Shown piece after piece: positions 1-60,893 of a stretch of 60,893 bases of DNA. The notes under the pieces are model-generated. The model had not been told where the DNA came from. It saw only the letters and a program-made list of their open reading frames with translations, and did no database searches. The DNA is from a bacterium (GTDB lineage Bacteria > Patescibacteriota > UBA1384 > VFKW01). The stretch covers positions 1 to 60,893 of the forward strand of contig JAUSIS010000005.1 of assembly GCA_030647355.1 (NCBI GenBank), in the 5' to 3' direction. The position numbers and the translations under genes were made by a program. Position 1 is the first letter of the stretch, and each line of letters starts with the position of its first letter.

Positions 1-1
1 T

Positions 2-322
2 AATTATTTACTAATACGGGAAGGATTTGTGCCAATAAATATTAAATTTATTGATCGAAAAATGTATTACGAAGCGTTCAAAGAATTTGATGAGAAAGGC
101 AAGACTGCTATTATGGAAGAAATGGTTGGAAAAGCGCTAACGAATAGCTACCATAAACGATTGGCGTATCTGGAGGGTAAAAAAATTATTTCTCTTGTCA
201 ATTATGCAAAAGATAATAAAATTTCCCATTCAAACCTAATAAATAAGGCGAACCGTCAGACGATCGAGGCCTTTTTGGAAAAGAATATTTGGAAAATAGG
301 TATCAAAAATAATAAAGTATAA
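2..322 (+). CDS. Fic/DOC family protein, C-terminal fragment (5' end lies outside the window)
   Basis: The reading frame is open from the window edge (NYLLIREGFVPINIKFIDRKMYYEAFKEFDEKGK...). This matches the region that follows the Fic motif in Fic proteins. It sits next to an hsdR fragment, a common Fic context. Confidence 0.5.
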   Translation, partial: NYLLIREGFVPINIKFIDRKMYYEAFKEFDEKGKTAIMEEMVGKALTNSYHKRLAYLEGKKIISLVNYAKDNKISHSNLINKANRQTIEAFLEKNIWKIGIKNNKV

Positions 323-328
323 TTTCTT

Positions 329-814
329 ATGAATGAAGCAGAAACAAGAGCTGAATATATTGACCCCACACTAAAAGAAAGCGGCTGGGGTGAGGTCGAA
401 GGATCAAAAGTTCTTCGGGAGTTTCGTATTACCGAAGGAAGAATCCAATCCGGCGGCGAACGTGGCAAAAAAGAAATTGCCGACTATGTTTTGGTTTATA
501 AAAATCAAAAGTTGGCTGTCATAGAAGCTAAATCGGCTGAGTTAAGTTGCACTGAAGGAGTACAACAAGCCAAGGATTACGCAGAAAAATTACAGACTCC
601 TTATACTTTTTCAACAAATGGTGAAGAAATTTATCAAATTTTGATGATTAACGGACAAGAAAACCATATTACAAGTTTTCCGTCTCCAGTTGATCTTTGG
701 ACGATGGCAAACTCTGGATATAATGAGTGGCGAGAGAAATTTGGTGTCTCCTCCCGCCAGTCTCCCCATCTTATAATTGCAAAGCAATTTCCGAAATTTC
801 CACAGGAAATATAG
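329..814 (+). pseudogene. hsdR: type I restriction enzyme R subunit (HsdR), N-terminal nuclease-domain fragment only
   Basis: MNEAETRAEYIDPTLKESGWGEVEGSKV...IADYVLVYKNQKLAVIEAKS is the typical HsdR N-terminus. Homology ends after about 140 aa, exactly where repeat R1 begins (750). No helicase domain follows. Confidence 0.7.
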
Positions 815-822
815 AACAAATA
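750..822. repeat. dispersed repeat R, copy 1 (cctcccgccagtctYcccatcttataattgcaaagcaatttcc...atagaacaaata)
   Basis: Near-identical to 2094-2138 and 60368-60476, all in the same orientation. Confidence 0.85.
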
Positions 823-879
823 GTGTCCTGATACGTATTCATTTGAGTACGAATAGTTCAAATATTAAAATAACACAAT

Positions 880-1935
880 CTACTTGACTGCGTAATTATT
901 TGCAGCAAATTCGTATTGAGCTATCAAAATCTTTTTAAATGGAATAATAGAATTAATCTCATAAAAAACAAGCATCGCTTCGCGATAATCGCTTTCTTCG
1001 ATACTGCGATAAGAAAGAGGAGCATAACTATGAGACAGAAGGAGTGCGTTCGCCATCAGCCTGCCCGTTCTTTTATTTCCATCTTCAAAGGGTTGAATAT
1101 AGCCAATCCCGATAAGTGCTAAAAGAGCTTTAGCATAAGGAGTTTTAGCTCTTGAGATCGCTTCGGATAAAGCGGCGATTGCCTCTTTAATTTGATATTT
1201 ATTATCCAAAGGTTTATATTTGGAGCCCGTCACGCCTACTATTCTGTTTCGAATACCCAAACTGACACCCATATCTTTCACAAGAATAGAGTGCAATTTT
1301 TCTAAATTTGCCAATGTCAGTATTTTGAATTCAGAGCTATTCTCTCTAATAAAATTAAAAGCATCTTTGTGGTTGAGAATCATGATTGCTTCTTTTTTAT
1401 CATGCCCCTTAGCCTCTTCTTTGTCTATTATCAATTTTTCCGTATCCAGCAAGGTATAGGTATTGCCTTCAATTTTCGAAGATTTCCAAGAAAGTTCGAT
1501 AATTAACCTTTGCAGTTCTTTCTCTTCGATGACCTTCGGCAAATCTTTAGTCTTTTTTTTATAGTTTTCTGTTGCCTGGTCAAGTATTTTTAACTCTGTC
1601 TCATCGAAGATATCAGCTGGAAATTCAGATAAATAATCAAAATTATAGCTGTTCGAGCCATATCGTTTATCAGGCTCTATCTCAATATATTTTTTAGCAT
1701 CAATATCAAAAAATACCTTAGCGAGATTGCTAACCTTATAGCCGGTTGATCTACCTGAGCCTGTAACAATCAGCAGCCTCGAAACGGTCATTTCAGATAA
1801 GGCTCTTTTTACTGAAACAAGCGATAAATCATCGCCACGAATTAAAATTTCCTCATGGATTGCAGACGATTGCATTGTTCCACTCTTAAGGATAATTTCA
1901 AGAATATTCTGTTGTTTTTGTGTTATTTTAATCAT
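880..1935 (-). CDS. Fic family protein with N-terminal wHTH; Fic motif is degenerate (QPFEDGNKRTGR, His replaced by Gln)
   Basis: 351 aa. It has a Fic core with IQPFEDGNKRTGRLMANALLL where HxFx(D/E)GNGRxxR is expected. The CAA codon was verified on the DNA. The N-terminus resembles a winged helix. Confidence 0.75.
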   Translation of the reverse strand: MIKITQKQQNILEIILKSGTMQSSAIHEEILIRGDDLSLVSVKRALSEMTVSRLLIVTGSGRSTGYKVSNLAKVFFDIDAKKYIEIEPDKRYGSNSYNFDYLSEFPADIFDETELKILDQATENYKKKTKDLPKVIEEKELQRLIIELSWKSSKIEGNTYTLLDTEKLIIDKEEAKGHDKKEAIMILNHKDAFNFIRENSSEFKILTLANLEKLHSILVKDMGVSLGIRNRIVGVTGSKYKPLDNKYQIKEAIAALSEAISRAKTPYAKALLALIGIGYIQPFEDGNKRTGRLMANALLLSHSYAPLSYRSIEESDYREAMLVFYEINSIIPFKKILIAQYEFAANNYAVK

Positions 1936-1956
1936 ATTCGTATCATTTAAGCACTT

Positions 1957-1981
1957 TTATCGTATCATATTGATACGATAA
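1957..1981. promoter_or_regulatory. perfect 11-3-11 palindrome (TTATCGTATCA-TAT-TGATACGATAA) in the spacer of the Fic gene promoter
   Basis: On the minus strand the promoter reads TTGACA-N17-TACGAT, with the palindrome filling the spacer. A third half-site (GATACGA) lies just before the start codon. Confidence 0.6.
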
Positions 1982-2093
1982 TGTCAATCCTTTGTCCATA
2001 AAAACTGACCGATTGAAGAAGTATTACACGTAAATATTAACATTTAGAACCAAAGACCACAACAACGCAATATTTTAGATAAAATGATACCTT

Positions 2094-2138
2094 CCTCCCG
2101 CCAGTCTTCCCATCTTATAATTGCAAAGCAATTTCCGA
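2094..2138. repeat. dispersed repeat R, copy 2 (5' part only)
   Basis: cctcccgccagtcttcccatcttataattgcaaagcaatttccga matches R1 and R3. Confidence 0.85.
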
Positions 2139-2152
2139 TAACCGGGTGATGA

Positions 2153-2199
2153 CCCTCCTTCGCTATTCGACTACGCTCATAGCTACGGCAGGGCAGGCA
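2153..2199. repeat. mosaic GC-rich repeat family member (ccctccttcgc...cggcagggcaggca)
   Basis: It shares both end modules with 28776-28810. Confidence 0.6.
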
Positions 2200-2397
2200 G
2201 TGTTGTTAGCCGACGAGTATTAGACGAAAGGGCCTCCGGGGTCTTTTTTTGATTCTGGAGGCCTTTTTTGTGGTTGGGTACGTTTAGATCGAGAGATCGT
2301 CTATCCGAACTTCAATGTGTGTTTTGGTAAAGATTGTAAGTATTGTAAAAGAATCTTAATCTAACCATTTATCAATCATTCTGAAATTATAGAATAA

Positions 2398-3726
2398 TTA
2401 CCTGGGGGGTTCTATTATTAATTGATGATTAATAATAGCCTCTAAAAGCTTATTCTCGTTAGTTTTGCTATCTTTTCTAGTTAGCTCTTCCATGGATACG
2501 AAATCCGTCGGCCTATAAACTGTCTTGCGGCGATACCCGTGATTTTCTAATTCTTTAAAGATAGGAAAAGATTCTACGCCAACGACTCTATGATCGCCTG
2601 CCACTCGGCTAATTTCTTTTGCCAATCTTTCTATGTAATATCGAGTTTCACTTCTTTGGGTGTCAAAAACAAATTCATCCATTCCATTGATAACCAATGT
2701 TGCTGAATTGTCCGGTTCGTTTCTTAAAAAAGCTAGTATATCGTCTTTGATGGCAATGCAACCGATATTTTCATTTTTTCCTCTTTGATTAACTGGCCAG
2801 CTTGAAAAATTTTTATCAACTCCGATATATTCTTTCGCACCCAGCTTGAGGACTATTTCGGCCATGTCATATGCTCTTGCACCGCACCCTAAATCAATTA
2901 CTTTTTCTCCCTTAAACCATTCTCTAAACCGATGCTCATACCCAGCTCTTTCCGCTTGTACAAACCATTTATTATAATTATCGGGAAAGTCGCCAGACTT
3001 TACCAGATATTGTGAACCCTCTGGCAGTTCGCTATTTGCTTCACCGTCATGAAAATATTTTGAATATCTTTCTCTTAATTCGTCAAAAGTGCTCTGTTGA
3101 ATCTCCTCCTCTTTTTCTTGACCAATTTTTCTATCGTCACCTTTAGCCACTATACCGCGATTGAGATTTAATAAATTATTCAAAATCCTGACCGCTAAAA
3201 CATTTTTTTCTTGCTGAGATTTAATCTGCTCTTGAATTTGAATTATTCTTCTTACTCCCTCATGAGGAAGTCTGCAATCGTGAAATACTGGGAGAATAGC
3301 CGGGGTCATGCTAGGATGACTTAAAATACTATTATTCAAAATAATGCTATCGATCGCTGTTTTTCTTGCTTCTAACAAATCATTCGATTCTTGTTGATTT
3401 AGATAGTTATAATCTTCCTCGGAATATCCATTTTCTTTCAGGAATTCCTGAAAATCTTCAGGTGTCATATCCTCCACAGGAACTTCATAGTAGGGATCGG
3501 GCGGTTGTCCTTCCTTGGGTTCAACGTTAGTAAAAGATGTTAGCTCACCTCGTATTGAAATTTCCGATTGAATCCTTTCAAATAATTGGCGCTCTTCCGG
3601 TGTCATGCTATCTATTGATGCTTGCCATTCCTCAGGTGTTACTTCACCCTTACTTTGACGACTGTCATCACTTTCCATTTCCGATTCTTCAGGTTTGGCT
3701 TTATCACTTGTTGATTCATCAAACAT
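2398..3726 (-). CDS. hypothetical protein with acidic N-terminal region and C-terminal class I SAM-dependent methyltransferase-like domain
   Basis: 442 aa. VIDLGCGARAYDMAEIVLKLGAKEYIGVDKN resembles SAM-binding motif I. Confidence 0.5.
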   Translation of the reverse strand: MFDESTSDKAKPEESEMESDDSRQSKGEVTPEEWQASIDSMTPEERQLFERIQSEISIRGELTSFTNVEPKEGQPPDPYYEVPVEDMTPEDFQEFLKENGYSEEDYNYLNQQESNDLLEARKTAIDSIILNNSILSHPSMTPAILPVFHDCRLPHEGVRRIIQIQEQIKSQQEKNVLAVRILNNLLNLNRGIVAKGDDRKIGQEKEEEIQQSTFDELRERYSKYFHDGEANSELPEGSQYLVKSGDFPDNYNKWFVQAERAGYEHRFREWFKGEKVIDLGCGARAYDMAEIVLKLGAKEYIGVDKNFSSWPVNQRGKNENIGCIAIKDDILAFLRNEPDNSATLVINGMDEFVFDTQRSETRYYIERLAKEISRVAGDHRVVGVESFPIFKELENHGYRRKTVYRPTDFVSMEELTRKDSKTNENKLLEAIINHQLIIEPPR

Positions 3727-3877
3727 AATTATTCCTCATTGCTTACTTTCATTATACACGAAAACTCTTCGTCATACTGAACTTTTTGCAAAGTTTCCCG
3801 ACTTAACCCCTTACTTAAGACCATCTCTTTCGTCGTGAGATAAAAACTTGGTTCTTCTTGAGAATGAATTTTGCCTT

Positions 3878-3953
3878 TGGCGCCCTTGGCAGGAATCGAA
3901 CCTGCAACCTTTCCCTTAGGACGGGACTGCTCTATCCGTTGAGCTACAAGGGC
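3878..3953 (-). tRNA. tRNA-Arg (anticodon CCT), CCA encoded
   Basis: Hand-folded cloverleaf: acceptor GCCCTTG/CAAGGGC, T arm GCAGG-TTCGATT-CCTGC, anticodon loop GTCCTAA. Confidence 0.8.
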
Positions 3954-4071
3954 AAATCTAAAGTATGCGATTGCATTATAACAGATTAATATGGTATAAT
4001 CAAACCAAATTCGCAAAACCAAAGATGGTATTCATGAGACTATATAAATAACATACCACGCACCTTGTTAA

Positions 4072-4144
4072 CGGGGAATGGCCTAATTGGTAAGGCGCAC
4101 GATTCGGGTTCGTGAGACTCCGGATTCGAGTTCCGGTTCCCCGA
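4072..4144 (+). tRNA. tRNA-Pro (anticodon CGG)
   Basis: Acceptor CGGGGAA/TTCCCCG, anticodon arm CACGA-TTCGGGT-TCGTG with G37, T arm CCGGA-TTCGAGT-TCCGG. Confidence 0.85.
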
Positions 4145-4199
4145 CTATATTTAATCTACCCAATTTTCTCAACTCTAATTTTTTCAATGAATCATTTAA

Positions 4200-5453
4200 T
4201 TACCACTGAAAACTTGGTTTCTTCTTTTCGTTTTTTTGCCCGCGCGGTCTTCTGATTAATCGAACTAAAAAGTAGATAACCAGTAATATCAAAGCAGTGC
4301 CGCCAACCAAAATCGCATCGCGTCCATATTTTTGTAACAGAGTTTTTTGAGCAACTACAGTTTTTTTCGCGTCTTTATCTGACAGGATAACAATACTCCC
4401 ACCATTTCGTTGTTCAATTTCAAATCGAACCTCATCGCTTATCGGAGTTAATATTTTATCTTTTTGCGCTTGCACGGTTAGCAAATGAAAACCGGATGCA
4501 ATTGGAAAATCAATGAGCAGACGAAATTGCCCTGTTTTTTTATCGCTTACTACCGAAAGACTCTTACCTTCGGGAATAGTCGGTAGGGGAGTAATATTAA
4601 TATTAGCGATATAACCTGGTTTTGTTATACCTCTAATAACTAAACCCGTAACCGTTCCGTCCTTAACATTATTAGTGAATTTTACTGCTTTGGTGATAGT
4701 AATTTTATATGGCTTGGCTAAACTTTTGTCTAACTTCGCTTTAACTCCAATCTTAAAATGTGTCGCTGGACCCCAGCCATCGCCATTTTGTGCTCTGATA
4801 TGGAAGTAATAGGTCCCGAGATTCTGATCGGGATAAGTAGCTGTAGTATCTGCCGAAGTCACTTGTTGGGGGGGAGTAGTGTCAGCCACTTGATCCAATA
4901 AATAAGCAAAACCAGTGACACCGCTTCCTTTTTCCCAAGATAAAACTATTGTCGAAATGTCATAACTAATAGTTTGGTCCGGATGCGACGAAGATGTTAC
5001 TGTCACAGGACCCGGCATAACAGGAGCCCGCAAGATTGTAAAACTGGTTCCGCCCGCTCCCGACCCAACAACTGAACCGTTAGAAGCCAACTGTACACCG
5101 GAAACAGAAACACTGCCGCTTCCGGCTTGAGTCCCCTTTAAGGTGATGGTCGCAATTCTAAGCGATGTTTGCGTCGAAGTGGTCATGCCAATAAACTGCG
5201 CACCATTTGAGGGCTGTCTAACCCAAGTTGCGCTACCTGCTCCAAAGGAAACAATACTTACGGGCCCTGATACAGAAATTTTTCCTTGGAATGCGTTAAA
5301 AGAGGCGCCGCTTGCCGTTACATTGATTGTGAAGTTTTGCCCGGCAGTTTTGGTGGTGCCCCCGGAAGCATAAATACCCCCTGCTGCTTTTGCGGGAGTA
5401 TATATTAGTAACCCTAAACATATTGCCAATACCAAACAGACTATGTTTTTCAT
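4200..5453 (-). CDS. secreted surface protein with cohesin-like N-domain, Fn3-like middle region and C-terminal membrane anchor
   Basis: Signal peptide MKNIVCLVLAICLGLLIYTPAKA. A Gly/Ser/Thr-rich beta-sandwich-like region follows. The C-terminus has a TM helix followed by basic residues (RRPRGQKNEKKK). Confidence 0.5.
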   Translation of the reverse strand: MKNIVCLVLAICLGLLIYTPAKAAGGIYASGGTTKTAGQNFTINVTASGASFNAFQGKISVSGPVSIVSFGAGSATWVRQPSNGAQFIGMTTSTQTSLRIATITLKGTQAGSGSVSVSGVQLASNGSVVGSGAGGTSFTILRAPVMPGPVTVTSSSHPDQTISYDISTIVLSWEKGSGVTGFAYLLDQVADTTPPQQVTSADTTATYPDQNLGTYYFHIRAQNGDGWGPATHFKIGVKAKLDKSLAKPYKITITKAVKFTNNVKDGTVTGLVIRGITKPGYIANINITPLPTIPEGKSLSVVSDKKTGQFRLLIDFPIASGFHLLTVQAQKDKILTPISDEVRFEIEQRNGGSIVILSDKDAKKTVVAQKTLLQKYGRDAILVGGTALILLVIYFLVRLIRRPRGQKNEKKKPSFQW

Positions 5454-5461
5454 TTTTCCTC

Positions 5462-6577
5462 CTAATTATTCCAATTTGCGGCTAGAATAGACAAATCTAA
5501 TAGGTCAACTTTTTCATCAACATCCGGGTTGAGATTGGCGAGTTGGACTGACGGCTTGGTTTTATCCCAGTTGGCGGCGAAGATGGAAAGGTCAAGCAGA
5601 TTAACTTTGGTGTCACCATTGATGTCGGCCTGTTTATGGCGAATGATGGTTATTCTTTGATAGCCGCCGCCCGGACAAGGCACGTTGTAGACGGTTGTGC
5701 CGATAGGAACCGGATTGACACTCATTGAGCAGGTAGTCCCGATGACAAGCGATGAAGCATAAGTGCTCATGGTTACTGGAGCTGGTGTGCCGCCGGAACC
5801 GGGAGGAGGAATGTACCAGCCGGCATCAATAAACCACTGGTAAAAGTATTTCCAAAAATTATAGTTACCATTAAAAGCATGAGGAGTGTAACGATAAAGG
5901 GATGCCGTCGCTCTGTTAGTGAATGTAACAGTACTGGTCGCCGGCGGATAATGAGGATATCCCGTCGTATTAGTAACGGTCGTTGTCTGACCGATTTTAT
6001 AGTTGGTTGCCCATGTGCGAGCAGTTTCGGCGCGGTGAAAATTATACCTTAATTGCCACGCACCCCAATCTATCTGTTTGGCAAAACCGGCATATGCAGA
6101 ATTGCAGTTAGTACCTTCTGCGCAACCATACCCCATGGCCTTATTTAATATAGCCGAACCTGGATTGGAGGTACTGGTGATTAAGCTTTGTTCTTTTTGC
6201 AAAGTTATAAGAATGGCCATTGGGTTAATCGTTCCCGTACTTTCATCGACGACTATACCCATCAGCGAACCCCTGGAATCTACTGTGTTACCATGGGCGG
6301 CATCCCAAATTATTCTAGCAGCACTTCGTCCTCCCTCGGAATAACTTTTCAAAAATGAACCCTTACTAACTAAAAAATCTTGAATTTGGGCTTCACTCAT
6401 TGCATTAGTACTGATAAAATTATCGTCACTTACTAAATTATTATAAGCTTGAGTATTAAGATAGGCTGACGAGGAAGTATCGGTTGCCTTGGCTTTCTTA
6501 ATTTCAATAAAATTACTCCCGAAAACCGAAGAAATTGCTACAAATATTAGAATAGTTCTTACTAAAGATTTATTCAA
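5462..6577 (-). CDS. secreted protein with C-terminal dockerin-type repeats (possible cell-wall hydrolase-like N-domain)
   Basis: A signal peptide is present. Two dockerin-like Ca-binding repeats: DINGDTKVNLLDLSIFAANW and NPDVDEKVDLLDLSILAANW. The LQKEQSL segment is reminiscent of wall-lytic domains, but this is weak. Confidence 0.6.
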   Translation of the reverse strand: MNKSLVRTILIFVAISSVFGSNFIEIKKAKATDTSSSAYLNTQAYNNLVSDDNFISTNAMSEAQIQDFLVSKGSFLKSYSEGGRSAARIIWDAAHGNTVDSRGSLMGIVVDESTGTINPMAILITLQKEQSLITSTSNPGSAILNKAMGYGCAEGTNCNSAYAGFAKQIDWGAWQLRYNFHRAETARTWATNYKIGQTTTVTNTTGYPHYPPATSTVTFTNRATASLYRYTPHAFNGNYNFWKYFYQWFIDAGWYIPPPGSGGTPAPVTMSTYASSLVIGTTCSMSVNPVPIGTTVYNVPCPGGGYQRITIIRHKQADINGDTKVNLLDLSIFAANWDKTKPSVQLANLNPDVDEKVDLLDLSILAANWNN

Positions 6578-6676
6578 AATTTCCCTCCCAAAGCGGTACT
6601 TACTATATTACTATTTTACCATAACTAGTCAACCCTGATTAGCATTTGCGTTTTTAATAAAAATATACTATTATAC

Positions 6677-7147
6677 ATTCTAATCGTTCCTTAGATTGCG
6701 TCCCGAAAAGGAGGGTAGTTGACGGCGATGCGATCATAAGGAAGTACAAAACGGGAGGACTCACTTACTTGGATGCAAAGATGATTACCGTTGGTTCGGC
6801 TGCAATACTGGCATATGTTGGTATCGCAGACCTGCCCCCCAGTATTGATCGGCACCCTGGGGACATTCGTATCATCACCACTGCCCCTGCAAAAGCGGCA
6901 CTCTCTGGGAGAACAGCTTTTGCGTTAGTTGAGGACGGCAATACCATCACTCCGCCCCCGCCGTCATGGTTCACCCGTGTACAACAGCCGGTCGCGAAGG
7001 AATCTACTTCGCGCAAGCCGGAGAATATGTCAAGCAGAGAGAGAACAAGGGCTTATCGGCAACGCTGCGGAAAATGGTGCTAAGGCACTGATTTCTGCCA
7101 TTTCGCTCCCAGTATAATTCATTCACAAGGGCGCTCCGCCCTTTTTT
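6677..7147 (+). ncRNA. unclassified structured RNA (about 470 nt), GC-rich, bounded by promoter and terminator
   Basis: Upstream promoter TTGCGT-N17-TATTAT. Many nested hairpins, e.g. GCAAAAGC...GCTTTTGC, GACGGC...GCCGTC and CCGGTCGCGAAG...CTTCGCGCAAGCCGG. It ends in an intrinsic terminator. The internal ORFs have no RBS and an odd composition. Confidence 0.55.
7129..7147 (+). terminator. intrinsic terminator (GGGCG-CTC-CGCCC + T6)
   Basis: GC hairpin followed by a T-run, read directly from the sequence. Confidence 0.75.
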
Positions 7148-7221
7148 CGTTTGACTTACATTACCAAAGAAGTATGATAATATGTAATTGCAACAGGGGC
7201 ACTTTTTTAATAAGGAGCTTC

Positions 7222-8820
7222 GTGGCTATTCAATCAACAGCAGGACAAAGCGAGCAATTATCGCCTGAAATAGAGGCGCTTTTAACATCATTCGAAACTG
7301 AAGATATTGAGCCGGAGAATCAAGATTCCCCTAAAATCCACATCAATATGGCGACCGGCACGGCGGCCTTAATATATGAAAAAATCAGAAACACTATTGG
7401 CTACCAAGAAGAAAAAACCTTACGCCGACTGGCAATCTCACGTATGCTGGCTCGTAGAGCCGTCTTTGATAAAGGCGAGAAAACTATCGCCACCGGCTTA
7501 ATCTGGGAACTGATCCAATCCGGTTATTTAAAAAACGATCAAGTACCTGAAGAGAAAATTGCTCAAATTGAAAATACTTTAAGACAGTTTTCTGCCCTCG
7601 GAAAATTTCTACCTCCCGCTTGGTCTGAATATTTTTTTGGTATAGTTGGTTGCCAAGTTGAAACTATACTGACTGATTACAACTCCGACGAAGCCCTGGT
7701 AATGGCATTTCACAGTCTAATTTTACGTCAATTCTATCAAGATAAAGAACCGGCAGAACATGAGAAAATAAGTGAGTTATTGTATTACTCTTTAGTCCAA
7801 CTATTTTTCAAACTGGACAAACCAGCCCTACGTCATTACGCCCTCCGATATAAGATACCCGACTGGGAATCTCTAACTTCCGCACAAATACTCGACATGA
7901 AAAATCGTTTAATTAAAGAAATTCAGCAGATCGAGGATAATTTAAAGATTCTACCGGAAAGTCGTTTCCCAAAAATCAGTAAACGCTATTATCCTATATA
8001 TATGGTTTTACAAAAAATCATTCACAAAGATCCCTCTCAACTTCGAGAAATAATTACAAATAAACAAAAATTGGCAGCGAGTATTAAACAAATCGCCTCC
8101 GAATATTTTACAGACACTCTGGCAAAATTGAATCGAAGTATCCTAAAAGCCGTCTTATTTATTTTTACCACCAAAGTTATACTCGGTCTTATTTTTGAAA
8201 TTCCTTACGACCGTTATTATCATGGCCATATCAGCTACGTCCCACTCTTAATAAATATTATTTTCCCGCCTCTGCTAATGTATTTATCTGTCTCAATGAT
8301 TTCAGTACCCGGAGCCAATAATGCTCGCAAAATCATCACAATAGCCAAAAAATTTATCTATAATGAAAAACTAGATGAAAACGAAAAACAAAAATATGGC
8401 TATATTCTAACCAGAAGCAAAACACTTCAAACACTGCTAAATACATATTACGCACTCACATTTATTATGACTTTAATTGGAGTGATTTGGTTGCTTAGAG
8501 TATTAAAATTCAATTTAATCAGTGGTATATTATTCTTTCTCTTCCTATCAATAGTCAGCTTCTTAGCATTTCGTATCCGACGATCGGCGACCGATCTTGT
8601 AGTGGTCGAGGAACGGGAAAATACTTTTGTTACTATTTTAGATTTTCTACTCCTGCCGTTCTTAAAGATTGGCTTCTGGCTCTCCAAAAAATTTGAAAAA
8701 GCTAATATATTGGTTTTGATTTTTGATTTTATACTGGAAGCACCTTTTAAAACTATCTTAGAAGCCATAGAACATTGGATTGCCTTCGTCAGAGAAAAAA
8801 AGGAAGAAATCGTCTCCTAA
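7222..8820 (+). CDS. large multi-pass membrane protein, function unknown
   Basis: The likely start is GTG at 7222, preceded by AAGGAG. A soluble N-terminal half is followed by several TM helices. Confidence 0.6.
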   Translation: MAIQSTAGQSEQLSPEIEALLTSFETEDIEPENQDSPKIHINMATGTAALIYEKIRNTIGYQEEKTLRRLAISRMLARRAVFDKGEKTIATGLIWELIQSGYLKNDQVPEEKIAQIENTLRQFSALGKFLPPAWSEYFFGIVGCQVETILTDYNSDEALVMAFHSLILRQFYQDKEPAEHEKISELLYYSLVQLFFKLDKPALRHYALRYKIPDWESLTSAQILDMKNRLIKEIQQIEDNLKILPESRFPKISKRYYPIYMVLQKIIHKDPSQLREIITNKQKLAASIKQIASEYFTDTLAKLNRSILKAVLFIFTTKVILGLIFEIPYDRYYHGHISYVPLLINIIFPPLLMYLSVSMISVPGANNARKIITIAKKFIYNEKLDENEKQKYGYILTRSKTLQTLLNTYYALTFIMTLIGVIWLLRVLKFNLISGILFFLFLSIVSFLAFRIRRSATDLVVVEERENTFVTILDFLLLPFLKIGFWLSKKFEKANILVLIFDFILEAPFKTILEAIEHWIAFVREKKEEIVS

Positions 8821-8884
8821 ATTAACTATTCAAAATACAACTATTAAGAGTATAATTTATATAAATTAAACCTAATCTTGGGGA

Positions 8885-9478
8885 ATGAATATGTCTAAAG
8901 TGAAAATACTTGCGGAAGGATATGCGCTGCGAAAGCAATCTAAAGCATCATCGACCGTCACCCTAATTTGCGATAAAAACTTAAAAATTCTGGTTGATCC
9001 GGGGATTGACAGAGTTGTCTTAGAGGAATCTCTTAGAGAAAATAATATTTCAAAACAGGCAATTAATTTTATAATAGTCACTCACAATCATATTGATCAT
9101 TGTGCCCTGATGGGAATATTTCCTAATGCGAAAATAGTTGATAATGACGAAATTAGCACACTTGATGGACAGTTCAAAAAACACGACGGTAGTGTGCCAA
9201 AGACAACTGTAAAAATTATCCCAACACCCGGCCATTCCAATCCCCATTGTTCCGTACTGGTCGAAGACGACGAGCTGGGTCGTGCTGTAATTGCCGGTGA
9301 TCTTTTTTGGTGGTGGGACGACGAAGCTCAAAAGACCGATATTAAATCTTTGTTAGCACATAGAGACATTTATGTAAAAGACAATAAACAGTTGCTTGAA
9401 AGCCGGAAAAGAATTTTAGACATTGCTGATTATATTATTCCAGGTCATGGAAAAATGTTTAAAGTCATAAGGAATTAG
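8885..9478 (+). CDS. MBL-fold metallo-hydrolase
   Basis: THNHIDH (HxHxDH) motif, plus a downstream PGHS and a C-terminal PGHG. Confidence 0.7.
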   Translation: MNMSKVKILAEGYALRKQSKASSTVTLICDKNLKILVDPGIDRVVLEESLRENNISKQAINFIIVTHNHIDHCALMGIFPNAKIVDNDEISTLDGQFKKHDGSVPKTTVKIIPTPGHSNPHCSVLVEDDELGRAVIAGDLFWWWDDEAQKTDIKSLLAHRDIYVKDNKQLLESRKRILDIADYIIPGHGKMFKVIRN

Positions 9479-9512
9479 AGCAGCTATTGCATTAAATGAC
9501 TAGGGGGAAGTA

Positions 9513-9983
9513 ATGCAAAAGAAAAAAGACTGGGTGGCTAAGCTAAACGACAATAAAGATTTGCCAAAAATCAAAAACTTAGAGCCGGAAGCAGCCATTC
9601 GCTGGGACGGTGAGAGCATGATTATTCCTTCCCCGATGGACGTGAATAATATAATGAAATTAGTCCCAGAAGGTAAACTAATCACTATAAATGAAATAAG
9701 GCATTCCCTCGCCAAAAAATTCAAGACAGAAATCTGCTGCCCCTTAACCAGCGGGATTTTTGCCTGGATTTCTGCCTATGCTGCCGAGCAAGAAAAAGGA
9801 GAAGGCAAAGCCGACTACACCCCTTGGCGGCGAACGCTAAAATCAGGAGGTCAGCTGAATGAAAAATATCCAGGAGGTATCGACCACCAAAAAATCCTTC
9901 TCGAATCGGAAGGTCATAGCATAACCCCAGAAGGAAAAAAGTATTTTGTAAAGGACTATGAGCAAAAACTCTTTACGTCTTAA
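9513..9983 (+). CDS. MGMT/ATL-family DNA-binding protein lacking the catalytic PCHR cysteine
   Basis: It has PWRRTLKSGGQL where PCHRVV is expected in alkyltransferases. Confidence 0.5.
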   Translation: MQKKKDWVAKLNDNKDLPKIKNLEPEAAIRWDGESMIIPSPMDVNNIMKLVPEGKLITINEIRHSLAKKFKTEICCPLTSGIFAWISAYAAEQEKGEGKADYTPWRRTLKSGGQLNEKYPGGIDHQKILLESEGHSITPEGKKYFVKDYEQKLFTS

Positions 9984-11307
9984 TTTTTTTTCTTAAAATT
10001 TTTCTTAATTCTTCTCTTACTACTCGGCGATCATCCCAATCGGATCTTTTTCCATTTATAACAATTGATTGTTCGGCCCCTTTGCCGGTAATAAGAACAA
10101 TATCATCTCTCTTGGCAAGCGATAATGCTTTATTAATTCCCTTTCGCCTGTCTTCGATTATAAATAAGTCCTTTCCTCTTACCTTGCCTTCTCTTTCACA
10201 TGCTACGGCAATATCCTCAACAATTTCCGTCGGATCATCCTCGTAGGGATCAACATTGGAAACAATAACATAATCTGCCAACTTCCCGGCCAATTTCCCC
10301 ATCAGCGGCCTTTTTACTTTATCTCGGCCGCCACCTTCTGCGCCCAGTAAAACTATTATCCTTCCCTTGCTGTCTTTGGACATATTTTTAGCCGTATTCA
10401 AAACTGCCGACATACTCTCTTTCTCATGGGCATAATCAACTATCAAAGTATAATTCTGCCCCTCGACTATCTTCTCCATCCGTCCCGGTATCAAAGATAA
10501 TTCATAAAGTCCCTTTTGAATTCTATTCTTTAACACTCCTAGCTCATTAGCGATGATTATCGCCGGCAATGCATTATAAATATTAAAATCACCTAAAATA
10601 TTTAGTTTATAGGGAACATCTTTAACGGAAAACATAACGCCCGAAGAAGTATCCTTAATATCTTTTGCATTGAAATCGGCTTTTTTCTTTATCCCATAAG
10701 TTATTTTGGCATCGGCATCAAACTGCTGAAAATAATCTTTTTCCGGGCAATCGTTGTTTAATATTATGGTCTTACTCAGTTTACGGCCATTGATAGTTTT
10801 AACGAACCCCTTTTTTAATCCAGCAAATAATTTCCCTTTTGCTTCCCTATATTTATCAAAACTGCCATGAGCCGCCAAGTGTTCTGGAGTCAAATTTGTT
10901 AACACGGCAAAATCGAATATTATTCCCATATGTCTGAATTGCTTAATTCCTTCCGAGGTAACTTCCATAACACAATACTTACATCCTTCGTCTGCCATCT
11001 GGGAGATAATTTTTTGTAAACTTGATGGACCGGGCATCGTCATATGGAATTGATTAAGCATCTCGCTTTGCCCTATACGAATATTAGCTGTCCCAATGAG
11101 ACCAACTTTATAACTGTTTGCCGTTAAGCAAGACCAAATGAAATTAGCGGTTGAAGTTTTTCCTTTGGTGCCGGTTATGCCAATCATCACCATTTTTTTC
11201 GAGGGAAATTTATAACGTACAGCTGCAAAATAAGCGATAAAAAAATGATAAATACTCATCACAGGTTCCGGAACCATCTTGCGAATTGTGGATTTCACTG
11301 AAGCCAC
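9973..11307 (-). CDS. Mur ligase family protein (MurE-like)
   Basis: GITGTKGKTST P-loop, with Mur ligase middle and C-terminal domains. The canonical MurE N-domain is absent. Confidence 0.75.
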   Translation of the reverse strand: MASVKSTIRKMVPEPVMSIYHFFIAYFAAVRYKFPSKKMVMIGITGTKGKTSTANFIWSCLTANSYKVGLIGTANIRIGQSEMLNQFHMTMPGPSSLQKIISQMADEGCKYCVMEVTSEGIKQFRHMGIIFDFAVLTNLTPEHLAAHGSFDKYREAKGKLFAGLKKGFVKTINGRKLSKTIILNNDCPEKDYFQQFDADAKITYGIKKKADFNAKDIKDTSSGVMFSVKDVPYKLNILGDFNIYNALPAIIIANELGVLKNRIQKGLYELSLIPGRMEKIVEGQNYTLIVDYAHEKESMSAVLNTAKNMSKDSKGRIIVLLGAEGGGRDKVKRPLMGKLAGKLADYVIVSNVDPYEDDPTEIVEDIAVACEREGKVRGKDLFIIEDRRKGINKALSLAKRDDIVLITGKGAEQSIVINGKRSDWDDRRVVREELRKILRKKIKT

Positions 11308-11327
11308 TTAGCTCTCCTTATATACAA

Positions 11328-13109
11328 CTACATCTCGTCTATTGCTTCGATTCCGAGTATTTTCAGACCCTTCCCGAGAGACTGTCGGGTTGCTTCGACT
11401 AACGCCAGTCTTGCCAATTTAAGATTCTCATCCGACGCATTTAATACCTGATGTTTCTGGTAAAATTTATTAAATCCAACAGCCAGCTCATATACTCCCA
11501 AAGCCACTTTAGTTGGATTGTAATCATAGCTGGCGCTGGTAATTTGCTTTGATAAATTTATAATTTTTTGAATTAAAATTCTTTCCTCGTTATTTCCTAG
11601 AGAATCATATTTCACTTTCTCGTTTTTGAAATTCGCTTTTTCAATTATTTTTGTTGCCCTGGCATATGCATACTGACAATAAGGTCCTGTGAATCCTTCT
11701 AGAGATATAGACTCTTTGGGATCAAAATATATATCATTCTTCGGGTTCGTTCGAAGTAAATAGAATTTAATAGCTCCCAGAGCAATCTTACTACTGCGGC
11801 TCCCTACCTCATCTTTACCGATCTTGCCATCCGGGAATCTTTTAGTAATTTCATCTTTTACTAAATCGGTAACTTCATCTAGTAAATTGTCCGCATCAAC
11901 AACTGTGCCTTCGCGGGATTTCATTTTACCTTCCGGTAAATAAACCATCCCATAAGAAAGATGGTAGCAGTTTTTTGCAAAATCATACCCCAGCAATTGC
12001 AATATCGCAAAAAGAGCTTGAAAATGATACTCCTGTTCACTACCAACCACGCAAATAGATTTATCCAACTTATACTCGCCAAATTTCTCCACTGCTGTGC
12101 CCAAGTCTTGAGTCATATATAGACTTGTTCCGTCTTTCCTAACTAAAGTGACCTTCTTTACCTTTTTGTTCTTATCCGTCCCGAACCACAAAATGCGCTT
12201 TTTATTTCCTTCGCTATCAATAACTTCCTTAAATTCCGGCAAGTCTGCTACGATCGCTCCGTCAGTATCTTGGTAGAACACCTTCTTTTTGAGCCCTTCC
12301 TCAACAATGTTTTTTCCGAGCTTATAGGTATCGCTCTCATAATAAATTTTATCGAATTCAAAACCGAATTTTTTATAGGTGGTATCAAATCCCTCATAAA
12401 CCCATCCATTCATTTTTTGCCAGGTTGAAACTATTGTTTTATCTCCCTGTTCCCACTTTTGCAGTATCTCTTGAGCTTCATTTTCAAGTTTGGGATTCCT
12501 TTTTACTTCTTCGTTAAATTTTATATACCACTTACCGACAAAATGATCGCCTTTGATACCGGTTGATTCAGGAGTTTCGCCATTTCCCCATTTTAGCCAA
12601 GCTAATATAGATTTAGAAATATGAATTCCCCGATCGTTAATTAGGTTTACTTTAACAGCTTTGTATCCATTACTCTCTAGTATCTTACTCAATGCCATTC
12701 CCAGGCACCCGTTTCTCAAATGACCTAGATGTAAAGGCTTGTTTGTATTGGGAGACAAGTATTCAACCATTATTTTCTTATCAACGCCTATATTAGAGAA
12801 AAGCTTATCACCTCTAAACACTTCTTCAATAGCTGATGAAAAAAGCTGACAACTGCTTAATTTAATATTGACGTATGCCCCCGCTTGATCCGCCCCTTCG
12901 ATTAGCTCGCTGCTTTTTAGCTTTTCTGATAGAATCTTTGCAATTAATTCGGGACTTTTCTTCACTTCGCGAGCTATTGTATAACAATTAATTGTAAAAT
13001 CGCCCAACTCAATATCGGGCGGAAACTCCAGCTCAATCTTAATTTGCATACCCAACGCTTGATTTAATGCGCGAGATATTTCCTCTGTAATTTTTTCACT
13101 TATACTCAT
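11328..13109 (-). CDS. argS: arginine--tRNA ligase
   Basis: 593 aa. Class I HIGH-like motif (PNTNKPLHLGHLRNG) and an ArgRS anticodon-binding C-terminus ending ...EAIDEM. Confidence 0.95.
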   Translation of the reverse strand: MSISEKITEEISRALNQALGMQIKIELEFPPDIELGDFTINCYTIAREVKKSPELIAKILSEKLKSSELIEGADQAGAYVNIKLSSCQLFSSAIEEVFRGDKLFSNIGVDKKIMVEYLSPNTNKPLHLGHLRNGCLGMALSKILESNGYKAVKVNLINDRGIHISKSILAWLKWGNGETPESTGIKGDHFVGKWYIKFNEEVKRNPKLENEAQEILQKWEQGDKTIVSTWQKMNGWVYEGFDTTYKKFGFEFDKIYYESDTYKLGKNIVEEGLKKKVFYQDTDGAIVADLPEFKEVIDSEGNKKRILWFGTDKNKKVKKVTLVRKDGTSLYMTQDLGTAVEKFGEYKLDKSICVVGSEQEYHFQALFAILQLLGYDFAKNCYHLSYGMVYLPEGKMKSREGTVVDADNLLDEVTDLVKDEITKRFPDGKIGKDEVGSRSSKIALGAIKFYLLRTNPKNDIYFDPKESISLEGFTGPYCQYAYARATKIIEKANFKNEKVKYDSLGNNEERILIQKIINLSKQITSASYDYNPTKVALGVYELAVGFNKFYQKHQVLNASDENLKLARLALVEATRQSLGKGLKILGIEAIDEM

Positions 13110-13285
13110 ATAAAATTATTCTATACTTTAGTAGTCGAAAAAACAATAAGGTTCAAATAGAAATTGTGCAAAATAGCTCAAATATTTTTTTATACATTTA
13201 AACATTCATATTGCGCAATCAATTCTCGTGGGTACAAAATTTGTGTTAAAATTGGATTGGTACTTAATCATCAAAGGAGACAGCA

Positions 13286-14392
13286 GTGAAGAAAATCCTC
13301 ATTGTATCTTTGAGATCGGGACAAGGTCATCTTATGGCCGCTAAGGCAATTGAGCAAGAGTTTAACCTTACACATCCCCAAATTGAAGTTAAAAACATTG
13401 ACTTTCTTGATTATGCCACAATATTATCCAAAGAATTTTACGGAAAATGGTATTTGGATGTAGTCAATGCGGTCCCCAAATTCTACGGCTGGCTTTATGA
13501 GAACATAGACCCCAGCTCTAGTGACATTCGGCTATTCTTCGACCGGATAAATGCCCAGGATTTTCAGACATTCCTTTTCGACTACGATCCCGATTTAGTT
13601 ATTGCTACCCATTTTGTACCTGGTAATATTGCCACTTTTTGGAAAACTAAATATCAGAAGCGATATAAAACAGCCATGATCGTCACTGACTATGAAGCCC
13701 ACAATCTATGGTCGGATAAACTGATAGATAGATACTTCGTGCCGACTAAAGAAGTTAGCAACGAGCTCTCCGGCATGGCGATAGAAGAAAATAAAATCTT
13801 CCCAACCGGAATTCCAATAGATCGGAAATTTTCTAAAAAATATAAAATAAGAAAAATAAGAAGAAAACTTGGCGTAGACAATAATTTTACGGTGTTAGTA
13901 ACATCGGGCGGATGTGGTGTTGGAGATATTAAAAAAATTATTGATTTAATACAAGACATACCCGGTAAGATAAATATATTAGCCATGACCGGCCATAATA
14001 AGGAGCTCTTTACGAGAATCTCAAATATTCCCTCTAAGGTAGGGAAGAACAAGATGGTTTTTCCTTTTGTAGATAACGCTGAAGAATTGATGTCTGTAGC
14101 GGATATAATTATAGGAAAACCGGGAGGCCTGACAGTATCCGAGGCGCTGGCGTTAGGTCGCCCAATAATTATAATTAACCCTATCCCCGGACAAGAAGAC
14201 GCTAATGCCAACTTCTTAACAAGAAATCTGGCCGGACTACAAGCGGATGATATTAAGGAACTCGGCAAAATTATCCTTACCCTGATAGACAAACCGCGAC
14301 TTATTAAACAACTGAAAGAGAATGCCAAAAAAATTTCTAAGTCAAAAGCCGCCTCACTGATAGTCGAAAAGGCAATAGAACTAATTCAGTGA
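13286..14392 (+). CDS. MGDG-synthase/GT28-family glycosyltransferase (UgtP-like)
   Basis: The N-terminal ILIVSLRSGQGHLMAAKAI and the C-terminal GKPGGLTVSEALA are typical of this family. The start codon is GTG. Confidence 0.75.
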   Translation: MKKILIVSLRSGQGHLMAAKAIEQEFNLTHPQIEVKNIDFLDYATILSKEFYGKWYLDVVNAVPKFYGWLYENIDPSSSDIRLFFDRINAQDFQTFLFDYDPDLVIATHFVPGNIATFWKTKYQKRYKTAMIVTDYEAHNLWSDKLIDRYFVPTKEVSNELSGMAIEENKIFPTGIPIDRKFSKKYKIRKIRRKLGVDNNFTVLVTSGGCGVGDIKKIIDLIQDIPGKINILAMTGHNKELFTRISNIPSKVGKNKMVFPFVDNAEELMSVADIIIGKPGGLTVSEALALGRPIIIINPIPGQEDANANFLTRNLAGLQADDIKELGKIILTLIDKPRLIKQLKENAKKISKSKAASLIVEKAIELIQ

Positions 14393-16003
14393 TTTAACCA
14401 TATATGTTTGGTTAAGTTTATATCCTAATTTCCTAAAATAATCTCTCGTACCTACACCCGCGATCACCACTATCTTGTTAAGGTCGGGAAACTCTTGATT
14501 GATAATCTCTTCCGCTTTAACCATTAACTGCTTACCGAATCCTCTGTGTTGAACGCATCCGGCTTTCCTTTCGGCAATCCCTAACTGCGGTCCATAAGTA
14601 TGAATCTCTCTAACTAATGCGGCTTTATTTAAAACCGAAAAACATACTTCGTTCAAACTAGAGGGAATTCGTAGCCGTAATATTGAATAAACCAACCGAC
14701 AATCTTTAGATTCAATGCTCAAAAATATTTCTCGGCCGTCAGAAGAATCGTAATCCTCGCGGAACACTTTATACTCCACTTTCTCGTCGAACCTGCTCGC
14801 CACCTCCCGGCAACGTATACATCGGCAATATTTACCTTCTCTAGCCATCTTCTCTTGTATCATTTGTCTTAAATTAGAAACCTTTGCTCCTCCCTCAATA
14901 ATATCGTCCGAAGGAATATCCCTGATTATGCGTTCTATTCTCAAATAATAAGGAGCAATACACTTAAATTCCTGAATAATGCTAATCAGTTCTTCGCTCG
15001 TATATGGCTTGAGTTTTCCCTGCTTGTACATTTTATAAATTTCTGCCTCTCGAACAATCGCTAGAGGATAAATCTTCAAGTAATCCGGTCTAAACTCTGA
15101 TTTTGAGAACAGTTCCTTGAGCATTTGTCTGTCCCGCTCAATATTAGCTCCCGCCAGGTTTAACATTACCTGATAAGCTACTTTAAATCCGGCATCCTTT
15201 AAAAGTTTTGTTGCCTTAACTGTTGTTGCAACATCATGCCCGCGCTGATTGATTTTTAAAATATCGTCATAGATAGACTGTACGCCAAGTTCGACTTTAG
15301 TCACTCCTAATCTTCTCAATCTTTTTATCTCCAGAATATTAATATAATCTTGCCTAGTTTCAATCGAGATTTCGACAATCCGGTGTTTAGCCGTCTCATT
15401 ATCCTTTTGTGCCCTAGAAAGCCGTATGGGAAAAGTTTTTCTAGACGATGAAAACTCATTACATGCCTGGAAACATCGTTTTATAAACCAACCCTGGTAT
15501 TGTTTAGGATAATAGGACCAAGTTCCCCCAATTACTCGAATATTAATCTTTTCAAGATTATGCCCGGTTGCCGAAAGCGCGCTAAGCCTGTTTTGCGTCT
15601 GTCTATATGGATCGAAATTATTTAAAACCGCCCGCATTACCGCCGGCTCTTTATTCATATAACTCTTGGGCAATCCTTCCTGTGTCGGACAATAAAGACA
15701 CTTGCCAGGACACTTATATGGTTTAGTTAAAACAGACACCACTATAATGCCGGAAAGAGAACGGACTCTTTTCAAGCGGATATATTCTTCTACCGATTTA
15801 TCTTTAGGAACTTTTCCATTTTTCAAGAGAATATGATAAGATTTAGTCAGTTCGTCGTTGGATAGCATCCCAATACCAAACTTTTCAGCAACCTGTTTAT
15901 GAAGTTTAAAAAAGATATCAGGAGATTTATCATCGCTGATACAAATAAGACGAATTAATTGTTCGGCTGCCTCCAAACGATTCTGATTAATTATTTTTCT
16001 CAT
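14381..16003 (-). CDS. elp3: Elp3-type radical SAM/GNAT tRNA wobble-uridine modification enzyme
   Basis: 540 aa. Radical SAM cluster region CPGKCLYCP, plus a C-terminal GNAT domain (HRGFGKQLM). Confidence 0.85.
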   Translation of the reverse strand: MRKIINQNRLEAAEQLIRLICISDDKSPDIFFKLHKQVAEKFGIGMLSNDELTKSYHILLKNGKVPKDKSVEEYIRLKRVRSLSGIIVVSVLTKPYKCPGKCLYCPTQEGLPKSYMNKEPAVMRAVLNNFDPYRQTQNRLSALSATGHNLEKINIRVIGGTWSYYPKQYQGWFIKRCFQACNEFSSSRKTFPIRLSRAQKDNETAKHRIVEISIETRQDYINILEIKRLRRLGVTKVELGVQSIYDDILKINQRGHDVATTVKATKLLKDAGFKVAYQVMLNLAGANIERDRQMLKELFSKSEFRPDYLKIYPLAIVREAEIYKMYKQGKLKPYTSEELISIIQEFKCIAPYYLRIERIIRDIPSDDIIEGGAKVSNLRQMIQEKMAREGKYCRCIRCREVASRFDEKVEYKVFREDYDSSDGREIFLSIESKDCRLVYSILRLRIPSSLNEVCFSVLNKAALVREIHTYGPQLGIAERKAGCVQHRGFGKQLMVKAEEIINQEFPDLNKIVVIAGVGTRDYFRKLGYKLNQTYMVKSLN

Positions 16004-16714
16004 ATGAAAAAAGATTATGCCAATTACTTATTAAATAAGACTCTTGAAGATTATAACCTAATTGCCTATGATTTTTCAAGCAAAAGGGCGTATATTAGCC
16101 AGGACATTCTTGATTTACAAAAATTTTCATCCAAAGGTAACAGAATATTAGATTTAGGATGCGGTAATGGCCGACTCTCCGAAATATTCGAAAACTCGGG
16201 TATAGAATACATTGGAGTTGATATTTCAGAGAAATTAATTAAGATAGCGCGTAGTAAATATCCAAATAAATCGTTCCAAGTTGTTGAGTTCTTTAAACTA
16301 CTTTTTCCTGATAACTATTTTGATAAAGTTTATTGCTTATCCGTCCTTCATCATATCCCGTCGCTTGAATATCGAAAAAAATTTCTCCTCGAAGCCAAAA
16401 GGGTACTAAAACCTCATGGCTTGATAATCCTAACTGTCTGGAATCTTCTAATAAAACCATCAATCATCTCTTCGATCGTTAGCAACTCTCTGGCTAAATT
16501 ATTTCATAAATCACAGCTCGATTACAAAGATATTTTCTTGCCCTTCAAACGGTCCAGCGATATAAATTTAACCGATCGCTATATCCATTGCTTCTCTCGC
16601 CGAGAATTAACTAAGCTCCTTCGAAAATGCAATTTTAATGTTCTTGAATCTGGCTATCAAAAAAGAGGGCAAAAAGTTAAAAATGAAAACATCTATACAA
16701 TAGCCAAAAAATAG
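16004..16714 (+). CDS. class I SAM-dependent methyltransferase, Trm9-like
   Basis: ILDLGCGNGR motif I. CLSVLHHIPSLEYRKKFLLEAKRVLKPHGLIILTVWN resembles the Trm9/ALKBH8 methyltransferase core. Its ATG abuts the elp3 start codon (CAT|ATG). Confidence 0.6.
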   Translation: MKKDYANYLLNKTLEDYNLIAYDFSSKRAYISQDILDLQKFSSKGNRILDLGCGNGRLSEIFENSGIEYIGVDISEKLIKIARSKYPNKSFQVVEFFKLLFPDNYFDKVYCLSVLHHIPSLEYRKKFLLEAKRVLKPHGLIILTVWNLLIKPSIISSIVSNSLAKLFHKSQLDYKDIFLPFKRSSDINLTDRYIHCFSRRELTKLLRKCNFNVLESGYQKRGQKVKNENIYTIAKK

Positions 16715-16738
16715 TTATAATAGAAAAGAGGGGAATTT

Positions 16739-17191
16739 ATGGATAGCTTGATCAAAAACCTATCAGAAGACCAACTTAAAAAATTGGCCAAAAAAGATAA
16801 AAAATTACTTATTGAATTGCAAAAAGAAATTCACCAAGAAAAAGCCGAGTATTACGAAAGATTAAAAAACTTTTACTGGACTATAGCGGTTATATTAGTT
16901 CTTACTCTTTTTCTTCTTGCTCTAAAAATACAAAGCCACTATTTCAATATAATATCTTTAGGATTATTGATTTCTTTTTTGATTGCTCTGGTCGGCGGAA
17001 AGTTATTTTATATCGATAAACCAACTATCAACCAGAAAGCCATTACCCGATCAAAAGTATTGGATGCAATGGAAATAGAGTCAATCTCACTCGGAGATAG
17101 TAGAAAACGGATAATCGGCTTGATTTTACTAACTATTGGGGGTTTGATATTTTTAGTTTCTTTTATTACAATGATTGTAATAAAAGAATGA
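16739..17191 (+). CDS. membrane protein, unknown function
   Basis: 150 aa, with a coiled-coil N-terminus and 3 TM helices. An RBS (GAGGGG) lies upstream. Confidence 0.6.
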   Translation: MDSLIKNLSEDQLKKLAKKDKKLLIELQKEIHQEKAEYYERLKNFYWTIAVILVLTLFLLALKIQSHYFNIISLGLLISFLIALVGGKLFYIDKPTINQKAITRSKVLDAMEIESISLGDSRKRIIGLILLTIGGLIFLVSFITMIVIKE

Positions 17192-17201
17192 AAGGAAAAA
17201 A

Positions 17202-17849
17202 ATGAAAAAAATGAAATTATACCTTCTCTGCTTAGCTGTAGTGGTAATTATTATTCCTATGAGTACTGCATTAGCGATCACCTTGAGCACCGAATTAAGC
17301 ACCGAAGACGCATCTGTTACCCCCCAAAGTTCTAATACTGATTCACCGCCTGCAGCTGATATTACTGCCCAACAAGCACTCATTCGTGAAAAAAAAGCAG
17401 CCTTAACTGCTGAGCGCTGCGCTATTGTAGAGGAAAAAGTACAACTGCAAATTACTCGTTTTGAAAGTAATCTGGGCAGGCGCCATGCTTTCTTTCAAAG
17501 ATTCGCTAATCGTCTAGAAAAGTTAATTACCAAGCTCAAAGCTAGCGGCTATGATACAACTAAACTCGAAGCCGACCTGGTGATTCTAAGAGAAAAAATA
17601 ACCAAGTACTACAATGATAAAACAGCTTATATAGTTCTGCTCAAACAGTCTCGTTTATATACTTGCGGTAAATCGGAAGGCGAATTTCGCTCTAAATTAC
17701 TAGAGGCTAAAGAGGCCTTAAACACGGCTCGTCTGTCTAATCTTGACGTTAAAAATTACTACCAAACTGTTATTAGACCGGATATTAAAGCGCTTAAAAA
17801 TCAAATTAAAACATCAAAGACACAGGCCGACCAGTCAGCCGGTGATTAG
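17202..17849 (+). CDS. secreted coiled-coil protein, unknown function
   Basis: Signal peptide followed by a helical repeat-like sequence. Confidence 0.6.
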   Translation: MKKMKLYLLCLAVVVIIIPMSTALAITLSTELSTEDASVTPQSSNTDSPPAADITAQQALIREKKAALTAERCAIVEEKVQLQITRFESNLGRRHAFFQRFANRLEKLITKLKASGYDTTKLEADLVILREKITKYYNDKTAYIVLLKQSRLYTCGKSEGEFRSKLLEAKEALNTARLSNLDVKNYYQTVIRPDIKALKNQIKTSKTQADQSAGD

Positions 17850-17884
17850 TTTCTCAGATATCTAATATTATTCAAAGGAGCAAT

Positions 17885-18250
17885 ATGGAACCCAGAAATG
17901 AAACAGAAGCGAAACAAGAAGATCTAGACAAGATTCCTCAGTCAACTACAAATGTAACACCAAAGCACAACAACCTGCTGATTCTCTTACTGGTTCTTCT
18001 CTTTATAATTTTAGCAGTTGTAGGCGCTCTATTTTACAGTCAGCTACCCTCGGACAAGAAAATATTTCGAAACGATACTAGCCCCAGTTCACAAACAAGC
18101 ACAACAACCTCGGTAACCGGCGATAAACTCTCTAAACCGGTCACCTCGGATATAGGCTCTGAGGTTAAGATTCTAGATTCCGAAATGAGTAGTCAAAACA
18201 CAACCGATTTCTCACCTAATGCCTTATCTGACACCAACCTGGGGTTATAA
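17885..18250 (+). CDS. membrane-anchored Ser/Thr-rich protein, unknown function
   Basis: A single TM helix (LLILLLVLLFIILAVVGALFY) followed by an S/T-rich tail. An RBS (AAGGAG) lies upstream. Confidence 0.55.
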   Translation: MEPRNETEAKQEDLDKIPQSTTNVTPKHNNLLILLLVLLFIILAVVGALFYSQLPSDKKIFRNDTSPSSQTSTTTSVTGDKLSKPVTSDIGSEVKILDSEMSSQNTTDFSPNALSDTNLGL

Positions 18251-18289
18251 CAATACTCAAACAATAATTCAACTTCCTCCTGGAGAAAT

Positions 18290-19030
18290 ATGGCCTATTA
18301 TATAAGGACCAAGAATATATTTAATCCAAAAGATAAGGAGCAGTTCAAGGTTAGCCGATCTAAGATAGACCTTTTTTTAAACTGCCCAAAGTGTTTTTAT
18401 CTTGATAGAAAATTAGGTATACCTCGCCCGGATATGCCTGGCTTCACTTTAAATATCGCAGTTGATGCCTTACTCAAAAAAGAATTCGACATTCATCGCA
18501 GTCAAAACCAAAAGCACCCGCTAATGAAAATCTATAAAGTTAATGCGGTCCCTTTCGCCCATGCCAAATTAAATGAATGGCGTCATAATTTCACTGGTAT
18601 TCAGTACTATTACGAACCCACTAATTTTCTCATTTTTGGCGCCATTGATGATCTGTGGATAAATCCCCAGGGAGAACTTATTATTGTAGACTACAAAGCG
18701 ACCAGTACCCAATCCCCGATTGACCTCGATTCGGAATATAAGCAACCATATAAAAGACAGATGGAAATCTATCAATGGCTTTTTCGAAAAAACGGTTTCC
18801 CCGTTTCTCAAACCGGCTACTTTGTTTATTGCAATGGGTTATCGGATAAGAAAGCATTTGATGCCAAACTGGAATTTGATATTCAATTGATACCCTATAA
18901 GGGATCGTATGATTGGGTCGAACCGGCTCTTCGTCAGATGAAAGAATGCTTAATCGCCGACTTGCCGCCCGAAGCTTCTCAAAATTGCGACTATTGTTGT
19001 TATCGAAACTCTGCCAATAAATATAATTAA
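18290..19030 (+). CDS. PD-(D/E)XK nuclease family protein, Cas4-like Cys pattern
   Basis: IDDLW...IVDYKAT core. One N-terminal Cys pair (CPKCFY) and a C-terminal CDYCCY are compatible with a Cas4/AddB-type Fe-S cluster. Confidence 0.6.
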   Translation: MAYYIRTKNIFNPKDKEQFKVSRSKIDLFLNCPKCFYLDRKLGIPRPDMPGFTLNIAVDALLKKEFDIHRSQNQKHPLMKIYKVNAVPFAHAKLNEWRHNFTGIQYYYEPTNFLIFGAIDDLWINPQGELIIVDYKATSTQSPIDLDSEYKQPYKRQMEIYQWLFRKNGFPVSQTGYFVYCNGLSDKKAFDAKLEFDIQLIPYKGSYDWVEPALRQMKECLIADLPPEASQNCDYCCYRNSANKYN

Positions 19031-19089
19031 CTCTTCTAGACTTAATAATTAGATTATGATAAGGTTTCTAAAGCAACTCTTTTTTAATT

Positions 19090-20025
19090 ATGACACATAT
19101 GGTGAGTTTAATGAAAAAAGTTATATCTATTGAAAAGCTAGTAAAGAAATATGGTAAGTTAGCAGCCGTTGACGGTATATCATTTGATGTTTACCAAGGC
19201 GAGATATTCGGTTTATTAGGGGAAAACGGCGCCGGTAAAACTACCACTTTGGAGATAATTGAAGGATTACGCAAACCCACCTCCGGTAAAATTTCCATCT
19301 TAGGACACGACATTCGCCATGGTATTAAAGACATTAAAGAACAAATAGGTGTGCAGCTGCAATCGAGTGCCTATTATAATTTTCTTACATTACGCGAAAT
19401 ACTGGAGTTATTTGCCAGCTTCTATAGCACACAGATGGATCCCCTGAAGCTGCTGCAAATGGTACACCTCGAAGAAAAAAGCAACTCATATGTTAATAGC
19501 TTATCTGGTGGCCAAAAACAACGGTTTTCTATTGTAGCGAGCTTGGTAAACGATCCCCAAATCGTCTTTTTAGACGAACCAACTACTGGGCTAGATCCCT
19601 TGGCTCGAAGAAACTTATGGCAAGTGATTTCTGATATTAAAGCAAAAGGTAAAACCATTATCCTCACCACTCACTATATGGAAGAAGCGGAAGCTCTATG
19701 TGATCGAGTTGCTATCATGGAGAAAGGCAAAATCCTCACAATTGGCGAAACACACAAACTAGTTGGGGCAACTCATAACCCATACAGAATTAACTTTATA
19801 ACTAAAAAAATTAATACCAACCTCTTTAATGAAATTAGTAAATTCGGCGAAATCAAAAATCTAATTGGTAAAGCCAATAATTTTGAACTTCGTCTCAAAA
19901 CACAAAAAGAACTAAACCAGGTTCTACCGCTAATCCAACAACTAGATCCCGAAGGACTTATAGTTGGACGCTCAACCCTAGAGGATCTATTTATTCAATT
20001 AACCGGTAAAACTATTGGAGAATAG
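19090..20025 (+). CDS. ABC transporter ATP-binding protein
   Basis: Walker A GENGAGKTT, signature LSGGQKQR, Walker B IVFLDEP. The start may instead be Met at 19111. Confidence 0.9.
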   Translation: MTHMVSLMKKVISIEKLVKKYGKLAAVDGISFDVYQGEIFGLLGENGAGKTTTLEIIEGLRKPTSGKISILGHDIRHGIKDIKEQIGVQLQSSAYYNFLTLREILELFASFYSTQMDPLKLLQMVHLEEKSNSYVNSLSGGQKQRFSIVASLVNDPQIVFLDEPTTGLDPLARRNLWQVISDIKAKGKTIILTTHYMEEAEALCDRVAIMEKGKILTIGETHKLVGATHNPYRINFITKKINTNLFNEISKFGEIKNLIGKANNFELRLKTQKELNQVLPLIQQLDPEGLIVGRSTLEDLFIQLTGKTIGE

Positions 20026-21109
20026 CATGCTGAAACTTTTTGTGAACAATCTAAAAATGCTTATTCGTAATAAACAATCTTTGTTTTGGAGTTTGATGTT
20101 CCCTTTAATCTTTACTTTTATTTTTGGCACTTTCTTTGGCAAGGGAAGCTCCATGACGGGCAATGTTATACTCATCAACAAATCCAAATCTCCCCTGGCA
20201 AAATCCATTGAGCAAACCCTTGATAAAACCGACCTATTCAAATTGTCTAAGTCAACGAACTTAAGTGCATCCAGGAACCTGATAAAGAAAAACAAAGCTA
20301 TGGCCGTGATACTTATCCCTGAAGGGTTTGGCGATACCCAACCAAATGCTCCCACTAAGATTAAATTAATCTCTGATCCTTCAAATGCCCAAGGTACTTC
20401 TTTGGTCGCCGGCTTACTTGATAAAGTCTTAACTTTTTCCAGTTTTCAGGCACAAGGTGCCAAACCTCTCTTCAGCATAGAGCAGGAAACCACCAGCGCC
20501 ACTAAATCAAACTATTTCGACTTCGTTCTAGTCGGCCTCTTAGGCATGGCTTTAATGAACTCCTCGATTCAAGGCATCGCGATTGTTATGGCTAAGTACA
20601 AAGAAGACCAAATACTTAAACGCCTAACCACCACCCCATTGAAAACCTGGAAATTTATTGTTGCAGAAGTCCTTTCACGACTGCTCCTGAATTTTGTTCA
20701 AGTTAGCCTGATTCTTTCAATCGGTGTTTATGTCTTTGGAGCGCACATATATGGCAATATTCCACTGGTCTATTTATTCGCCCTGATCGGCGCCATTCTC
20801 TTTCAACTTATCGGATTCACGATCGCCAGTCTCACCAAAACAACCCAAGCAGCAGAAGGTATGGCTACTGCAATAGCTATTCCAATGATGTTTCTGGCTG
20901 GCGTCTTCTTTCCCATAGATCAGCTTCCTAAATGGCTGTTTTCCGCCGTTCAATACTTACCATTGGCTCCTTTACTCCGAATGATAAGAGGAATCGCCCT
21001 AGAAAAAATATCGCCGCTGGAAAACCCCATGAATATAATAATCGTCATCGCCTGGATAATAATTGCGCTCATCATTTCTACATATAAATTTCGCCTTTCG
21101 GAAGAATAA
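20015..21109 (+). CDS. ABC-2 type transporter permease
   Basis: 364 aa. It has 6 TM helices, overlaps the ATPase gene, and has a large first extracytoplasmic loop. Confidence 0.8.
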   Translation: MENSMLKLFVNNLKMLIRNKQSLFWSLMFPLIFTFIFGTFFGKGSSMTGNVILINKSKSPLAKSIEQTLDKTDLFKLSKSTNLSASRNLIKKNKAMAVILIPEGFGDTQPNAPTKIKLISDPSNAQGTSLVAGLLDKVLTFSSFQAQGAKPLFSIEQETTSATKSNYFDFVLVGLLGMALMNSSIQGIAIVMAKYKEDQILKRLTTTPLKTWKFIVAEVLSRLLLNFVQVSLILSIGVYVFGAHIYGNIPLVYLFALIGAILFQLIGFTIASLTKTTQAAEGMATAIAIPMMFLAGVFFPIDQLPKWLFSAVQYLPLAPLLRMIRGIALEKISPLENPMNIIIVIAWIIIALIISTYKFRLSEE

Positions 21110-21110
21110 T

Positions 21111-22106
21111 ATGTACCAAATAAAAGGACTTGTTTATCAAATTGTCTCGCTAATACCAAAAGGCAAAGTATTAACTTATCAAAAAATTGCCGACCTTATA
21201 AAAATAGATTCAGCCAGGCCGATTGGCAATATCTTACATTCCAATCAAGATCCCCGAAACATTCCGTGCCATCGGGTTGTAAGCTCCAGCGGACGCTTAG
21301 CCAAAAACTATGCCTTTGGAGGATTGAGAATTCAAAAGGAAAAACTATTATCGGAATCGGCGCAATTCATGGATGACGATAGAGTAAACTTAGTAGCATC
21401 CCTTTGGCATCCAACAGAACTCACCTTGCTTTATTTGGAACTCCTTGAGCAATTTGGCGATCCCGGACCTTGGCCGTGGTTTAACACAGATTCACCTCAC
21501 ACGCCCGAAGAGATAGCAATCGGCGCAATATTAACTCAAAATACCAGTTGGCAAAATGCCCAGAAGTCTATCAATAACCTACGCCTCGCCAAAACGAACT
21601 CATTTTTAAAGATAAATTATCTTTATCAAAAAAACCCGGAACTACTTAAATCATATATTAAACCGTCCGGTTACTATAACCAAAAAGCCCGATATCTCTA
21701 TAATTTCTCTACTTTTACTACAGAATATAACTTCGATTGTTTATCCCAGAAATCAATTACTGATGCCCGGAAAGTATTATTGCAAGTAAAAGGGGTCGGC
21801 AAGGAAACCGCTGATACTATTTTGCTGTATTGTCTTAATAAGCCAATCTTTGTTGTTGATTCTTATACAAAACAATTTACTAAAAAACTTTCGGTATGCA
21901 GACACATGGATTATGATAACTTGCAGAAGTTTTACGAACATCATCTTCCAAGTAACATTAAACTTTTTCAAAACTTTCATGCTCTAATAATTAAATTTTG
22001 TCAAACCCCGCTACTTGAAAAAGTGCAAACAAACTGTAAGATTGATAAGAAGGAGAAAAGATGGAATCGTCAAAAAGTTTTAGTCGGCAAGAAGCCGAAC
22101 AGATAG
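21111..22106 (+). CDS. fusion of MGMT (Ogt) C-terminal domain with HhH-GPD/endonuclease III-like domain
   Basis: The N-terminal part contains the PCHRVV active-site motif. The C-terminal part has GVGKETADTILLY (HhH) and AILTQNTSW. Confidence 0.7.
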   Translation: MYQIKGLVYQIVSLIPKGKVLTYQKIADLIKIDSARPIGNILHSNQDPRNIPCHRVVSSSGRLAKNYAFGGLRIQKEKLLSESAQFMDDDRVNLVASLWHPTELTLLYLELLEQFGDPGPWPWFNTDSPHTPEEIAIGAILTQNTSWQNAQKSINNLRLAKTNSFLKINYLYQKNPELLKSYIKPSGYYNQKARYLYNFSTFTTEYNFDCLSQKSITDARKVLLQVKGVGKETADTILLYCLNKPIFVVDSYTKQFTKKLSVCRHMDYDNLQKFYEHHLPSNIKLFQNFHALIIKFCQTPLLEKVQTNCKIDKKEKRWNRQKVLVGKKPNR

Positions 22107-22333
22107 GTAATAAACTAAAAATTGATTGGTCGAAATTCGATGTCGAACAATTTAGGAAAGGTATGGATGTCGAACTTGAGCATGGCTCAATTGACCCGCG
22201 CACAGATGTTACTAATGATGATCCGCTAATGACTGGGAAAATCGCCCTAGCTCACTTAAATGAATACCCCGGTTATTACACTCGGCTTGATAAGATGGAA
22301 GTTGAAGCTGAGCAATTTTTCTCTCAAAGTTAA
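22061..22333 (+). CDS. small conserved protein (DUF5661-like)
   Basis: The motifs KGMDVELEHG...DDPLMTGKIALAHLNEYPGYYTRL are present. It overlaps the previous gene by 46 nt. Confidence 0.5.
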   Translation: MESSKSFSRQEAEQIGNKLKIDWSKFDVEQFRKGMDVELEHGSIDPRTDVTNDDPLMTGKIALAHLNEYPGYYTRLDKMEVEAEQFFSQS

Positions 22334-22443
22334 TCATAACTTTCATATATACTATTCCCTTTGTGGAAAGATCCAAATCACTGATAGCTAGTTGTTTGCT
22401 AGAATGCAATTGGAATAATTCCAAATAGAGAGTAGGGGGTGTT

Positions 22444-22650
22444 ATGAAAAAATTAAATGGTTTAGATTGGGCTTCACTCGTTCTGGTAATTATTGGTGGG
22501 CTAAATTGGCTGTTAATCTCATTATTTAATTTCAATATTGTTGGACTATTATTAGGGGAAGAAAATATTTTATCTAGAATAATTTATGGGTTAGTCGGTT
22601 TGGCGGCGATCTATCTTATTTTCATCTCTGGGAAGTTGACACGCGCTTAA
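22444..22650 (+). CDS. DUF378 family membrane protein
   Basis: IIGGLNWLLISLFNFNIV...IYGLVGLAAIY is the typical DUF378 pattern. An RBS (GGGGG) lies upstream. Confidence 0.75.
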   Translation: MKKLNGLDWASLVLVIIGGLNWLLISLFNFNIVGLLLGEENILSRIIYGLVGLAAIYLIFISGKLTRA

Positions 22651-22755
22651 CTTATCTTCCAGAACAACGGCCAAGCGGCAAAATTACCGTTTGGTTTTAA
22701 TTTGACTAAAAAGCCGGTAGCAAATAAAATAGATGAGTAGCCGGAAAGGACGTCG

Positions 22756-23838
22756 GTGATTAAAGACAATCTGACTCCTGATAAGACTTTATTAAAGTTT
22801 AATCTTAAAAGTCTTACTCTTTTTTTAATATTTGCAGTCGCTCTCTATTTTTTAGTCCCCAAATTGCTGGCAGAAAAACATGTATTCACACTACTACTTA
22901 GTGTGAAGAAAACTTATATTTTACTGGCATTAGTTGCGGAACTAGTCAGCTATGTGGGTGCGGCTACTCTCATGGGAGTAATCCTATCTCGGTTAGGGTA
23001 TCGCATCTCCTTCAAGGATAGGTTTAGACTGGGCTCGATTGCCGCTTTTGCCATCCATTTTCTCCCGATTAGCGGACTTGGCGAGGGCGTAGTAGACTAT
23101 TATTTTCTACGCAGAAGGAAAGTAACAGCTGGCTCTATCTTTTTAATGCTTGTCTTGCGCATCATCCTCACCTATAGTGCTTTTTTGATTTTATTTATCA
23201 TCGCTCTACTGGTTGTTCCTGCCTACCCTGATTTCTCCTTTTATTCGAGAATCATTTCAGTTGTGCTATTTATTTTGATTGCCCTAGGAGCTTATTATAT
23301 TCTTGCTCTCTACCGTAATAAACAGAAATTCTATAAGTCTATTATTAAATTCTCTAATCTGGCCAATAAATTCTTAAAAATTCTTCGCCAAAAACCGATC
23401 AGCCAAGCGAAAATAACCGAAATTTATGATGATATCTATGAAGGAATCGGACTATTTACTCACCAAAGACGATCAACCCTGAAAGCAATTTTAGGGGGGA
23501 TTATCTATTGGCTAGGTGATATGACCTGCTTATATTTTGTATTTCTTAGTTTGGGACATCGCATACATTTCAGCGTGCTCATCTTTGGTTACTCCATTTC
23601 TACTTTAGTCGGACAAATCTCAATGATTCCTGGTGGCTTGGGAGTTACCGAGGGCGCTATGAGTTTAGTATTTAGCGGTATTGGTATTCCCATTTCTCTA
23701 ACCATAACCGCCGTCCTTATCTTCCGATTTTTTTCATTCTGGATATGGATACCGATCGGCCTATTTTCATATATTACCCTTAAACGTGAAAATCGAAAAC
23801 TAGCCGATGGGGTTGACGACCAGCCAACCGATTCTTAA
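22756..23838 (+). CDS. flippase-like/LPG-synthase-TM (UPF0104) family membrane protein
   Basis: 360 aa with about 8 TM helices and a GTG start. The family call rests on overall topology and sequence feel only. Confidence 0.5.
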   Translation: MIKDNLTPDKTLLKFNLKSLTLFLIFAVALYFLVPKLLAEKHVFTLLLSVKKTYILLALVAELVSYVGAATLMGVILSRLGYRISFKDRFRLGSIAAFAIHFLPISGLGEGVVDYYFLRRRKVTAGSIFLMLVLRIILTYSAFLILFIIALLVVPAYPDFSFYSRIISVVLFILIALGAYYILALYRNKQKFYKSIIKFSNLANKFLKILRQKPISQAKITEIYDDIYEGIGLFTHQRRSTLKAILGGIIYWLGDMTCLYFVFLSLGHRIHFSVLIFGYSISTLVGQISMIPGGLGVTEGAMSLVFSGIGIPISLTITAVLIFRFFSFWIWIPIGLFSYITLKRENRKLADGVDDQPTDS

Positions 23839-23849
23839 TCATTTTGGAT

Positions 23850-24041
23850 CTATCGAGCGATTTCAAAAATTATTTTACCGCCATCCAAAGAAAATCTGCC
23901 CAGCCCTTCAATTTCTAAATCAGGATTTTTTCTGAGTTTTTCTCCTAAAATAGCGACTAAACTGCCGATTAATTTTTCCGCTTCCTCGTTAGTCAACCCC
24001 GCTTTGATTGCTACCGCCTGAACGAAATCGTTATTATTCAT
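23850..24041 (-). CDS. HU/IHF-like protein lacking the DNA-binding beta-arm
   Basis: MNNNDFVQAVAIKAGLTNEEAEKLIGSLVAILGEKL...GLGRF matches the HU helical body and first strand. It stops after about 63 aa. Confidence 0.55.
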   Translation of the reverse strand: MNNNDFVQAVAIKAGLTNEEAEKLIGSLVAILGEKLRKNPDLEIEGLGRFSLDGGKIIFEIAR

Positions 24042-24843
24042 AATCACCTCCATGTATCATTGAACGTTTAAGTACTTTGCGTATCAAAGTAATATTAACG
24101 GGCTTATTATTTTTATCGTCTATTTCGATATGCACTGCGCTGAAAACTATATCCCCACTTCCTATTTTATACTGAAATGGCATTTGTGTCAGCTCTGCAT
24201 CTGTAAAGGTGGCTAAATCACCGCCTAAACTGGAATGAAGCGGCCCTACCATGCCGACATCGGTAATGTAGGCGGTGCCTTTTGGCAAGATCATCGCATC
24301 GGCGGTAGGAATATGGGTGTGCGTACCGATATACGCCTGAATTCTACCATCAAGATAATGCCCCATGATCATCTTATTACTCGTCGCTTCGGCGTGGTGG
24401 TCAACTATTGCAATATCATGTTTTTCTTTGGCCAGCACCGAATCTATAGCTCTGTAGGGGTCGTCAAACTGCTCTGAAAAGAATGCTCGCCCGATAATAT
24501 TAATAAGTAATATAACCTTATTCTTCACTTTGAACTTAACAAATCCTCTCCCCGGATCGCCTACCGGATAGTTCAATGGTCGTATGACTCGTATCTCCGG
24601 ATTATCTAGATGCGGCGTAAAATCTCGCCGTTTATAAATGTGATTTCCCGATGTGAAATAATCTATCCCGGCTTCTCTCATTTCCTGATATGTGTCTAAA
24701 GACATACCAATCCCATGGGCCAAGTTTTCCCCGTTTGCCAGCACCAAATCTAATTTGAGCTCTTCTTTTAATTTCGGCAAAACCTCTTTAACTGCCGCTC
24801 TACCCGGTCTGCCTACAATATCGCCAATGAACAATATATTCAT
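24034..24843 (-). CDS. ymdB: YmdB-family metallophosphoesterase (TIGR00282)
   Basis: It has MNILFIGDIVGRPGR...GENLAHG...GNH motifs. It lies immediately downstream of rny, as in Bacillus. Confidence 0.85.
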   Translation of the reverse strand: MNILFIGDIVGRPGRAAVKEVLPKLKEELKLDLVLANGENLAHGIGMSLDTYQEMREAGIDYFTSGNHIYKRRDFTPHLDNPEIRVIRPLNYPVGDPGRGFVKFKVKNKVILLINIIGRAFFSEQFDDPYRAIDSVLAKEKHDIAIVDHHAEATSNKMIMGHYLDGRIQAYIGTHTHIPTADAMILPKGTAYITDVGMVGPLHSSLGGDLATFTDAELTQMPFQYKIGSGDIVFSAVHIEIDDKNNKPVNITLIRKVLKRSMIHGGDYE

Positions 24844-24874
24844 TAAAGCTTTCTAACCCCCTTAAATATCTTAC

Positions 24875-26368
24875 CTATTTGGCAAATTCCGTTGCCCTAA
24901 CTTCTCGAATAACATTTACCTTAATCACTCCCGGGTACTGCAAATCTTCCTCGATTTTTTTAGCAATATCTTTCGCCATTCTCAGTGCATTTAGATCATC
25001 TATCTCTTCCGGTTTCACAATAATTCTCACTTCGCGTCCCGCTTGAATGGCATACGATTTTTCCACCCCCGGGAAAGTGTTTGCTAGGTTTTCCAGCTCT
25101 GTCAGTCTCTTGATGTATGCCTCTAAGCTCTCTCGCCTGGCACCCGGACGCGCGCCGGAAATTGCATCAGCTGATTTAACCACAATTGCTTCTACCGACT
25201 TGGCATCCACATCTTCATGATGCGCTTCAATACAATGAATTACATCGGCAGAAATTCCGTATTTTTTCGCAATATCAACACCGATTTGCGCATGGCTTCC
25301 TGGTACTTCATGGTTCACCGCTTTACCGATATCGTGCAAAAGCGCGCCTTTTTTGGCAATATTTACATCGGCTCCTAATTCCGATGCCAACATTCCGGCA
25401 ATATGAGCAACCTCGATTGAATGACGTAAAATATTTTGCCCGTATGATGTTCTGAATTTTAGCCGTCCGATCAATTTGACTAAATCTTGATGAAGCCCTG
25501 CAACCCCGACTTCGAAAATTGCCTGTTCGCCTGCCTCTTTAATTTGTTTGTTGATTTCATTTTTAGCTTTTTCAACGGATTCCTCGATTTTTGTTGGATG
25601 AATCCTGCCATCGGCGATCAATGTTTCCAGCGCTAATTTTGCCACATGTCTGCGAACGGGATCAAATGACGAAAGTATTACTGTATCTGGAGTATCGTCA
25701 ATTACCACATCAACTCCCGTTGCCTTCTCGAATGCCTGGATGTTACGTCCTTCTTTACCGATTATTCTTCCTTTCATTTCTTCACTCGGCAATGCGATAG
25801 GAGAGACTGTTGATTCGGCAGTCTGCTCCGATGCGATCCTGCCGATAGCGGTAGCTATCATCTCTTTAGCATAGCTTTCCGCTTCCTCTCGGGATGCTTC
25901 TTTCTGAGTTTTAATCTGCCTGACTAATTCGGTTTTAAATTCCTTTTCTGTCATCTCCAGGAGTAATTCTTTCGCCCCGTCTTTATTCATTTTGGCGATC
26001 TTTTCCAAAATCTCCATTTCTTGCTGTTCGAGTTCCTTCAGCTTAGCTCTAACTTCCTCGGTTTCCTTACCTCTCGTTTCGATATTTTTGCGCTCTAAAT
26101 CTATAGATTCTGTTCGTCTATCTATCAATTCTTCTTTTCTTCGAAGATTATTTTCTAATTCTTGGAGATATTTTTGTTTCTCTTCTTCGTCTTTTTTCGC
26201 TTTTTCTTTTATTTTTAGTGCTTCGTCTTTCGCCTCGAGTATAATGTTTTTTTGCTTTGCTTCTAGATCTTCTTTCGATTTTTTAGCTAGATATTGTTTT
26301 CCCAAATAACCGGCACCGCCACCCAAAACTAGACCGCCCAAGGCGGTTAATATTATTAAACTGCTCAT
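24875..26368 (-). CDS. rny: ribonuclease Y
   Basis: N-terminal TM helix, coiled coil, KH domain (GRIIGKEGRNI) and HD domain (LLHDIGKA). Confidence 0.95.
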   Translation of the reverse strand: MSSLIILTALGGLVLGGGAGYLGKQYLAKKSKEDLEAKQKNIILEAKDEALKIKEKAKKDEEEKQKYLQELENNLRRKEELIDRRTESIDLERKNIETRGKETEEVRAKLKELEQQEMEILEKIAKMNKDGAKELLLEMTEKEFKTELVRQIKTQKEASREEAESYAKEMIATAIGRIASEQTAESTVSPIALPSEEMKGRIIGKEGRNIQAFEKATGVDVVIDDTPDTVILSSFDPVRRHVAKLALETLIADGRIHPTKIEESVEKAKNEINKQIKEAGEQAIFEVGVAGLHQDLVKLIGRLKFRTSYGQNILRHSIEVAHIAGMLASELGADVNIAKKGALLHDIGKAVNHEVPGSHAQIGVDIAKKYGISADVIHCIEAHHEDVDAKSVEAIVVKSADAISGARPGARRESLEAYIKRLTELENLANTFPGVEKSYAIQAGREVRIIVKPEEIDDLNALRMAKDIAKKIEEDLQYPGVIKVNVIREVRATEFAK

Positions 26369-26592
26369 TTCTAATTCCTTTCAATATAACCATCTCTACA
26401 CCTGATATTTCATAGTTGAAAATTTAAATTGTTATGCAACTATTATATTCTTCCTTGCCCCGACTGTCAATCTAAACCTTAAACTACTGATTGAAAAATA
26501 TCCACTATCCTGATATAATAAATACATTCGAATTATTTTCAATTTTTTGGAAATTAGGATTTAGAATTTCGGATTTGCGACATAGTCGCTTC

Positions 26593-26657
26593 CGGGGTGT
26601 AGCACATCCGCCATCCGCCAACTGGCGGAGGCGGAGGCAGTAGCGCCTGCTTTGGGG
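26593..26657 (+). pseudogene. tRNA-Pro(TGG) 5' fragment (acceptor to anticodon loop) with a hairpin insertion in the D-loop
   Basis: cggggtgtagcaca + [tccgccatccgccaactggcggaggcggaggcag] + tagcgcctgctttgggg, compared with the intact gene at 26739. Confidence 0.6.
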
Positions 26658-26738
26658 CTGGAAAATCCAGTGAATTTTCCAGCGGGCATGTTCCTTTAAA
26701 AAATATACAATCAATGCCCCGGTTTTTATAATTTACGT

Positions 26739-26812
26739 CGGGGTGTAGCACAGTTGGCTAGTGCGCCTGCTTTGGGAGCAGGAGGTCGAAGGTTCGAGTC
26801 CTTTCACCCCGA
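26739..26812 (+). tRNA. tRNA-Pro (anticodon TGG)
   Basis: Acceptor CGGGGTG/CACCCCG, anticodon arm CCTGC-TTTGGGA-GCAGG, T loop TTCGAGT. Confidence 0.9.
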
Positions 26813-26830
26813 CGTAAGTTATAAAGAAGA

Positions 26831-26929
26831 GAGGTCGAAGGCCTGTCCCTCACTTGCTGCACGGCAATAACAGGATGTAATCCGTTTTGCAGTAAGGCAT
26901 GGTGTGGGATTCGAGTCCTTTCACCCCGA
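26831..26929 (+). pseudogene. tRNA-Pro 3' fragment (variable loop to 3' end) interrupted in the T arm by an approximately 67-nt insertion
   Basis: gaggtcgaagg + [insert] + attcgagtcctttcaccccga, compared with gaggtcgaaggttcgagtcctttcaccccga in the intact gene. Confidence 0.6.
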
Positions 26930-26985
26930 CCAAGGGAAACTTTTGCTACATTAAACATAAGAAGAATTTATTGAACATTTTGCTC

Positions 26986-27036
26986 GAAAAAAGTTCGCAC
27001 TTCGTTCAGTAAATTCGACCAGTTACAACTTTCGTC
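26986..27036. repeat. mosaic repeat family, module AAAAAAGTTCGCRCTTCG...AGTAARTTCGACCA
   Basis: About 80% identical to 28811-28860, in direct orientation. Confidence 0.65.
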
Positions 27037-27045
27037 AATAAAAAA

Positions 27046-27354
27046 AGCACCCAGGCGAGACCGCCTGGGCTGGTCCTATTAGGGACCTAGGGTTGGGTTT
27101 CCGGTATTGTGCTTGTGCAGTAATATAAGGTATTGCTGGGTGAATATAATTGCCGGGAAGGAAGTCTTAAAGGATCTAGGTCGTATCTGACTTAGGTCGG
27201 TGGGACTTCCCTCCCAAAGATCCCGTCGGACATTGCCGCGGGGGTGTTTCGGCATCTTCTTAGATCATGAGCGGAAGGGCAGTCCTTTGTTTGCCTTCTG
27301 CTCGGTCGCCGCCGGCCCTCCAAGATAGTTGTCGGTACTCTATCTCGGCGGCCT
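27046..27354 (-). ncRNA. unclassified structured RNA (about 310 nt), GC-rich, with consensus promoter and intrinsic terminator
   Basis: Minus-strand promoter TTGACA-N17-TAAAAT (27389-27361). Terminator GCACCCAGGCG-AGAC-CGCCTGGGC plus a T-run (27070-27039). Strong hairpins such as GCCGCCGAGATAG...CTATCTTGG..GGCCGGCGGC. No credible ORF. Confidence 0.6.
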
Positions 27355-27360
27355 CACTTC

Positions 27361-27446
27361 AATTTTATAAATTATTTTATTTTTTGTCAAGTATCGTAAC
27401 ATATTGTGTAAAAATTACTTGACAATGCAAACATCATATATTATGA
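27361..27446. promoter_or_regulatory. divergent sigma70-type promoters (ncRNA on the minus strand; XRE-Panacea gene on the plus strand)
   Basis: Plus-strand promoter TTGACA (27418) -N17- TATGAT (27441). Minus-strand promoter TTGACA (27389-27384) -N17- TAAAAT (27366-27361). Confidence 0.65.
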
Positions 27447-27473
27447 TATTAAATGTAAATAAAGGAGGGCAAA

Positions 27474-28169
27474 ATGGATATGATTACAATAGCAGAAAAA
27501 ATAAAACAATGTCGGCTTAAAATTGGTTTAAGCCAAGACGATGTGGCTGATAAATTAGGTATAAGCCGCCCAACATATATTGCAGTTGAAAGTGGTAAAA
27601 AGCAATTAACAGTAGTACAGTTGCGTCAGCTCGCATCTATCATAAATTCTTCTCTCGAGGAACTTCTTTTTGATACCATGCAGATATCAACAGGCGATTT
27701 TGGGATTGAAAAATATAAACAAATTATTTTGAATTGTTTGCAATATGGTTGTGATTCAGATGGTAAAATAACAAAAACTAAATTAGCTAAGCTCGCATAT
27801 CTCGTCGATTTCAAATGGTTTTATGACAACTTACAACCATTAAGCGGTCTCGCATACCGAAGGATTGCGCATGGACCAGTGCCCGACCAATATTTTAGAG
27901 TAATTGACGAGTTATATGAATCCGGTGCGATTACTATCGAGAATAAGGGCATGGCATCTCTGATTAAAGCAAATGAAAATGCGCCCACAAATCAATTAAA
28001 AGAAAAAGAAATAAAAGTTATAAAAGATATCTCAAATAAATGGAAAAATAAAAATTCTCAGGACATTGAAGATTTTACACATGAGCAATTGCCTTGGAAG
28101 ATTTGCCGTCAGGGCGAACTAATTCCTTATGAGTTAATTACCCAGGAAGATCCAGAAAATGTATGTTAA
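27474..28169 (+). CDS. XRE-family HTH fused to Panacea (DUF4065/SocA-like) antitoxin domain
   Basis: N-terminal HTH: IKQCRLKIGLSQDDVADKLGISRPTYIAVESGKK. C-terminal ITKTKLAKLAYLVDFKWFY...LSGLAYRRIAHGPVP matches the DUF4065 pattern. Confidence 0.75.
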   Translation: MDMITIAEKIKQCRLKIGLSQDDVADKLGISRPTYIAVESGKKQLTVVQLRQLASIINSSLEELLFDTMQISTGDFGIEKYKQIILNCLQYGCDSDGKITKTKLAKLAYLVDFKWFYDNLQPLSGLAYRRIAHGPVPDQYFRVIDELYESGAITIENKGMASLIKANENAPTNQLKEKEIKVIKDISNKWKNKNSQDIEDFTHEQLPWKICRQGELIPYELITQEDPENVC

Positions 28170-28584
28170 TAATGATAATTATGTGGTTGAGATCGAAGAT
28201 TTTGCTAGGCGACATTATATAAAATTATTTAACAAAAAATATAAGAAGGCATGGGACATTACAGAGCAAGCAATCTTACGCGAACTTGAAAGAGTTGATA
28301 GGTTGCTTGGTTTTACAGATAAAGCCGAAAAAATAAGTGTTGCAAACGGATGTTGTTTGATTAAACTAAATTTCAAAATCGCCGATACGAATATTTCAGC
28401 AAAAAGTTCCGGTAACAGAGCAATAGTTTTAGTCGATCATACTTCGTTTGTTTGCAAAATTTTACTCGTGTATTCAAAAAATGAGATTAGTCCTCCGAAT
28501 GAAACCCAAAAATGGATGAATAACATAAAGCTGAACTATCCGGCAATATGGAAAATGTTTTATAATAAATGTCAGGAGGACTAG
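28159..28584 (+). CDS. putative cognate toxin (unclassified; RelE/ParE-like C-terminal strand pattern)
   Basis: 141 aa. It overlaps the antitoxin gene by 11 nt. GNRAIVLVDHTSFVCKILLVYSKNE resembles the RelE-superfamily core strands. Confidence 0.5.
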   Translation: MYVNNDNYVVEIEDFARRHYIKLFNKKYKKAWDITEQAILRELERVDRLLGFTDKAEKISVANGCCLIKLNFKIADTNISAKSSGNRAIVLVDHTSFVCKILLVYSKNEISPPNETQKWMNNIKLNYPAIWKMFYNKCQED

Positions 28585-28760
28585 TTGAACTATATAATTC
28601 TTTTTATAACTTTAGCCGTCGGAGCAATCATTGGTTTCGTCGCCGGCTACTTTATCGGCAAGCGGAATAAAACGGAAACATTTGTCAACGCCTGCGCCCA
28701 GCCCTTTCGCCGAAAGAGCTGGACAACTGGGGTGGGGAGCATTAGAACATTAGCATCATT

Positions 28761-28860
28761 GCGAACTTTTTTCTTCCCTCCTTCGCTTTTCAGCTTCGGC
28801 AGGGCAGGCAAAAAAAGTTCGCGCTTCGGAGAGTAAGTTCGACCATTGCAAACAATTCGT
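28761..28860. repeat. mosaic GC-rich repeat family member (long hairpin GCGAACTTTTTT...AAAAAAGTTCGC enclosing ccctccttcgc...ggcagggcaggc)
   Basis: It shares modules with 2153-2199, 26986-27036, 30464-30572 (inverted) and 50105-50282. Confidence 0.65.
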
Positions 28861-28888
28861 TTTTTTAATATTTATTGGAGCTTCGCTC

Positions 28889-28918
28889 TTGACAAGTTCG
28901 GTTTATGTTCGGTATATT
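28889..28918 (+). promoter_or_regulatory. dinB promoter TTGACA-N18-TATATT with direct repeat GTTC-N7-GTTC (GTTCGGT-N4-GTTCGGT) in the spacer
   Basis: Read directly from the sequence. The repeat occupies 28896-28910. Confidence 0.5.
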
Positions 28919-29055
28919 AAATAATGAAAACTTGAAAGATAAAAATTAAAAATCACACATCGTAATTATAAAATTATTCAATATTAGCTTGTATTTTGGA
29001 TTTTGAGCTTTGGATTTGTTTAGAAATTAGTAATTAGAATTTAGGATTTGATCTT

Positions 29056-30285
29056 ATGATTCTGAAAGATATTCCCAAAAACAATCGGTACCTATTTCTC
29101 GACATGAACTCTTTCTTTGCCCGCGTTGAACAACAAGTTCAGCCCGATTATCGAGGCAAGCCGATCTGTGTTAGTCCATATACCGGCGATAGCGGCTGTG
29201 TTATCTCCGCCTCTTACGAAGCCAAAGCCCTTGGCATTCCGGGAGTCTGCCGTGTGAAACAAGCCAAAAGTATCTATCCTAAAATCATAATTCTTCCAGC
29301 CCGTCCCCACCTTTACCGTTTTTATCATGACCAAATTGTACAAAGAATTTATAATTTCACTCCTTTTATTCAGGTTTTGAGTATTGATGAATTTTCCATC
29401 TGCCTTAGTGGTCAGGATGGTCATTACCAAGAAGCGCGCAAAATTGCTTTCGGTCTTAAGTCGGCTATCCAAAAAGAAGTAGGGGATTGGCTTACTTGTT
29501 CTATCGGTATCGGTCCCAATCAATTCCTCGCCAAAATAGCCGGAGAACTTAAAAAACCCGACGGTCTGTTTGAAATAACTCTGGAAAATCTTGAGGAAAT
29601 TTACAACAAAATGAAATTAACTGACTTAACTGGTATCAATTATCGGATGGAGAAGCGTTTAAACTATGCCAATATTTATACTCCGATGGATTTCTACCAA
29701 AAATCCCTTCCTGAACTCTCTCGCCATCTCGGTATAATGGGCAAGGTATGGTATTATCGTCTGCGCGGTTTTGAGATCGAACAGTTGGCTCAAGAAACTA
29801 AAACCATCGGTCACTCACATGTTCTGCCTCCCGAACTGCGCAGCCAAAAAGGCGCCGAAAAAGTTATTATTAAATTAATTGAAAAAATCGGATATCGTCT
29901 CAGACAAGGAGGTTATTGGGCAACTTATCTTTCCCTTGGGATTGGTTATTTAGGGCATCTCCATTGGCATAAGGTAAAAAAAATTTCTCCCTGTAACAAC
30001 AATCGGCAGCTGATTAAATTTGCCCTTGACTTCTTTGCCCAAAGCCCCACCCAAAAACCGTTTTCCATTTATCTTACTACTGGAGGCCTTATTAAAAACC
30101 ATATTCAATCTATTAGTCTTTTTGATAACTTCCGCAAATCCGACTATTTATCTAGAGCGATGGATAAAATCAATGATAAATATGGCGCAACTACAATTCA
30201 AAGTGCGGCCCTTGCCGGCACTTCTTCTGTCGCTCCCGATCGCATTCCTTTTGGCCGTCCCCGTTTTGAAATCCGCAATATGTAA
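29056..30285 (+). CDS. dinB: DNA polymerase IV (Y-family)
   Basis: FLDMNSFFARVEQ...SIDEFS...GIGPNQFLAKIAGELKKPDG are Y-family polymerase motifs. Confidence 0.9.
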   Translation: MILKDIPKNNRYLFLDMNSFFARVEQQVQPDYRGKPICVSPYTGDSGCVISASYEAKALGIPGVCRVKQAKSIYPKIIILPARPHLYRFYHDQIVQRIYNFTPFIQVLSIDEFSICLSGQDGHYQEARKIAFGLKSAIQKEVGDWLTCSIGIGPNQFLAKIAGELKKPDGLFEITLENLEEIYNKMKLTDLTGINYRMEKRLNYANIYTPMDFYQKSLPELSRHLGIMGKVWYYRLRGFEIEQLAQETKTIGHSHVLPPELRSQKGAEKVIIKLIEKIGYRLRQGGYWATYLSLGIGYLGHLHWHKVKKISPCNNNRQLIKFALDFFAQSPTQKPFSIYLTTGGLIKNHIQSISLFDNFRKSDYLSRAMDKINDKYGATTIQSAALAGTSSVAPDRIPFGRPRFEIRNM

Positions 30286-30336
30286 TTGGGATTTACTACT
30301 GAATTATTCTGTAGTAAAATACAAGGGTAAATTAAT

Positions 30337-30408
30337 GCGGGTATCGTATAGTGGCTATTATGCCACCCTTCCAAGGTGGAAACACGGGTTCGACTCCCGT
30401 TACCCGCT
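30337..30408 (+). tRNA. tRNA-Gly (anticodon TCC)
   Basis: Acceptor GCGGGTA/TACCCGC, anticodon arm CCACC-CTTCCAA-GGTGG, T arm ACGGG-TTCGACT-CCCGT. Confidence 0.85.
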
Positions 30409-30454
30409 CTAATAAAAAAGTCTCCTTTGGGAGATTTTTTTATTAGAAGGACAT

Positions 30455-30601
30455 AAACACGGGAATCGAAGGGAACTTTTGCGCGTCCAGTGGACGATGA
30501 GGCGAGTGATTTTAGCGAGCCGGAAGCAAAAGTCCCAGGCTCCGAAGGAGGAGTGAAACGACGGGTGAGGAGGACTCCCGTTACCCGCTCCAATAAAAAA
30601 C
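30455..30601 (+). pseudogene. partial copy of the tRNA-Gly 3' portion, interrupted in the T loop by an approximately 109-nt structured GC-rich insert
   Basis: aaacacggg + [insert 30464-30572] + gactcccgttacccgctc(c)aataaaaaa, compared with aaacacgggttcgactcccgttacccgctctaataaaaaa in the intact gene. Confidence 0.65.
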
Positions 30602-30622
30602 CCTGAGATGATCAGGGTTGGG

Positions 30623-31480
30623 TCACTTTTGCCAGAAAGGAAAATATAAGTCGTCTGGCTTTTTCGTTGTCCCCCAGATCCAACTATCTTTGAAGAATTG
30701 ACCGGCAGGCGTAGGACTGCTATGTACTTTCGTCCCCTTAATCTCCTGATTCCAGGGCTTGATCCGGCAAACCAGCACTGCGTTGCGAACTTTAGCCCAC
30801 GGTTCACTAGAACTTCCCCCGTCCAGATTGCTGGCGTCGTCAAAGCCATTTCGCTTGAGCCATTTTTGAACATTCCATAAACTATCATAGAAGCGAAGCA
30901 GGTAAACCGTATGCTTACCTTTAGTGGCAATGACTGTTCGTAGGCACTTACGATTCCAGTGAGCTTTGGTGAACCCCTGGTAGTCGCGTAAGATGTGACC
31001 ATCCAGTAGAAGTATTGGTCCGCCCTCGATTGCCGAATCGCACCCCTCGGGAATTTTGAAGGCGATTACAACTCCTCCATCAGTCTGGCAGATACGACCT
31101 CGATTTACCGGAGCTGGACACTCCGATAGATCAATGCCGTCCACCATGAAGAGCCCAATCCCGAAACGAACGACGCAGCCATTCCTGCGAACTTGACCGA
31201 AATACCCGCCGTTGATTCCGAAAACTACACGCAGTCCTAGCTCTTCGCGGCCATATTTGATCATAGAAGCGACAGTCTCGCCTCCGGCAAACCTTGCCCG
31301 GACAAAAACCAGCTTGTATGCTCGCGTATCGTACCATTTCTCGCCCTTCGGAGAGGCGATTTTGGACGAGGCGCCATACCCGAAAGCCGACATAGCCAAT
31401 ACCGAAAGGAACAATAACGCTATCTTTTTCAAATCGCCAACCCCCTTAAAGCGCTCTAGATAGTGACCATTATAATTCAA
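30623..31480 (-). CDS. secreted phosphodiester glycosidase (DUF2233/NAGPA-like) family protein
   Basis: Signal peptide, a NLDGGSSS motif, and visibly higher GC than the flanks. Confidence 0.55.
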   Translation of the reverse strand: MNYNGHYLERFKGVGDLKKIALLFLSVLAMSAFGYGASSKIASPKGEKWYDTRAYKLVFVRARFAGGETVASMIKYGREELGLRVVFGINGGYFGQVRRNGCVVRFGIGLFMVDGIDLSECPAPVNRGRICQTDGGVVIAFKIPEGCDSAIEGGPILLLDGHILRDYQGFTKAHWNRKCLRTVIATKGKHTVYLLRFYDSLWNVQKWLKRNGFDDASNLDGGSSSEPWAKVRNAVLVCRIKPWNQEIKGTKVHSSPTPAGQFFKDSWIWGTTKKPDDLYFPFWQK

Positions 31481-31642
31481 ATAAATACGTTTGTGAAATT
31501 ATTCACGAACCACTCATACGATTTGTTTTTATATAACTTATTATCCAATGATTTTGTGAATATACACCAACCCCAAACATTACTATAAGGATTATTAAAA
31601 ATGTGATAAACTCAAAATAGGTTATCAAAGGGAGTATATCTT

Positions 31643-33539
31643 ATGGGTGGTGGAACGCTAAGGCGATCCTTTAGCCGAGATCAATCGGTAAGGGATGCCA
31701 AAATTGCCCCCGGAACGGCTAAGCGTATCTTACATTTTGCGGCACCTTATAAAAAGGTGTTGTTTGTTTTTTTGTTGTTGTCGTTCTGGGTGCATTAATA
31801 AGTGCCGTCAATCCGCTTCTATATCGAGAAATCATCAATAAAGGCATCCTCAACCATAGTTCGGATTTAATAATCCGTTTTGCTCTTTTTATTGCGGGGC
31901 TTGCCATTGTCGACGGCGCCCTGACTTTAGCTGAGCGTTATATATCAGCCAAAATCGGGCAGAGCCTGATTTTCGACATGAGAACCAAAGTCTTTAATCA
32001 AATTCAGCGTATGCCGCTGGCATTTTTTACCCGCGTTCAAACAGGTGCTCTCGTCAGTCGCCTAAACAACGATGTTACTGGGGCACAAGAATCCTTTACA
32101 AACCTTCTTTCTGTAATTGTAGGTAATCTTATTACTGTAATACTGGTCTTAGCTGCTATGTTTTTCCTCTCCTGGAAACTCACATTGATTGCTCTATTGT
32201 TACTCCCTATATTTATTATTCCCGCCGGCTGGCTGGGCAGGCGTCTGCAGAGCATAACCCGCGAAAAATATGAACTCAATGCCAAGATGAATACAACAAT
32301 GGTTGAGCATTTCAATGTTGCAGGCGCTCTTTTATTAAAGTTATTTGGTCATCCCAAAAAAGAAAGCAAAACATTTGCCGAAAAAGCCGGACGTGTTCGC
32401 GATATAGGCGTCATGCAGACCTTATATGGACGCTTTTTTAATGTGGCACTGACCTTACAGCTGCCCTTGCCACTGCCCTGATCTATGGCTGGGGTGGCCT
32501 GATGTCTATTCGAGGAATGCTTGATGTTGGTACGGTCGTAGCTCTTACTGCATATCTTGGTCGGCTATATAGTCCCCTTATATCCCTGTCTAATCTAAAC
32601 CTCGACATAATGACTGTCTTGGTCTCTTTTGAAAGAGTTTTTGAAATTCTCGATCTCTCACCGATGATCAAAGAAAAACCCAATGCTGTTGTAATCCCGC
32701 GCGGCCCAGCCAGTATCGAATTAGAACAAGTATTCTTTGGCTATCCTTCCGCTAAAGAGGTATCGCTTGCCTCGCTGGAATCAGTCGCAGCTCTTGATTG
32801 TACCAAAGAAAAAGAAGTACTCCATAACATCTCCTTTCATGCCAAACCCGGGCAAATTATTGCTTTAGTTGGTCCTTCGGGAGCCGGCAAAACAACTATT
32901 ACCCAATTGGTTGCGCGTCTTTATGACGTTAAAAAGGGCGCTGTTAGGATAAATAATATGGATATTCGAGATGTCACTTTCGATTCCCTGCGCGCTAGTA
33001 TCGGTATGGTCACTCAAGACGCCCATATGTTCCATGAAACAATTAGAGCAAACCTCATGTATGCTAAACCGGACGCATCCGAAGAAGAAATCATACAATC
33101 TCTAAAGTCAGCCCAAATTTATCCACTGATTGAATCTCTTCCCCATGGTCTTGATACGATTGTAGGTGAACGCGGTTACCGTCTTTCTGGCGGAGAAAAA
33201 CAGCGATTAGCTATCGCCCGAATACTCCTCAAGGCGCCGGATATTGTAATTCTCGATGAAGCTACAGCCCACTTAGATTCGGAATCAGAAAAAGCCATCC
33301 AGAGGGCTCTGGAAACTGCCCTAAAAAACCGAACCTCGCTAGTCATAGCTCACCGCCTATCAACGGTTAGAAAAGCTGATCTTATCTTGGTTATCGATCA
33401 GGGCAAAATTGTTGAGAGGGGAAAACACGAAGAACTACTCGATAAAGGTGGCCTATATTCTGAACTATATAAAACCCAATTTTCCGATGAGAAGATAAAA
33501 ATGAAATCAGCTGCCGGACCAGGATTCGAACCTAGATAA
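31643..33539 (+). pseudogene. ABC exporter (fused 6-TM permease + ATPase, MsbA-like) disrupted by two frameshifts
   Basis: Three consecutive frames together encode one protein. The shifts are at the T7 run 31767-31773 and near 32455. The C-terminal ATPase has GPSGAGKTT, LSGGEKQR and ILDEAT. Confidence 0.8.
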
Positions 33540-33581
33540 ACAGCTTCAAAGGCTGCTGTCCTACCATTAGACGATCCGGCA
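33511..33581 (-). tRNA. tRNA-Gln (anticodon TTG)
   Basis: Acceptor TGCCGGA/TCCGGCA, anticodon arm GCAGC-CTTTGAA-GCTGT, T loop TTCGAAT. Confidence 0.8.
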
Positions 33582-33655
33582 ATACTTGAGATTGCTCACT
33601 TATTATACCTCATAGAATTGACTTTTTCAACCGATTATGATAGAATTTTTATTGA

Positions 33656-34164
33656 TCCAAGTAGTCGAAGCAACTACCCCTCACCCTTTAGGGACTGATA
33701 TATTGGCTGGTTTAATCCGATGTATGATAGATTGGTCCATGAAGGGTGAGGGGAGGAAAGTCCGGGCACCAAAGAGCAGCACAGTCGCTAACAGCGACCG
33801 CTCGTAAGGGTAGGGCTAGTGCAACAGAAACAAACCGCCCAGCTCTTTCTAAATTCTTTTAGTCAGTTTAGCGCTATGTAATATATGTTGATGTACTGAA
33901 CACTAACAGAGCTTAGAAAGGGCTGGGTAAGGGTGAAATCGTGAGGTAAGAGCTCACGCATCGCTATGGTGACATAGCGATGGGGTAAACCCTGTGTGGT
34001 GCAAGACAAGTGGCCCAGCCATTTCTAGTCAGCTTATGAATTAAATTTCCACAAGGAAAAATAGTTCTCCGACTGATGGAAATCGGCTCGGTTTCGAAAG
34101 GGCTGGGCTTGTCGCTTAGATAGATGGTTGCCTAAACAGAACCCGGCTTATCGACTGCTTGGAT
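33656..34164 (+). ncRNA. rnpB: RNase P RNA, bacterial type A with expanded helices
   Basis: Universal blocks GAGGAAAGTCCGGGC, ACAGAAACAAACCGCC, GGTAAGGGTGAAA and ACAGAACCCGGCTTA. P1 pairs CCAAGTAGTCGA with TCGACTGCTTGG. Confidence 0.95.
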
Positions 34165-34166
34165 TT

Positions 34167-34766
34167 TTAAATATTTAAAAACCGTTTAATTGGCGCGAAA
34201 CTTTTTCTATGATGCTCGCTAATTCCAAATCTTTCTAATAGCTCTAAATGTAATTTTGTTCCGTAGCCCTTATGAAGATCAAACCGATAATCCGGCATTT
34301 TTTTGTGCAATTCACACATTAAATTGTCCCTATAAACTTTGGCAATGATTGATGCGGCCGCCACTGAGCAGGAAATTGCGTCGCCATTAATAATAGCCAA
34401 GCTGGACAGGGGAGCATCTTTCCATTTCAGCCCATCAATTAATAAATAATCAACTTTTTTCAGTTTCTCAATTGCTCGCCTAAACGCCAAATATGATGCT
34501 TGCTGCAAACCCATCTGATCAATCTCCTCTACCGATGCCGAGCCGATTCCATAATCCACTGCACCAGCTTTAATGATCTTAGCCAAATTTGCTCTTTTTG
34601 TGGGCAATAATTTTTTTGAATCGTCAATCTGGGAAATATATCCCGGCAAAATCACCGCTCCGGCAACCACCGGACCCGCCAAAGGTCCTCGTCCTACTTC
34701 GTCAATCCCGGCAATAAATTTATAGCCTTGTTTCAAGCAATTATTTTCATATTCATAATGAATCAT
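34167..34766 (-). CDS. rnhB: ribonuclease HII
   Basis: GIDEVGRGPLAGPVV and DSKKL motifs. The start is taken at MIHYEY; the longer ORF overlaps the sigma factor gene. Confidence 0.9.
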   Translation of the reverse strand: MIHYEYENNCLKQGYKFIAGIDEVGRGPLAGPVVAGAVILPGYISQIDDSKKLLPTKRANLAKIIKAGAVDYGIGSASVEEIDQMGLQQASYLAFRRAIEKLKKVDYLLIDGLKWKDAPLSSLAIINGDAISCSVAAASIIAKVYRDNLMCELHKKMPDYRFDLHKGYGTKLHLELLERFGISEHHRKSFAPIKRFLNI

Positions 34767-34803
34767 AAAGGTATTATACTGCTCGCAATCAAAAAGACCA
34801 GGC

Positions 34804-35577
34804 CTATGTGGCCTGGTTAGATAGTATGAACTCACTGACTTGTTCTGGATCGTCAATATCTTGCAATAGCTCTTTGATCTTCCTCTTGCAACGCATGAAA
34901 GCGTTGTCAACTGATTTTGCTTTGCATTCAAGGATCTCGGCAATCTCCTTGTAACTATAACCCTCGCAGTATAGCAGAAGACTATGGTATTCGATCGGCG
35001 TCGTTAATAGACGCATAGCGGCGAAGACTTCAGCTACTGTCTGTTTCAAGCCGAAATCAACATCTGCTTCTTCGTCTACCTCGTGTGCGAATATCTCACC
35101 ATCGTCTTCCTGCAACGCCTCAAGACTGAAAGCCTCATTCAGATGGATATGCCATTGCCGCCTTGCAGCCGATACCGTATCCTTAATACTGCCTGCGATA
35201 CATAACCTTGCAAATGGCCTAAAACCACCCGGTGCTCTTTCGCTCTTAAAGTCACGGATTGCCCTGAAGACACCGAAAGCTCCAGCTAGCAGTAGATCGC
35301 TTTTATCCTTCTCCATCCTTGGCAAAAACAACTTCTTTGTTTCGGACAGAATCATCAAGCGACATGCCAGGAGTATTGATTCAAAGGCATCCCGGTTTCC
35401 CTGCTTGGCGATGTAGACTACTTCCAGCACTTCTTGGCTGTAAAGCCATTCATCGCGCGACACATTGTCTTGCTCGTTGAGCCGGCGATATAGGCGCCAC
35501 AATTCGTACTCAACCGACCAGACTCCGCTTAATGAAATGTTCTCCCGGTAGGGAGAACGTGCTATCTCCACTACCAT
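34804..35577 (-). CDS. sigma-70 family RNA polymerase sigma factor (group 3/4-like)
   Basis: Region 4 HTH: YSYKEIAEILECKAKSVDNAFMRCKRKI. The start ATG at 35577 has a GGAGG RBS. The gene is GC-richer than its flanks. Confidence 0.7.
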   Translation of the reverse strand: MVVEIARSPYRENISLSGVWSVEYELWRLYRRLNEQDNVSRDEWLYSQEVLEVVYIAKQGNRDAFESILLACRLMILSETKKLFLPRMEKDKSDLLLAGAFGVFRAIRDFKSERAPGGFRPFARLCIAGSIKDTVSAARRQWHIHLNEAFSLEALQEDDGEIFAHEVDEEADVDFGLKQTVAEVFAAMRLLTTPIEYHSLLLYCEGYSYKEIAEILECKAKSVDNAFMRCKRKIKELLQDIDDPEQVSEFILSNQAT

Positions 35578-35608
35578 AAAAGAACCTCCAAATAAGTTTT
35601 CTGCTGAA

Positions 35609-36727
35609 TTAATATAGCAGAGAAAGACAAAATTGTCCACCCGATGTCCTGGCTGACCACATCGGTAACAAATCCGGACTAAAGTTTAATGTATTTAGAT
35701 AATAAGACATTGGGGTTTCGTAGTCCAGAGTTTGATGCGGTCGGGCAAAATTGTACTCTTCCAACCAGTCAGTCAAAACCCGATTGAATGCATTAACATC
35801 GGGTGTAAAATGACCGTCATTTAACCACTCGTCTTGCAAGGTTTGATTAAATCTTTCGACAATAGCGTTGTCTTCAGGTGTCCTGTTTCGACTAAACCAA
35901 TGAGTTGCTTCTAAGGCAGTAATGGCTTCTTCAAACTCAGCGTAAAATTCGGTTCCATTGTCGGTCTGAACATTAGCCAGCGGCGCGTCAATTAAGTAGT
36001 GGAGGCGGTAAAGAAAGTCCTTGGCTGATCTAGATGATTTGGTTGTGTACATTCTCGCGTAGGCAATTTTGCCGTGATGATCGCAAGCGGTGAGAATGTA
36101 ACGCTTAATATTATTCCAATGAATAACAATTGTATCCAAGTGGAAAAGAAAGAAAATCTTTTCTTCAATAACCAAATTTTGAATGCGGTTTTTCTTCGTC
36201 TGATTCTTTAATTTCTTCTTGTTTTTTTCCTGTTGGATAGGATCTGGGTAAAGGTCGTGTTTTGTAATTACTCTCTCGATTTTCCAAGTTGATATTTGCT
36301 TACCGTATTTATTAAAGTAAAGTTTTTTGATTTTCTTTTTACCGTAGTGAAGATGTTTTTCTCGCAGTTTTTTAATCCGACATTCTTCTTCGAAAGTTAC
36401 TTCCCACTGGCGCAGATGATCAGGCCGAGTTGATTCGTCTTCAAGTTCCTTGACCAGGCCTCCAGCAAAACGCTTACGCCACTTGTAAAAAGTTTTTGGT
36501 GCAATTCCGAAATGATTGGCCGTGTCATAAGCATTTTCCCTACCAACTGTTTCGTAAAAGATCATCCATTCTAAACGAAGACGAGCCGGTGGAGACAGCC
36601 CGATTAGATCGGCTTGTTTGCGCCAGCGAATTGGTTTTGACAGCAGCTCTATTGGTTTTCTTTTAAACTGATTAATAACAAAAGTGGGCTGGATAATGTT
36701 AGCTGGACGCAGATAAATCTGCTGCAT
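35609..36727 (-). CDS. IS481-family-like DDE transposase (rve integrase core)
   Basis: N-terminal HTH. DDE core with HLDT..., DNGTEF and NAIVERFNQTLQDEW. Confidence 0.8.
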   Translation of the reverse strand: MQQIYLRPANIIQPTFVINQFKRKPIELLSKPIRWRKQADLIGLSPPARLRLEWMIFYETVGRENAYDTANHFGIAPKTFYKWRKRFAGGLVKELEDESTRPDHLRQWEVTFEEECRIKKLREKHLHYGKKKIKKLYFNKYGKQISTWKIERVITKHDLYPDPIQQEKNKKKLKNQTKKNRIQNLVIEEKIFFLFHLDTIVIHWNNIKRYILTACDHHGKIAYARMYTTKSSRSAKDFLYRLHYLIDAPLANVQTDNGTEFYAEFEEAITALEATHWFSRNRTPEDNAIVERFNQTLQDEWLNDGHFTPDVNAFNRVLTDWLEEYNFARPHQTLDYETPMSYYLNTLNFSPDLLPMWSARTSGGQFCLSLLY

Positions 36728-36786
36728 CGGTAACTCCTTTTTCTAGTTGATTGGAACTACCAATCATACCAGATTTGTTACCGATG
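35659..36786 (-). mobile_element. IS element (about 1.13 kb) with 16-bp perfect terminal inverted repeats ACATCGGTAACAAATC
   Basis: The left inverted repeat is at 35659-35674 and the right at 36771-36786. The transposase ORF reads through the left repeat. No target-site duplication is evident. Confidence 0.7.
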
Positions 36787-36812
36787 TATCTCAGCTTCCG
36801 CACCCGAAAATA

Positions 36813-39656
36813 TTACTTGATAACCGCTTTTTGGTTTTTGAGAACTGGTTTCAAAAAATTACCGGTATATGATTCCTTGATTTGAGCTACTTCTTCCGGT
36901 GTACCAACTGCCACGATCTTACCACCCTCGTCGCCTCCATCAGGACCCATATCAATCAGCCAATCAGCCGATTTTATCACATCCAAATTATGTTCGATTA
37001 CTAAAACCGTATTACCTTTTTCCACCAATTGCTGGATGACATTTAATAGTCGCTTAATGTCTTCAAAATGAAGACCGGTAGTCGGCTCATCCAAAATATA
37101 CAAAGTCCGTCCCGTATCATGGCGCATCAATTCAGTCGCCAGCTTTATCCTCTGCGCCTCACCACCCGATAAAGTTGTTGCCGGCTGTCCCAATTTCACA
37201 TAACCTAAACCGACCGAGGAGAGCATCTGCAACTTCTCTGCCAGTTGCTCTTCCGACTTGAAAAATTCCAATGCCTCATCCACAGTCATGTCTAAAATTT
37301 GAGCAATATTCTTATTTTTATAGTGTATTTCTAATGCTTCTTTATTATATCTCTGCCCCTTGCACTCTTCGCAGGTAACATAGATATCGGGTAAAAAATG
37401 CATCTCAATCTTAATAACTCCATCTCCTCGGCACGCTTCGCACCGCCCGCCACGCAGATTAAAACTGAAATGTCCAGCTTCAAAATTATGTTTCAAAGCA
37501 TCGTTGGTAGACGCAAATAATTCCCGAATCGGACCGAATATTCCTGTATAAGTTGCCGGATTAGATCTCGGAGTTCGCCCGATAGGGGTCTGATCAATAT
37601 TGATAACTTTATCCAGATTCTCTAGCCCCAAAATTGCCTCATGCTTACCTGGGGTTTCTTGCGCCCTGTGAAAATGTGCCGATAGGGCTTTGGCTAAGAT
37701 ATCCTCAACTAAGGTTGATTTTCCAGAACCAGATACACCTGTTACGCAGACAAATCTATTTAAAGGAATCTCGACAGTTATATTTTTCAAATTAAATTCT
37801 GAAGCTCCCTTAATCGTCAAAAAATCATTTGCTTTGCCGCGCCTCTTTGTCGGAATACTGATCTCTTTCTTGTCCGATAAATACTGACCAGTAAGAGAAT
37901 TCTCATTTGCCATAACTTCTTCCGGGGTTCCAATCGCAACCACCTTCCCCCCATGTTCACCGGCTCCCGGTCCTATATCAATTATATAGTCCGCCTTGCG
38001 CATGGTCTGTTTATCATGTTCAACCACAATAACCGTGTTGCCTATGTCTTTTAACGTAAAAAGCGTTTTAAGTAGTTTTTCATGATCTTTCGGATGCAAA
38101 CCGATGGATGGCTCGTCCAAAATATAGATAACTCCAGTCAACCCGGATCCCAGTTGTGTGGCAAGGCGTATTCTCTGCGCCTCTCCCCCTGCTAATGTCG
38201 AAGCATTGCGGTCAAGCGACAAATATGACAAACCAACATCAATTAAGAATTTCAGTCTGACGCTGATCTCTTTTATAATCTGACTGGAAATAATTTTCTG
38301 TTGTGCAGTTAATTTATTACTGTTTGTTAGATTATTAAAGAAAATAGAACTCTCTTTAATAGTCATCGCATTGACTTCAACTATATTCTTCTCGGCAATA
38401 GTGATGCCGAGAACCTCTTTTCTAAGCCGATGTCCTTCGCAAGTAGTACAAACCTTCTCCACCATATATTTTTCTATTTCTTGTCTTAAATAATCCGAAT
38501 CTGTGTCTTGAAAACGTCGTTCCAAGTTTGGAATAACGCCTTCAAACCTCTCACCTTCCTCCACTGGTTCCCCATATAACACAATATCCACAATCTCCCG
38601 AGATAGTTCGCCCACTGGCAGATCCAAGCTGAATTTATGTTTATTTGAAAGTTGGCTAAGTACTTTATTGTACCAGTTGCTATGGCTGGTAGTTCTGCTC
38701 CATGGTCTAATAGCTCCTTCGGCGATTGTAAGTCTAGGATTAGGTAGAACCAGTTCCGGATCAACGACCAAACGAATTCCCAGCCCTTGGCAAACTGGAC
38801 ACGCACCCTGCGGGCTGTTAAATGAAAATAACCTTGGCTCTATTTCTGGCAATGATTTTCCACAACTACTACACACATACAATTTTGAATATAAAGTTTC
38901 TTCATTAGAATTTTCATCCAAAAAATACAATGTCCCGCCACCCAATTCCAAGCCAGTATTAATACTTTTGGCAATCTTATTAACAAGTTCCAGGTCTTCT
39001 TCAAAAAATTCCTTTACTGTAAAAGTATCAATAATTCCATCAATTGAATGCCCTTTTTGCTTATCAACCTCTAGGCTTAATGCTTCCTCGGTATCCATGA
39101 CGGTGCCATCGTAACGTACTTTGGAAATCTTGGCTTTAGCTAACAATTTTAACTGGTGTTTATGCTCGCCTCTCCTGTCCTTAATAACAGGGGCAATTAA
39201 CGAAAACTTAATATCTCTCTTGCCCTTAATTGTGCTTAATATCTTCTGTAATATTTCTTCGGGTGTCTGTTTTCCAACTACCGTGCCGCAATCAGGACAA
39301 TGAGGCAGCCCCACTCTCGCAAAAAGTAATCTTAAATAATCATAAATTTCCGTAATTGTACCAACGGTAGATCGGCGATTTCTGGTAGCTGATTTTTGAT
39401 CAATGGAAATAGCCGGTGACAACCCTTCAATATAATCAACATCCGGTTTTTCGAGTACACCCAAAAATTGGCGAGCATAGCTAGATAAGCTCTCCACATA
39501 ACGTCTTTGTCCCTCGGCAAATATAGTGTCAAATGCCAGCGAGGATTTCCCGGACCCGGAAAGTCCGGTAATAACTGTTAGTTTATTACGAATAATATCT
39601 ACCGATATATTCTTTAGGTTGTGAACCCTTGCCCCGACGACGCGAATCTTATCCAT
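36813..39656 (-). CDS. uvrA: excinuclease ABC subunit A
   Basis: 947 aa. Two ABC ATPase modules ([18 protein letters not shown]) and zinc-finger Cys clusters. Confidence 0.97.
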
Positions 39657-39812
39657 TCGAGCTAGCTCCCTTAAGTTGACGCAAGTAGTATAACATAATT
39701 ATGTACAATGTACAAGATGCCATAGTGGGATATTTACACTCAGCTCTTGTCTTTCTAAGATAAATACCATAAAATTATATAAGATGTTACCAGCTAACCC
39801 AAGGAGGGAATC

Positions 39813-40193
39813 ATGCTCAGATCGGCTAAAGACAAAGGTGTAAATTCAAGAACAATCATTGGCGCAGATGTTAAAATGATAGGCTCGCTTAAGGATTCAG
39901 GTTCAATTATTATCAACGGACACGCTCAAGGTGAAATCTTTTCAGACGATTGCGTATTTGTGGGCGAGCAAGCTCACATAGAAGGGCCTATTTTCGCTAA
40001 AGATGTGATAATCTGCGGCAAAGTGGACGGGGAGATAAAAGCATCTGAGAGGTTGGAAATTGCCCCGACAGGCAAAATTAACGGTAGAATTGAAGCCAAA
40101 ATACTCTCCGTCAGCCCGGGTGCCTTTTTTATTGGTCAATGTAAAATGACTGAGAGTGATGCCTTGGAAGAACTCGCTTCCGAAGCAAAGTAA
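39813..40193 (+). CDS. bactofilin family protein
   Basis: It has the repetitive beta-helix pattern (G.I.G....V.G.V.G.I) typical of DUF583. Confidence 0.8.
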   Translation: MLRSAKDKGVNSRTIIGADVKMIGSLKDSGSIIINGHAQGEIFSDDCVFVGEQAHIEGPIFAKDVIICGKVDGEIKASERLEIAPTGKINGRIEAKILSVSPGAFFIGQCKMTESDALEELASEAK

Positions 40194-40208
40194 AGTTAGG
40201 GTATTGAT

Positions 40209-40931
40209 ATGTATTATTATATTCTCGATTACGCACATAACCAAAGACAGACAAATTTTCATAAAAAACTCAAACAAGTTTTATCCGACTTAAATATTAA
40301 CGGAGAAATGGCAATTTCAAGCCCCGCTCGCGGACCTGAAGAAATTGCCCAAATGGCTCTTGACCGCGGCTATACTACCATTGTCGCTGTAGGAGGCGAT
40401 CTATTAGTGAATCGTTTGGTCTCGGTGATTGCTGGAAGCCAAGCCGCGCTAGGAGTTATTCCCTATGATCTTTCTTCGGATTTGGGGGACTTATTTTGTG
40501 GTAACGACCTAAAAGGTGCCTGCCTAAAATTAAGACAGCGAAAGACTCATTTAATAAAACCGGGACTAATGCACCCTAATACATATTTTCTTTCTAACAT
40601 TTCAGTTAAGGCTGAAAAACCAATAAAAACTATTCTTGAGGTAGATGAAAAATACGCCCTTGAAGCCGTAATTAATGATTTATCAATAAGTAGAGAACTT
40701 CAGGGGCAGTTCCTTACCGTAGGCACTGAACACAAATCACCATGGTGGAAACGTTCTACCAAAAAAGATGATAAACTAAGCGTTTTTCAAGCATCAAGTT
40801 CTATATCTATATCCACCCTAGCTCCAATCTCGGTTACAATTTGCGATTATGAAGTTGCTAAAACTCCAACCAGACTGTCACAGGCAGATGAAGTATTGAA
40901 AATAATTGTCAGTCGTGATATAATCCAGTAG
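40209..40931 (+). CDS. diacylglycerol/lipid kinase (YegS-like) family protein, divergent
   Basis: TIVAVGGDLLVN resembles the DAGK catalytic GGDG region, but the GT residues are absent. Confidence 0.45.
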   Translation: MYYYILDYAHNQRQTNFHKKLKQVLSDLNINGEMAISSPARGPEEIAQMALDRGYTTIVAVGGDLLVNRLVSVIAGSQAALGVIPYDLSSDLGDLFCGNDLKGACLKLRQRKTHLIKPGLMHPNTYFLSNISVKAEKPIKTILEVDEKYALEAVINDLSISRELQGQFLTVGTEHKSPWWKRSTKKDDKLSVFQASSSISISTLAPISVTICDYEVAKTPTRLSQADEVLKIIVSRDIIQ

Positions 40932-40966
40932 AAAATACGAAGACCAATTCGAAATTAGGAGTATTT

Positions 40967-41494
40967 ATCCAAAATTCATCTCGCACCAACCAAGAAATCA
41001 CCGCCCCGGAAGTTCGGCTTATTGATGAAAATAATCAACAGTTGGGAATAGTTAATCTGGATCAAGCTCTTTATCTGGCCTACGAAAAAGACCTGGATTT
41101 GGTTGAAGTTTCATCGCATGCAGTCCCACCTGTGTGCCGGATTATTGATTATAGTAAATTTAAATATGAACAGGAGAAACAAGAGCGCCAACAGAGGGTT
41201 AAAGGTAAGGCGCCTGAATTAAAGGAGATTCGTCTGTCATTTAAAATAGGCGAACACGATCTTCAGGTGAAGGCTAAGCGGGCAAAAGAATTTATGGATA
41301 AGGGAAGCAAAGTTCGCATAAATCTACAGCTTAGAGGGCGCGAGATGATGTTCCAAGACAAGGCTCTAGAAATGATGGATCGTTTCCGACAGATAATTGG
41401 CGCAGAGTTTGAACAATCACCATCAAGACTGGGCAATCGGTTTAATGCTATATTGAAGAGAGGAAAAGAAGATGCCAAAACTAAAGACAGTTAA
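40967..41494 (+). CDS. infC: translation initiation factor IF-3 (non-AUG start)
   Basis: The N-terminal IF-3 sequence (TNQEITAPEVRLIDENNQQLG) is encoded in-frame upstream of the first ATG/TTG. ATC at 40967 follows AGGAG. Confidence 0.85.
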   Translation: MQNSSRTNQEITAPEVRLIDENNQQLGIVNLDQALYLAYEKDLDLVEVSSHAVPPVCRIIDYSKFKYEQEKQERQQRVKGKAPELKEIRLSFKIGEHDLQVKAKRAKEFMDKGSKVRINLQLRGREMMFQDKALEMMDRFRQIIGAEFEQSPSRLGNRFNAILKRGKEDAKTKDS

Positions 41495-41672
41495 ATCCGC
41501 AAAAAAAAGAGTTGTTGGCATAACCAAAGCTGGCAAAATTCGCGTAAGGAAACTTTCCGCCCAACATCTGGCAATGAATAAATCTTCACGGGCCAGGCGG
41601 CAGTCGAAACAAACGTCAACTTTAGGTAATACTGAATCTAAAAAAGTTCAGAGAATGATTCCATATAATTAA
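41472..41672 (+). CDS. rpmI: 50S ribosomal protein L35
   Basis: MPKLKTVKSAKKR... matches L35. The infC-rpmI-rplT gene order is conserved. Confidence 0.95.
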   Translation: MPKLKTVKSAKKRVVGITKAGKIRVRKLSAQHLAMNKSSRARRQSKQTSTLGNTESKKVQRMIPYN

Positions 41673-41695
41673 ACCAAAGATAGACTAGGAGCAAA

Positions 41696-42058
41696 ATGCC
41701 ACGAGTGAAACGCGGTACTATGGTGCGTAAAAGACATAAGAAAATGCTGGCACTGACCAAAGGTTATAGGCATGGCCGTAATAATCTATTTAAACGAGCA
41801 AAAGAAGCATTTTTGAAAGCCGGCCAACATGCTTTTCGCGATAGACGAACCAAAAAAAGAGAATTTAGAAAACTCTGGATAATTAAAATAAACGCCGCCG
41901 CACGCCTACATGGCATGACATATAGTGAATTAATACCGGGACTCCAAAAAGCTAAAATAAATCTTGATCGTAAAGTTCTAGCCGAGCTAGCCGTCAGCCA
42001 GCCGGAAGAATTTTCTAAAATCGTCGAAAAAGTAAAAACACAAATCGCAACGAAATAA
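41696..42058 (+). CDS. rplT: 50S ribosomal protein L20
   Basis: [16 protein letters not shown]... Confidence 0.97.
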
Positions 42059-42091
42059 TTCCCCTATAACAAAAATGACTTACTTTCTAGG

Positions 42092-42832
42092 TCATTTTTG
42101 TTTTGACCAACCTTTTATATATAATGACTTTTCAAAAATCAATATCCGAAAAGGTTTCGTTCTAAATCGATTTAGAACAAATAATAGTACAATTATAAAT
42201 ACCAAAAATGAAAACCACAAATTAATATTACTCAAAATGGAGTTCAGACCATTTTGCATTATTTCGGATAGAATATTGTACAGACTGAAAGAAACCAGAC
42301 CAATTATATACATCAATCCGGAGAATATTCTTATTTTTGCGAATTTCAAAAAGACTAAACTCAGCAATATGACACTAAAATATATAACTGTAAAATCCGA
42401 AATATTTTCTGTACTCACCAATCGAAAACCCAGACTTCCGGCGGTAAAACTGGCTACAAAACCAAGCATCGCACTATCTAACCAAGTAGATATATTATCC
42501 TCGTATTTTATCACGTACCACAGTATAAATATACTCGCGGCAATAATTCCTCCATAAGCTGTCAAGCCGCTCTGCCAAAAGTAAAACATTTGCCAAAAAG
42601 ATTCAAACTTAAAATAATTTAGCAAAAAATAAATACAACGTGCTCCGGCCAATCCAACCAAAGCGATATATAATAAGGTATCAAACTTATTGGGTGTCTT
42701 GCTTCTAAAACCCAAAACCGCAACCCAACTCACTAGTAGTCCTAAAATAAAACTGGCATAAATTACTACCCCAAAAGTATAAAAATTTATCCCACCTATA
42801 TTAAATAAAACCACTTGCATTTTCCCCTCCAT
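42092..42832 (-). CDS. lgt: prolipoprotein diacylglyceryl transferase-like membrane protein
   Basis: Multi-TM protein. GARCIYFL and WQSGLTAYGGIIA resemble the Lgt motifs GAR..Y and W.GG...GG. Confidence 0.5.
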   Translation of the reverse strand: MEGKMQVVLFNIGGINFYTFGVVIYASFILGLLVSWVAVLGFRSKTPNKFDTLLYIALVGLAGARCIYFLLNYFKFESFWQMFYFWQSGLTAYGGIIAASIFILWYVIKYEDNISTWLDSAMLGFVASFTAGSLGFRLVSTENISDFTVIYFSVILLSLVFLKFAKIRIFSGLMYIIGLVSFSLYNILSEIMQNGLNSILSNINLWFSFLVFIIVLLFVLNRFRTKPFRILIFEKSLYIKGWSKQK

Positions 42833-42960
42833 TTCTATTTAATCAAAAATGAAGGGCAATTGAAAGGGCGAAACTGGTTGAAAAATATAAGCAAGCAAGG
42901 TAAAATGGGAATATATATGCACGTGTAGCTCGGTTGGTTAGAAAGTCCCTCACCTTTTCT

Positions 42961-43035
42961 GGGCAGTTAGCTCAGCGGTAGAGCGCCTCGTTCACATCGA
43001 GGAGGTCACTGGTTCAAATCCAGTACTGCCCACCA
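42961..43035 (+). tRNA. tRNA-Val (anticodon CAC), CCA encoded
   Basis: Acceptor GGGCAGT/ACTGCCC, anticodon arm CCTCG-TTCACAT-CGAGG. It is preceded at 42919-42955 by an unrelated tRNA 5' fragment (gcacgtgtagctcggttggttaga). Confidence 0.9.
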
Positions 43036-43087
43036 ATCTCGCCTAAATGACCAAATAAGTACTCATCTAGTTGCTAAAAAGAACCAA

Positions 43088-44524
43088 TTGTGCTATTATC
43101 GCAATCAGCTAAGCAATAGCACAATTGGTATGCGTAGCCATATTTTAGCACCTTCCAACATTCAAACTCGGTGCAAGGGGGAACAAGACTTGAAGACCAG
43201 ATACAGGAATTTTCAGGAGTCGGGGGAAAAACGAATCGTTGTCTGCGGCATGGGTGCGGTTACCACTCTGGGCAATTACGGTCCGGACAATGACGAGTTG
43301 TGGCGATCACTGCTGGCAGGCAAGACGGGCTTCAGGCATCTCCATCCCATCGATCCGCAAGACCCGGAGAACAGCTTTGGGATCAAGGCTCAAGTTGTTG
43401 GTGATCTGTTCGGGTTCGATCCAGAGCAATATAAGGATGATCGGGAATGGAGCCGCAGGCCGAATTTCACAGGGTTGGACAAGGCCATCCAAATCGGTTT
43501 GGTCGCATCCAACTATGCTGTGTCCTCTCTGGACATGAGCAAAGTGGATCCAGAAAGAGCCGCTGTATCGGTTGGCATCGGTCTGGGCGGCGGGCGTTCT
43601 TCCGAGGCGAGTCTCAAGAGCTTTCTCGCCAGAGGTCCAAATATACAGATGGGCAACGCCGTCGTCAACACCATGCCAAATGGATTGGCCGGTAGAGCCA
43701 GTATCTGCTTCCAATTCAAAGGACCGTCGTTCGCCACGCCGGCTGCTTGCGCAAGTTCCTTGTATGCACTGTTTGCCGCCTGCGACATGGTCAAGTTGGG
43801 GAGAACTGATGTAGTTCTTGTGATTGGCACCGAAGCATGTGCCACGCCTCACTACTTGGCGACATTCCAGAGAATAAATGCCCTGACATACTCAAGCTCT
43901 CTCAACGCTTCGATGCCCTTCGGCTTGGGGCGGGATGGCTTTGTCATGTCAGAAGGTGCCGGTGCCCTGATCATTACCAGTCTCGAATACGCCAAGAAGA
44001 TGGGTTGGCCGATCGTCGCCGAAATCGCCGGCTATGCGGCAAATAGCGGTGCTCAAGACATCGTCGTTCCCAACTCCCAAGGAACACGCCGATGTATGGA
44101 GCTAGCTCTGGAAGATGCTCGGCTTGATCCAGCCCAGATTGATGCAATCAATGCCCACGGTACCTCAACCCCCGAAGGCGATCTTCGGGAGGCAGAGGCG
44201 ATAAGTCGAGTGTTCGGTAATGATCCAAGCTGGAATCCCTTCGTATGGTCAACGAAAGCCAACCTCGGCCACCTCCTCGGAGGTGCCGGGATGGTCGAAT
44301 CAATCGTATCTATAATGACTCTGGTAACCGGCAAGATCCATCCGATGGGCGAATATGCTTTGGATCGAGACTGTCTCTTCCCGTGCACAGAGGCGACGCC
44401 GAATGGCTTGCCTCTTAACATAGTAACAGGAGGAGCTGAGTTGGATAAGAGACGGACTGCCGTTATGAACAGCTCGTTTGGGTTCGGCGATACCAACGGG
44501 TCTGTGATCTTCACTCAGGTATAA
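43088..44524 (+). CDS. beta-ketoacyl-[ACP] synthase (KAS I/II-like); start codon uncertain
   Basis: Cys-His-His triad context: AACASS, HGTSTPEGD and NLGHLLGGAG. It is strongly GC-richer than its neighbours. Confidence 0.85.
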   Translation: MCYYRNQLSNSTIGMRSHILAPSNIQTRCKGEQDLKTRYRNFQESGEKRIVVCGMGAVTTLGNYGPDNDELWRSLLAGKTGFRHLHPIDPQDPENSFGIKAQVVGDLFGFDPEQYKDDREWSRRPNFTGLDKAIQIGLVASNYAVSSLDMSKVDPERAAVSVGIGLGGGRSSEASLKSFLARGPNIQMGNAVVNTMPNGLAGRASICFQFKGPSFATPAACASSLYALFAACDMVKLGRTDVVLVIGTEACATPHYLATFQRINALTYSSSLNASMPFGLGRDGFVMSEGAGALIITSLEYAKKMGWPIVAEIAGYAANSGAQDIVVPNSQGTRRCMELALEDARLDPAQIDAINAHGTSTPEGDLREAEAISRVFGNDPSWNPFVWSTKANLGHLLGGAGMVESIVSIMTLVTGKIHPMGEYALDRDCLFPCTEATPNGLPLNIVTGGAELDKRRTAVMNSSFGFGDTNGSVIFTQV

Positions 44525-44543
44525 TGGAAGTACCGAAACTGCA

Positions 44544-44564
44544 GGCGCCCTCAGGGCGCCTTTT
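44544..44564 (+). terminator. intrinsic terminator (GGCGCCC-TCA-GGGCGCC + T4)
   Basis: Read directly from the sequence, downstream of the KAS gene. Confidence 0.7.
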
Positions 44565-44643
44565 ATAATCAATTGCAATAAATCGCTATTTACGAATCTG
44601 TCTATGTAGGAGATAATAATTGAGGATTTAAAAAGGAGTTAAT

Positions 44644-45237
44644 TTGGCTAATAAGTTTTTAATTTTTTTTATAGAATTACTCAAAACTGTCGCAATAGTA
44701 TTCGTGCTGGCCTTTATCATCCGCTACTTTGTTATACAGCCCTTCGTTATCGAAGGTAATAGTATGGAACCTGACTTCCATGATCGTCAGCTTATTCTGA
44801 TTAATAAACTCTCCTACCGGATTCACAATCCTAACCGTGGAGATGTAATCGTTTTTGAGAGTCCCCAAAACCATTCCATATACTACATAAAACGAATTAT
44901 TGGAATACCCGGTGACGAAATTCAACTTAAAGAAGGCGATGTTTATCTAAATGGAGAAAAAATTGATGAACCATATTTAAGCCTCGGGCAAAAAACAACG
45001 GCTGATACTTCTGCAACTGGAACTTTAGATGTCACGGTCGGCCGAGATCAGTTCTTTGTTATGGGTGATAACCGTGATCAATCATCCGATTCGCGGGAAT
45101 GGGGATTGTTAGATAAAAATCTTATTTCCGGGAAGTTCTTAGTAGTAATATATCCTCGCGATAGCTGGTACTCTCAAGCTAACCAAAATGCGAGCGAATT
45201 CTCTCAACTAAAATATCAACACTCTTCCCAGTCTTAG
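44644..45237 (+). CDS. lepB: signal peptidase I
   Basis: GNSMEP, RGDVIVF, YIKRIIGIPGD and GDNRDQSSDSR motifs. The start codon is TTG. Confidence 0.9.
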   Translation: MANKFLIFFIELLKTVAIVFVLAFIIRYFVIQPFVIEGNSMEPDFHDRQLILINKLSYRIHNPNRGDVIVFESPQNHSIYYIKRIIGIPGDEIQLKEGDVYLNGEKIDEPYLSLGQKTTADTSATGTLDVTVGRDQFFVMGDNRDQSSDSREWGLLDKNLISGKFLVVIYPRDSWYSQANQNASEFSQLKYQHSSQS

Positions 45238-46237
45238 CCGAAATGTAGACGAAGGGTAATTTCGAGATAAAGCTAAATTTGTCTATATTTATGCTGTCAG
45301 GTGCAGCCACGTCAACCTTATTAATTGCTAAAATAACGGGTTTACCTGCTTCCAATGCTTGTGTAATTAAATGCACATCGCCTCGCACGAATCCTTCAAT
45401 CCCGTCGATCAAAACAACTACCAAGTCGCTCTCCTTGATAGCACGGACTGTCCTTAAAACACTAAACTTTTCAACCCCGCGTTCAATACGGCCTCGTTTT
45501 CTGATTCCGGCAGTGTCAATTAATATAAAATTATCATCACCGATGGTGACCTTGGAGCTAACCGAATCTCTTGTTGTTCCGGGGACCTCGCTTACAACAG
45601 CTCTTTCCGATTGCGTAATCTGATTTAATAGTGTTGATTTACCCGTATTCGGCCTCCCAATTAAAGCTATTTTGGGAATGTGATTGATTTCCCGTTTGGA
45701 TGTAATAAATACCGACTGGCTCATTATACTATCTGCTATTTTATCCAGTACCTCCGCAACACCCGTGCCGTGTATTGCTGAAATTGGCCACGGTTCTCCT
45801 AGGCCGAATGAATAATACTCTGGCAGTCTCTCTCGTACCCTGGGACTCTCAGCTTTATTCACGACTAGAAGGACTATTTTACGGCTCTTGCGAAGTTTCT
45901 CGGCAATTTCTCGATCAGTTTTATCTATTCTGTCGGCGCCGTCTGTTATAAATAAAATAATGTCTGCATCTAATATCGCTTCGCTAACCTGTTTATATAT
46001 ATTTTGCGCCAATTCATCTTTTTTCTCGACATCGTCAAGTCCGGCAGTATCGATTAACATAAAAGTTTTCCCTTGCCAATCTACCTCCGCAATAATACAG
46101 TCTCTAGTAGTCCCGGCAATTTTTGAGGTTATAGATACTCTTCTGCCAAGTAGCTTATTAAAGAAGGTCGATTTCCCGACATTGGGCTTACCGACTATCG
46201 CTACAATTGGGTATCCTGACATTTGTTTATTTAGCAT
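45179..46237 (-). CDS. der: ribosome-associated GTPase Der/EngA, two G-domains, no KH domain
   Basis: GKPNVGKST and GRPNTGKST P-loops. The ORF ends right after the second G-domain. Confidence 0.85.
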   Translation of the reverse strand: MLNKQMSGYPIVAIVGKPNVGKSTFFNKLLGRRVSITSKIAGTTRDCIIAEVDWQGKTFMLIDTAGLDDVEKKDELAQNIYKQVSEAILDADIILFITDGADRIDKTDREIAEKLRKSRKIVLLVVNKAESPRVRERLPEYYSFGLGEPWPISAIHGTGVAEVLDKIADSIMSQSVFITSKREINHIPKIALIGRPNTGKSTLLNQITQSERAVVSEVPGTTRDSVSSKVTIGDDNFILIDTAGIRKRGRIERGVEKFSVLRTVRAIKESDLVVVLIDGIEGFVRGDVHLITQALEAGKPVILAINKVDVAAPDSINIDKFSFISKLPFVYISAKTGKSVDILVERIRSHFG

Positions 46238-46397
46238 ACTCACACCATTGTATAAGAATAAATCAATTAACACACTATTATATAATAAATAACCCCTCAA
46301 GTCAATCTAAAATTAGTCAAATAAAGATCAACTAAGGTTGAAAAATCTCCGAGATTTTAGTATAATAATCCATGTAAAACAAAATTTTGCAAACTTT

Positions 46398-46474
46398 GCG
46401 CCCTTAGCTCAGCTGGATAGAGCGTGTGGCTTCGGACCACAAGGCCGGGGGTTCAAATCCTCCAGGGCGCGCCA
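46398..46474 (+). tRNA. tRNA-Arg (anticodon TCG), CCA encoded
   Basis: Acceptor GCGCCCT/AGGGCGC, anticodon arm TGTGG-CTTCGGA-CCACA. Confidence 0.85.
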
Positions 46475-46475
46475 C

Positions 46476-48323
46476 TTACTTACCCTTACTAATCAAATCT
46501 TTTGCCTGATTCCAATAACTATCACTGCCGTTCATTTTCTGATAATACCACCATTCAACCCCCCACATGTAAACTGTTTTGATATTAGTCCTTCTGGCAA
46601 AATCAGTAATTTCATTAAATTCTTGGTTAGAAAAAAGTTCTTGCTGTTTCTTATCAGATAGTGCGTAAACTGGCTCGTTCCACCACGGTTCTAGTCCGAG
46701 CTCGGATATAATAAGCGGGTGATCATCTTCCCCGGTCAGGGTAGCCAACATAGATCGCTTAAACTCATAATATTCGGGTGTTACAGGGGGATGAGCGCTT
46801 CCTACTCTTTTCTTATATACTTTCCTGTATAAAGTCGAACCAAAAATATCGCTATCAACAAATTGGCTATACCATTTTCCCCACTCGCCTCCATCGGTTA
46901 ACAATACAGGATGACTAGGATCTAGCTTTCTCACCAAGCTTATTTCTTCGTTTAAAGATTTTCTATTAATTTTAGGGCAAATTCCAAATGGTAGATATGG
47001 TTCATTTTCTACTTGCCAATAAAGTAAATTACTTTTATCTCGATATCTTTTTACCAATTCTGCATTGTAATTTAGTAGATTATTCTGCCTTTTTTCTAGG
47101 TTAGTAATATCAACCCAAGCCGGAAAATAACATTCCGGCCATCGAGGCACTTTTTGCCCGATCGTGATGATAACGGGAATTTTTCTTTTCTCTGCCTCCC
47201 CGACTTGCCAATCGAGATCGTCAAATTGCCATTTACCTTTCTCTGGCTCAATAAGATCCCAGTAGGCAATTAAGCGAATCCCTTTGGGCTTCAATTCGTC
47301 AACAATTGCTAGATAATTCTGCCTCCAATCCATACCAAAACTTTCACTCATCTTCTGGGAAAAAGTTACGCCCCAGGACATATCGGCAAAGCTTTGCTTT
47401 GGTTTTTCTTCATAATACTTTTGAATCATAAGCCCGCTAACCGACAAAGCAATCAGTAATGTCGCAAAAATTTTAGCCACTAAAACCCATCTTCTAAAAT
47501 TTTCTTTTAATATATTCGGTCGCCAAGCAGCCAATGCCAAACTGGCCAAAAAGATGATTACATATTTTACTCCACTTGTTGACTCGATCAATGCTGGGTG
47601 TGAGAGTTTTATGGCATAAGAGAGCATGACGGAGGCCACACCTGCCATCGCTCGATTTCCCAAATATAATGCCTTGCTTCGATTGGGGGTGGCTTTACTT
47701 CGCTGAAATATCTTCTTTCGCCAATCTTTAACAGCCAACATTGCCACGGCGCTCATAAAAGTTCCAAATTTCATAATCCCAAAACTGGTCAAAAAACTAC
47801 TTTCGTTATATGCGATCTTTTGGAATACATTAACTAGAGCAAAACTGGCAGCTGCCAGTAAAATCCAAAATATAGTATTTCTGAATTTCTTTCGATCTGC
47901 CAGAAACATCAGAAAACCGCCGATTGTTAAAAAAATAAAAAAGAAAATCTCTATCGGATTTAAAAAATTCCTTAAAACCAAACTACTGAAAATTATCGTA
48001 GCAAGGGGCGTGAACCCGCCGAGCAGGGCTAAAGTCTGGGATGCCTCTCCGTTTTCCAGCGCCTTGTAGTAACATATTAGCGCTATCAAAAAGAGAACAC
48101 CTCCGGCAAACGCCGTTACAGCCGTCAAAAACGAAGGCATTGTAAAGTCAAATGGCACAAAAAAAATAGCAAAGAAATTAAATAATCCTATCCAAAAAAC
48201 ATAGGCAAATACATTCCCGGCAACTTTCTCTTTCAAAAATGTTTTATCAATAATTAAGGAGATGCCGATTATTATCTGCGCTATTACCGCAATCGCAATT
48301 CCATTCATGTTACCCTTCTTCAA
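46476..48323 (-). CDS. fusion protein: N-terminal EamA/DMT-like 10-TM domain plus C-terminal glycoside-hydrolase (clan GH-A-like) domain
   Basis: About 290 aa of TM helices are followed by a (beta/alpha)8-like region containing WQVENEP (NEP acid/base signature). Confidence 0.55.
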   Translation of the reverse strand: MKKGNMNGIAIAVIAQIIIGISLIIDKTFLKEKVAGNVFAYVFWIGLFNFFAIFFVPFDFTMPSFLTAVTAFAGGVLFLIALICYYKALENGEASQTLALLGGFTPLATIIFSSLVLRNFLNPIEIFFFIFLTIGGFLMFLADRKKFRNTIFWILLAAASFALVNVFQKIAYNESSFLTSFGIMKFGTFMSAVAMLAVKDWRKKIFQRSKATPNRSKALYLGNRAMAGVASVMLSYAIKLSHPALIESTSGVKYVIIFLASLALAAWRPNILKENFRRWVLVAKIFATLLIALSVSGLMIQKYYEEKPKQSFADMSWGVTFSQKMSESFGMDWRQNYLAIVDELKPKGIRLIAYWDLIEPEKGKWQFDDLDWQVGEAEKRKIPVIITIGQKVPRWPECYFPAWVDITNLEKRQNNLLNYNAELVKRYRDKSNLLYWQVENEPYLPFGICPKINRKSLNEEISLVRKLDPSHPVLLTDGGEWGKWYSQFVDSDIFGSTLYRKVYKKRVGSAHPPVTPEYYEFKRSMLATLTGEDDHPLIISELGLEPWWNEPVYALSDKKQQELFSNQEFNEITDFARRTNIKTVYMWGVEWWYYQKMNGSDSYWNQAKDLISKGK

Positions 48324-48424
48324 TATTATAACAGAATGATAAGCAATGATTAGACAATATCATCGAGGAAGGGTATAGTAATAATTAAAGAGGAAGGGTA
48401 ACATAAAATTAAATAGGAGGAAAC

Positions 48425-49099
48425 ATGGAAACCAACCCAACAGGAATCGAAAACCAACCAACAATACCCTCACCCGGGCAGCCAGGCGTGAACCCGCCGC
48501 CCACATTACAAAATCCAGAAGCTAATATAGGGACTGAAAAATGGAAATCAGTCTTGACTATTATCTGTCTGGTAATCGTTCCTCTAGGATTATTAGGTAT
48601 TATTTTTACTTGGGTACTAACTAACTGGTCTAAAACAGCTAAAATTCTAATTACAGTTTTATATCCAATATTTATATTTTTCTTTATAATTATTTTGGGT
48701 ATATTAAGTGCTACGGTATTTATAGGCATGGGCTCAACTCGCCAAAAACTTCGCGATACTCAAGTCAAGGCAAAACTTCGCGATACTCAAGTCAAGGCAA
48801 ACCTTCGCTATATTTCTAATTCACTCGAGCTTTATTATGACGATAATAGTAAAATTGGATCTAACGGTATAGCGATCGGAAGCTATCCAGCTATAAACTC
48901 CTTTAATAGTATGAAATATCAGTTAATGAAAGCAGGAAGCTTTCCAGAGATCAAAAACACAGGAAGCTTTGTTCACATATATAAATACTGCAGTAACGAC
49001 GGCAGCAAATTCAACCTTTCCGTTAGTTTGGAGTCCGCTTCGGTTCCTTTTACAGTGAACTCAGCAGAAGGAGCGGATACCTGCACACCTGGAGAATGA
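48425..49099 (+). CDS. pilin/pseudopilin-like membrane protein with atypical N-terminus
   Basis: RDTQVKANLRYISNSLELYYDDNS...YP resembles the post-helix region of type IV pilins. No FTLIE-type prepilin motif is present. Confidence 0.45.
   Translation: METNPTGIENQPTIPSPGQPGVNPPPTLQNPEANIGTEKWKSVLTIICLVIVPLGLLGIIFTWVLTNWSKTAKILITVLYPIFIFFFIIILGILSATVFIGMGSTRQKLRDTQVKAKLRDTQVKANLRYISNSLELYYDDNSKIGSNGIAIGSYPAINSFNSMKYQLMKAGSFPEIKNTGSFVHIYKYCSNDGSKFNLSVSLESASVPFTVNSAEGADTCTPGE
48746..48799 (+). repeat. perfect 2 x 27-bp in-frame tandem duplication (KLRDTQVKA x2) inside the pilin-like gene
   Basis: aaacttcgcgatactcaagtcaaggca is repeated exactly, and a degenerate third unit follows. Confidence 0.95.
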
Positions 49100-49149
49100 G
49101 ACTCAAATATATTTAATACTAATAGCAAGCATCTAGCTTGTATTCTTGG

Positions 49150-49222
49150 GGTGAGCGAAGGGAATCGAACCCTCAACCACTTCGGCCACAGCGAAGCGCT
49201 CTGCCATTGAGCTACGCCCACC
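49150..49222 (-). tRNA. tRNA-His (anticodon GTG) with genome-encoded G-1
   Basis: Acceptor GTGGGCG/CGCTCAC with an extra 5' G opposite C73. The anticodon loop is CTGTGGC. Confidence 0.85.
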
Positions 49223-49320
49223 ATCATGAAAATTTTAGCATAATTCAAGGTGAAATTCAACCTTTTATTCCTTAAAAAACAAACAGGGTGCCGCTTTCGC
49301 GACACCCTACCCGGAGACTA

Positions 49321-49923
49321 CTATGTCTCCTTCGTCTTCTTGGCCTCCTTGTTCAACTTCTGCTGATGCAGGGTGTTTATCGCACCCTCTACTGCATCTT
49401 CGAAATCTGCTTCTGGCATGACATACTCATCCATCAGGGTATTGTCATATCTATCTTTGATAAGGACATACCCCCGCTTATTCGCTGGGACCACGAACAG
49501 AATCACAATATCAGCCGAATCAGTAGACCCCATAGTTGCACCAGCATCAATGAACTGCCGAAGCAGTCCGCTGGCTACACTATCAGTGCCGGTCGAGGAA
49601 ACGCTATACCCGATGAGTCTCTCGGTATCTGCAACCGTCTTCACGGTAGCATCCGCCCGGGCGTTGGCGTCTGCCAGCTCACTCTTGAGACCGACATTCT
49701 CTGTCCTCAACACTGAGTTCTTAATCGCAAGAGTTTGGTTGGATGTCGCCAGCACAGCGACTACTGCTACTGCTACTGCCAGGATAAGTATGGCAGCCAT
49801 AACAACCTTATTATTCTTCACTTTCGTCACCTCGCGTTTTTGGCCCGCCGGCGCTATATTTGAAATATGCAAACCGCCCGCAGGGGCAGATATAACGATT
49901 TTCGTTACTCGCCAGTATACCAT
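49321..49923 (-). CDS. hypothetical membrane-anchored protein (start uncertain), GC-rich
   Basis: TM helix MAAILILAVAVAVVAVLA followed by a soluble domain. No family was recognised. Confidence 0.4.
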   Translation of the reverse strand: MVYWRVTKIVISAPAGGLHISNIAPAGQKREVTKVKNNKVVMAAILILAVAVAVVAVLATSNQTLAIKNSVLRTENVGLKSELADANARADATVKTVADTERLIGYSVSSTGTDSVASGLLRQFIDAGATMGSTDSADIVILFVVPANKRGYVLIKDRYDNTLMDEYVMPEADFEDAVEGAINTLHQQKLNKEAKKTKET

Positions 49924-50104
49924 AAAAACCCCGAAAAGTCAATACCTCTTCAAGTTATCATTTCAATCTTTCATTCTTCAAAAATCAGAACTTGTTCGTC
50001 GAAGCCCGAATAACTTCAACTTTTTACAAAACGATATGTTGCTCAAAAAGACCTCTCGGAGGCAAGCAAGCTTGGTATCTTGAAAACTTTCTTTTTTCTA
50101 AAAT

Positions 50105-50282
50105 GGCAGGGAATATGTCTTTGAGGAGATCCGCCAGCTGGCGGAAAGCGAAGCGCGGCACTTCTTTTTCCTTTTAGAAAATCAGACCTTGTACGTTGAA
50201 GCCAGTAAAAGCGTAGTGCAACCGGAAGCAATACTTTGCGCTCCGAGTGTAACGCTGGCTGAAACGAATTAGGTCTGATTTT
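50105..50282. repeat. mosaic GC-rich repeat family member, including the hairpin tccgccagctggcgga and a 105-nt stem-loop closed by AAAATCAGACCT/AGGTCTGATTTT
   Basis: It shares ccggaagcaa...gctccga...tgaaacga with 30464-30572. It shares tccgccaRctggcgga with 26606-26625. Confidence 0.6.
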
Positions 50283-50477
50283 GGCCTTGCGCCCTTGGGA
50301 CACTTTCTTTCGAACACCTTCTTGGTTGGCTTAACCGTTTGATGCTCGTCTTTGACCAGAAAAACAAGCCTTGTTAAAAGTATCCAGGGCTATTTTTGTA
50401 TTCCAACATACTTATTATATCAACTTTCACCTTAAATTTCCAGAGTTTACTAACTAAATCGAAAAAGAGGAGGAATT

Positions 50478-51221
50478 ATGCTATCACAATCACCAGCATA
50501 CAAAAGGCACATGCAAAACCTGCAAAATGAAATTGATGCCAAAAATTTACATGAACTGCAAAAACTCGATCTTTTTAATGAAAAAACTTTTTATCGCGCT
50601 TTTATCCGGGACATACTTGAAGCAAAGAAAGAGATAGTTATTTACAGCCCCTTTGTGACTAAATTCAGATCTGAATTTTTCAGGAAAACATTAGAAACGC
50701 TTAAAAGAAGAAATATCGCTCTCTTTATATTTACCCGTCCGCTTGAAGAGCACGAATACTTAATGAGAGCTGAAATTAAATGCGCCTTAAAAGATTATGA
50801 GGAGATGGGAGCTTGTATTTTCTATCTCCAAGGGTCGATTCATGAAAAAGTGGCTATCATTGATAGAGCAATTCTTTGGGAAGGAAGTTTAAATATTCTT
50901 TCGCAAAGGGAAAGTAAGGAAATGATGAAAAGAATGGCCAACGAAGATATGGCTATGCAAGTCATGTCTTATCTTGGGTTAAACGAAAAACTGGCCGAAG
51001 GTTACAAATTCCAATATGAGAGGTTGTATAGAAGCTTAGTTGAGAATTCAAGATTTAATTTTAAAGTCAAAATTAAGGAATTTCTTACAGAAATTGCAGT
51101 TCCAAAATTGGCCAAGATACCATTCATTGTATCAAGGGCTATAATATCCTTATTCCAAGGGATTATGGTAATTATAAAATTGATAATCTTATTATCTATC
51201 AAACTTCTAACTAGATTTTGA
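50478..51221 (+). CDS. PLD-like (single HKD motif) nuclease/phosphodiesterase family protein with C-terminal TM helix
   Basis: HEKVAIIDRAILWEGSLN (HxK..D...GS.N) is present. The C-terminus is a hydrophobic helix. An RBS (GAGGAGG) lies upstream. Confidence 0.65.
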   Translation: MLSQSPAYKRHMQNLQNEIDAKNLHELQKLDLFNEKTFYRAFIRDILEAKKEIVIYSPFVTKFRSEFFRKTLETLKRRNIALFIFTRPLEEHEYLMRAEIKCALKDYEEMGACIFYLQGSIHEKVAIIDRAILWEGSLNILSQRESKEMMKRMANEDMAMQVMSYLGLNEKLAEGYKFQYERLYRSLVENSRFNFKVKIKEFLTEIAVPKLAKIPFIVSRAIISLFQGIMVIIKLIILLSIKLLTRF

Positions 51222-51426
51222 GATCTTTGATTTTTAGAGCCTTCTTAACTTTCTGCAGTTTTTCAACCGAAGGGTTTACTTCGCCCCGCTCCATTTGAGC
51301 ATAATAGTTAGTGCTAACATCGGATGCTTCGGCAACTTCTAATTGAGTTAAGTTAGCTTTTTCTCGAGCTTTTCTTAACTGATTGCCAAGATCTGTCAGT
51401 TTTATGTTTTCTTTATTGTTTGTCAT
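51211..51426 (-). CDS. XRE-family HTH transcriptional regulator
   Basis: LGNQLRKAREKANLTQLEVAEASDVSTNYYAQMERGEVNPS. Confidence 0.8.
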   Translation of the reverse strand: MTNNKENIKLTDLGNQLRKAREKANLTQLEVAEASDVSTNYYAQMERGEVNPSVEKLQKVKKALKIKDLKI

Positions 51427-51619
51427 GTTTTTTTGACTCCAAAACAGCAAGGAGCTGTTTTAGCCATTCTTCCTTGCCAAGCTCGTCTATCAATCGCGAG
51501 TTAACTTCGATCCATTTTTCTTTGGTAACCATTAGTTCATGTTTGGATATAAGATCGGGCGATATGTTGATTGCATAATATGGGTTAATAAATAACTCTT
51601 TAGTTTCTTGTTTGTTCAT
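51413..51619 (-). CDS. small hypothetical protein overlapping the XRE gene (possible toxin or partner)
   Basis: 68 aa. It overlaps the downstream HTH gene by 14 nt. Confidence 0.4.
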   Translation of the reverse strand: MNKQETKELFINPYYAINISPDLISKHELMVTKEKWIEVNSRLIDELGKEEWLKQLLAVLESKKHDKQ

Positions 51620-51762
51620 AAATTATTTCCTATTATTGGATTATTGACTCTTGCCGATAATATAGCATATTTCGTATCAAAAAACCAGATTTAAAAATTT
51701 ATAACTGATAAATATATAGATAAAATATTGCAAACATAAACATAATCGTCTACACTAAAAAT

Positions 51763-53751
51763 ATGAGCGATGCATATTTTGGAAATAAATCGGTTGCTAT
51801 CTATCAAAGACGATACTTAGGTTCTAAAACTAAGTTACTTGATTTCGTAGAAAGTATTTTGGAATCTGAGAAAATATCATTTAAATCTTTTGCCGACATC
51901 TTCGCTGGAACTGGTTCTGTTGCAAATCGTTTCTACGGAAAAGCAAATATCGTAGTAAATGATATTTTAGATTCTAACCACTATATCTTCAAAGCGTTTT
52001 TTGGCGATGAAAAAATCAGAGAAGAAAAATTACTTGTTAGGTTAAAAACCTACAACAATCTGGATATAAATAAATATGGCAAAAATTATTTTTCTGAAAA
52101 CTTCTCAAACACATATTTTGATGCAAAAAATGCTAAAAAAATTGGAGTGATTAGAGATGATATTGAAAAACTATTTGAGGAGAAAATAATTAACGAACGA
52201 GAAAAATCATATCTCTTAACCTCTCTAATCTATGCTCTTGATAAAATCGCTAATACTGTCGGTCATTACGATGCTTATAGGAAAATAGAAATTAATGATA
52301 AAAAATTGTTTTTATTGCCATTAGATCTTCCACATTCAAAGTATCACGCAGAAATCTATAAAGATGATGCAAATAATCTCGTAAAGCATATCAAGGCAGA
52401 TGTCGTTTATATTGACCCACCTTATAATTCACGGCAATACTCAGATGCTTATCATTTACTTGAAAACATTGCCACTTGGAAAAAAGAAGAAGTTTTTGGT
52501 GTTGCCAAAAAAATTGACCGCTCACATATCAAGAGTCAATACAGTATGAAATCGGCTGCGATAGCATTCGGTGATTTAATTGACAGTATCAACGCAAAAT
52601 ATATTCTTGTTTCTTATAACGATATGGGGTCATCTGGAAATGGACGCTCTCAGTCAAAAATTAGCGACCACGAGATATTATCTGCCTTAAAACGAAAAGG
52701 CGAAGTTAAAATCTTTTACAAAGATTTTAAGCAATTCACAACCGGCAAATCCTGCAAAGATGATCTAAAAGAAAGAATCTTTTTATGTAAAGTAGCGAAT
52801 AATATAAAGACAAAGAAATCTGTTATCGCTTCAAAGCAAAATCCAGTTCAAAGCGGTTTTGTGAAATCACCATTGAATTACACTGGTGGTAAGCACAAAC
52901 TATTACCACAAATAACAAATTATTTTCCAAACGAAATAAAGACCTTCTACGATGTTTTTTCAGGCGGAGCAAATGTCGGCATAAATGCAAAAGCAGAAAA
53001 TATAATTTGCATTGAAAAAAATAAATATGTAGTCAATTTATTAAAATTTATTCAAGGTAATAATTTTGAAGATCTTAATCAGAAAATCTTGGATATTATT
53101 GACGAGTTTAATTTAAGCCAAAGTTACATCAAGGGCTATGATTATTATGGTGCCGAAAGTTGTATTGGACTTGGAAAATATAACAAAGATAAATTCTTGG
53201 CACTAAGAAGTGAGTTCAATAAAGATAAATCAAGAATTGATCAATTATTGGTGCTTATTTTATATTCTTTCAATAACCAAATTCGTTTTAACTCTAACGG
53301 TGATTATAACTTACCTGTCGGGAAACGCGATTATAATGGCAGTTCAAGAAAAAATGTTTTAGCATTTAACCAAATCTCGAACGAGAAGAAAATAAACTTT
53401 AAGATCTCCGATTTCAGAAATCTTGAAAAAATGAATTTGAATGAAAATGATTTCTTCTATTTAGACCCTCCATATCTTTTGGGACTTGCCAGTTATAATG
53501 AATTGGGTGGCTGGACGGAGCAAGATGAAAACGATTTATATTCTCTACTCTCACGACTAAATAAGAAGAAGATTAAATTCGCATTATCAAATGTTTTAGA
53601 GCATAAGGGCGAAACAAATGAAATAATGAAAAAATGGGCTGTAAAAAATAATTTTAAGATAAATAAACTGAACTATAGTTATAAAAATTCAAATTATCAC
53701 TCTTCTGCAAAAAACAATCAGACCATTGAAGTCCTGATTACAAACTACTGA
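51763..53751 (+). CDS. fused double N6-adenine DNA methyltransferase (two Dam/D12-class domains)
   Basis: Domain 1: RYLGSKTKL, FAGTGSV, IDPPY. Domain 2: NYTGGKHKL, FSGGANV, LDPPY. Confidence 0.85.
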   Translation: MSDAYFGNKSVAIYQRRYLGSKTKLLDFVESILESEKISFKSFADIFAGTGSVANRFYGKANIVVNDILDSNHYIFKAFFGDEKIREEKLLVRLKTYNNLDINKYGKNYFSENFSNTYFDAKNAKKIGVIRDDIEKLFEEKIINEREKSYLLTSLIYALDKIANTVGHYDAYRKIEINDKKLFLLPLDLPHSKYHAEIYKDDANNLVKHIKADVVYIDPPYNSRQYSDAYHLLENIATWKKEEVFGVAKKIDRSHIKSQYSMKSAAIAFGDLIDSINAKYILVSYNDMGSSGNGRSQSKISDHEILSALKRKGEVKIFYKDFKQFTTGKSCKDDLKERIFLCKVANNIKTKKSVIASKQNPVQSGFVKSPLNYTGGKHKLLPQITNYFPNEIKTFYDVFSGGANVGINAKAENIICIEKNKYVVNLLKFIQGNNFEDLNQKILDIIDEFNLSQSYIKGYDYYGAESCIGLGKYNKDKFLALRSEFNKDKSRIDQLLVLILYSFNNQIRFNSNGDYNLPVGKRDYNGSSRKNVLAFNQISNEKKINFKISDFRNLEKMNLNENDFFYLDPPYLLGLASYNELGGWTEQDENDLYSLLSRLNKKKIKFALSNVLEHKGETNEIMKKWAVKNNFKINKLNYSYKNSNYHSSAKNNQTIEVLITNY

Positions 53752-53771
53752 TTTTATGGTATAATGGGATT

Positions 53772-55583
53772 ATGTTAAAAGCTTGGTCAATTACTACAAC
53801 TGTGCGAAATCCTGAGAGACTTCGTGATTTTTTGATCGCCCTGAAACCACTTGTAAATCAAGAGTGGGACAACAACAATCAAAAAAATTATCAGAAACTT
53901 CTTATCAAATATCGGCTGTATGGTTATGGAAACCAGCAATTTTATAGTGGTTTGCCAACCGAAATTGTTAAATTGATAAATAATATTGATTCTGAGATAT
54001 CAGATGAAATTGTTGATAAAATCATTGAAGTTAAAAATTATAAAGACTTCGCTATGCGAGGTCGCCAATCAATAAATCCGCTTACAAAATTTGGGTTTGC
54101 TCTAATAGACGACGGTATCCTGAGGATTACTGACCTTGGTCAAAAACTTATAGAAAGCGAAAAAGATTCTGGAGATGCCTTCCTTAAATCATTTATCAAG
54201 TGGCAAATACCGAATCCTGCAAATAAGGACTTTCCCGAAAACGAGAAGTATAACATCGTGCCATTTGTCGCTACATTGAAGTTAATTGACGAAGTTAATA
54301 AAATTGAAACTGCGAGAAATCAAAACGCAAAAGGTTTGAGCAAACGAGAGTTTTCTTTATTCGCCCCCTCCTTAATTGATTTTAACGATATTGAGAAATA
54401 CGCAGAAGAAATTGTTAATTTACGAGATTCACAAGTTGATAAAACCAAACAAGAACGAAAAGAAATTAGAGATCGTTATAGATTCAAGTTTGCAAGATCA
54501 TTTTTAGATACCACAGACCAAATTGAGATTGATAAGTTTTTGAAAAACTTAAAAGATTATGGCGACAATGCGATAAGATATTTTCGTCTAACGAAATTCA
54601 TAAGAATTCGTGGTGGCGGTTTTTATGTAGATTTAGAGCCAAACCGTCATATTGAAATAAGTTCATTGTTTGAAAATGAATTTTATAAACCAAAAGCCTT
54701 TGCCGATAAATCAGATTACTTGCAATATATGTCGGATGATACACTACCACAATTACCTTGGCTAACAAAGAAAAAATTAACTGATATCGTAAATAACATT
54801 TACGAAGAAATCGTTTCTCTGGAAAACGAACTCAATAAAGGAATAGCTCCACAAGAAGATGTCACAAATTACAACGAAAATCAGTTAGTTATTTATATCG
54901 AAAACTTGCGAAATTATCGCAAAGACCTGCAAGAACAAGATAACCATATTAAATCGCAGCCAGTAGAAGCAATCAACGGATGTATCTCACAGTTAGACAA
55001 GATTTTTGAATTAGAAAATCGTCCATTAATGTTAGAATATTTATCATCAATGGGCTTGCACGCACTAAACGATGCAAGAGAGATTAAGCCAAATTACCCA
55101 GTCGGTGATGATAATGAGCCAACATCGACTGCCTCAGGCGGTTTAGCCGATATAGAATGTTATTACAGTGATTTCAATATGATATGCGAGGTAACAATGT
55201 TAAATAGTCGTGACCAATGGTTTAACGAAGGGCAACCAGTTATGAGGCACTTGCGAGATTTTGAGAATCAAAACACAAACGCTCATTGTCTATTTATTGC
55301 CCCGACGATACATACGGACACAGCAGAAACATTTTGGATTGCTAACATACATGGGTACAAGGGAAGTACGCAAAGTATTGCCCCGATTACAATCAAACAA
55401 TTTATTGGTCTACTAAAAACGCTAAAAACACTTCGTGAATCTGGCAAAAACTTCACACACGACAATTTGCTGAAATTAGTTAAAACAATTTCCAATAGTG
55501 CGAGTGTAAAAGCAGATTCAGATAATTGGGTCAATAATATCCAAAACATTATAAATGCGTGGAGCGTGGAATTAATGAGATAA
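53772..55583 (+). CDS. type IIS restriction endonuclease, AlwI-family-like
   Basis: The N-terminal WSITTTVRNPERLRDF and RGRQSINPLTKFGFALIDDGILRITDLG resemble the AlwI/PleI/MlyI/N.BstNBI family as I recall it. It is adjacent to a two-domain methylase, as expected for an asymmetric recognition site. Confidence 0.55.
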   Translation: MLKAWSITTTVRNPERLRDFLIALKPLVNQEWDNNNQKNYQKLLIKYRLYGYGNQQFYSGLPTEIVKLINNIDSEISDEIVDKIIEVKNYKDFAMRGRQSINPLTKFGFALIDDGILRITDLGQKLIESEKDSGDAFLKSFIKWQIPNPANKDFPENEKYNIVPFVATLKLIDEVNKIETARNQNAKGLSKREFSLFAPSLIDFNDIEKYAEEIVNLRDSQVDKTKQERKEIRDRYRFKFARSFLDTTDQIEIDKFLKNLKDYGDNAIRYFRLTKFIRIRGGGFYVDLEPNRHIEISSLFENEFYKPKAFADKSDYLQYMSDDTLPQLPWLTKKKLTDIVNNIYEEIVSLENELNKGIAPQEDVTNYNENQLVIYIENLRNYRKDLQEQDNHIKSQPVEAINGCISQLDKIFELENRPLMLEYLSSMGLHALNDAREIKPNYPVGDDNEPTSTASGGLADIECYYSDFNMICEVTMLNSRDQWFNEGQPVMRHLRDFENQNTNAHCLFIAPTIHTDTAETFWIANIHGYKGSTQSIAPITIKQFIGLLKTLKTLRESGKNFTHDNLLKLVKTISNSASVKADSDNWVNNIQNIINAWSVELMR

Positions 55584-55663
55584 AATTATGAGTGATGAAA
55601 TTGATATGTATTTCAATCGATTTAATAGGAAATAAAAATCGTCGAAAATAAAAAAAGAAAGAT

Positions 55664-56269
55664 GTGATGAATGATACCGAACAACTAAAGGATGAGATTT
55701 ATGATTATATACTTTTTAGTCAGGCACTTTGTAAGAAAGCGAAAGATATAATTAACAATATAAATGTGAATGATCCACGAGAGATTAAAAACAAACTCGA
55801 TTATGCCAACAACACCAATATTTATTTTCTTAAACTTGTTGCGAATTTATTTATTAGCCAATGCATAATTGAATTAGGGACTTTGCTGGACAAAAAAGAT
55901 GCAAGACAAAAATCCCTTTATCAGCTGATCACAGTGGATGAATATAAAACAAAACCTAAAATAATTGATTATTTGAACCAAATACATTCTAATTTCGGTG
56001 CCAAAAGACTATGGGCAATTAGACATCAGTTTGTTGCCCATCATTCAAAAAACAGCAAGGGTGGTCCGACATCGATCATTTTTAGCACATACAAGGGTGA
56101 ATATATTCAAAGTTGCGAAGACATTATTGAAGAAATAATAAATTTTTGGAAGGAACATATAGGATATGGTCCGGGTAACAACATGTTTATCGATAAGCTC
56201 GAATCCGTTGACGGCATTGCTGACCAACTTATCAAAACTGCCAAAAACCCGAGGGAGTCAAGAAATTGA
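55664..56269 (+). CDS. HEPN-domain protein (AbiU2-like), Rx5H motif IRHQFVAH
   Basis: 201 aa. It is predicted all-alpha, with an R-x5-H motif in the C-terminal half. Confidence 0.55.
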   Translation: MMNDTEQLKDEIYDYILFSQALCKKAKDIINNINVNDPREIKNKLDYANNTNIYFLKLVANLFISQCIIELGTLLDKKDARQKSLYQLITVDEYKTKPKIIDYLNQIHSNFGAKRLWAIRHQFVAHHSKNSKGGPTSIIFSTYKGEYIQSCEDIIEEIINFWKEHIGYGPGNNMFIDKLESVDGIADQLIKTAKNPRESRN

Positions 56270-56943
56270 ATAAAAACGACATAGTTAATGAGATTACGAC
56301 GAGAGTAGATTTCGCAATAGCGGACTCTAATACATATTTATACGCAAAATGTCAGCCAACATTGGAAGCCGATATGAATCAAGTTTCAATTGGTGGCGGT
56401 AATTTTAACATCTTACTTGCGTCAGTTTCCGTGCTTGACCTTCTCGCACAGGTTAATGCGTTGGTAGATGGAACTGAAGCAGACTTTTGGCAAGCTAAAG
56501 AATTGTTACAGATTAAAGAAGAGCGAAAAAAGATAACTAAAAAATTTCAAAGATATTTTAATGTCCCCAAAATTGGAGATTTCAAAAACACAGGCAAGGA
56601 AAGATTTCTTAAACTATTATCTCAAACAGCATCACTAACAGGCTTAACAACCGAGCAAGCCAAAGAAATATACGAGATTAGAAATAAAATTGTACATTGT
56701 TTTAGCCCAAAAATCAGACCTGCGGCGGCCTTACCAATAATGCCAGGCCGTGATTTTGCATCGTTAATTAAATCATATATTTCAATACCAGTTTTTTGCC
56801 AAACTACAGACAATAGAACGGGTATAGATTCTAATGCTTTAAGTCATAAATTAGGGGTCATTTCTCTATATGTTATTCGTAAAATTGAAAAATCTACGGA
56901 TGATAAAATTTCTCAAATAGCCCAATGGTTCGAAAATAATTAA
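56266..56943 (+). CDS. HEPN-domain protein, Rx4H motif IRNKIVH
   Basis: 225 aa. Its TTG start overlaps the upstream stop codon (TTGA), which suggests translational coupling. Confidence 0.55.
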   Translation: MNKNDIVNEITTRVDFAIADSNTYLYAKCQPTLEADMNQVSIGGGNFNILLASVSVLDLLAQVNALVDGTEADFWQAKELLQIKEERKKITKKFQRYFNVPKIGDFKNTGKERFLKLLSQTASLTGLTTEQAKEIYEIRNKIVHCFSPKIRPAAALPIMPGRDFASLIKSYISIPVFCQTTDNRTGIDSNALSHKLGVISLYVIRKIEKSTDDKISQIAQWFENN

Positions 56944-56969
56944 ATAAAAATCGTCGAGGAGTTGGTAAA

Positions 56970-57215
56970 ATGAGTAAAGATCAGACGGTTAAAAAAGAAG
57001 ATGATACCATTTATCGCCATGAACGAGATGTTCTTAAGAAATTTTTAGTTGATGAACATTGTAATTACTCTGAAACAGGCGCTAAATTAGAATTTACCCA
57101 TAATTTAAGAAATTCGGTAGAAAAATTAAATAAATCTACCTCATTACAAAACTGGATCATGATAGTTCTCACGATTGTTTTAATAACACTAACTATAATA
57201 TTATTATCGAAATAA
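56970..57215 (+). CDS. small tail-anchored membrane protein
   Basis: 81 aa. C-terminal TM helix WIMIVLTIVLITLTIILL. An RBS (GAGGAG) lies upstream. Confidence 0.6.
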   Translation: MSKDQTVKKEDDTIYRHERDVLKKFLVDEHCNYSETGAKLEFTHNLRNSVEKLNKSTSLQNWIMIVLTIVLITLTIILLSK

Positions 57216-57238
57216 AAATCATCAAGATTTAAGAATAT

Positions 57239-57517
57239 ATGAAAATAAAATCTTTGAAATATGTATTAGGAGAATTGGTATTTTACATTATATTTTGGCT
57301 GGTTGGAGTCGGACTTTTTTGGGGGTTAATTCTGCTTTGTCAGGAAAAGTTTCATTACAGTGTCGATTGGCAATTAGCGTTAATATGGTCTATTGTTCCT
57401 GGTTATATTTGGTTTATTATCGGGACACTTTTAACATGGAAGGATGACAAGATTGCCGAGGGTCGTAAGGCTATAACTGACGCTGTAGCAAAATTGTTTA
57501 GAGAAAAACCACTTTAA
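57239..57517 (+). CDS. small two-TM membrane protein
   Basis: 92 aa with two hydrophobic helices. Confidence 0.55.
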   Translation: MKIKSLKYVLGELVFYIIFWLVGVGLFWGLILLCQEKFHYSVDWQLALIWSIVPGYIWFIIGTLLTWKDDKIAEGRKAITDAVAKLFREKPL

Positions 57518-57528
57518 TACTACTCCAC

Positions 57529-57744
57529 TTAATTTTCATTTAAATCAAAATTGATCGTTTTGTTGACTACTTTAATTCTTCCCTCATCTTCAAGCGCTTT
57601 ATAGGCGTCTTGGAAGGAAATACGTTTGTCTTTCGTCAGTTTAATTAATGCGTGATAGAGTGTTAGCGGAACCTCAAAACCATCGGCTTTCATTTTTTTA
57701 TACCACTCGCTAGTTGTTTCAAATTTATTTGTATCCATATCCAC
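57529..57744 (-). CDS. small hypothetical protein downstream of the Ubl operon
   Basis: 71 aa, helical, no recognised motif. Confidence 0.4.
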   Translation of the reverse strand: MDMDTNKFETTSEWYKKMKADGFEVPLTLYHALIKLTKDKRISFQDAYKALEDEGRIKVVNKTINFDLNEN

Positions 57745-57855
57745 AGTATAACATCTTTAGATTATAACGAAAAAAGCAAAGGTAATAAATTATGAAAGAC
57801 CTGCCACAATTAGACCGACAACAACTAAATAAATAGCGGGAAGTGATACTATTTT

Positions 57856-58239
57856 TTATCTTTTGAACCATCTGATTACTTTTGACCAATAGCTATCTTT
57901 TTTCTTGGCATAGTATCTCTCTTTATTTAAGAGGTCTTGGCGCCTACCGGCTTCGATTTCAATATCGGACCATTTCTTGGCCCAAACCATCTGATTGTTC
58001 CTTATCCAATAGTGTGATTGGCATTTGAAGTTCCAATTCCCAATCGAAGGTGAAAGAGAAATAGTTTTGCCATCAAAGGCTAACTGCCAATCTGTCGGCG
58101 AAAAGGGTGTTATAACTTCTTCTTGACAACCACAAAAACACTTGTGAATCGCCGTACTGTATTTCAGAGATATATAAATGACATCATCGTCTAGTTGTCT
58201 TGGTATCTGCTCTACAAATTTATGAGTTATAATCTTCAT
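57856..58239 (-). CDS. Cys/His zinc-finger protein (DUF6527-like)
   Basis: HKCFCGC...FKCQSHYW (CxCxC + CxxH). It overlaps the E1 gene by 20 nt. Confidence 0.6.
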   Translation of the reverse strand: MKIITHKFVEQIPRQLDDDVIYISLKYSTAIHKCFCGCQEEVITPFSPTDWQLAFDGKTISLSPSIGNWNFKCQSHYWIRNNQMVWAKKWSDIEIEAGRRQDLLNKERYYAKKKDSYWSKVIRWFKR

Positions 58240-59401
58240 TGAATAATTTTCCGTCGTTCATTGAATATATTGTATTAAACTCCTTGGAACGATCTTGATA
58301 AAAACCAGATATTTTTTTCCATTTCATCACGGATAGTGTTGCACTTAGAGCATTAATATCGGCTATCTGAATGTTTGTCACATAATCATCTGCGGCCGTT
58401 TTCTCTGCAAAGGATATCCTCTTATTAATGTGATCTCTTTTGTCTGCAGTGCTTGAAGTAACCCTGACATGACCCAGGATAGAATCGTTTGCTGTTAATA
58501 ATCCGATACCAGCATCAACAAAAGATATTTGTTTTGCAATTAAGTGATTAATAATTTGTCTCTTAGCCGTACCTTTATCCATAGCGATAAACACAAAACT
58601 CATTCCAGACAATTCGTCAATCTTTTCAGCGGTTATATTATAGCTATGAGAATGTATATTCTTGTGCATATTTGCGTAAATGCTTTGGAAATAATCAGTT
58701 TTTTTATTTACTTCGGTTAGCTTCTCAGCAGGTGGAGCGCCGGGCGATCTGAAGGCATTGTGATTCAATAGAACGTCTTCATCAAACAAGTGGATTTCTT
58801 GTATGGGAGTTTTCGCGATCAGGTCTAATATATACGAGCCAGTTCCACCTAGACCAACAATAGCTACTTTTTGCCCCTCCAGTTTCTTCGTTATCGCGTT
58901 TATCTTACCCCTACTAATATTAGTATCTGGATAGTTGAAAACAGAACCACTATCAGGGATATTAATATCCTTAAATGGTTTCTCAGTAACGGATTTATTT
59001 AAAGCCCTAGCTTCCGCCGATATTATATTGGCGTAGTTAGACATTTTATGGGAGTAGTCTTTATATCCTTCAGCGGGTTTGTTAGAGAAGGAGTGGTTAA
59101 TGATTATACCTCCCATTTGCGTATCTTGGCTTCCGCTGTGGATTCCTTTTATGGGACTTCCGTCCTTATAACAAGGCAGTTCGCCTGCCCAATAAGCCAC
59201 ATGTTGGCTTATTGGGCTATTCGTATTATCTCCGGCAATTGAGGTTAAATCCGAGACTAATGTTCCATATTGAATCTGACAGCTTGAATCTACATATGGT
59301 ATTTCATAAAGCAGGAGACAATCTTCAACGATTGCCACCGCATAACCTTCGTCCATTAACCGCTTAAGGTCTGGATTACGATTTATCTGTTCTTGTGGCA
59401 T
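58220..59401 (-). CDS. ThiF/E1-like adenylyltransferase fused to an N-terminal E2(UBC)-like domain
   Basis: Rossmann motif VAIVGLGGTGSYILD, plus FDEDVLLNHNAFRSPG. There is no Cys in the adenylation domain. The N-domain has HVAYWAGELPC, with the same H-to-C spacing (+10) as HPN....G.IC in UBC folds. Confidence 0.7.
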   Translation of the reverse strand: MPQEQINRNPDLKRLMDEGYAVAIVEDCLLLYEIPYVDSSCQIQYGTLVSDLTSIAGDNTNSPISQHVAYWAGELPCYKDGSPIKGIHSGSQDTQMGGIIINHSFSNKPAEGYKDYSHKMSNYANIISAEARALNKSVTEKPFKDINIPDSGSVFNYPDTNISRGKINAITKKLEGQKVAIVGLGGTGSYILDLIAKTPIQEIHLFDEDVLLNHNAFRSPGAPPAEKLTEVNKKTDYFQSIYANMHKNIHSHSYNITAEKIDELSGMSFVFIAMDKGTAKRQIINHLIAKQISFVDAGIGLLTANDSILGHVRVTSSTADKRDHINKRISFAEKTAADDYVTNIQIADINALSATLSVMKWKKISGFYQDRSKEFNTIYSMNDGKLFNEDYNS

Positions 59402-59651
59402 TGAAGATCATTTCCTTTTTAACTTTCACCTCGTCGCCCTTTACCATTGTACCCTCATCCGGATTATCTCCCTTACTGTAGGATACCGTGTAGACAATAT
59501 TTTCATTGTCTTCATAGGTGCCGAAAGCGAGTTCGATTACCTGCTGAAAAGTAATTCTTTTACCAGTGAATTGCTCTTCTCTTCCGTTTACGATAATCGT
59601 GACGGGTTTTTCGTTACCTTGTCCTTCGTGTTTGTCTTCTTGGTTGGCCAT
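59376..59651 (-). CDS. ubiquitin-like beta-grasp protein (Multiubiquitin-family, single domain)
   Basis: VTIIVNGREEQFTGKRITFQQVIELAFG...YTVSYSKG...MVKGDEVKVKKEMIFNATRTDKS matches the multiubiquitin-domain pattern. The start ATG has an AAGGAG RBS. It overlaps the E1 gene by 26 nt. Confidence 0.65.
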   Translation of the reverse strand: MANQEDKHEGQGNEKPVTIIVNGREEQFTGKRITFQQVIELAFGTYEDNENIVYTVSYSKGDNPDEGTMVKGDEVKVKKEMIFNATRTDKS

Positions 59652-59685
59652 AATAGCTCCTTTCATAATGTTTATCGCTCACTAA

Positions 59686-60306
59686 CTAATCTAGAATCGG
59701 CGGAAGCACCTCGACCACTACTCCCTGGATTCTAAAATCTCTTGTTAAGACTATTGGTTTATGTTCCTTATTCGTTGAACGGGGTAAAAGGATATAAGCT
59801 CTCGGCGTTATAAATAACTCTTTTATAGTTGCTTCATCATCTATTAAGGCTACAACTCTTTCACCACTACGGGCTGTTTCCTGTTGCCGGATTAAAACAA
59901 AATCCCCGTCATTTATTCCGCTTAAATTCATTGAGTCGCCATGTGCCTTAAGCATAAAGTATTTATACGGTGGATGGGCAATTTTGCTGGAAACAGGTAT
60001 CAAGGCTTCAATATTCTCAACTGCCAAAACCGGAGCACCACAAGCCACACTTCCGACCAAAGGAATGTTTATAGTTGCGGTTCTGTCTTTTTCTTCAAAA
60101 TTATCAGTTACTTGGAGCGATCCGTTGGCTTTTTTCTTAACGAATCCTTTTTTTATAAGGCTTTCAATAGTTAGGGCGGCAGATCTGGGGGAACTATACC
60201 CCAGTGCCTTCATTAATTGTCGCACCGAAGGAGAAGTACCATTTTGTAAAATAGCATTTCTAATTTCTTTTAGGGCTAAAATTTCTTTTGGGTTTAATAT
60301 GTTCAT
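59686..60306 (-). CDS. lexA: LexA-like S24 peptidase repressor
   Basis: N-terminal wHTH (SPSVRQLMKALGYSSPRSAALTIESLIKKG). Cleavage-site region VACGAP. Catalytic GDSM Ser and IKEL Lys. The start is taken at MNILNPKE. Confidence 0.85.
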   Translation of the reverse strand: MNILNPKEILALKEIRNAILQNGTSPSVRQLMKALGYSSPRSAALTIESLIKKGFVKKKANGSLQVTDNFEEKDRTATINIPLVGSVACGAPVLAVENIEALIPVSSKIAHPPYKYFMLKAHGDSMNLSGINDGDFVLIRQQETARSGERVVALIDDEATIKELFITPRAYILLPRSTNKEHKPIVLTRDFRIQGVVVEVLPPILD

Positions 60307-60367
60307 ACATACACTATAATACACTAAACATACAGTTGTCAATACCTTGCTAAAAATATACTTGTTT

Positions 60368-60476
60368 CCTCCCGCCAGTCTTCCCATCTTATAATTGTAT
60401 AGCAATTTCGGAATTTCCAAAGGAAATATAATTGCATGGCAATTTCGGAATTTTCGAAGAAAATATAGAACAAATA
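60368..60476. repeat. dispersed repeat R, copy 3 (with internal duplication of the aattgcaWWgcaatttcggaattt module)
   Basis: It matches R1 end to end, apart from a 39-nt internal duplication. It lies 60-170 nt upstream of the lexA-like gene. Confidence 0.85.
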
Positions 60477-60595
60477 TTTACGAGATAATGATTTTATCAT
60501 TAAAAGACAATCGAAACGAATAGAATATTATTGACTCTCAATTACTTTAGCCAGAGTTTGTAATTCTTTTTTGACTGATTTATCGAAAAAATATT

Positions 60596-60893
60596 TCATA
60601 AAAAACCAAATCGCCCGACTTTTTTACCAAGTTTTGGAATATCACCCGACCAATCAATACGTGTTCCTTCAGGAACTTCGACAAATTCCAAATGGTCATG
60701 AATTATTGAACCATCATCGATAATTACTTGCTCTTCTGCTTCGTACGGTTTAACTTTTCCAATAATCAAAGCTTTAAATTTTATTCCAAAATAGCTAACT
60801 TCGCATTCCCATTTAGTTGTATCACCTACTTTTGATACAACTTTGCCTGTTTTCCAAGATTTTGACCATTTGGAAATATTTTCATAATTTGTT
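60596..60893 (-). CDS. SRPBCC-like small protein, N-terminus outside the window, possible frameshift at the 3' end
   Basis: The manual translation is ...SKWSKSWKTGKVVSKVGDTTKWECEVSYFGIKFKALIIGKVKPYEAEEQVIIDDGS...IDWSGDIPKLGKKVGRFGFL*. A helix-like tail (MKYFFDKSVKKELQTLAKVIESQ) continues in another frame after a T6 run. Confidence 0.4.
   Translation of the reverse strand, partial: TNYENISKWSKSWKTGKVVSKVGDTTKWECEVSYFGIKFKALIIGKVKPYEAEEQVIIDDGSIIHDHLEFVEVPEGTRIDWSGDIPKLGKKVGRFGFL

Follow-up and report, generated by a model that had tools for sequence, protein, structure and literature searches.

In a 60,893-nt stretch of DNA from a candidate-phyla-radiation bacterium, analyzed at its full length (the window), a restriction-modification system is followed by two overlapping genes carrying the catalytic signature of HEPN RNases (ORF1 and ORF2), and then by two genes for small membrane proteins (ORF3 and ORF4). 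We propose, at a probability of roughly 0.55, that the region holds two independent modules: (i) a restriction-linked, two-protein HEPN unit, and (ii) a small-membrane-gene unit with a 16-nt motif. The HEPN-like pair probably forms a back-up antiviral module, and is best read as a familiar theme to which a new partner family is added; since both its genomic logic and its enzyme superfamily were known before, it does not represent a new principle. The two genes make up a compact module of 1.3 kb with exact boundaries, which recurs beside a different restriction enzyme; one subunit appears assignable to AbiU2 and the other to a rare family that lies outside Pfam, NCBIfam, PHROGs and PADLOC and has the signature D, GGGN, RNxxxH.

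Gene order and restriction neighbours

The features described here lie on the forward strand. The restriction-modification system consists of a double D12-class N6-adenine DNA methyltransferase (51763..53751; Pfam MethyltransfD12 in two stretches, 6.4e-58; PADLOC MTase_II, 7.5e-168), a probable functional partner of the ORF1–ORF2 pair, and an AlwI-family type II restriction or nicking endonuclease (53772..55583; Pfam RE_AlwI, 3.7e-85; PADLOC REase_II, 2.2e-123) directly 5' of the pair. A mini-ORF of 15 codons, read from the sequence at 55588..55635, ends with its stop codon inside the first copy of the motif; the search for homologues of this mini-ORF was empty, and its counterpart is missing from L001, the only other locus with both ORF1 and ORF2. 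ORF1 (55664..56269) encodes 201 aa from a GTG start, or 200 aa from the ATG at 55667, and ORF2 (56266..56943) encodes 225 aa from a TTG start. The ORF1 stop codon and the ORF2 start codon are shared in TTGA at 56266–56269, and a Shine-Dalgarno sequence, GAGGGAG, lies about 10 nt 5' of the ORF2 start. ORF3 (56970..57215) encodes an 81-aa, apparently tail-anchored membrane protein with a single C-terminal hydrophobic segment (residues 62–80), and ORF4 (57239..57517) a 92-aa protein with two predicted transmembrane segments (residues 13–31 and 46–64). The original prediction had described this layout correctly: four co-directional ORFs after the restriction-modification system, the mini-ORF, the TTGA overlap, and the tail-anchored and two-segment membrane proteins.

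A scan for sigma-70 promoters and intrinsic terminators returned nothing above background, and because no terminator-like site separates the restriction genes from the ORF1–ORF2 pair on the forward strand, the two are probably co-transcribed. Pfam and NCBIfam revealed no nucleotidyltransferase domain in the four proteins or their neighbours, the NCBIfam and PHROG scans of the ORF1–ORF4 proteins gave no match, and no known antitoxin domain was found in ORF1 or ORF2 with Pfam, PADLOC, NCBIfam or PHROG.

Two protein families with a HEPN-type motif

By the published HEPN criterion (PMC3710099), the arginine of a conserved Rx4-6H motif is followed by a polar residue, which may be N, D or H. ORF1 carries IRHQFVAH at residues 119–126, as had been predicted, with Rx5H at R120–H126; both residues are invariant among the nine sequences of the ORF1 family, where residue 121 is either H or N, such that the Rx4-6H pattern with its polar residue occurs in 9/9. 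Upstream of the motif, E70 and D76 are also invariant in this alignment. Against Pfam HEPN_AbiU2 (PF18734), ORF1 matches profile positions 32–172 with an E-value of 0.0019 and 18.1 bits, which is under the gathering cut-off of 26.8 bits, whereas protein P0002, 79% identical to ORF1, reaches 27.4 bits over positions 11–173 of 193. Since P0002 lies above the cut-off and seven of the nine family members match the profile (one above the gathering score), we assign ORF1 to PF18734 by transitivity; judged by these profiles, it is a divergent AbiU2-family HEPN protein. The AlphaFold2 model of ORF1 is all-alpha (pLDDT 80). Foldseek gave no significant match to the PDB (best E 0.26), and the HEPN entries 9bj7, 4nqf, 6m6w, 5yep and 7bxo turned up repeatedly, though solely as weak matches, with target-normalised TM-scores of at most 0.43. 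PADLOC returned no match whatever for ORF1, hence no AbiU model, and the family alignment profile produced only spurious matches to PDB sequences.

ORF2 is, by sequence comparison, a member of a rare family annotated in no library searched: 29 relatives were recovered when 1.84 billion representatives were searched exhaustively, and ORF2 has nothing at threshold in Pfam, NCBIfam or PHROG. The predicted IRNKIVH was read at residues 138–144, placing a HEPN-type RNxxxH at R139–H144. D20, GGGN43–46, R139 and H144 are invariant in 25/25 sequences at identities down to 19%, and nearly all of them have N or H at position 140, in keeping with the Rx4-6H pattern and its polar residue. The D20 and GGGN signature appears to fit no family matched here. 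Sub-threshold Pfam matches were to HEPN_Apea (four members), RiboL-PSP (two), Swt1 (one) and DUF3644 (one); every HEPN-family match spans the motif helix, and HEPN families are the only Pfam families matched by more than one member. The ORF2 model (pLDDT 93) is mostly alpha, with no significant fold match in Foldseek (best E 0.47 in the PDB and 0.08 in BFVD), and the family alignment profile yielded nothing relevant among PDB sequences, only spurious matches. For the two models taken together, HEPN structures were found as weak matches only (TM-scores 0.2–0.43). The two proteins have no detectable homology beyond the motif helix, to which the hhalign alignment of their families is confined (E 0.11). 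The HEPN interpretation advanced in the original prediction is thus upheld as regards the invariant R and H, the largely helical models and the placement of ORF1 in AbiU2 by profile, whereas Foldseek did not confirm the fold itself, giving no match with an E-value below 0.08.

The ORF1 family is absent from the GTDB species genomes, IMG/VR and the PLSDB plasmids. The ORF2 family occurs in only two of the GTDB species genomes and is absent from the viral contigs and plasmids searched (IMG/VR, PLSDB). Since both families are missing from IMG/VR and PLSDB, neither looks phage- or plasmid-borne.

Conservation of the gene pair, the membrane-protein genes and the motif

DNA homology between the window (55679–56949) and L001 (1480–2768) amounts to 78.8% identity and covers exactly ORF1 and ORF2; the L001 pair adjoins a different restriction enzyme, of Type ISP. 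A 4-nt overlap between an ORF1-family gene and its partner gene is found in the window, L002 and L004–L008. The partners belong to three families (the ORF2 family, a family with the motif RHSLTH, and a 432-aa protein), two of which contain an Rx4H motif, RNKIVH and RHSLTH, respectively. By hhalign, the RHSLTH family matches the ORF2 family with the motifs in register (E 0.026) and gives no match to the ORF1 family. Gene order varies, the ORF1-family gene being first in the window, L001 and L002, and second in L004–L008. Pairing is not obligatory, because the ORF1 relative in L003 has no visible partner and the ORF2 relatives in L009–L017 occur without any ORF1 relative.

The systems preceding ORF1-family genes are AlwI, Type ISP, type III, GmrSD and Bsp6I; at L002, the flanking genes contain a GmrSD_N (PF03235) domain, which we take to be the DUF262 domain. 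ORF2 relatives are located between hsdM and hsdS (L015–L017), before an Eco57I-type methylase and a ResIII protein (L010), about 2 kb from an hsdM gene (L014), joined to an HsdS fragment (L012), and next to RhuM (L009). Restriction systems thereby adjoin both families in nearly every recovered locus with readable flanking genes, the contexts being few (six distinct for ORF1 and about eight for ORF2), and for this reason a defence role fits.

The 16-nt motif, AAATAAAAATCRTCRA, is present exactly three times in the 60.9-kb window, each time within the ORF1–ORF4 cassette, and because shuffled sequences give an expectation of 0.02, these occurrences are not due to chance. Copy 1 (AAATAAAAATCGTCGA; 55630..55645) lies 18–21 nt 5' of the ORF1 start. 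Copy 2, with the same sequence (56942..56957), overlaps the ORF2 stop codon and is followed immediately by the ORF3 ribosome-binding site, GGAG; copy 3 (AAATAAAAATCATCAA) overlaps the ORF3 stop codon, 13 nt 5' of the ORF4 start. Copies 1 and 2 are positioned as predicted, whereas copy 3 is at 57210..57225 and not at 57211–57226. In every copy, the TAA serves as stop codon for the ORF before it, again as predicted, and the distance to the next start is 9–21 nt. The motif had also been said to precede each cistron, which is true of ORF1, ORF3 and ORF4, but not of ORF2, which starts inside ORF1.

On an unrelated contig (L018), homologues of ORF3 and ORF4 occur together with five copies of the motif and no HEPN gene. 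The ORF3 homologue has the motif on both sides and is only 34% identical to ORF3 (BLASTP E 9e-12), while the motif is identical at 14–15 of 16 positions between the window and L018, where it flanks unrelated genes. Homologues of ORF3 and ORF4 were found at L018 and L021, neither of which has HEPN genes, and the ORF4 homologues P0040 and P0041 (68–70% identical) likewise belong to loci without such genes. In L001, ORF3, ORF4 and the motif are all absent, and the DNA homology with the window stops at 56949, within copy 2; a small membrane gene beside an ORF2 relative was seen in none of the eight ORF2-family loci examined. Since the L001 pair lacks the motif and the L018 motif lacks HEPN genes, the motif is not a HEPN-gene feature. 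Based on these observations, ORF3 and ORF4 are best read as a separate module, seemingly unrelated to the HEPN pair, in which the motif most likely serves as a cis-acting signal for expression or for the junction. When five motif regions were folded as RNA, no shared, consistent or unusually stable structure emerged, which argues against a structured RNA element. Scans for exact 16-nt matches in genomes and viral contigs gave single, scattered hits at chance level and no clustering, leaving the motif's origin as a widespread promoter or phage promoter unsupported.

Proposed mechanism, alternatives and known systems

In HEPN RNases, two Rx4-6H motifs meet at a dimer interface to form the active site, and on this ground we infer that the ORF1 and ORF2 proteins assemble into a hetero-oligomer. 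The first module (about 55664–56943) would be a two-gene accessory unit of restriction systems, to which ORF2 would contribute a second helical protein, unrelated in sequence to ORF1 and with its own invariant RNxxxH. The complex would act as a metal-independent endoribonuclease, remaining inactive for as long as the neighbouring AlwI-type restriction-modification system functions; if restriction were bypassed or inhibited, it would cut host or phage RNA and abort the infection, comparable to PrrC with EcoprrI. The second module (56942–57517) would consist of the small membrane proteins of ORF3 and ORF4 and travel with the 16-nt motif as a linear, unstructured junction sequence. Were the heteromeric nuclease to prove true, it would be a natural split-HEPN enzyme, and would shed light on why AbiU2, puzzlingly, does not act as the defence effector in Lactococcus. 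A widespread second line of defence made up of restriction-linked HEPN RNases was predicted in 2013; to our knowledge, almost none of these enzymes apart from PrrC has been tested experimentally. The locus also supplies a further candidate for candidate-phyla-radiation bacteria, whose antiviral systems are sparsely documented.

A bolder and rather doubtful reading combines two propositions. Split heteromeric HEPN RNases would have an AbiU2-like protein as their universal adaptor half, with ORF1 giving one Rx5H half-site and the second subunits being interchangeable (GGGN/RNxxxH, RHSLTH in L004–L008, and others), as a two-polypeptide counterpart of the two non-identical HEPN domains of Cas13 that could be plugged into any restriction system as a guard and fire upon restriction failure; separately, the 16-nt AAATAAAAATCRTYRA would serve as a signal for junctions or recombination, by which small gene cassettes are shuffled within the genomes of candidate-phyla-radiation bacteria. 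We consider it very improbable that all four genes constitute one abortive-infection system, with the HEPN pair as sensor or nuclease, the membrane proteins as effectors or anchors, and the motif coordinating expression. Defence systems commonly include small membrane effectors, and the four genes are co-directional and tightly packed (gaps of 12–26 nt) without a terminator-like site on their own strand; the motif ties the region upstream of ORF1 to ORF3 and ORF4, and the L001 sequence just 3' of ORF2 resembles a degenerate copy. The original prediction, which had favored such a cassette, named a failure of the four genes to co-occur elsewhere as grounds for giving it up, and they occur jointly at no other locus in the databases searched. 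The L001 pair stands without the membrane genes, the membrane genes stand without HEPN genes at L018 and L021, no small membrane gene adjoins ORF2 relatives in the eight loci, and the L018 motif flanks unrelated genes.

The pair could also be a toxin-antitoxin or regulator-effector system that stabilizes the restriction island, either an RNase toxin (for example ORF2) restrained by ORF1 or a restriction nuclease modulated by ORF1. A start-stop overlap is typical of toxin-antitoxin pairs, the partners of ORF1 relatives are interchangeable among three families, ORF2 relatives are present in other loci without ORF1, and in Lactococcus, AbiUii lowers the activity of the nuclease-like AbiUi (PMC13064643). 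We nevertheless hold this to be unlikely, as the invariant R and H of ORF1 suggest catalysis and not pure inhibition, the gene order is not fixed, and no known antitoxin domain was found. That the proteins are instead non-RNase helical adaptors, or DNA- or RNA-binding subunits that modulate restriction enzymes and use the R and H for binding or structure, appears less credible again: no HEPN structure is matched significantly in fold, the profile matches of ORF2 are all sub-threshold, and some HEPN-like domains are non-catalytic, but these typically do not have the motif (PMC3710099), whereas here two unrelated families both keep R and H without exception, canonically spaced and with R followed by a polar residue, and one of these families reaches the Pfam AbiU2 threshold through P0002. 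The two-module reading is preferred over these alternatives.

The closest relative by profile is AbiU2 (AbiUii, PF18734) of Lactococcus lactis AbiU, of which the ORF1 family matches most of the profile length with the same Rx4-6H; links to restriction-modification systems are on record for at least 16 HEPN clades, and operons of this kind are listed for AbiU2 (Anantharaman et al. 2013, Table 1, PMC3710099), just as ORF1 follows an AlwI-family endonuclease. In Lactococcus, AbiUi resembles the FokI restriction nuclease, and AbiUii lowers defence instead of providing it (PMC13064643). In the window, by contrast, the neighbours are an AlwI-type enzyme and ORF2, a second HEPN-like protein, with no AbiUi homologue, and the host is a candidate-phyla-radiation bacterium and not a Firmicute; we reject membership in lactococcal AbiU because there is neither an AbiUi-type gene nor a PADLOC AbiU match for ORF1 or ORF2. 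The same table lists the Bxe_C0808 HEPN family 'in operon with AbiU2' (PMC3710099), a single line with no mechanism or experiment, which by description likewise places an AbiU2-family HEPN protein alongside a different HEPN family in which the catalytic motif is retained. The claim that the combination matches no named system was accordingly overstated.

PrrC, in the EcoprrI type Ic locus, is also an HEPN RNase encoded in or beside a restriction-modification operon, reminiscent of the ORF2 relatives between hsdM and hsdS, and is modelled as a latent RNase released once restriction is neutralised (PMC3710099). It has an N-terminal ABC-ATPase regulatory domain, unlike ORF1 (201 aa) and ORF2 (225 aa), neither of which has an ATPase domain match, and the window system is type II; PrrC/RloC-type membership is therefore rejected, the likeness being functional only. 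ApeA, EC042_2821/DUF3644, AbiJ and others in restriction-modification operons share the genomic logic and protein size seen here, the matches of ORF2 relatives to such families being below threshold as given above. An HEPN-MNT toxin-antitoxin pair is rejected because there is no adjacent minimal nucleotidyltransferase gene. Cas13 and Csm6/Csx1 have a composite active site of two Rx4-6H motifs, contributed in Cas13 by two non-identical HEPN domains; here each motif belongs to a small protein of its own, there are neither CRISPR nor cyclic-oligoadenylate signalling components, and the likeness concerns the presumed mechanism only. Dazbog (DzbA, with DUF262, and DzbB) is matched by ORF2 residues 60–144, which align to the C-terminal part of DzbB (positions 224–305 of 341; E 9e-5), and was rejected since the match covers about 80 residues, is seen in 2/25 family members, and no DzbA/DUF262 gene adjoins the pair in the window. 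PADLOC returned nothing for ORF2 beyond this DzbB match and a weak match to Cas13a (E 0.008).

The four-ORF locus and its genomic setting

The window is part of a chromosome and contains an RNase P RNA and eight tRNA genes. The source is a Patescibacteria (candidate-phyla-radiation) bacterium; its UvrA is 60–63% identical to UvrA of Saccharibacteria, Berkelbacteria and Patescibacteria metagenome-assembled genomes. Past tRNA-His (49147–49221) the G+C content drops from about 40% to 31–35%, and a defence island appears to start right after this gene. It contains a PLD-like protein, an HTH protein, a double D12-class methylase, an AlwI-family endonuclease and the four ORFs, followed on the opposite strand by a Type II Bub ubiquitination-like operon and a LexA-like gene. 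The PLD-like (PLDc_2) protein (50478–51221, 247 aa), among the first island genes, has a hydrophobic C-terminal tail; the HTH_3-type regulator (51211–51450) and a 68-aa ORF (51413–51619) lie on the strand opposite to it.

All four ORFs are on the + strand. ORF1 (55664–56269) starts with GTG; the 200-aa form listed in the protein database begins at an ATG at 55667. ORF2 (56266–56943) has a TTG start codon with GAGGGAG ahead of it, and in the family alignment its N-terminus lines up with the starts of its relatives. ORF3 (56970–57215) has a single C-terminal hydrophobic segment (residues 62–80), and ORF4 (57239–57517) has two. The original prediction described these co-directional ORFs, the TTGA stop-start overlap, two Rx4-6H strings, a 15-codon mini-ORF and a repeated motif, all of which are found in the sequence; the observation is confirmed. 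Its interpretation as a four-gene twin-HEPN abortive-infection cassette holds in part: the two HEPN-like genes as a pair and the setting among defence genes are supported, but the four-gene unit and the motif as a HEPN-gene feature are rejected.

The Bub operon is complete and of the 6E/DUF6527 type (57856–59666, − strand), encoding a Multi_ubiq ubiquitin-like protein (59376–59666), a DUF6791-ThiF E2-E1 fusion (58220–59401) and a DUF6527 BubE serine protease (57856–58239), all on the − strand. A 71-aa ORF (57529–57744) is convergent with ORF4, 11 nt separating the stop codons. Immediately upstream of the operon is a 244-aa protein (59686–60420, − strand), called LexA-like by eye from its helix-turn-helix and S24-peptidase-like sequence, which may provide SOS-type control of the operon.

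The ORF1/ORF2 pair

ORF1 has only eight relatives among 5.8 billion protein clusters, and the family was not found in GTDB species genomes, IMG/VR or PLSDB. The family alignment shows no variation at R120 and H126, nor at E70 and D76 upstream of the motif; the residue next after the arginine is H or N. ORF1 itself scores 18.1 bits against Pfam HEPN_AbiU2, under the 26.8-bit cut-off. Seven of the nine family members match this profile, including P0002 (a relative 79% identical to ORF1) at 27.4 bits over profile positions 11–173 of 193; no other family is matched consistently. We assign ORF1 to the AbiU2 HEPN family as a divergent member. The AlphaFold2 model is all-helical (pLDDT 80).

For ORF2, a word-indexed search retrieved one relative and an exhaustive search of 1.84 billion representatives retrieved 29. 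Across an alignment of 25 relatives, with identity down to 19%, the invariant columns are M1, D20, G43-G44-G45-N46, R139 and H144, which as read from the alignment correspond to a canonical HEPN-type RNxxxH motif with an upstream acidic residue. The family is unnamed in the curated libraries scanned. In a member-by-member scan, the only Pfam families matched by more than one member were HEPN_Apea (four) and HEPN_RiboL-PSP (two), with HEPN_Swt1 and DUF3644 matched by one member each; all these matches cover the motif helix. DUF3644 is equated with the EC042_2821 HEPN family in the 2013 HEPN survey (PMC3710099). PADLOC gave weak DzbB and Cas13a matches over the same stretch. The ORF2 model, of very high confidence (pLDDT 93), is mainly helical and includes a single small beta-hairpin, but a Foldseek search gave no significant match in PDB or BFVD, with HEPN toxins and AbiV among weak matches only. 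ORF2 shows the sequence hallmarks but gives no significant profile or fold match, and so probably represents a new HEPN-like family.

ORF1 and ORF2 are a unit as a pair. Window positions 55679–56949 align with L001, a database locus, at positions 1480–2768 (78.8% identity), the alignment spanning exactly the two genes with neither flank aligning; the L001 pair comes after a Type ISP restriction enzyme, as opposed to the AlwI system in the window. ORF1 relatives nearly always overlap a neighbouring gene by 4 nt, although the identity of this neighbour differs. It belongs to the ORF2 family in the window and also in L001, where a 20-nt spacer takes the place of the overlap, to a 201–203-aa RHSLTH family lying upstream in L004–L008, and is a 432-aa protein in L002; no partner is visible in L003. 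ORF2 relatives also occur without ORF1, and hhalign detected no homology between the two families past the motif helix.

Further predicted HEPN-type genes cluster with ORF1 relatives at two loci: in L004 a 407-aa protein whose C-terminal part carries RNKIVH (3853–5076) directly follows the pair, and in L002 an AbiV-family HEPN gene (8181–8630) lies two genes downstream, between two GmrSD_N-domain genes. The place held by ORF3 and ORF4 in the window is taken in L001 by a 415-aa protein (2798–4045), without a detected Pfam match, whose C-terminus resembles by eye a PD-(D/E)xK nuclease motif (D-ILI...E-C-K).

ORF3, ORF4 and the repeated motif

Three copies of AAATAAAAATCRTCRA occur in the 60.9-kb window, all at the four-ORF locus, versus 0.02 expected. 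The motif was said to precede every cistron; this holds for ORF1 (with the mini-ORF), ORF3 and ORF4, but not for ORF2, and by direct reading the third copy is at 57210–57225, not where it was originally placed.

The four genes were not seen together at any other locus in the databases searched. L001 carries the pair without ORF3, ORF4 or the motif; a combined search retrieved only ORF4 relatives (68–70% identity), and HEPN genes were not found at their loci. In L018, one of those loci, an ORF3 homologue missing from the gene calls (34% identity, E 9e-12) precedes the ORF4 homologue by 1.45 kb and has a motif copy on either side, exactly like ORF3 in the window. This ORF3 homologue (4303–4548) has an in-frame TAA at codon 3 (ATG AAT TAA ...) and then no canonical start codon; it may be a pseudogene, use an unusual initiation site or contain a sequencing error. 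A conserved 11-nt core, AAATAAAAATC, occurs five times in the 11.6 kb of L018, always on the gene strand: the copies at 4193, 4275, 4540 and 5463 read AAATAAAAATCAT(C/T)GA, and that at 8914 diverges past the core. In three copies the TAA terminates the preceding gene or ORF; a start codon comes after two. With 14–15 of 16 positions conserved, the motif is far better preserved than the coding sequence it flanks.

Because the motif brackets the ORF3 homologue in L018 and is absent from L001, its distribution assigns it to the ORF3/ORF4 neighbourhood and not to the HEPN pair. Its flanks are not conserved, no common RNA structure was found in the motif regions, and no motif clusters were found elsewhere in genome or viral collections. 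We take it to be a linear cis-acting element that serves an ORF3/ORF4 module as a junction or expression signal; a recombination site is possible.

In L018 (5880–6360), near-identical hairpins resembling repetitive extragenic palindromes (...AAATCCAACCTCGTAGGTTGGATT...) lie on both sides of the ORF4 homologue, and a Y1 (IS200/IS605 or RAYT-type) transposase comes after it; this arrangement suggests that the small membrane gene is mobilised. Between the motif copy at 4540 and the next gene (4555–4740), CGCGGAAATT occurs four times at a spacing of roughly 40–50 nt.

Restriction linkage and possible role of the pair

All ORF1-family loci directly adjoin a restriction system: AlwI, Type ISP, type III (N6_N4 methylase and ResIII), GmrSD, or Bsp6I with a C5 methylase. 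The pattern is similar for ORF2 relatives: they lie between hsdM and hsdS with overlapping start codons (L015–L017), before an Eco57I-type methylase and ResIII protein (L010), about 2 kb from an hsdM gene (L014), or next to RhuM (L009 and L011). In L012 (246–1253) the relative P0014 is joined to a C-terminal fragment of HsdS: its frame includes about 84 N-terminal residues that match models of type I specificity subunits (HsdS). This is either a true fusion to part of HsdS or the result of read-through where hsdS ends.

The active site of HEPN RNases is formed by two Rx4-6H motifs joined across a dimer interface (HepT, Csm6, Cas13). Since ORF1 and ORF2 are unrelated proteins, each with an invariant motif, encoded by overlapping cistrons and inherited as one block, they would most plausibly form a heteromeric endoribonuclease. 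The constant position beside restriction enzymes suggests that the pair could serve as a guard or back-up to them. The sequence comparisons show the conservation of the motifs, the family placement of ORF1, the pairing of the two genes and their linkage to restriction systems; complex formation and RNase activity, with their trigger and outcome, are inferred.

The linkage fits a published pattern in which restriction-modification neighbourhoods house at least 16 HEPN clades as a proposed second line of defence, like PrrC with EcoprrI; AbiU2 was already recorded in such operons, and a second HEPN family, Bxe_C0808, was described as "in operon with AbiU2" (PMC3710099). A recent review (PMC13064643) describes the lactococcal effector AbiUi as FokI-like and notes that AbiU2 (AbiUii) in Lactococcus reduces activity and does not confer it.

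At L004 (780–2336), L007 (1420–2979) and L008 (1051–2607), all on the − strand, 518–519-aa proteins fuse a LexA DNA-binding domain and an S24 self-cleaving peptidase to a C5 cytosine DNA methyltransferase, adjoining a Bsp6I-type restriction enzyme and the RHSLTH/AbiU2-like pair. The methylase fusion could be inactivated or released through RecA-stimulated autocleavage, an unusual form of restriction-modification control.

Follow-up and report, generated by a model that had tools for sequence, protein, structure and literature searches.

The closest described system is the Type II Bub operon (formerly 6E.2/DUF6527), which Ye, Gong, Chambers and Corbett defined and characterised (bioRxiv 10.1101/2024.11.21.623953; cited as Ye et al. 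2026). In the E. coli ZDHYS365 system, BubA-BubBD-BubE, the BubBD substitutions S106A, Y342F and R219A abolish the formation of BubA-BubA conjugates (Ye et al. 2026). The DUF6527 protein BubE is a protease whose Ser and His are needed for it to cut BubA fusions and clear conjugates (Ye et al. 2026). Type I Bub, known from Citrobacter BubAB-BubCD-BubE (PDB 9ea4, 9ea5, 9ea8, 9eae, 9eav), also relies on oxyester chemistry, employing a Tyr of the crossover loop and a Ser of the E2, and likewise has a BubE protease. Its JAB peptidase, fused to the E1, exposes the C-terminal Gly of the ubiquitin-like protein (Ubl). Type II CBASS Cap2 and Bil (BilABCD) are further E1/E2-based bacterial protein conjugation systems of defence islands, and depend on catalytic cysteines and JAB peptidases; Cap2 conjugates a cyclase and not a Ubl. 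[quoted passage not shown] These regulators share a logic, seen also with BrxR, in which a repressor gene lies immediately upstream of a Bub, CBASS or R-M operon, with release upon DNA damage. Work on the biochemistry and structures of Bub appeared between 2024 and 2026, and Bub is not known to protect against phage.

Here we describe a locus at one end of the window (the whole 60,893-nt stretch of DNA that was analysed) in which a Bub operon directly follows lexA. The initial annotation had considered such an operon not functionally characterised, a view overtaken by the published work: the core system is already explained, and what is new here is LexA as the regulator beside it. Based on profile and residue matches, the core genes are assigned to a Type II Bub operon, bubA-bubBD-bubE, typical of the family. 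With good confidence, we read the locus as a whole as a Type II Bub conjugation operon that would be expressed from a LexA-controlled lexA promoter; the mechanism is taken from homologues, and we infer the regulation.

Five minus-strand genes are tightly packed (Table 1), with the spacing first described for them: 34 nt between lexA and bubA, overlaps of 26 nt between bubA and bubBD and of 20 nt between bubBD and bubE, and 111 nt between bubE and a 71-aa ORF. Because nearly every one of 81 related loci keeps the order BubA-BubBD-BubE, as well as the bubA/bubBD overlap, this arrangement is not due to chance. Four or five tightly packed co-directional genes had been noted from the sequence. The 71-aa ORF, which has no homologue among 88 related loci (tblastn) and no significant Pfam, NCBIfam, PADLOC or PHROGs match, is therefore not demonstrably part of the unit; the two closest relatives, L081 and L082, carry other genes in its position. 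The Bub operon and the defence genes on the opposite strand form one low-GC island between tRNA-His and lexA (GC 0.31-0.34 vs 0.38-0.45 elsewhere in the window). A PLD nuclease, a double D12 methyltransferase and an AlwI-type endonuclease at 50.5-55.6 kb (Pfam, PADLOC) bear out the defence island that had been noted from the sequence.

Table 1. Coordinates of the features discussed in the text, numbered from the first letter of the window.
Feature	Coordinates	Strand	Description	Evidence
lexA	59686..60306	-	206-aa LexA repressor, winged-HTH plus S24 autopeptidase domain	Pfam, NCBIfam
bubA	59376..59651	-	91-aa single beta-grasp ubiquitin-like protein (Ubl1 type)	Multi_ubiq
bubBD ORF	58220..59401	-	393-aa DUF6791+ThiF protein	
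bubBD E2-like domain (residues 1-160)	58922..59401	-	DUF6791 domain	Pfam DUF6791 2.8e-48 (residues 10-160)
bubBD E1 adenylation domain	58220..58921	-	ThiF fold, C-terminal	Pfam ThiF 4.2e-12 (residues 171-299)
bubE	57856..58239	-	127-aa DUF6527 protein	DUF6527 7.5e-25
71-aa ORF	57529..57744	-	3' of bubE; doubtful member	
lexA promoter and candidate LexA operator	60309..60342	-		Promoter scan, TGTAT repeats
Defence genes	50478..56269	+	PLD-family nuclease, fused double D12 DNA methyltransferase, AlwI-type restriction endonuclease, weak AbiU2-like HEPN protein	Pfam, PADLOC
tRNA-His	49147-49221		Far border of low-GC island (other border lexA)	

The first gene encodes what is predicted to be a cleavage-competent S24 repressor. 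It matches the Pfam families Peptidase_S24 (3e-27) and LexA_DNA_bind and scores 142 bits against NCBIfam lexA TIGR00498 (cut-off 111); the cleavage site Cys89-Gly90 and the dyad Ser125 and Lys162 are invariant in a 24-sequence clade alignment. Together, the TIGR00498 match, the intact dyad and the cleavage site substantiate the proposal of a LexA-like autocleaving repressor directly before the Ubl operon. Its closest named relatives, at ~60% identity, are annotated as 'repressor LexA' in Omnitrophota and Elusimicrobia MAGs. A promoter scan finds TTGACA-18-TATAGT before lexA, with 11 of 12 consensus matches, and the lexA mRNA is probably leaderless. Over the -10 box lie three TGTAT repeats (TGTATG-N5-TGTATT-N4-TGTATG, 60309-60334), which end 2 nt before the lexA ATG. 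The exact motif GTGTAT-N4-GTGTAT occurs a single time in the window, and an equivalent two-repeat motif is present within the last 32 nt before lexA at 42 of 78 related loci, as compared with 15 of 3900 random 32-mers (0.4%). On this motif evidence, we propose the TGTAT repeats as a candidate LexA operator. No clear copy of the motif is found upstream of uvrA or dinB, and the only further exact or near-exact copies within the window do not precede these SOS genes; uvrA has a related TGTACA repeat, the spacing of which differs from that of the lexA motif.

In 57300-60893, a crude consensus scan that does not cover other promoter types picks out the lexA promoter as the sole promoter-like site of the minus strand, and a scan of the minus strand from lexA through bubE found no terminator-like site. 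The bub genes lie directly behind lexA, with no promoter or terminator predicted in between. Spacing and these simple consensus scans suggest that SOS-driven co-transcription of lexA and the bub genes is likely. We propose that a LexA dimer would sit on the TGTAT repeats and so cover the -10 box and the start site of the promoter from which lexA itself is expressed. RecA filaments arising from DNA damage or phage replication would then bring about self-cleavage of LexA at Cys89-Gly90 by Ser125 and Lys162, and the level of the lexA-bubA-bubBD-bubE transcript would go up. Such wiring to LexA predicts that the Bub operon is switched on by the SOS response.

The coupling to an S24 repressor that the initial annotation had put forward is real as adjacency, but it does not extend to the whole family. 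The order lexA-bubA-bubBD-bubE recurs in L081 and L082, where other genes follow it in each case, and has arisen independently in L144, the BubBD of which is only 40% identical. LexA does not lie beside Bub at any of the 80 other genome Bub loci, and the linkage is thus lineage-specific. Viewed from lexA, recognisable defence cargo lies directly downstream at ~60% of the sampled LexA-clade loci: among 65 loci, R-M systems occupy this position ~31 times, CBASS ~7 times and Bub at least twice independently. The cargo is co-directional with lexA in 65 of 86 loci, often with gaps of -4 to +10 nt. Metagenome contigs frequently break beside lexA. When the window is compared with the related locus L084, the lexA promoter and upstream flank are common to both, the cargo differs, and homology ends exactly at the lexA stop codon. 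We tentatively propose that in this uncultured clade lexA heads a cargo slot: interchangeable defence systems would be inserted a few bases behind its stop codon, and the leaderless lexA promoter, under repression by LexA, would transcribe them.

It is also conceivable, if unlikely, that the adjacency is positional only. Here the position behind a housekeeping lexA would be an integration hotspot, with Bub under its own unrecognised promoter or other control and without SOS coupling. The many unrelated cargos at this position in relatives are as expected for a hotspot. The abrupt end of the L084 homology and the frequent contig ends beside lexA also favour this reading, and a promoter scan as crude as ours would miss other promoter types. 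Against this, the prevailing co-orientation and short gaps of the cargo are typical of operons and translational coupling, and the stretch from lexA to bubE is free of minus-strand promoter-like and terminator-like sites. Canonical SOS genes (recA, a Y-family polymerase) also occupy the slot at five loci, which shows that it serves LexA-controlled genes.

We consider it improbable that this LexA is a cassette-borne regulator that travels with defence systems, in the manner of CapH+CapP or CapW, with the housekeeping lexA being another gene at a different place in the genome. The prevalence of defence cargo directly downstream and the variable upstream neighbours of lexA among clade loci would fit a mobile cassette. 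However, its NCBIfam score exceeds the cut-off for the lexA equivalog, some clade members have recA or dinB directly after lexA, and the surroundings are those of an ordinary chromosome (RNase P RNA, 8 tRNAs, argS, rny, uvrA, dinB). Because the window and L084 have promoter and upstream flank in common but not cargo, lexA appears to stay while the cargo moves. LexA here is probably the cell's own SOS repressor, a canonical RecA-dependent S24 autopeptidase that is co-directional and apparently on one transcript with its cargo, whereas the Cap regulators are dedicated modules.

The LexA link agrees with the three other damage-responsive regulators that adjoin Bub operons. If the cargo-slot proposal is true, the host RecA/LexA switch would directly set the expression of Bub and other cargo; this would add a fourth class to the ways in which DNA damage controls Bub operons, the first of them to act through the global SOS repressor, and mitomycin C or lexA alleles would offer a simple handle on what Bub conjugation does. 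Our survey suggests that, in one lineage, R-M, CBASS and Bub systems have repeatedly landed just behind lexA, co-oriented with it and nearly abutting it. Should the cargo be co-transcribed, this would be a compact coupling of many immune systems to DNA damage. New defence genes could also be sought in the slot by guilt by association.

The Bub proteins themselves closely resemble those of the E. coli operon. Gene number, order, overlapping frames and Pfam families are the same, as are the E2 Ser/Lys/His, the adenylation Arg, the crossover Tyr, the BubE C4/Ser/His residues, the TDKS end and the absence of a JAB. Identity is 67% to the nearest relative in the genome collection and 81% to the nearest metagenome protein. 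BubA differs in having one beta-grasp domain (91 aa) instead of the three of the E. coli protein (222 aa). Although its ORF spans 59376-59666(-), an AAAGGAG Shine-Dalgarno sequence precedes the second ATG, at 59651, which gives the 91-aa protein. A match to Pfam Multi_ubiq (PF14452, 5.6e-16) and an alignment with solved E. coli BubA (PDB 9cd2, E 2.3e-9) uphold its description as a beta-grasp Ubl of 'multiubiquitin' type. After a short disordered N-terminus and the Ubl fold, the protein ends in ...FNATRTDKS. The absence of a Gly-Gly end had been correctly noted, but it is not anomalous: the motif ...T-x-T-D/N-K-S closes all 79 Type II homologues sampled and 9cd2, with which the terminal TDKS is in common. 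Type I fuses the Ubl to the E2, whereas the present E2 is joined to the E1, as it is in Cap2; with no JAB and a Ubl that already ends in Ser, processing would be unneeded.

BubBD scores 499 bits against NCBIfam PRK06153.1-4 (cut-off 352), and its DUF6791+ThiF architecture is common to thousands of proteins. The PADLOC Cap2 'E1-E2' models match only its Rossmann segment (residues ~160-292, 1e-5 to 5e-9). The E1 domain, with the nucleotide loop GLGGTGS, is closest among solved structures to Citrobacter BubCD (9ea4/9ea5; sequence profile 1.7e-7, Foldseek 7.5e-12), followed by UBA5, ThiF and MccB. For the E2-like domain, a sequence-profile search against the PDB found no solved relative. Its AF2 model (pLDDT 86.8) has a helix-helix, beta-meander, long-helix layout, and Foldseek gives no significant PDB match, the best being the E2 Cdc34 (E 0.35, TM 0.36). 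Of the families proposed at the outset for profile searches, Multi_ubiq, ThiF and DUF6527 were recovered, and DUF6791 in addition. The protein has exactly three cysteines, at 28, 41 and 77, which leaves the E1 part without any and agrees with the predicted E2-E1 fusion with a cysteine-free E1. In a 24-sequence alignment, Ser106 (in HSFSNKP), Lys108 and His67 of the E2-like domain and Arg218 and the crossover-loop Tyr340 of the E1 domain are invariant; Ser106, Arg218 and Tyr340 match the published catalytic residues S106, R219 and Y342 of E. coli. We propose Ser106, with Lys108 and His67, as the putative E2-like active site.

The third protein carries Cys34/36/38/73, Ser65 and His76, all 100% conserved in 83 sequences and corresponding to Citrobacter C57/59/61/99, S92 and H102; PF20137, its DUF6527 family, is labelled BubE in precomputed annotations. 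The zinc protein is thus identified by residue correspondence as BubE, predicted to be a protease that has the dyad Ser65-His76 and a C4 zinc site, and not as the E3-like, targeting or effector component first suggested. It had also been stated that the locus encodes no JAB or other deubiquitinase. The former holds, as Pfam finds no JAB domain in any of the five proteins; the latter does not, since a DUF6527 protein that is a BubE protease means that the locus carries its own deconjugating peptidase.

These assignments leave a thioester cascade very improbable. In that scheme Cys77, which in HVAYWAGELPC has a spacing like that of the UBC HPN...C site, would be the in-cis E2 acceptor, the zinc protein would be an E3, targeting or effector factor, and there would be no deconjugating enzyme. 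Cys77 is ~90% conserved beside the invariant His67, and the best, if weak, Foldseek matches of the N-domain are E2 enzymes. Yet His takes the place of Cys77 in the homologues P0036 and L144, and Arg does so in P0065, while Ser106 and Lys108 do not vary; the E. coli substitutions and the Ser/His-dependent removal of conjugates by DUF6527 likewise speak against it. By analogy with these homologues, the pathway is assigned to oxyester intermediates and not to a Cys77 thioester, which also sets it apart from Cap2 and Bil. A ThiF/MoeB-type sulfur-carrier or cofactor-biosynthesis module, with BubA as a ThiS/MoaD-like carrier, can be dismissed: despite the ThiF fold and the ThiF-ThiS and MoeB-MoaD structures among the Foldseek matches, the ThiF and MoeB profile scores (11-34 bits) fall far under the NCBIfam cut-offs (150-450), BubA has no Gly-Gly end, the neighbourhood lacks rhodanese and sulfurtransferase domains as well as genes for thiamine or molybdopterin, operons of this kind are found in defence islands and beside damage-responsive regulators, and the homologues perform protein conjugation.

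The steps that we propose have been shown by experiment in homologues from E. coli and Citrobacter; for the window, they follow by homology from the conserved residues. A BubBD homodimer would adenylate the BubA C-terminal carboxylate (...TDKS) at the ThiF-type site with Arg218. BubA would then pass to crossover-loop Tyr340 as an oxyester, and next to Ser106 of the fused E2-like domain, helped by Lys108 and His67, before transfer to an amine of the target protein. BubE, as a zinc-stabilised protease, would cut BubA-target conjugates and would therefore act as a negative regulator (DUB). BubE also carries a basic/hydrophobic C-terminal tail.

The gene content of this locus is that of a Type II Bub system. 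The ORF map bears out the initial annotation's description of five minus-strand genes, spaced from lexA to the 71-aa ORF by a 34-nt gap, a 26-nt overlap, a 20-nt overlap and a 111-nt gap. Pfam searches are positive for the first four products: Peptidase_S24 and LexA_DNA_bind in the repressor, Multi_ubiq (5.6e-16) in the 91-aa protein, DUF6791 (2.8e-48) and ThiF (4.2e-12) in the 393-aa protein, and DUF6527 (7.5e-25) in the 127-aa protein. NCBIfam scores the repressor above the cut-off of the lexA equivalog and assigns the 393-aa protein to PRK06153.1-4 (499 bits). A literature search on the DUF6527 family led to two 2024 Corbett laboratory preprints on Bub operons. The '6E/DUF6527' neighbourhoods have been renamed Bub (bacterial ubiquitination-like) operons, and Type II (6E.2) consists of BubA (Ubl), BubBD (E2-E1 fusion) and BubE (DUF6527), with a JAB peptidase usually absent (bioRxiv 10.1101/2024.11.21.623953); the window carries this set. 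The gene content had thus been read correctly and the architecture guessed well, but the system, thought not to be functionally characterised, belongs to a family already characterised in published work (cited as Ye et al. 2026 in the available text of a 2026 EMBO J paper). According to that text, phage defence by Bub has not been demonstrated, and an antiphage role is hypothetical for the whole Bub family.

A sulfur-carrier reading of the Ubl/ThiF module is rejected, as the Ubl has no Gly-Gly end and ThiF/MoeB scores fall far below cut-offs. PADLOC-DB 2.0.0 contains no Bub models; it gave no match for BubA, BubE or LexA, and only the Rossmann part of BubBD was matched, by Cap2 models. PHROGs returned nothing for BubA, BubE or any small ORF. 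Because the 71-aa ORF has no counterpart in the related loci examined and no Pfam, NCBIfam or PHROGs family match, its membership is doubtful and we keep it out of the system.

Features of the window and of related lexA loci
Feature	Position	Strand	Remark
uvrA	36813-39656		
uvrA upstream repeat	39690-39730	-	over the -35
tRNA-His	49147-49221		start of low-GC island
Low-GC block	50478-56943	+	PLD-family nuclease; 662-aa fused double D12 methyltransferase; 603-aa AlwI-type endonuclease; weak AbiU2-like HEPN protein; 225-aa protein; two small predicted membrane ORFs
71-aa ORF	57529-57744	-	ORF map
bubE	57856-58239	-	127-aa ORF; ORF map
bubBD	58220-59401	-	393-aa ORF; ORF map
Cys77 codon	59171-59173		in bubBD
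Inverted repeat	59187-59217		in bubBD
bubA	59376-59666	-	Multi_ubiq ORF; second ATG at 59651 gives the 91-aa product, AAAGGAG before the ATG
lexA	59686-60306	-	ORF map
TGTATG-N5-TGTATT-N4-TGTATG	60334-60309	-	repeats
TTGACA-18-TATAGT	60342-60313	-	sigma-70-like site
Tandem direct repeat	60390-60463		upstream of lexA promoter
ORF upstream of lexA	60596-60893	-	at least 98 aa, co-directional, reaches contig end
L084 lexA locus	L084:88-3050		CBASS operon
Other lexA loci inspected	L085:5001-7658; L087:4456-8335; L088:73-3135; L090:5001-8249		

Among 5.8 billion proteins searched, more than 5,800 are BubBD relatives that share its DUF6791+ThiF architecture. Aligning 24 of them (51-81% identity) shows invariant positions that include, in window numbering, H67, S106 and K108 of the E2 part together with the E1 residues R218 and Y340. 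In the published system, E1 and E2 both lack catalytic cysteines; the Ubl forms an oxyester with a Tyr of the E1 crossover loop and then with a Ser of the E2, and the substitutions R219A, Y342F and S106A in E. coli BubBD abolish formation of BubA-BubA conjugates (bioRxiv 10.1101/2024.11.21.623953). The 393-aa protein does contain only the three cysteines counted initially, at 28, 41 and 77, but Cys77, which had been proposed as the E2 acceptor, is not the catalytic residue. That proposal is contradicted by the published mutagenesis and by conservation in the same alignment, where C77 is kept in about 90% of sequences and is replaced by His in homologue P0036 and by Arg in P0065. Cys77 lies in a GE(H/L)PC motif of the E2-like domain.

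Based on the homologue experiments, we propose that BubA would first be adenylated, then be held on Tyr340 as an oxyester and next on Ser106, again as an oxyester, before transfer to a target, and that BubE would reverse BubA-target conjugation. These steps find support in the window because the catalytic residues are completely conserved. Structural comparison places Citrobacter BubCD as the closest solved relative of the E1 domain, both by sequence profile and by Foldseek on a confident AF2 model (pLDDT 83.5), with UBA5, ThiF and MccB ranking next; the Citrobacter BubCD crystal structures and complexes were released in the PDB in September 2025. Searching with the full-length model gave matches mostly from the E1 domain. 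The E2 fold of the N-domain is putative. A separate, confident model of this domain (pLDDT 86.8) begins with a pair of helices, continues with a beta-meander that ends at S106 and closes with a long helix. Its top Foldseek match is the E2 Cdc34, at a non-significant E-value of 0.35, and it has no sequence-profile match among solved chains, Citrobacter BubB included. At the nucleotide level, a 13-bp perfect inverted repeat spans the PISQHVAYWAG codons, with a predicted mRNA hairpin of -24 kcal/mol. Relatives reach only -8 to -12 kcal/mol; we dismissed the hairpin as a regulatory element, and it is probably not conserved.

The ...TDKS end of BubA, noted initially as standing in place of Gly-Gly, is ordinary in this family. 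In 79 of 79 BubA homologues from related loci the protein closes with ...FNVTxT(D/N)KS, a nearly invariant motif whose terminal Ser never varies, and E. coli BubA (PDB 9cd2, the protein used in experiments) has the same ...TDKS terminus as the window protein, so an end other than Gly-Gly is the family norm. Adenylation of a C-terminal Ser by an E1 is unusual. Type I BubA exposes a Gly, whereas Type II BubA has the invariant terminal Ser; the phrase 'C-terminal serine' is absent from the main text of bioRxiv 10.1101/2024.11.21.623953.

The same preprint describes BubE as a serine protease of a new kind, which has a C4 zinc site, relies on a Ser-His dyad and removes BubA-target conjugates. Residues C34, C36, C38, C73, S65 and H76 of the window's BubE, which correspond to Citrobacter C57/59/61/99, S92 and H102, are 100% conserved among 83 sequences from related loci. 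These residues and the published mutagenesis mark the zinc protein as a protease rather than the E3-like or effector component suggested earlier, and they contradict the claim that the locus lacks a deubiquitinase. We found no solved relative of BubE, in line with the Bub authors' own report.

Scanning a genome collection with the single BubBD sequence found no relative, whereas an alignment-based scan did. Across 80 loci from named genomes and MAGs (45-67% identity), the BubA-BubBD-BubE order is essentially universal and the bubA/bubBD overlap is usually 23 nt. Hosts span Bacteroidota, Cyanobacteria, Firmicutes, Verrucomicrobiota, Chloroflexota, Nitrospira and Planctomycetota, and include two archaeal MAGs. 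Five further BubBD homologues (L171-L175, 32-47% identity) lie on IMG/VR contigs classed as viral; some Bub operons are therefore phage- or prophage-borne.

What appears to be new here is the gene that heads the operon. The window LexA is a standard LexA: relatives at about 60% identity are 'repressor LexA' proteins in Omnitrophota and Elusimicrobia MAGs, and its clade keeps the Cys89-Gly90 cleavage site, Ser125 and Lys162 without exception. UmuD is likewise cleaved at a Cys-Gly bond. Within 6 kb of the 80 genome Bub loci there is no LexA homologue. The two closest metagenomic relatives differ in this: in locus L081 (BubBD 81% identical) Bub is directly preceded by the 3' end of a lexA with 98% identity, and L082 (BubBD 77% identical) has the full lexA-bubA-bubBD-bubE order; the genes past bubE differ among the window, L081 and L082. 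The next relative, L083 (65%), has no LexA. A lexA-linked operon also occurs at L144, where the serine motif HFSSKP and the terminal Ser of BubA are kept and position 77 is His. Identity between this Bub operon and that of the window is only 40%, and the LexA-Bub linkage has therefore arisen at least twice.

[quoted passage not shown] Nor did the literature searched contain a description of a lexA-linked defence slot, which is not proof of absence. Our sequence comparisons show a LexA-headed Bub arrangement and are suggestive of a broader pattern in this clade, in which the defence cargo behind lexA would be interchangeable.

Other defence systems lie behind the genes for the closest LexA homologues, in the same direction and at a distance of 3-12 nt. 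Locus L084 (LexA 88% identical) carries a complete CBASS operon (TM effector, CD-NTase and E2); others carry paired D12 methyltransferases, a type IIG enzyme or, on a 2.15-Mb Omnitrophota contig, a DpnII R-M system. L084 and the window have the lexA promoter and upstream flank in common, and the sequences diverge exactly past the stop codon. The survey was then widened to 80 metagenomic lexA loci of the clade (L091-L170); with six further lexA loci, they were gene-called, clustered and annotated. In 65 of these 86 loci a co-directional gene starts no more than 200 nt past the stop codon of lexA, and its offset is often between -4 and +10 nt. A few of the loci are near-duplicates, making the number of independent loci somewhat lower; in most of the others the downstream sequence is too short. 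The cargo consists of R-M or DNA methyltransferase systems (about 31 of 65), CBASS (7), Bub (2; L082 and L144), canonical SOS genes, recA or a Y-family polymerase (5), genes led by a DUF2188 protein (7), and other or unidentified genes (13). The gene right behind lexA is thus highly variable, and its site resembles a cargo slot, headed by lexA, that takes up defence systems.

Just 5' of the lexA ATG lies a sigma-70-like site, and 57300-60893 contains no second one on the minus strand; a scan of the lexA-bub operon for terminator-like sites on that strand found none. An exact GTGTAT-N4-GTGTAT copy occurs once in the window, at this promoter. Across 84 aligned lexA upstream regions, the common design is TTGACA and then a series of TGTAT(A/G)(C/T) units spaced at about 10 nt. 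There are two such repeats, occasionally three, and they overlap the -10 box and stop 2 nt short of the ATG. At several loci the repeats make up a perfect palindrome of 18 bp, TGTATACAATTGTATACA. Of 78 upstreams, 42 contain the two-repeat motif, compared with 15 of 3900 random 32-mers; we regard it as a candidate LexA box of the lineage. The lexA mRNA is probably leaderless, since there is no space for a Shine-Dalgarno sequence. From this layout we infer an autoregulated promoter that would also drive the cargo. Operon anatomy and comparative genomics point to probable control through LexA binding, RecA-stimulated cleavage and read-through from lexA into bubA-bubE.

In the window as a whole, TGTAT-N5-TGTAT gives 9 matches at no more than one mismatch versus 4.5 expected and is not clearly enriched, and nothing clear of the repeat pattern was found upstream of dinB. 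Upstream of uvrA, TTGTACATTGTACA contains a TGTACA-T-TGTACA repeat that resembles the lexA repeats with other spacing; it could be either a variant LexA site or a chance match.

The window is a stretch of ordinary chromosomal DNA, with RNase P RNA, eight tRNAs, argS, rny, fabF, uvrA and dinB. Its low-GC island (GC 0.31-0.34) extends between tRNA-His, at 49.2 kb, and lexA. On the other side of lexA, the ORF that reaches the contig end has no NCBIfam match. Several related metagenome contigs likewise stop within 100-600 nt of lexA on its upstream side; strains may vary at this point, or a repeat may lie there. A 37-nt direct repeat in two tandem copies (86% identical) is also found upstream of the lexA promoter. 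On the plus strand each unit begins with TATAAT, each contains a TGTATA/TGCATG element, and the 3' part of the repeat is common to L084.
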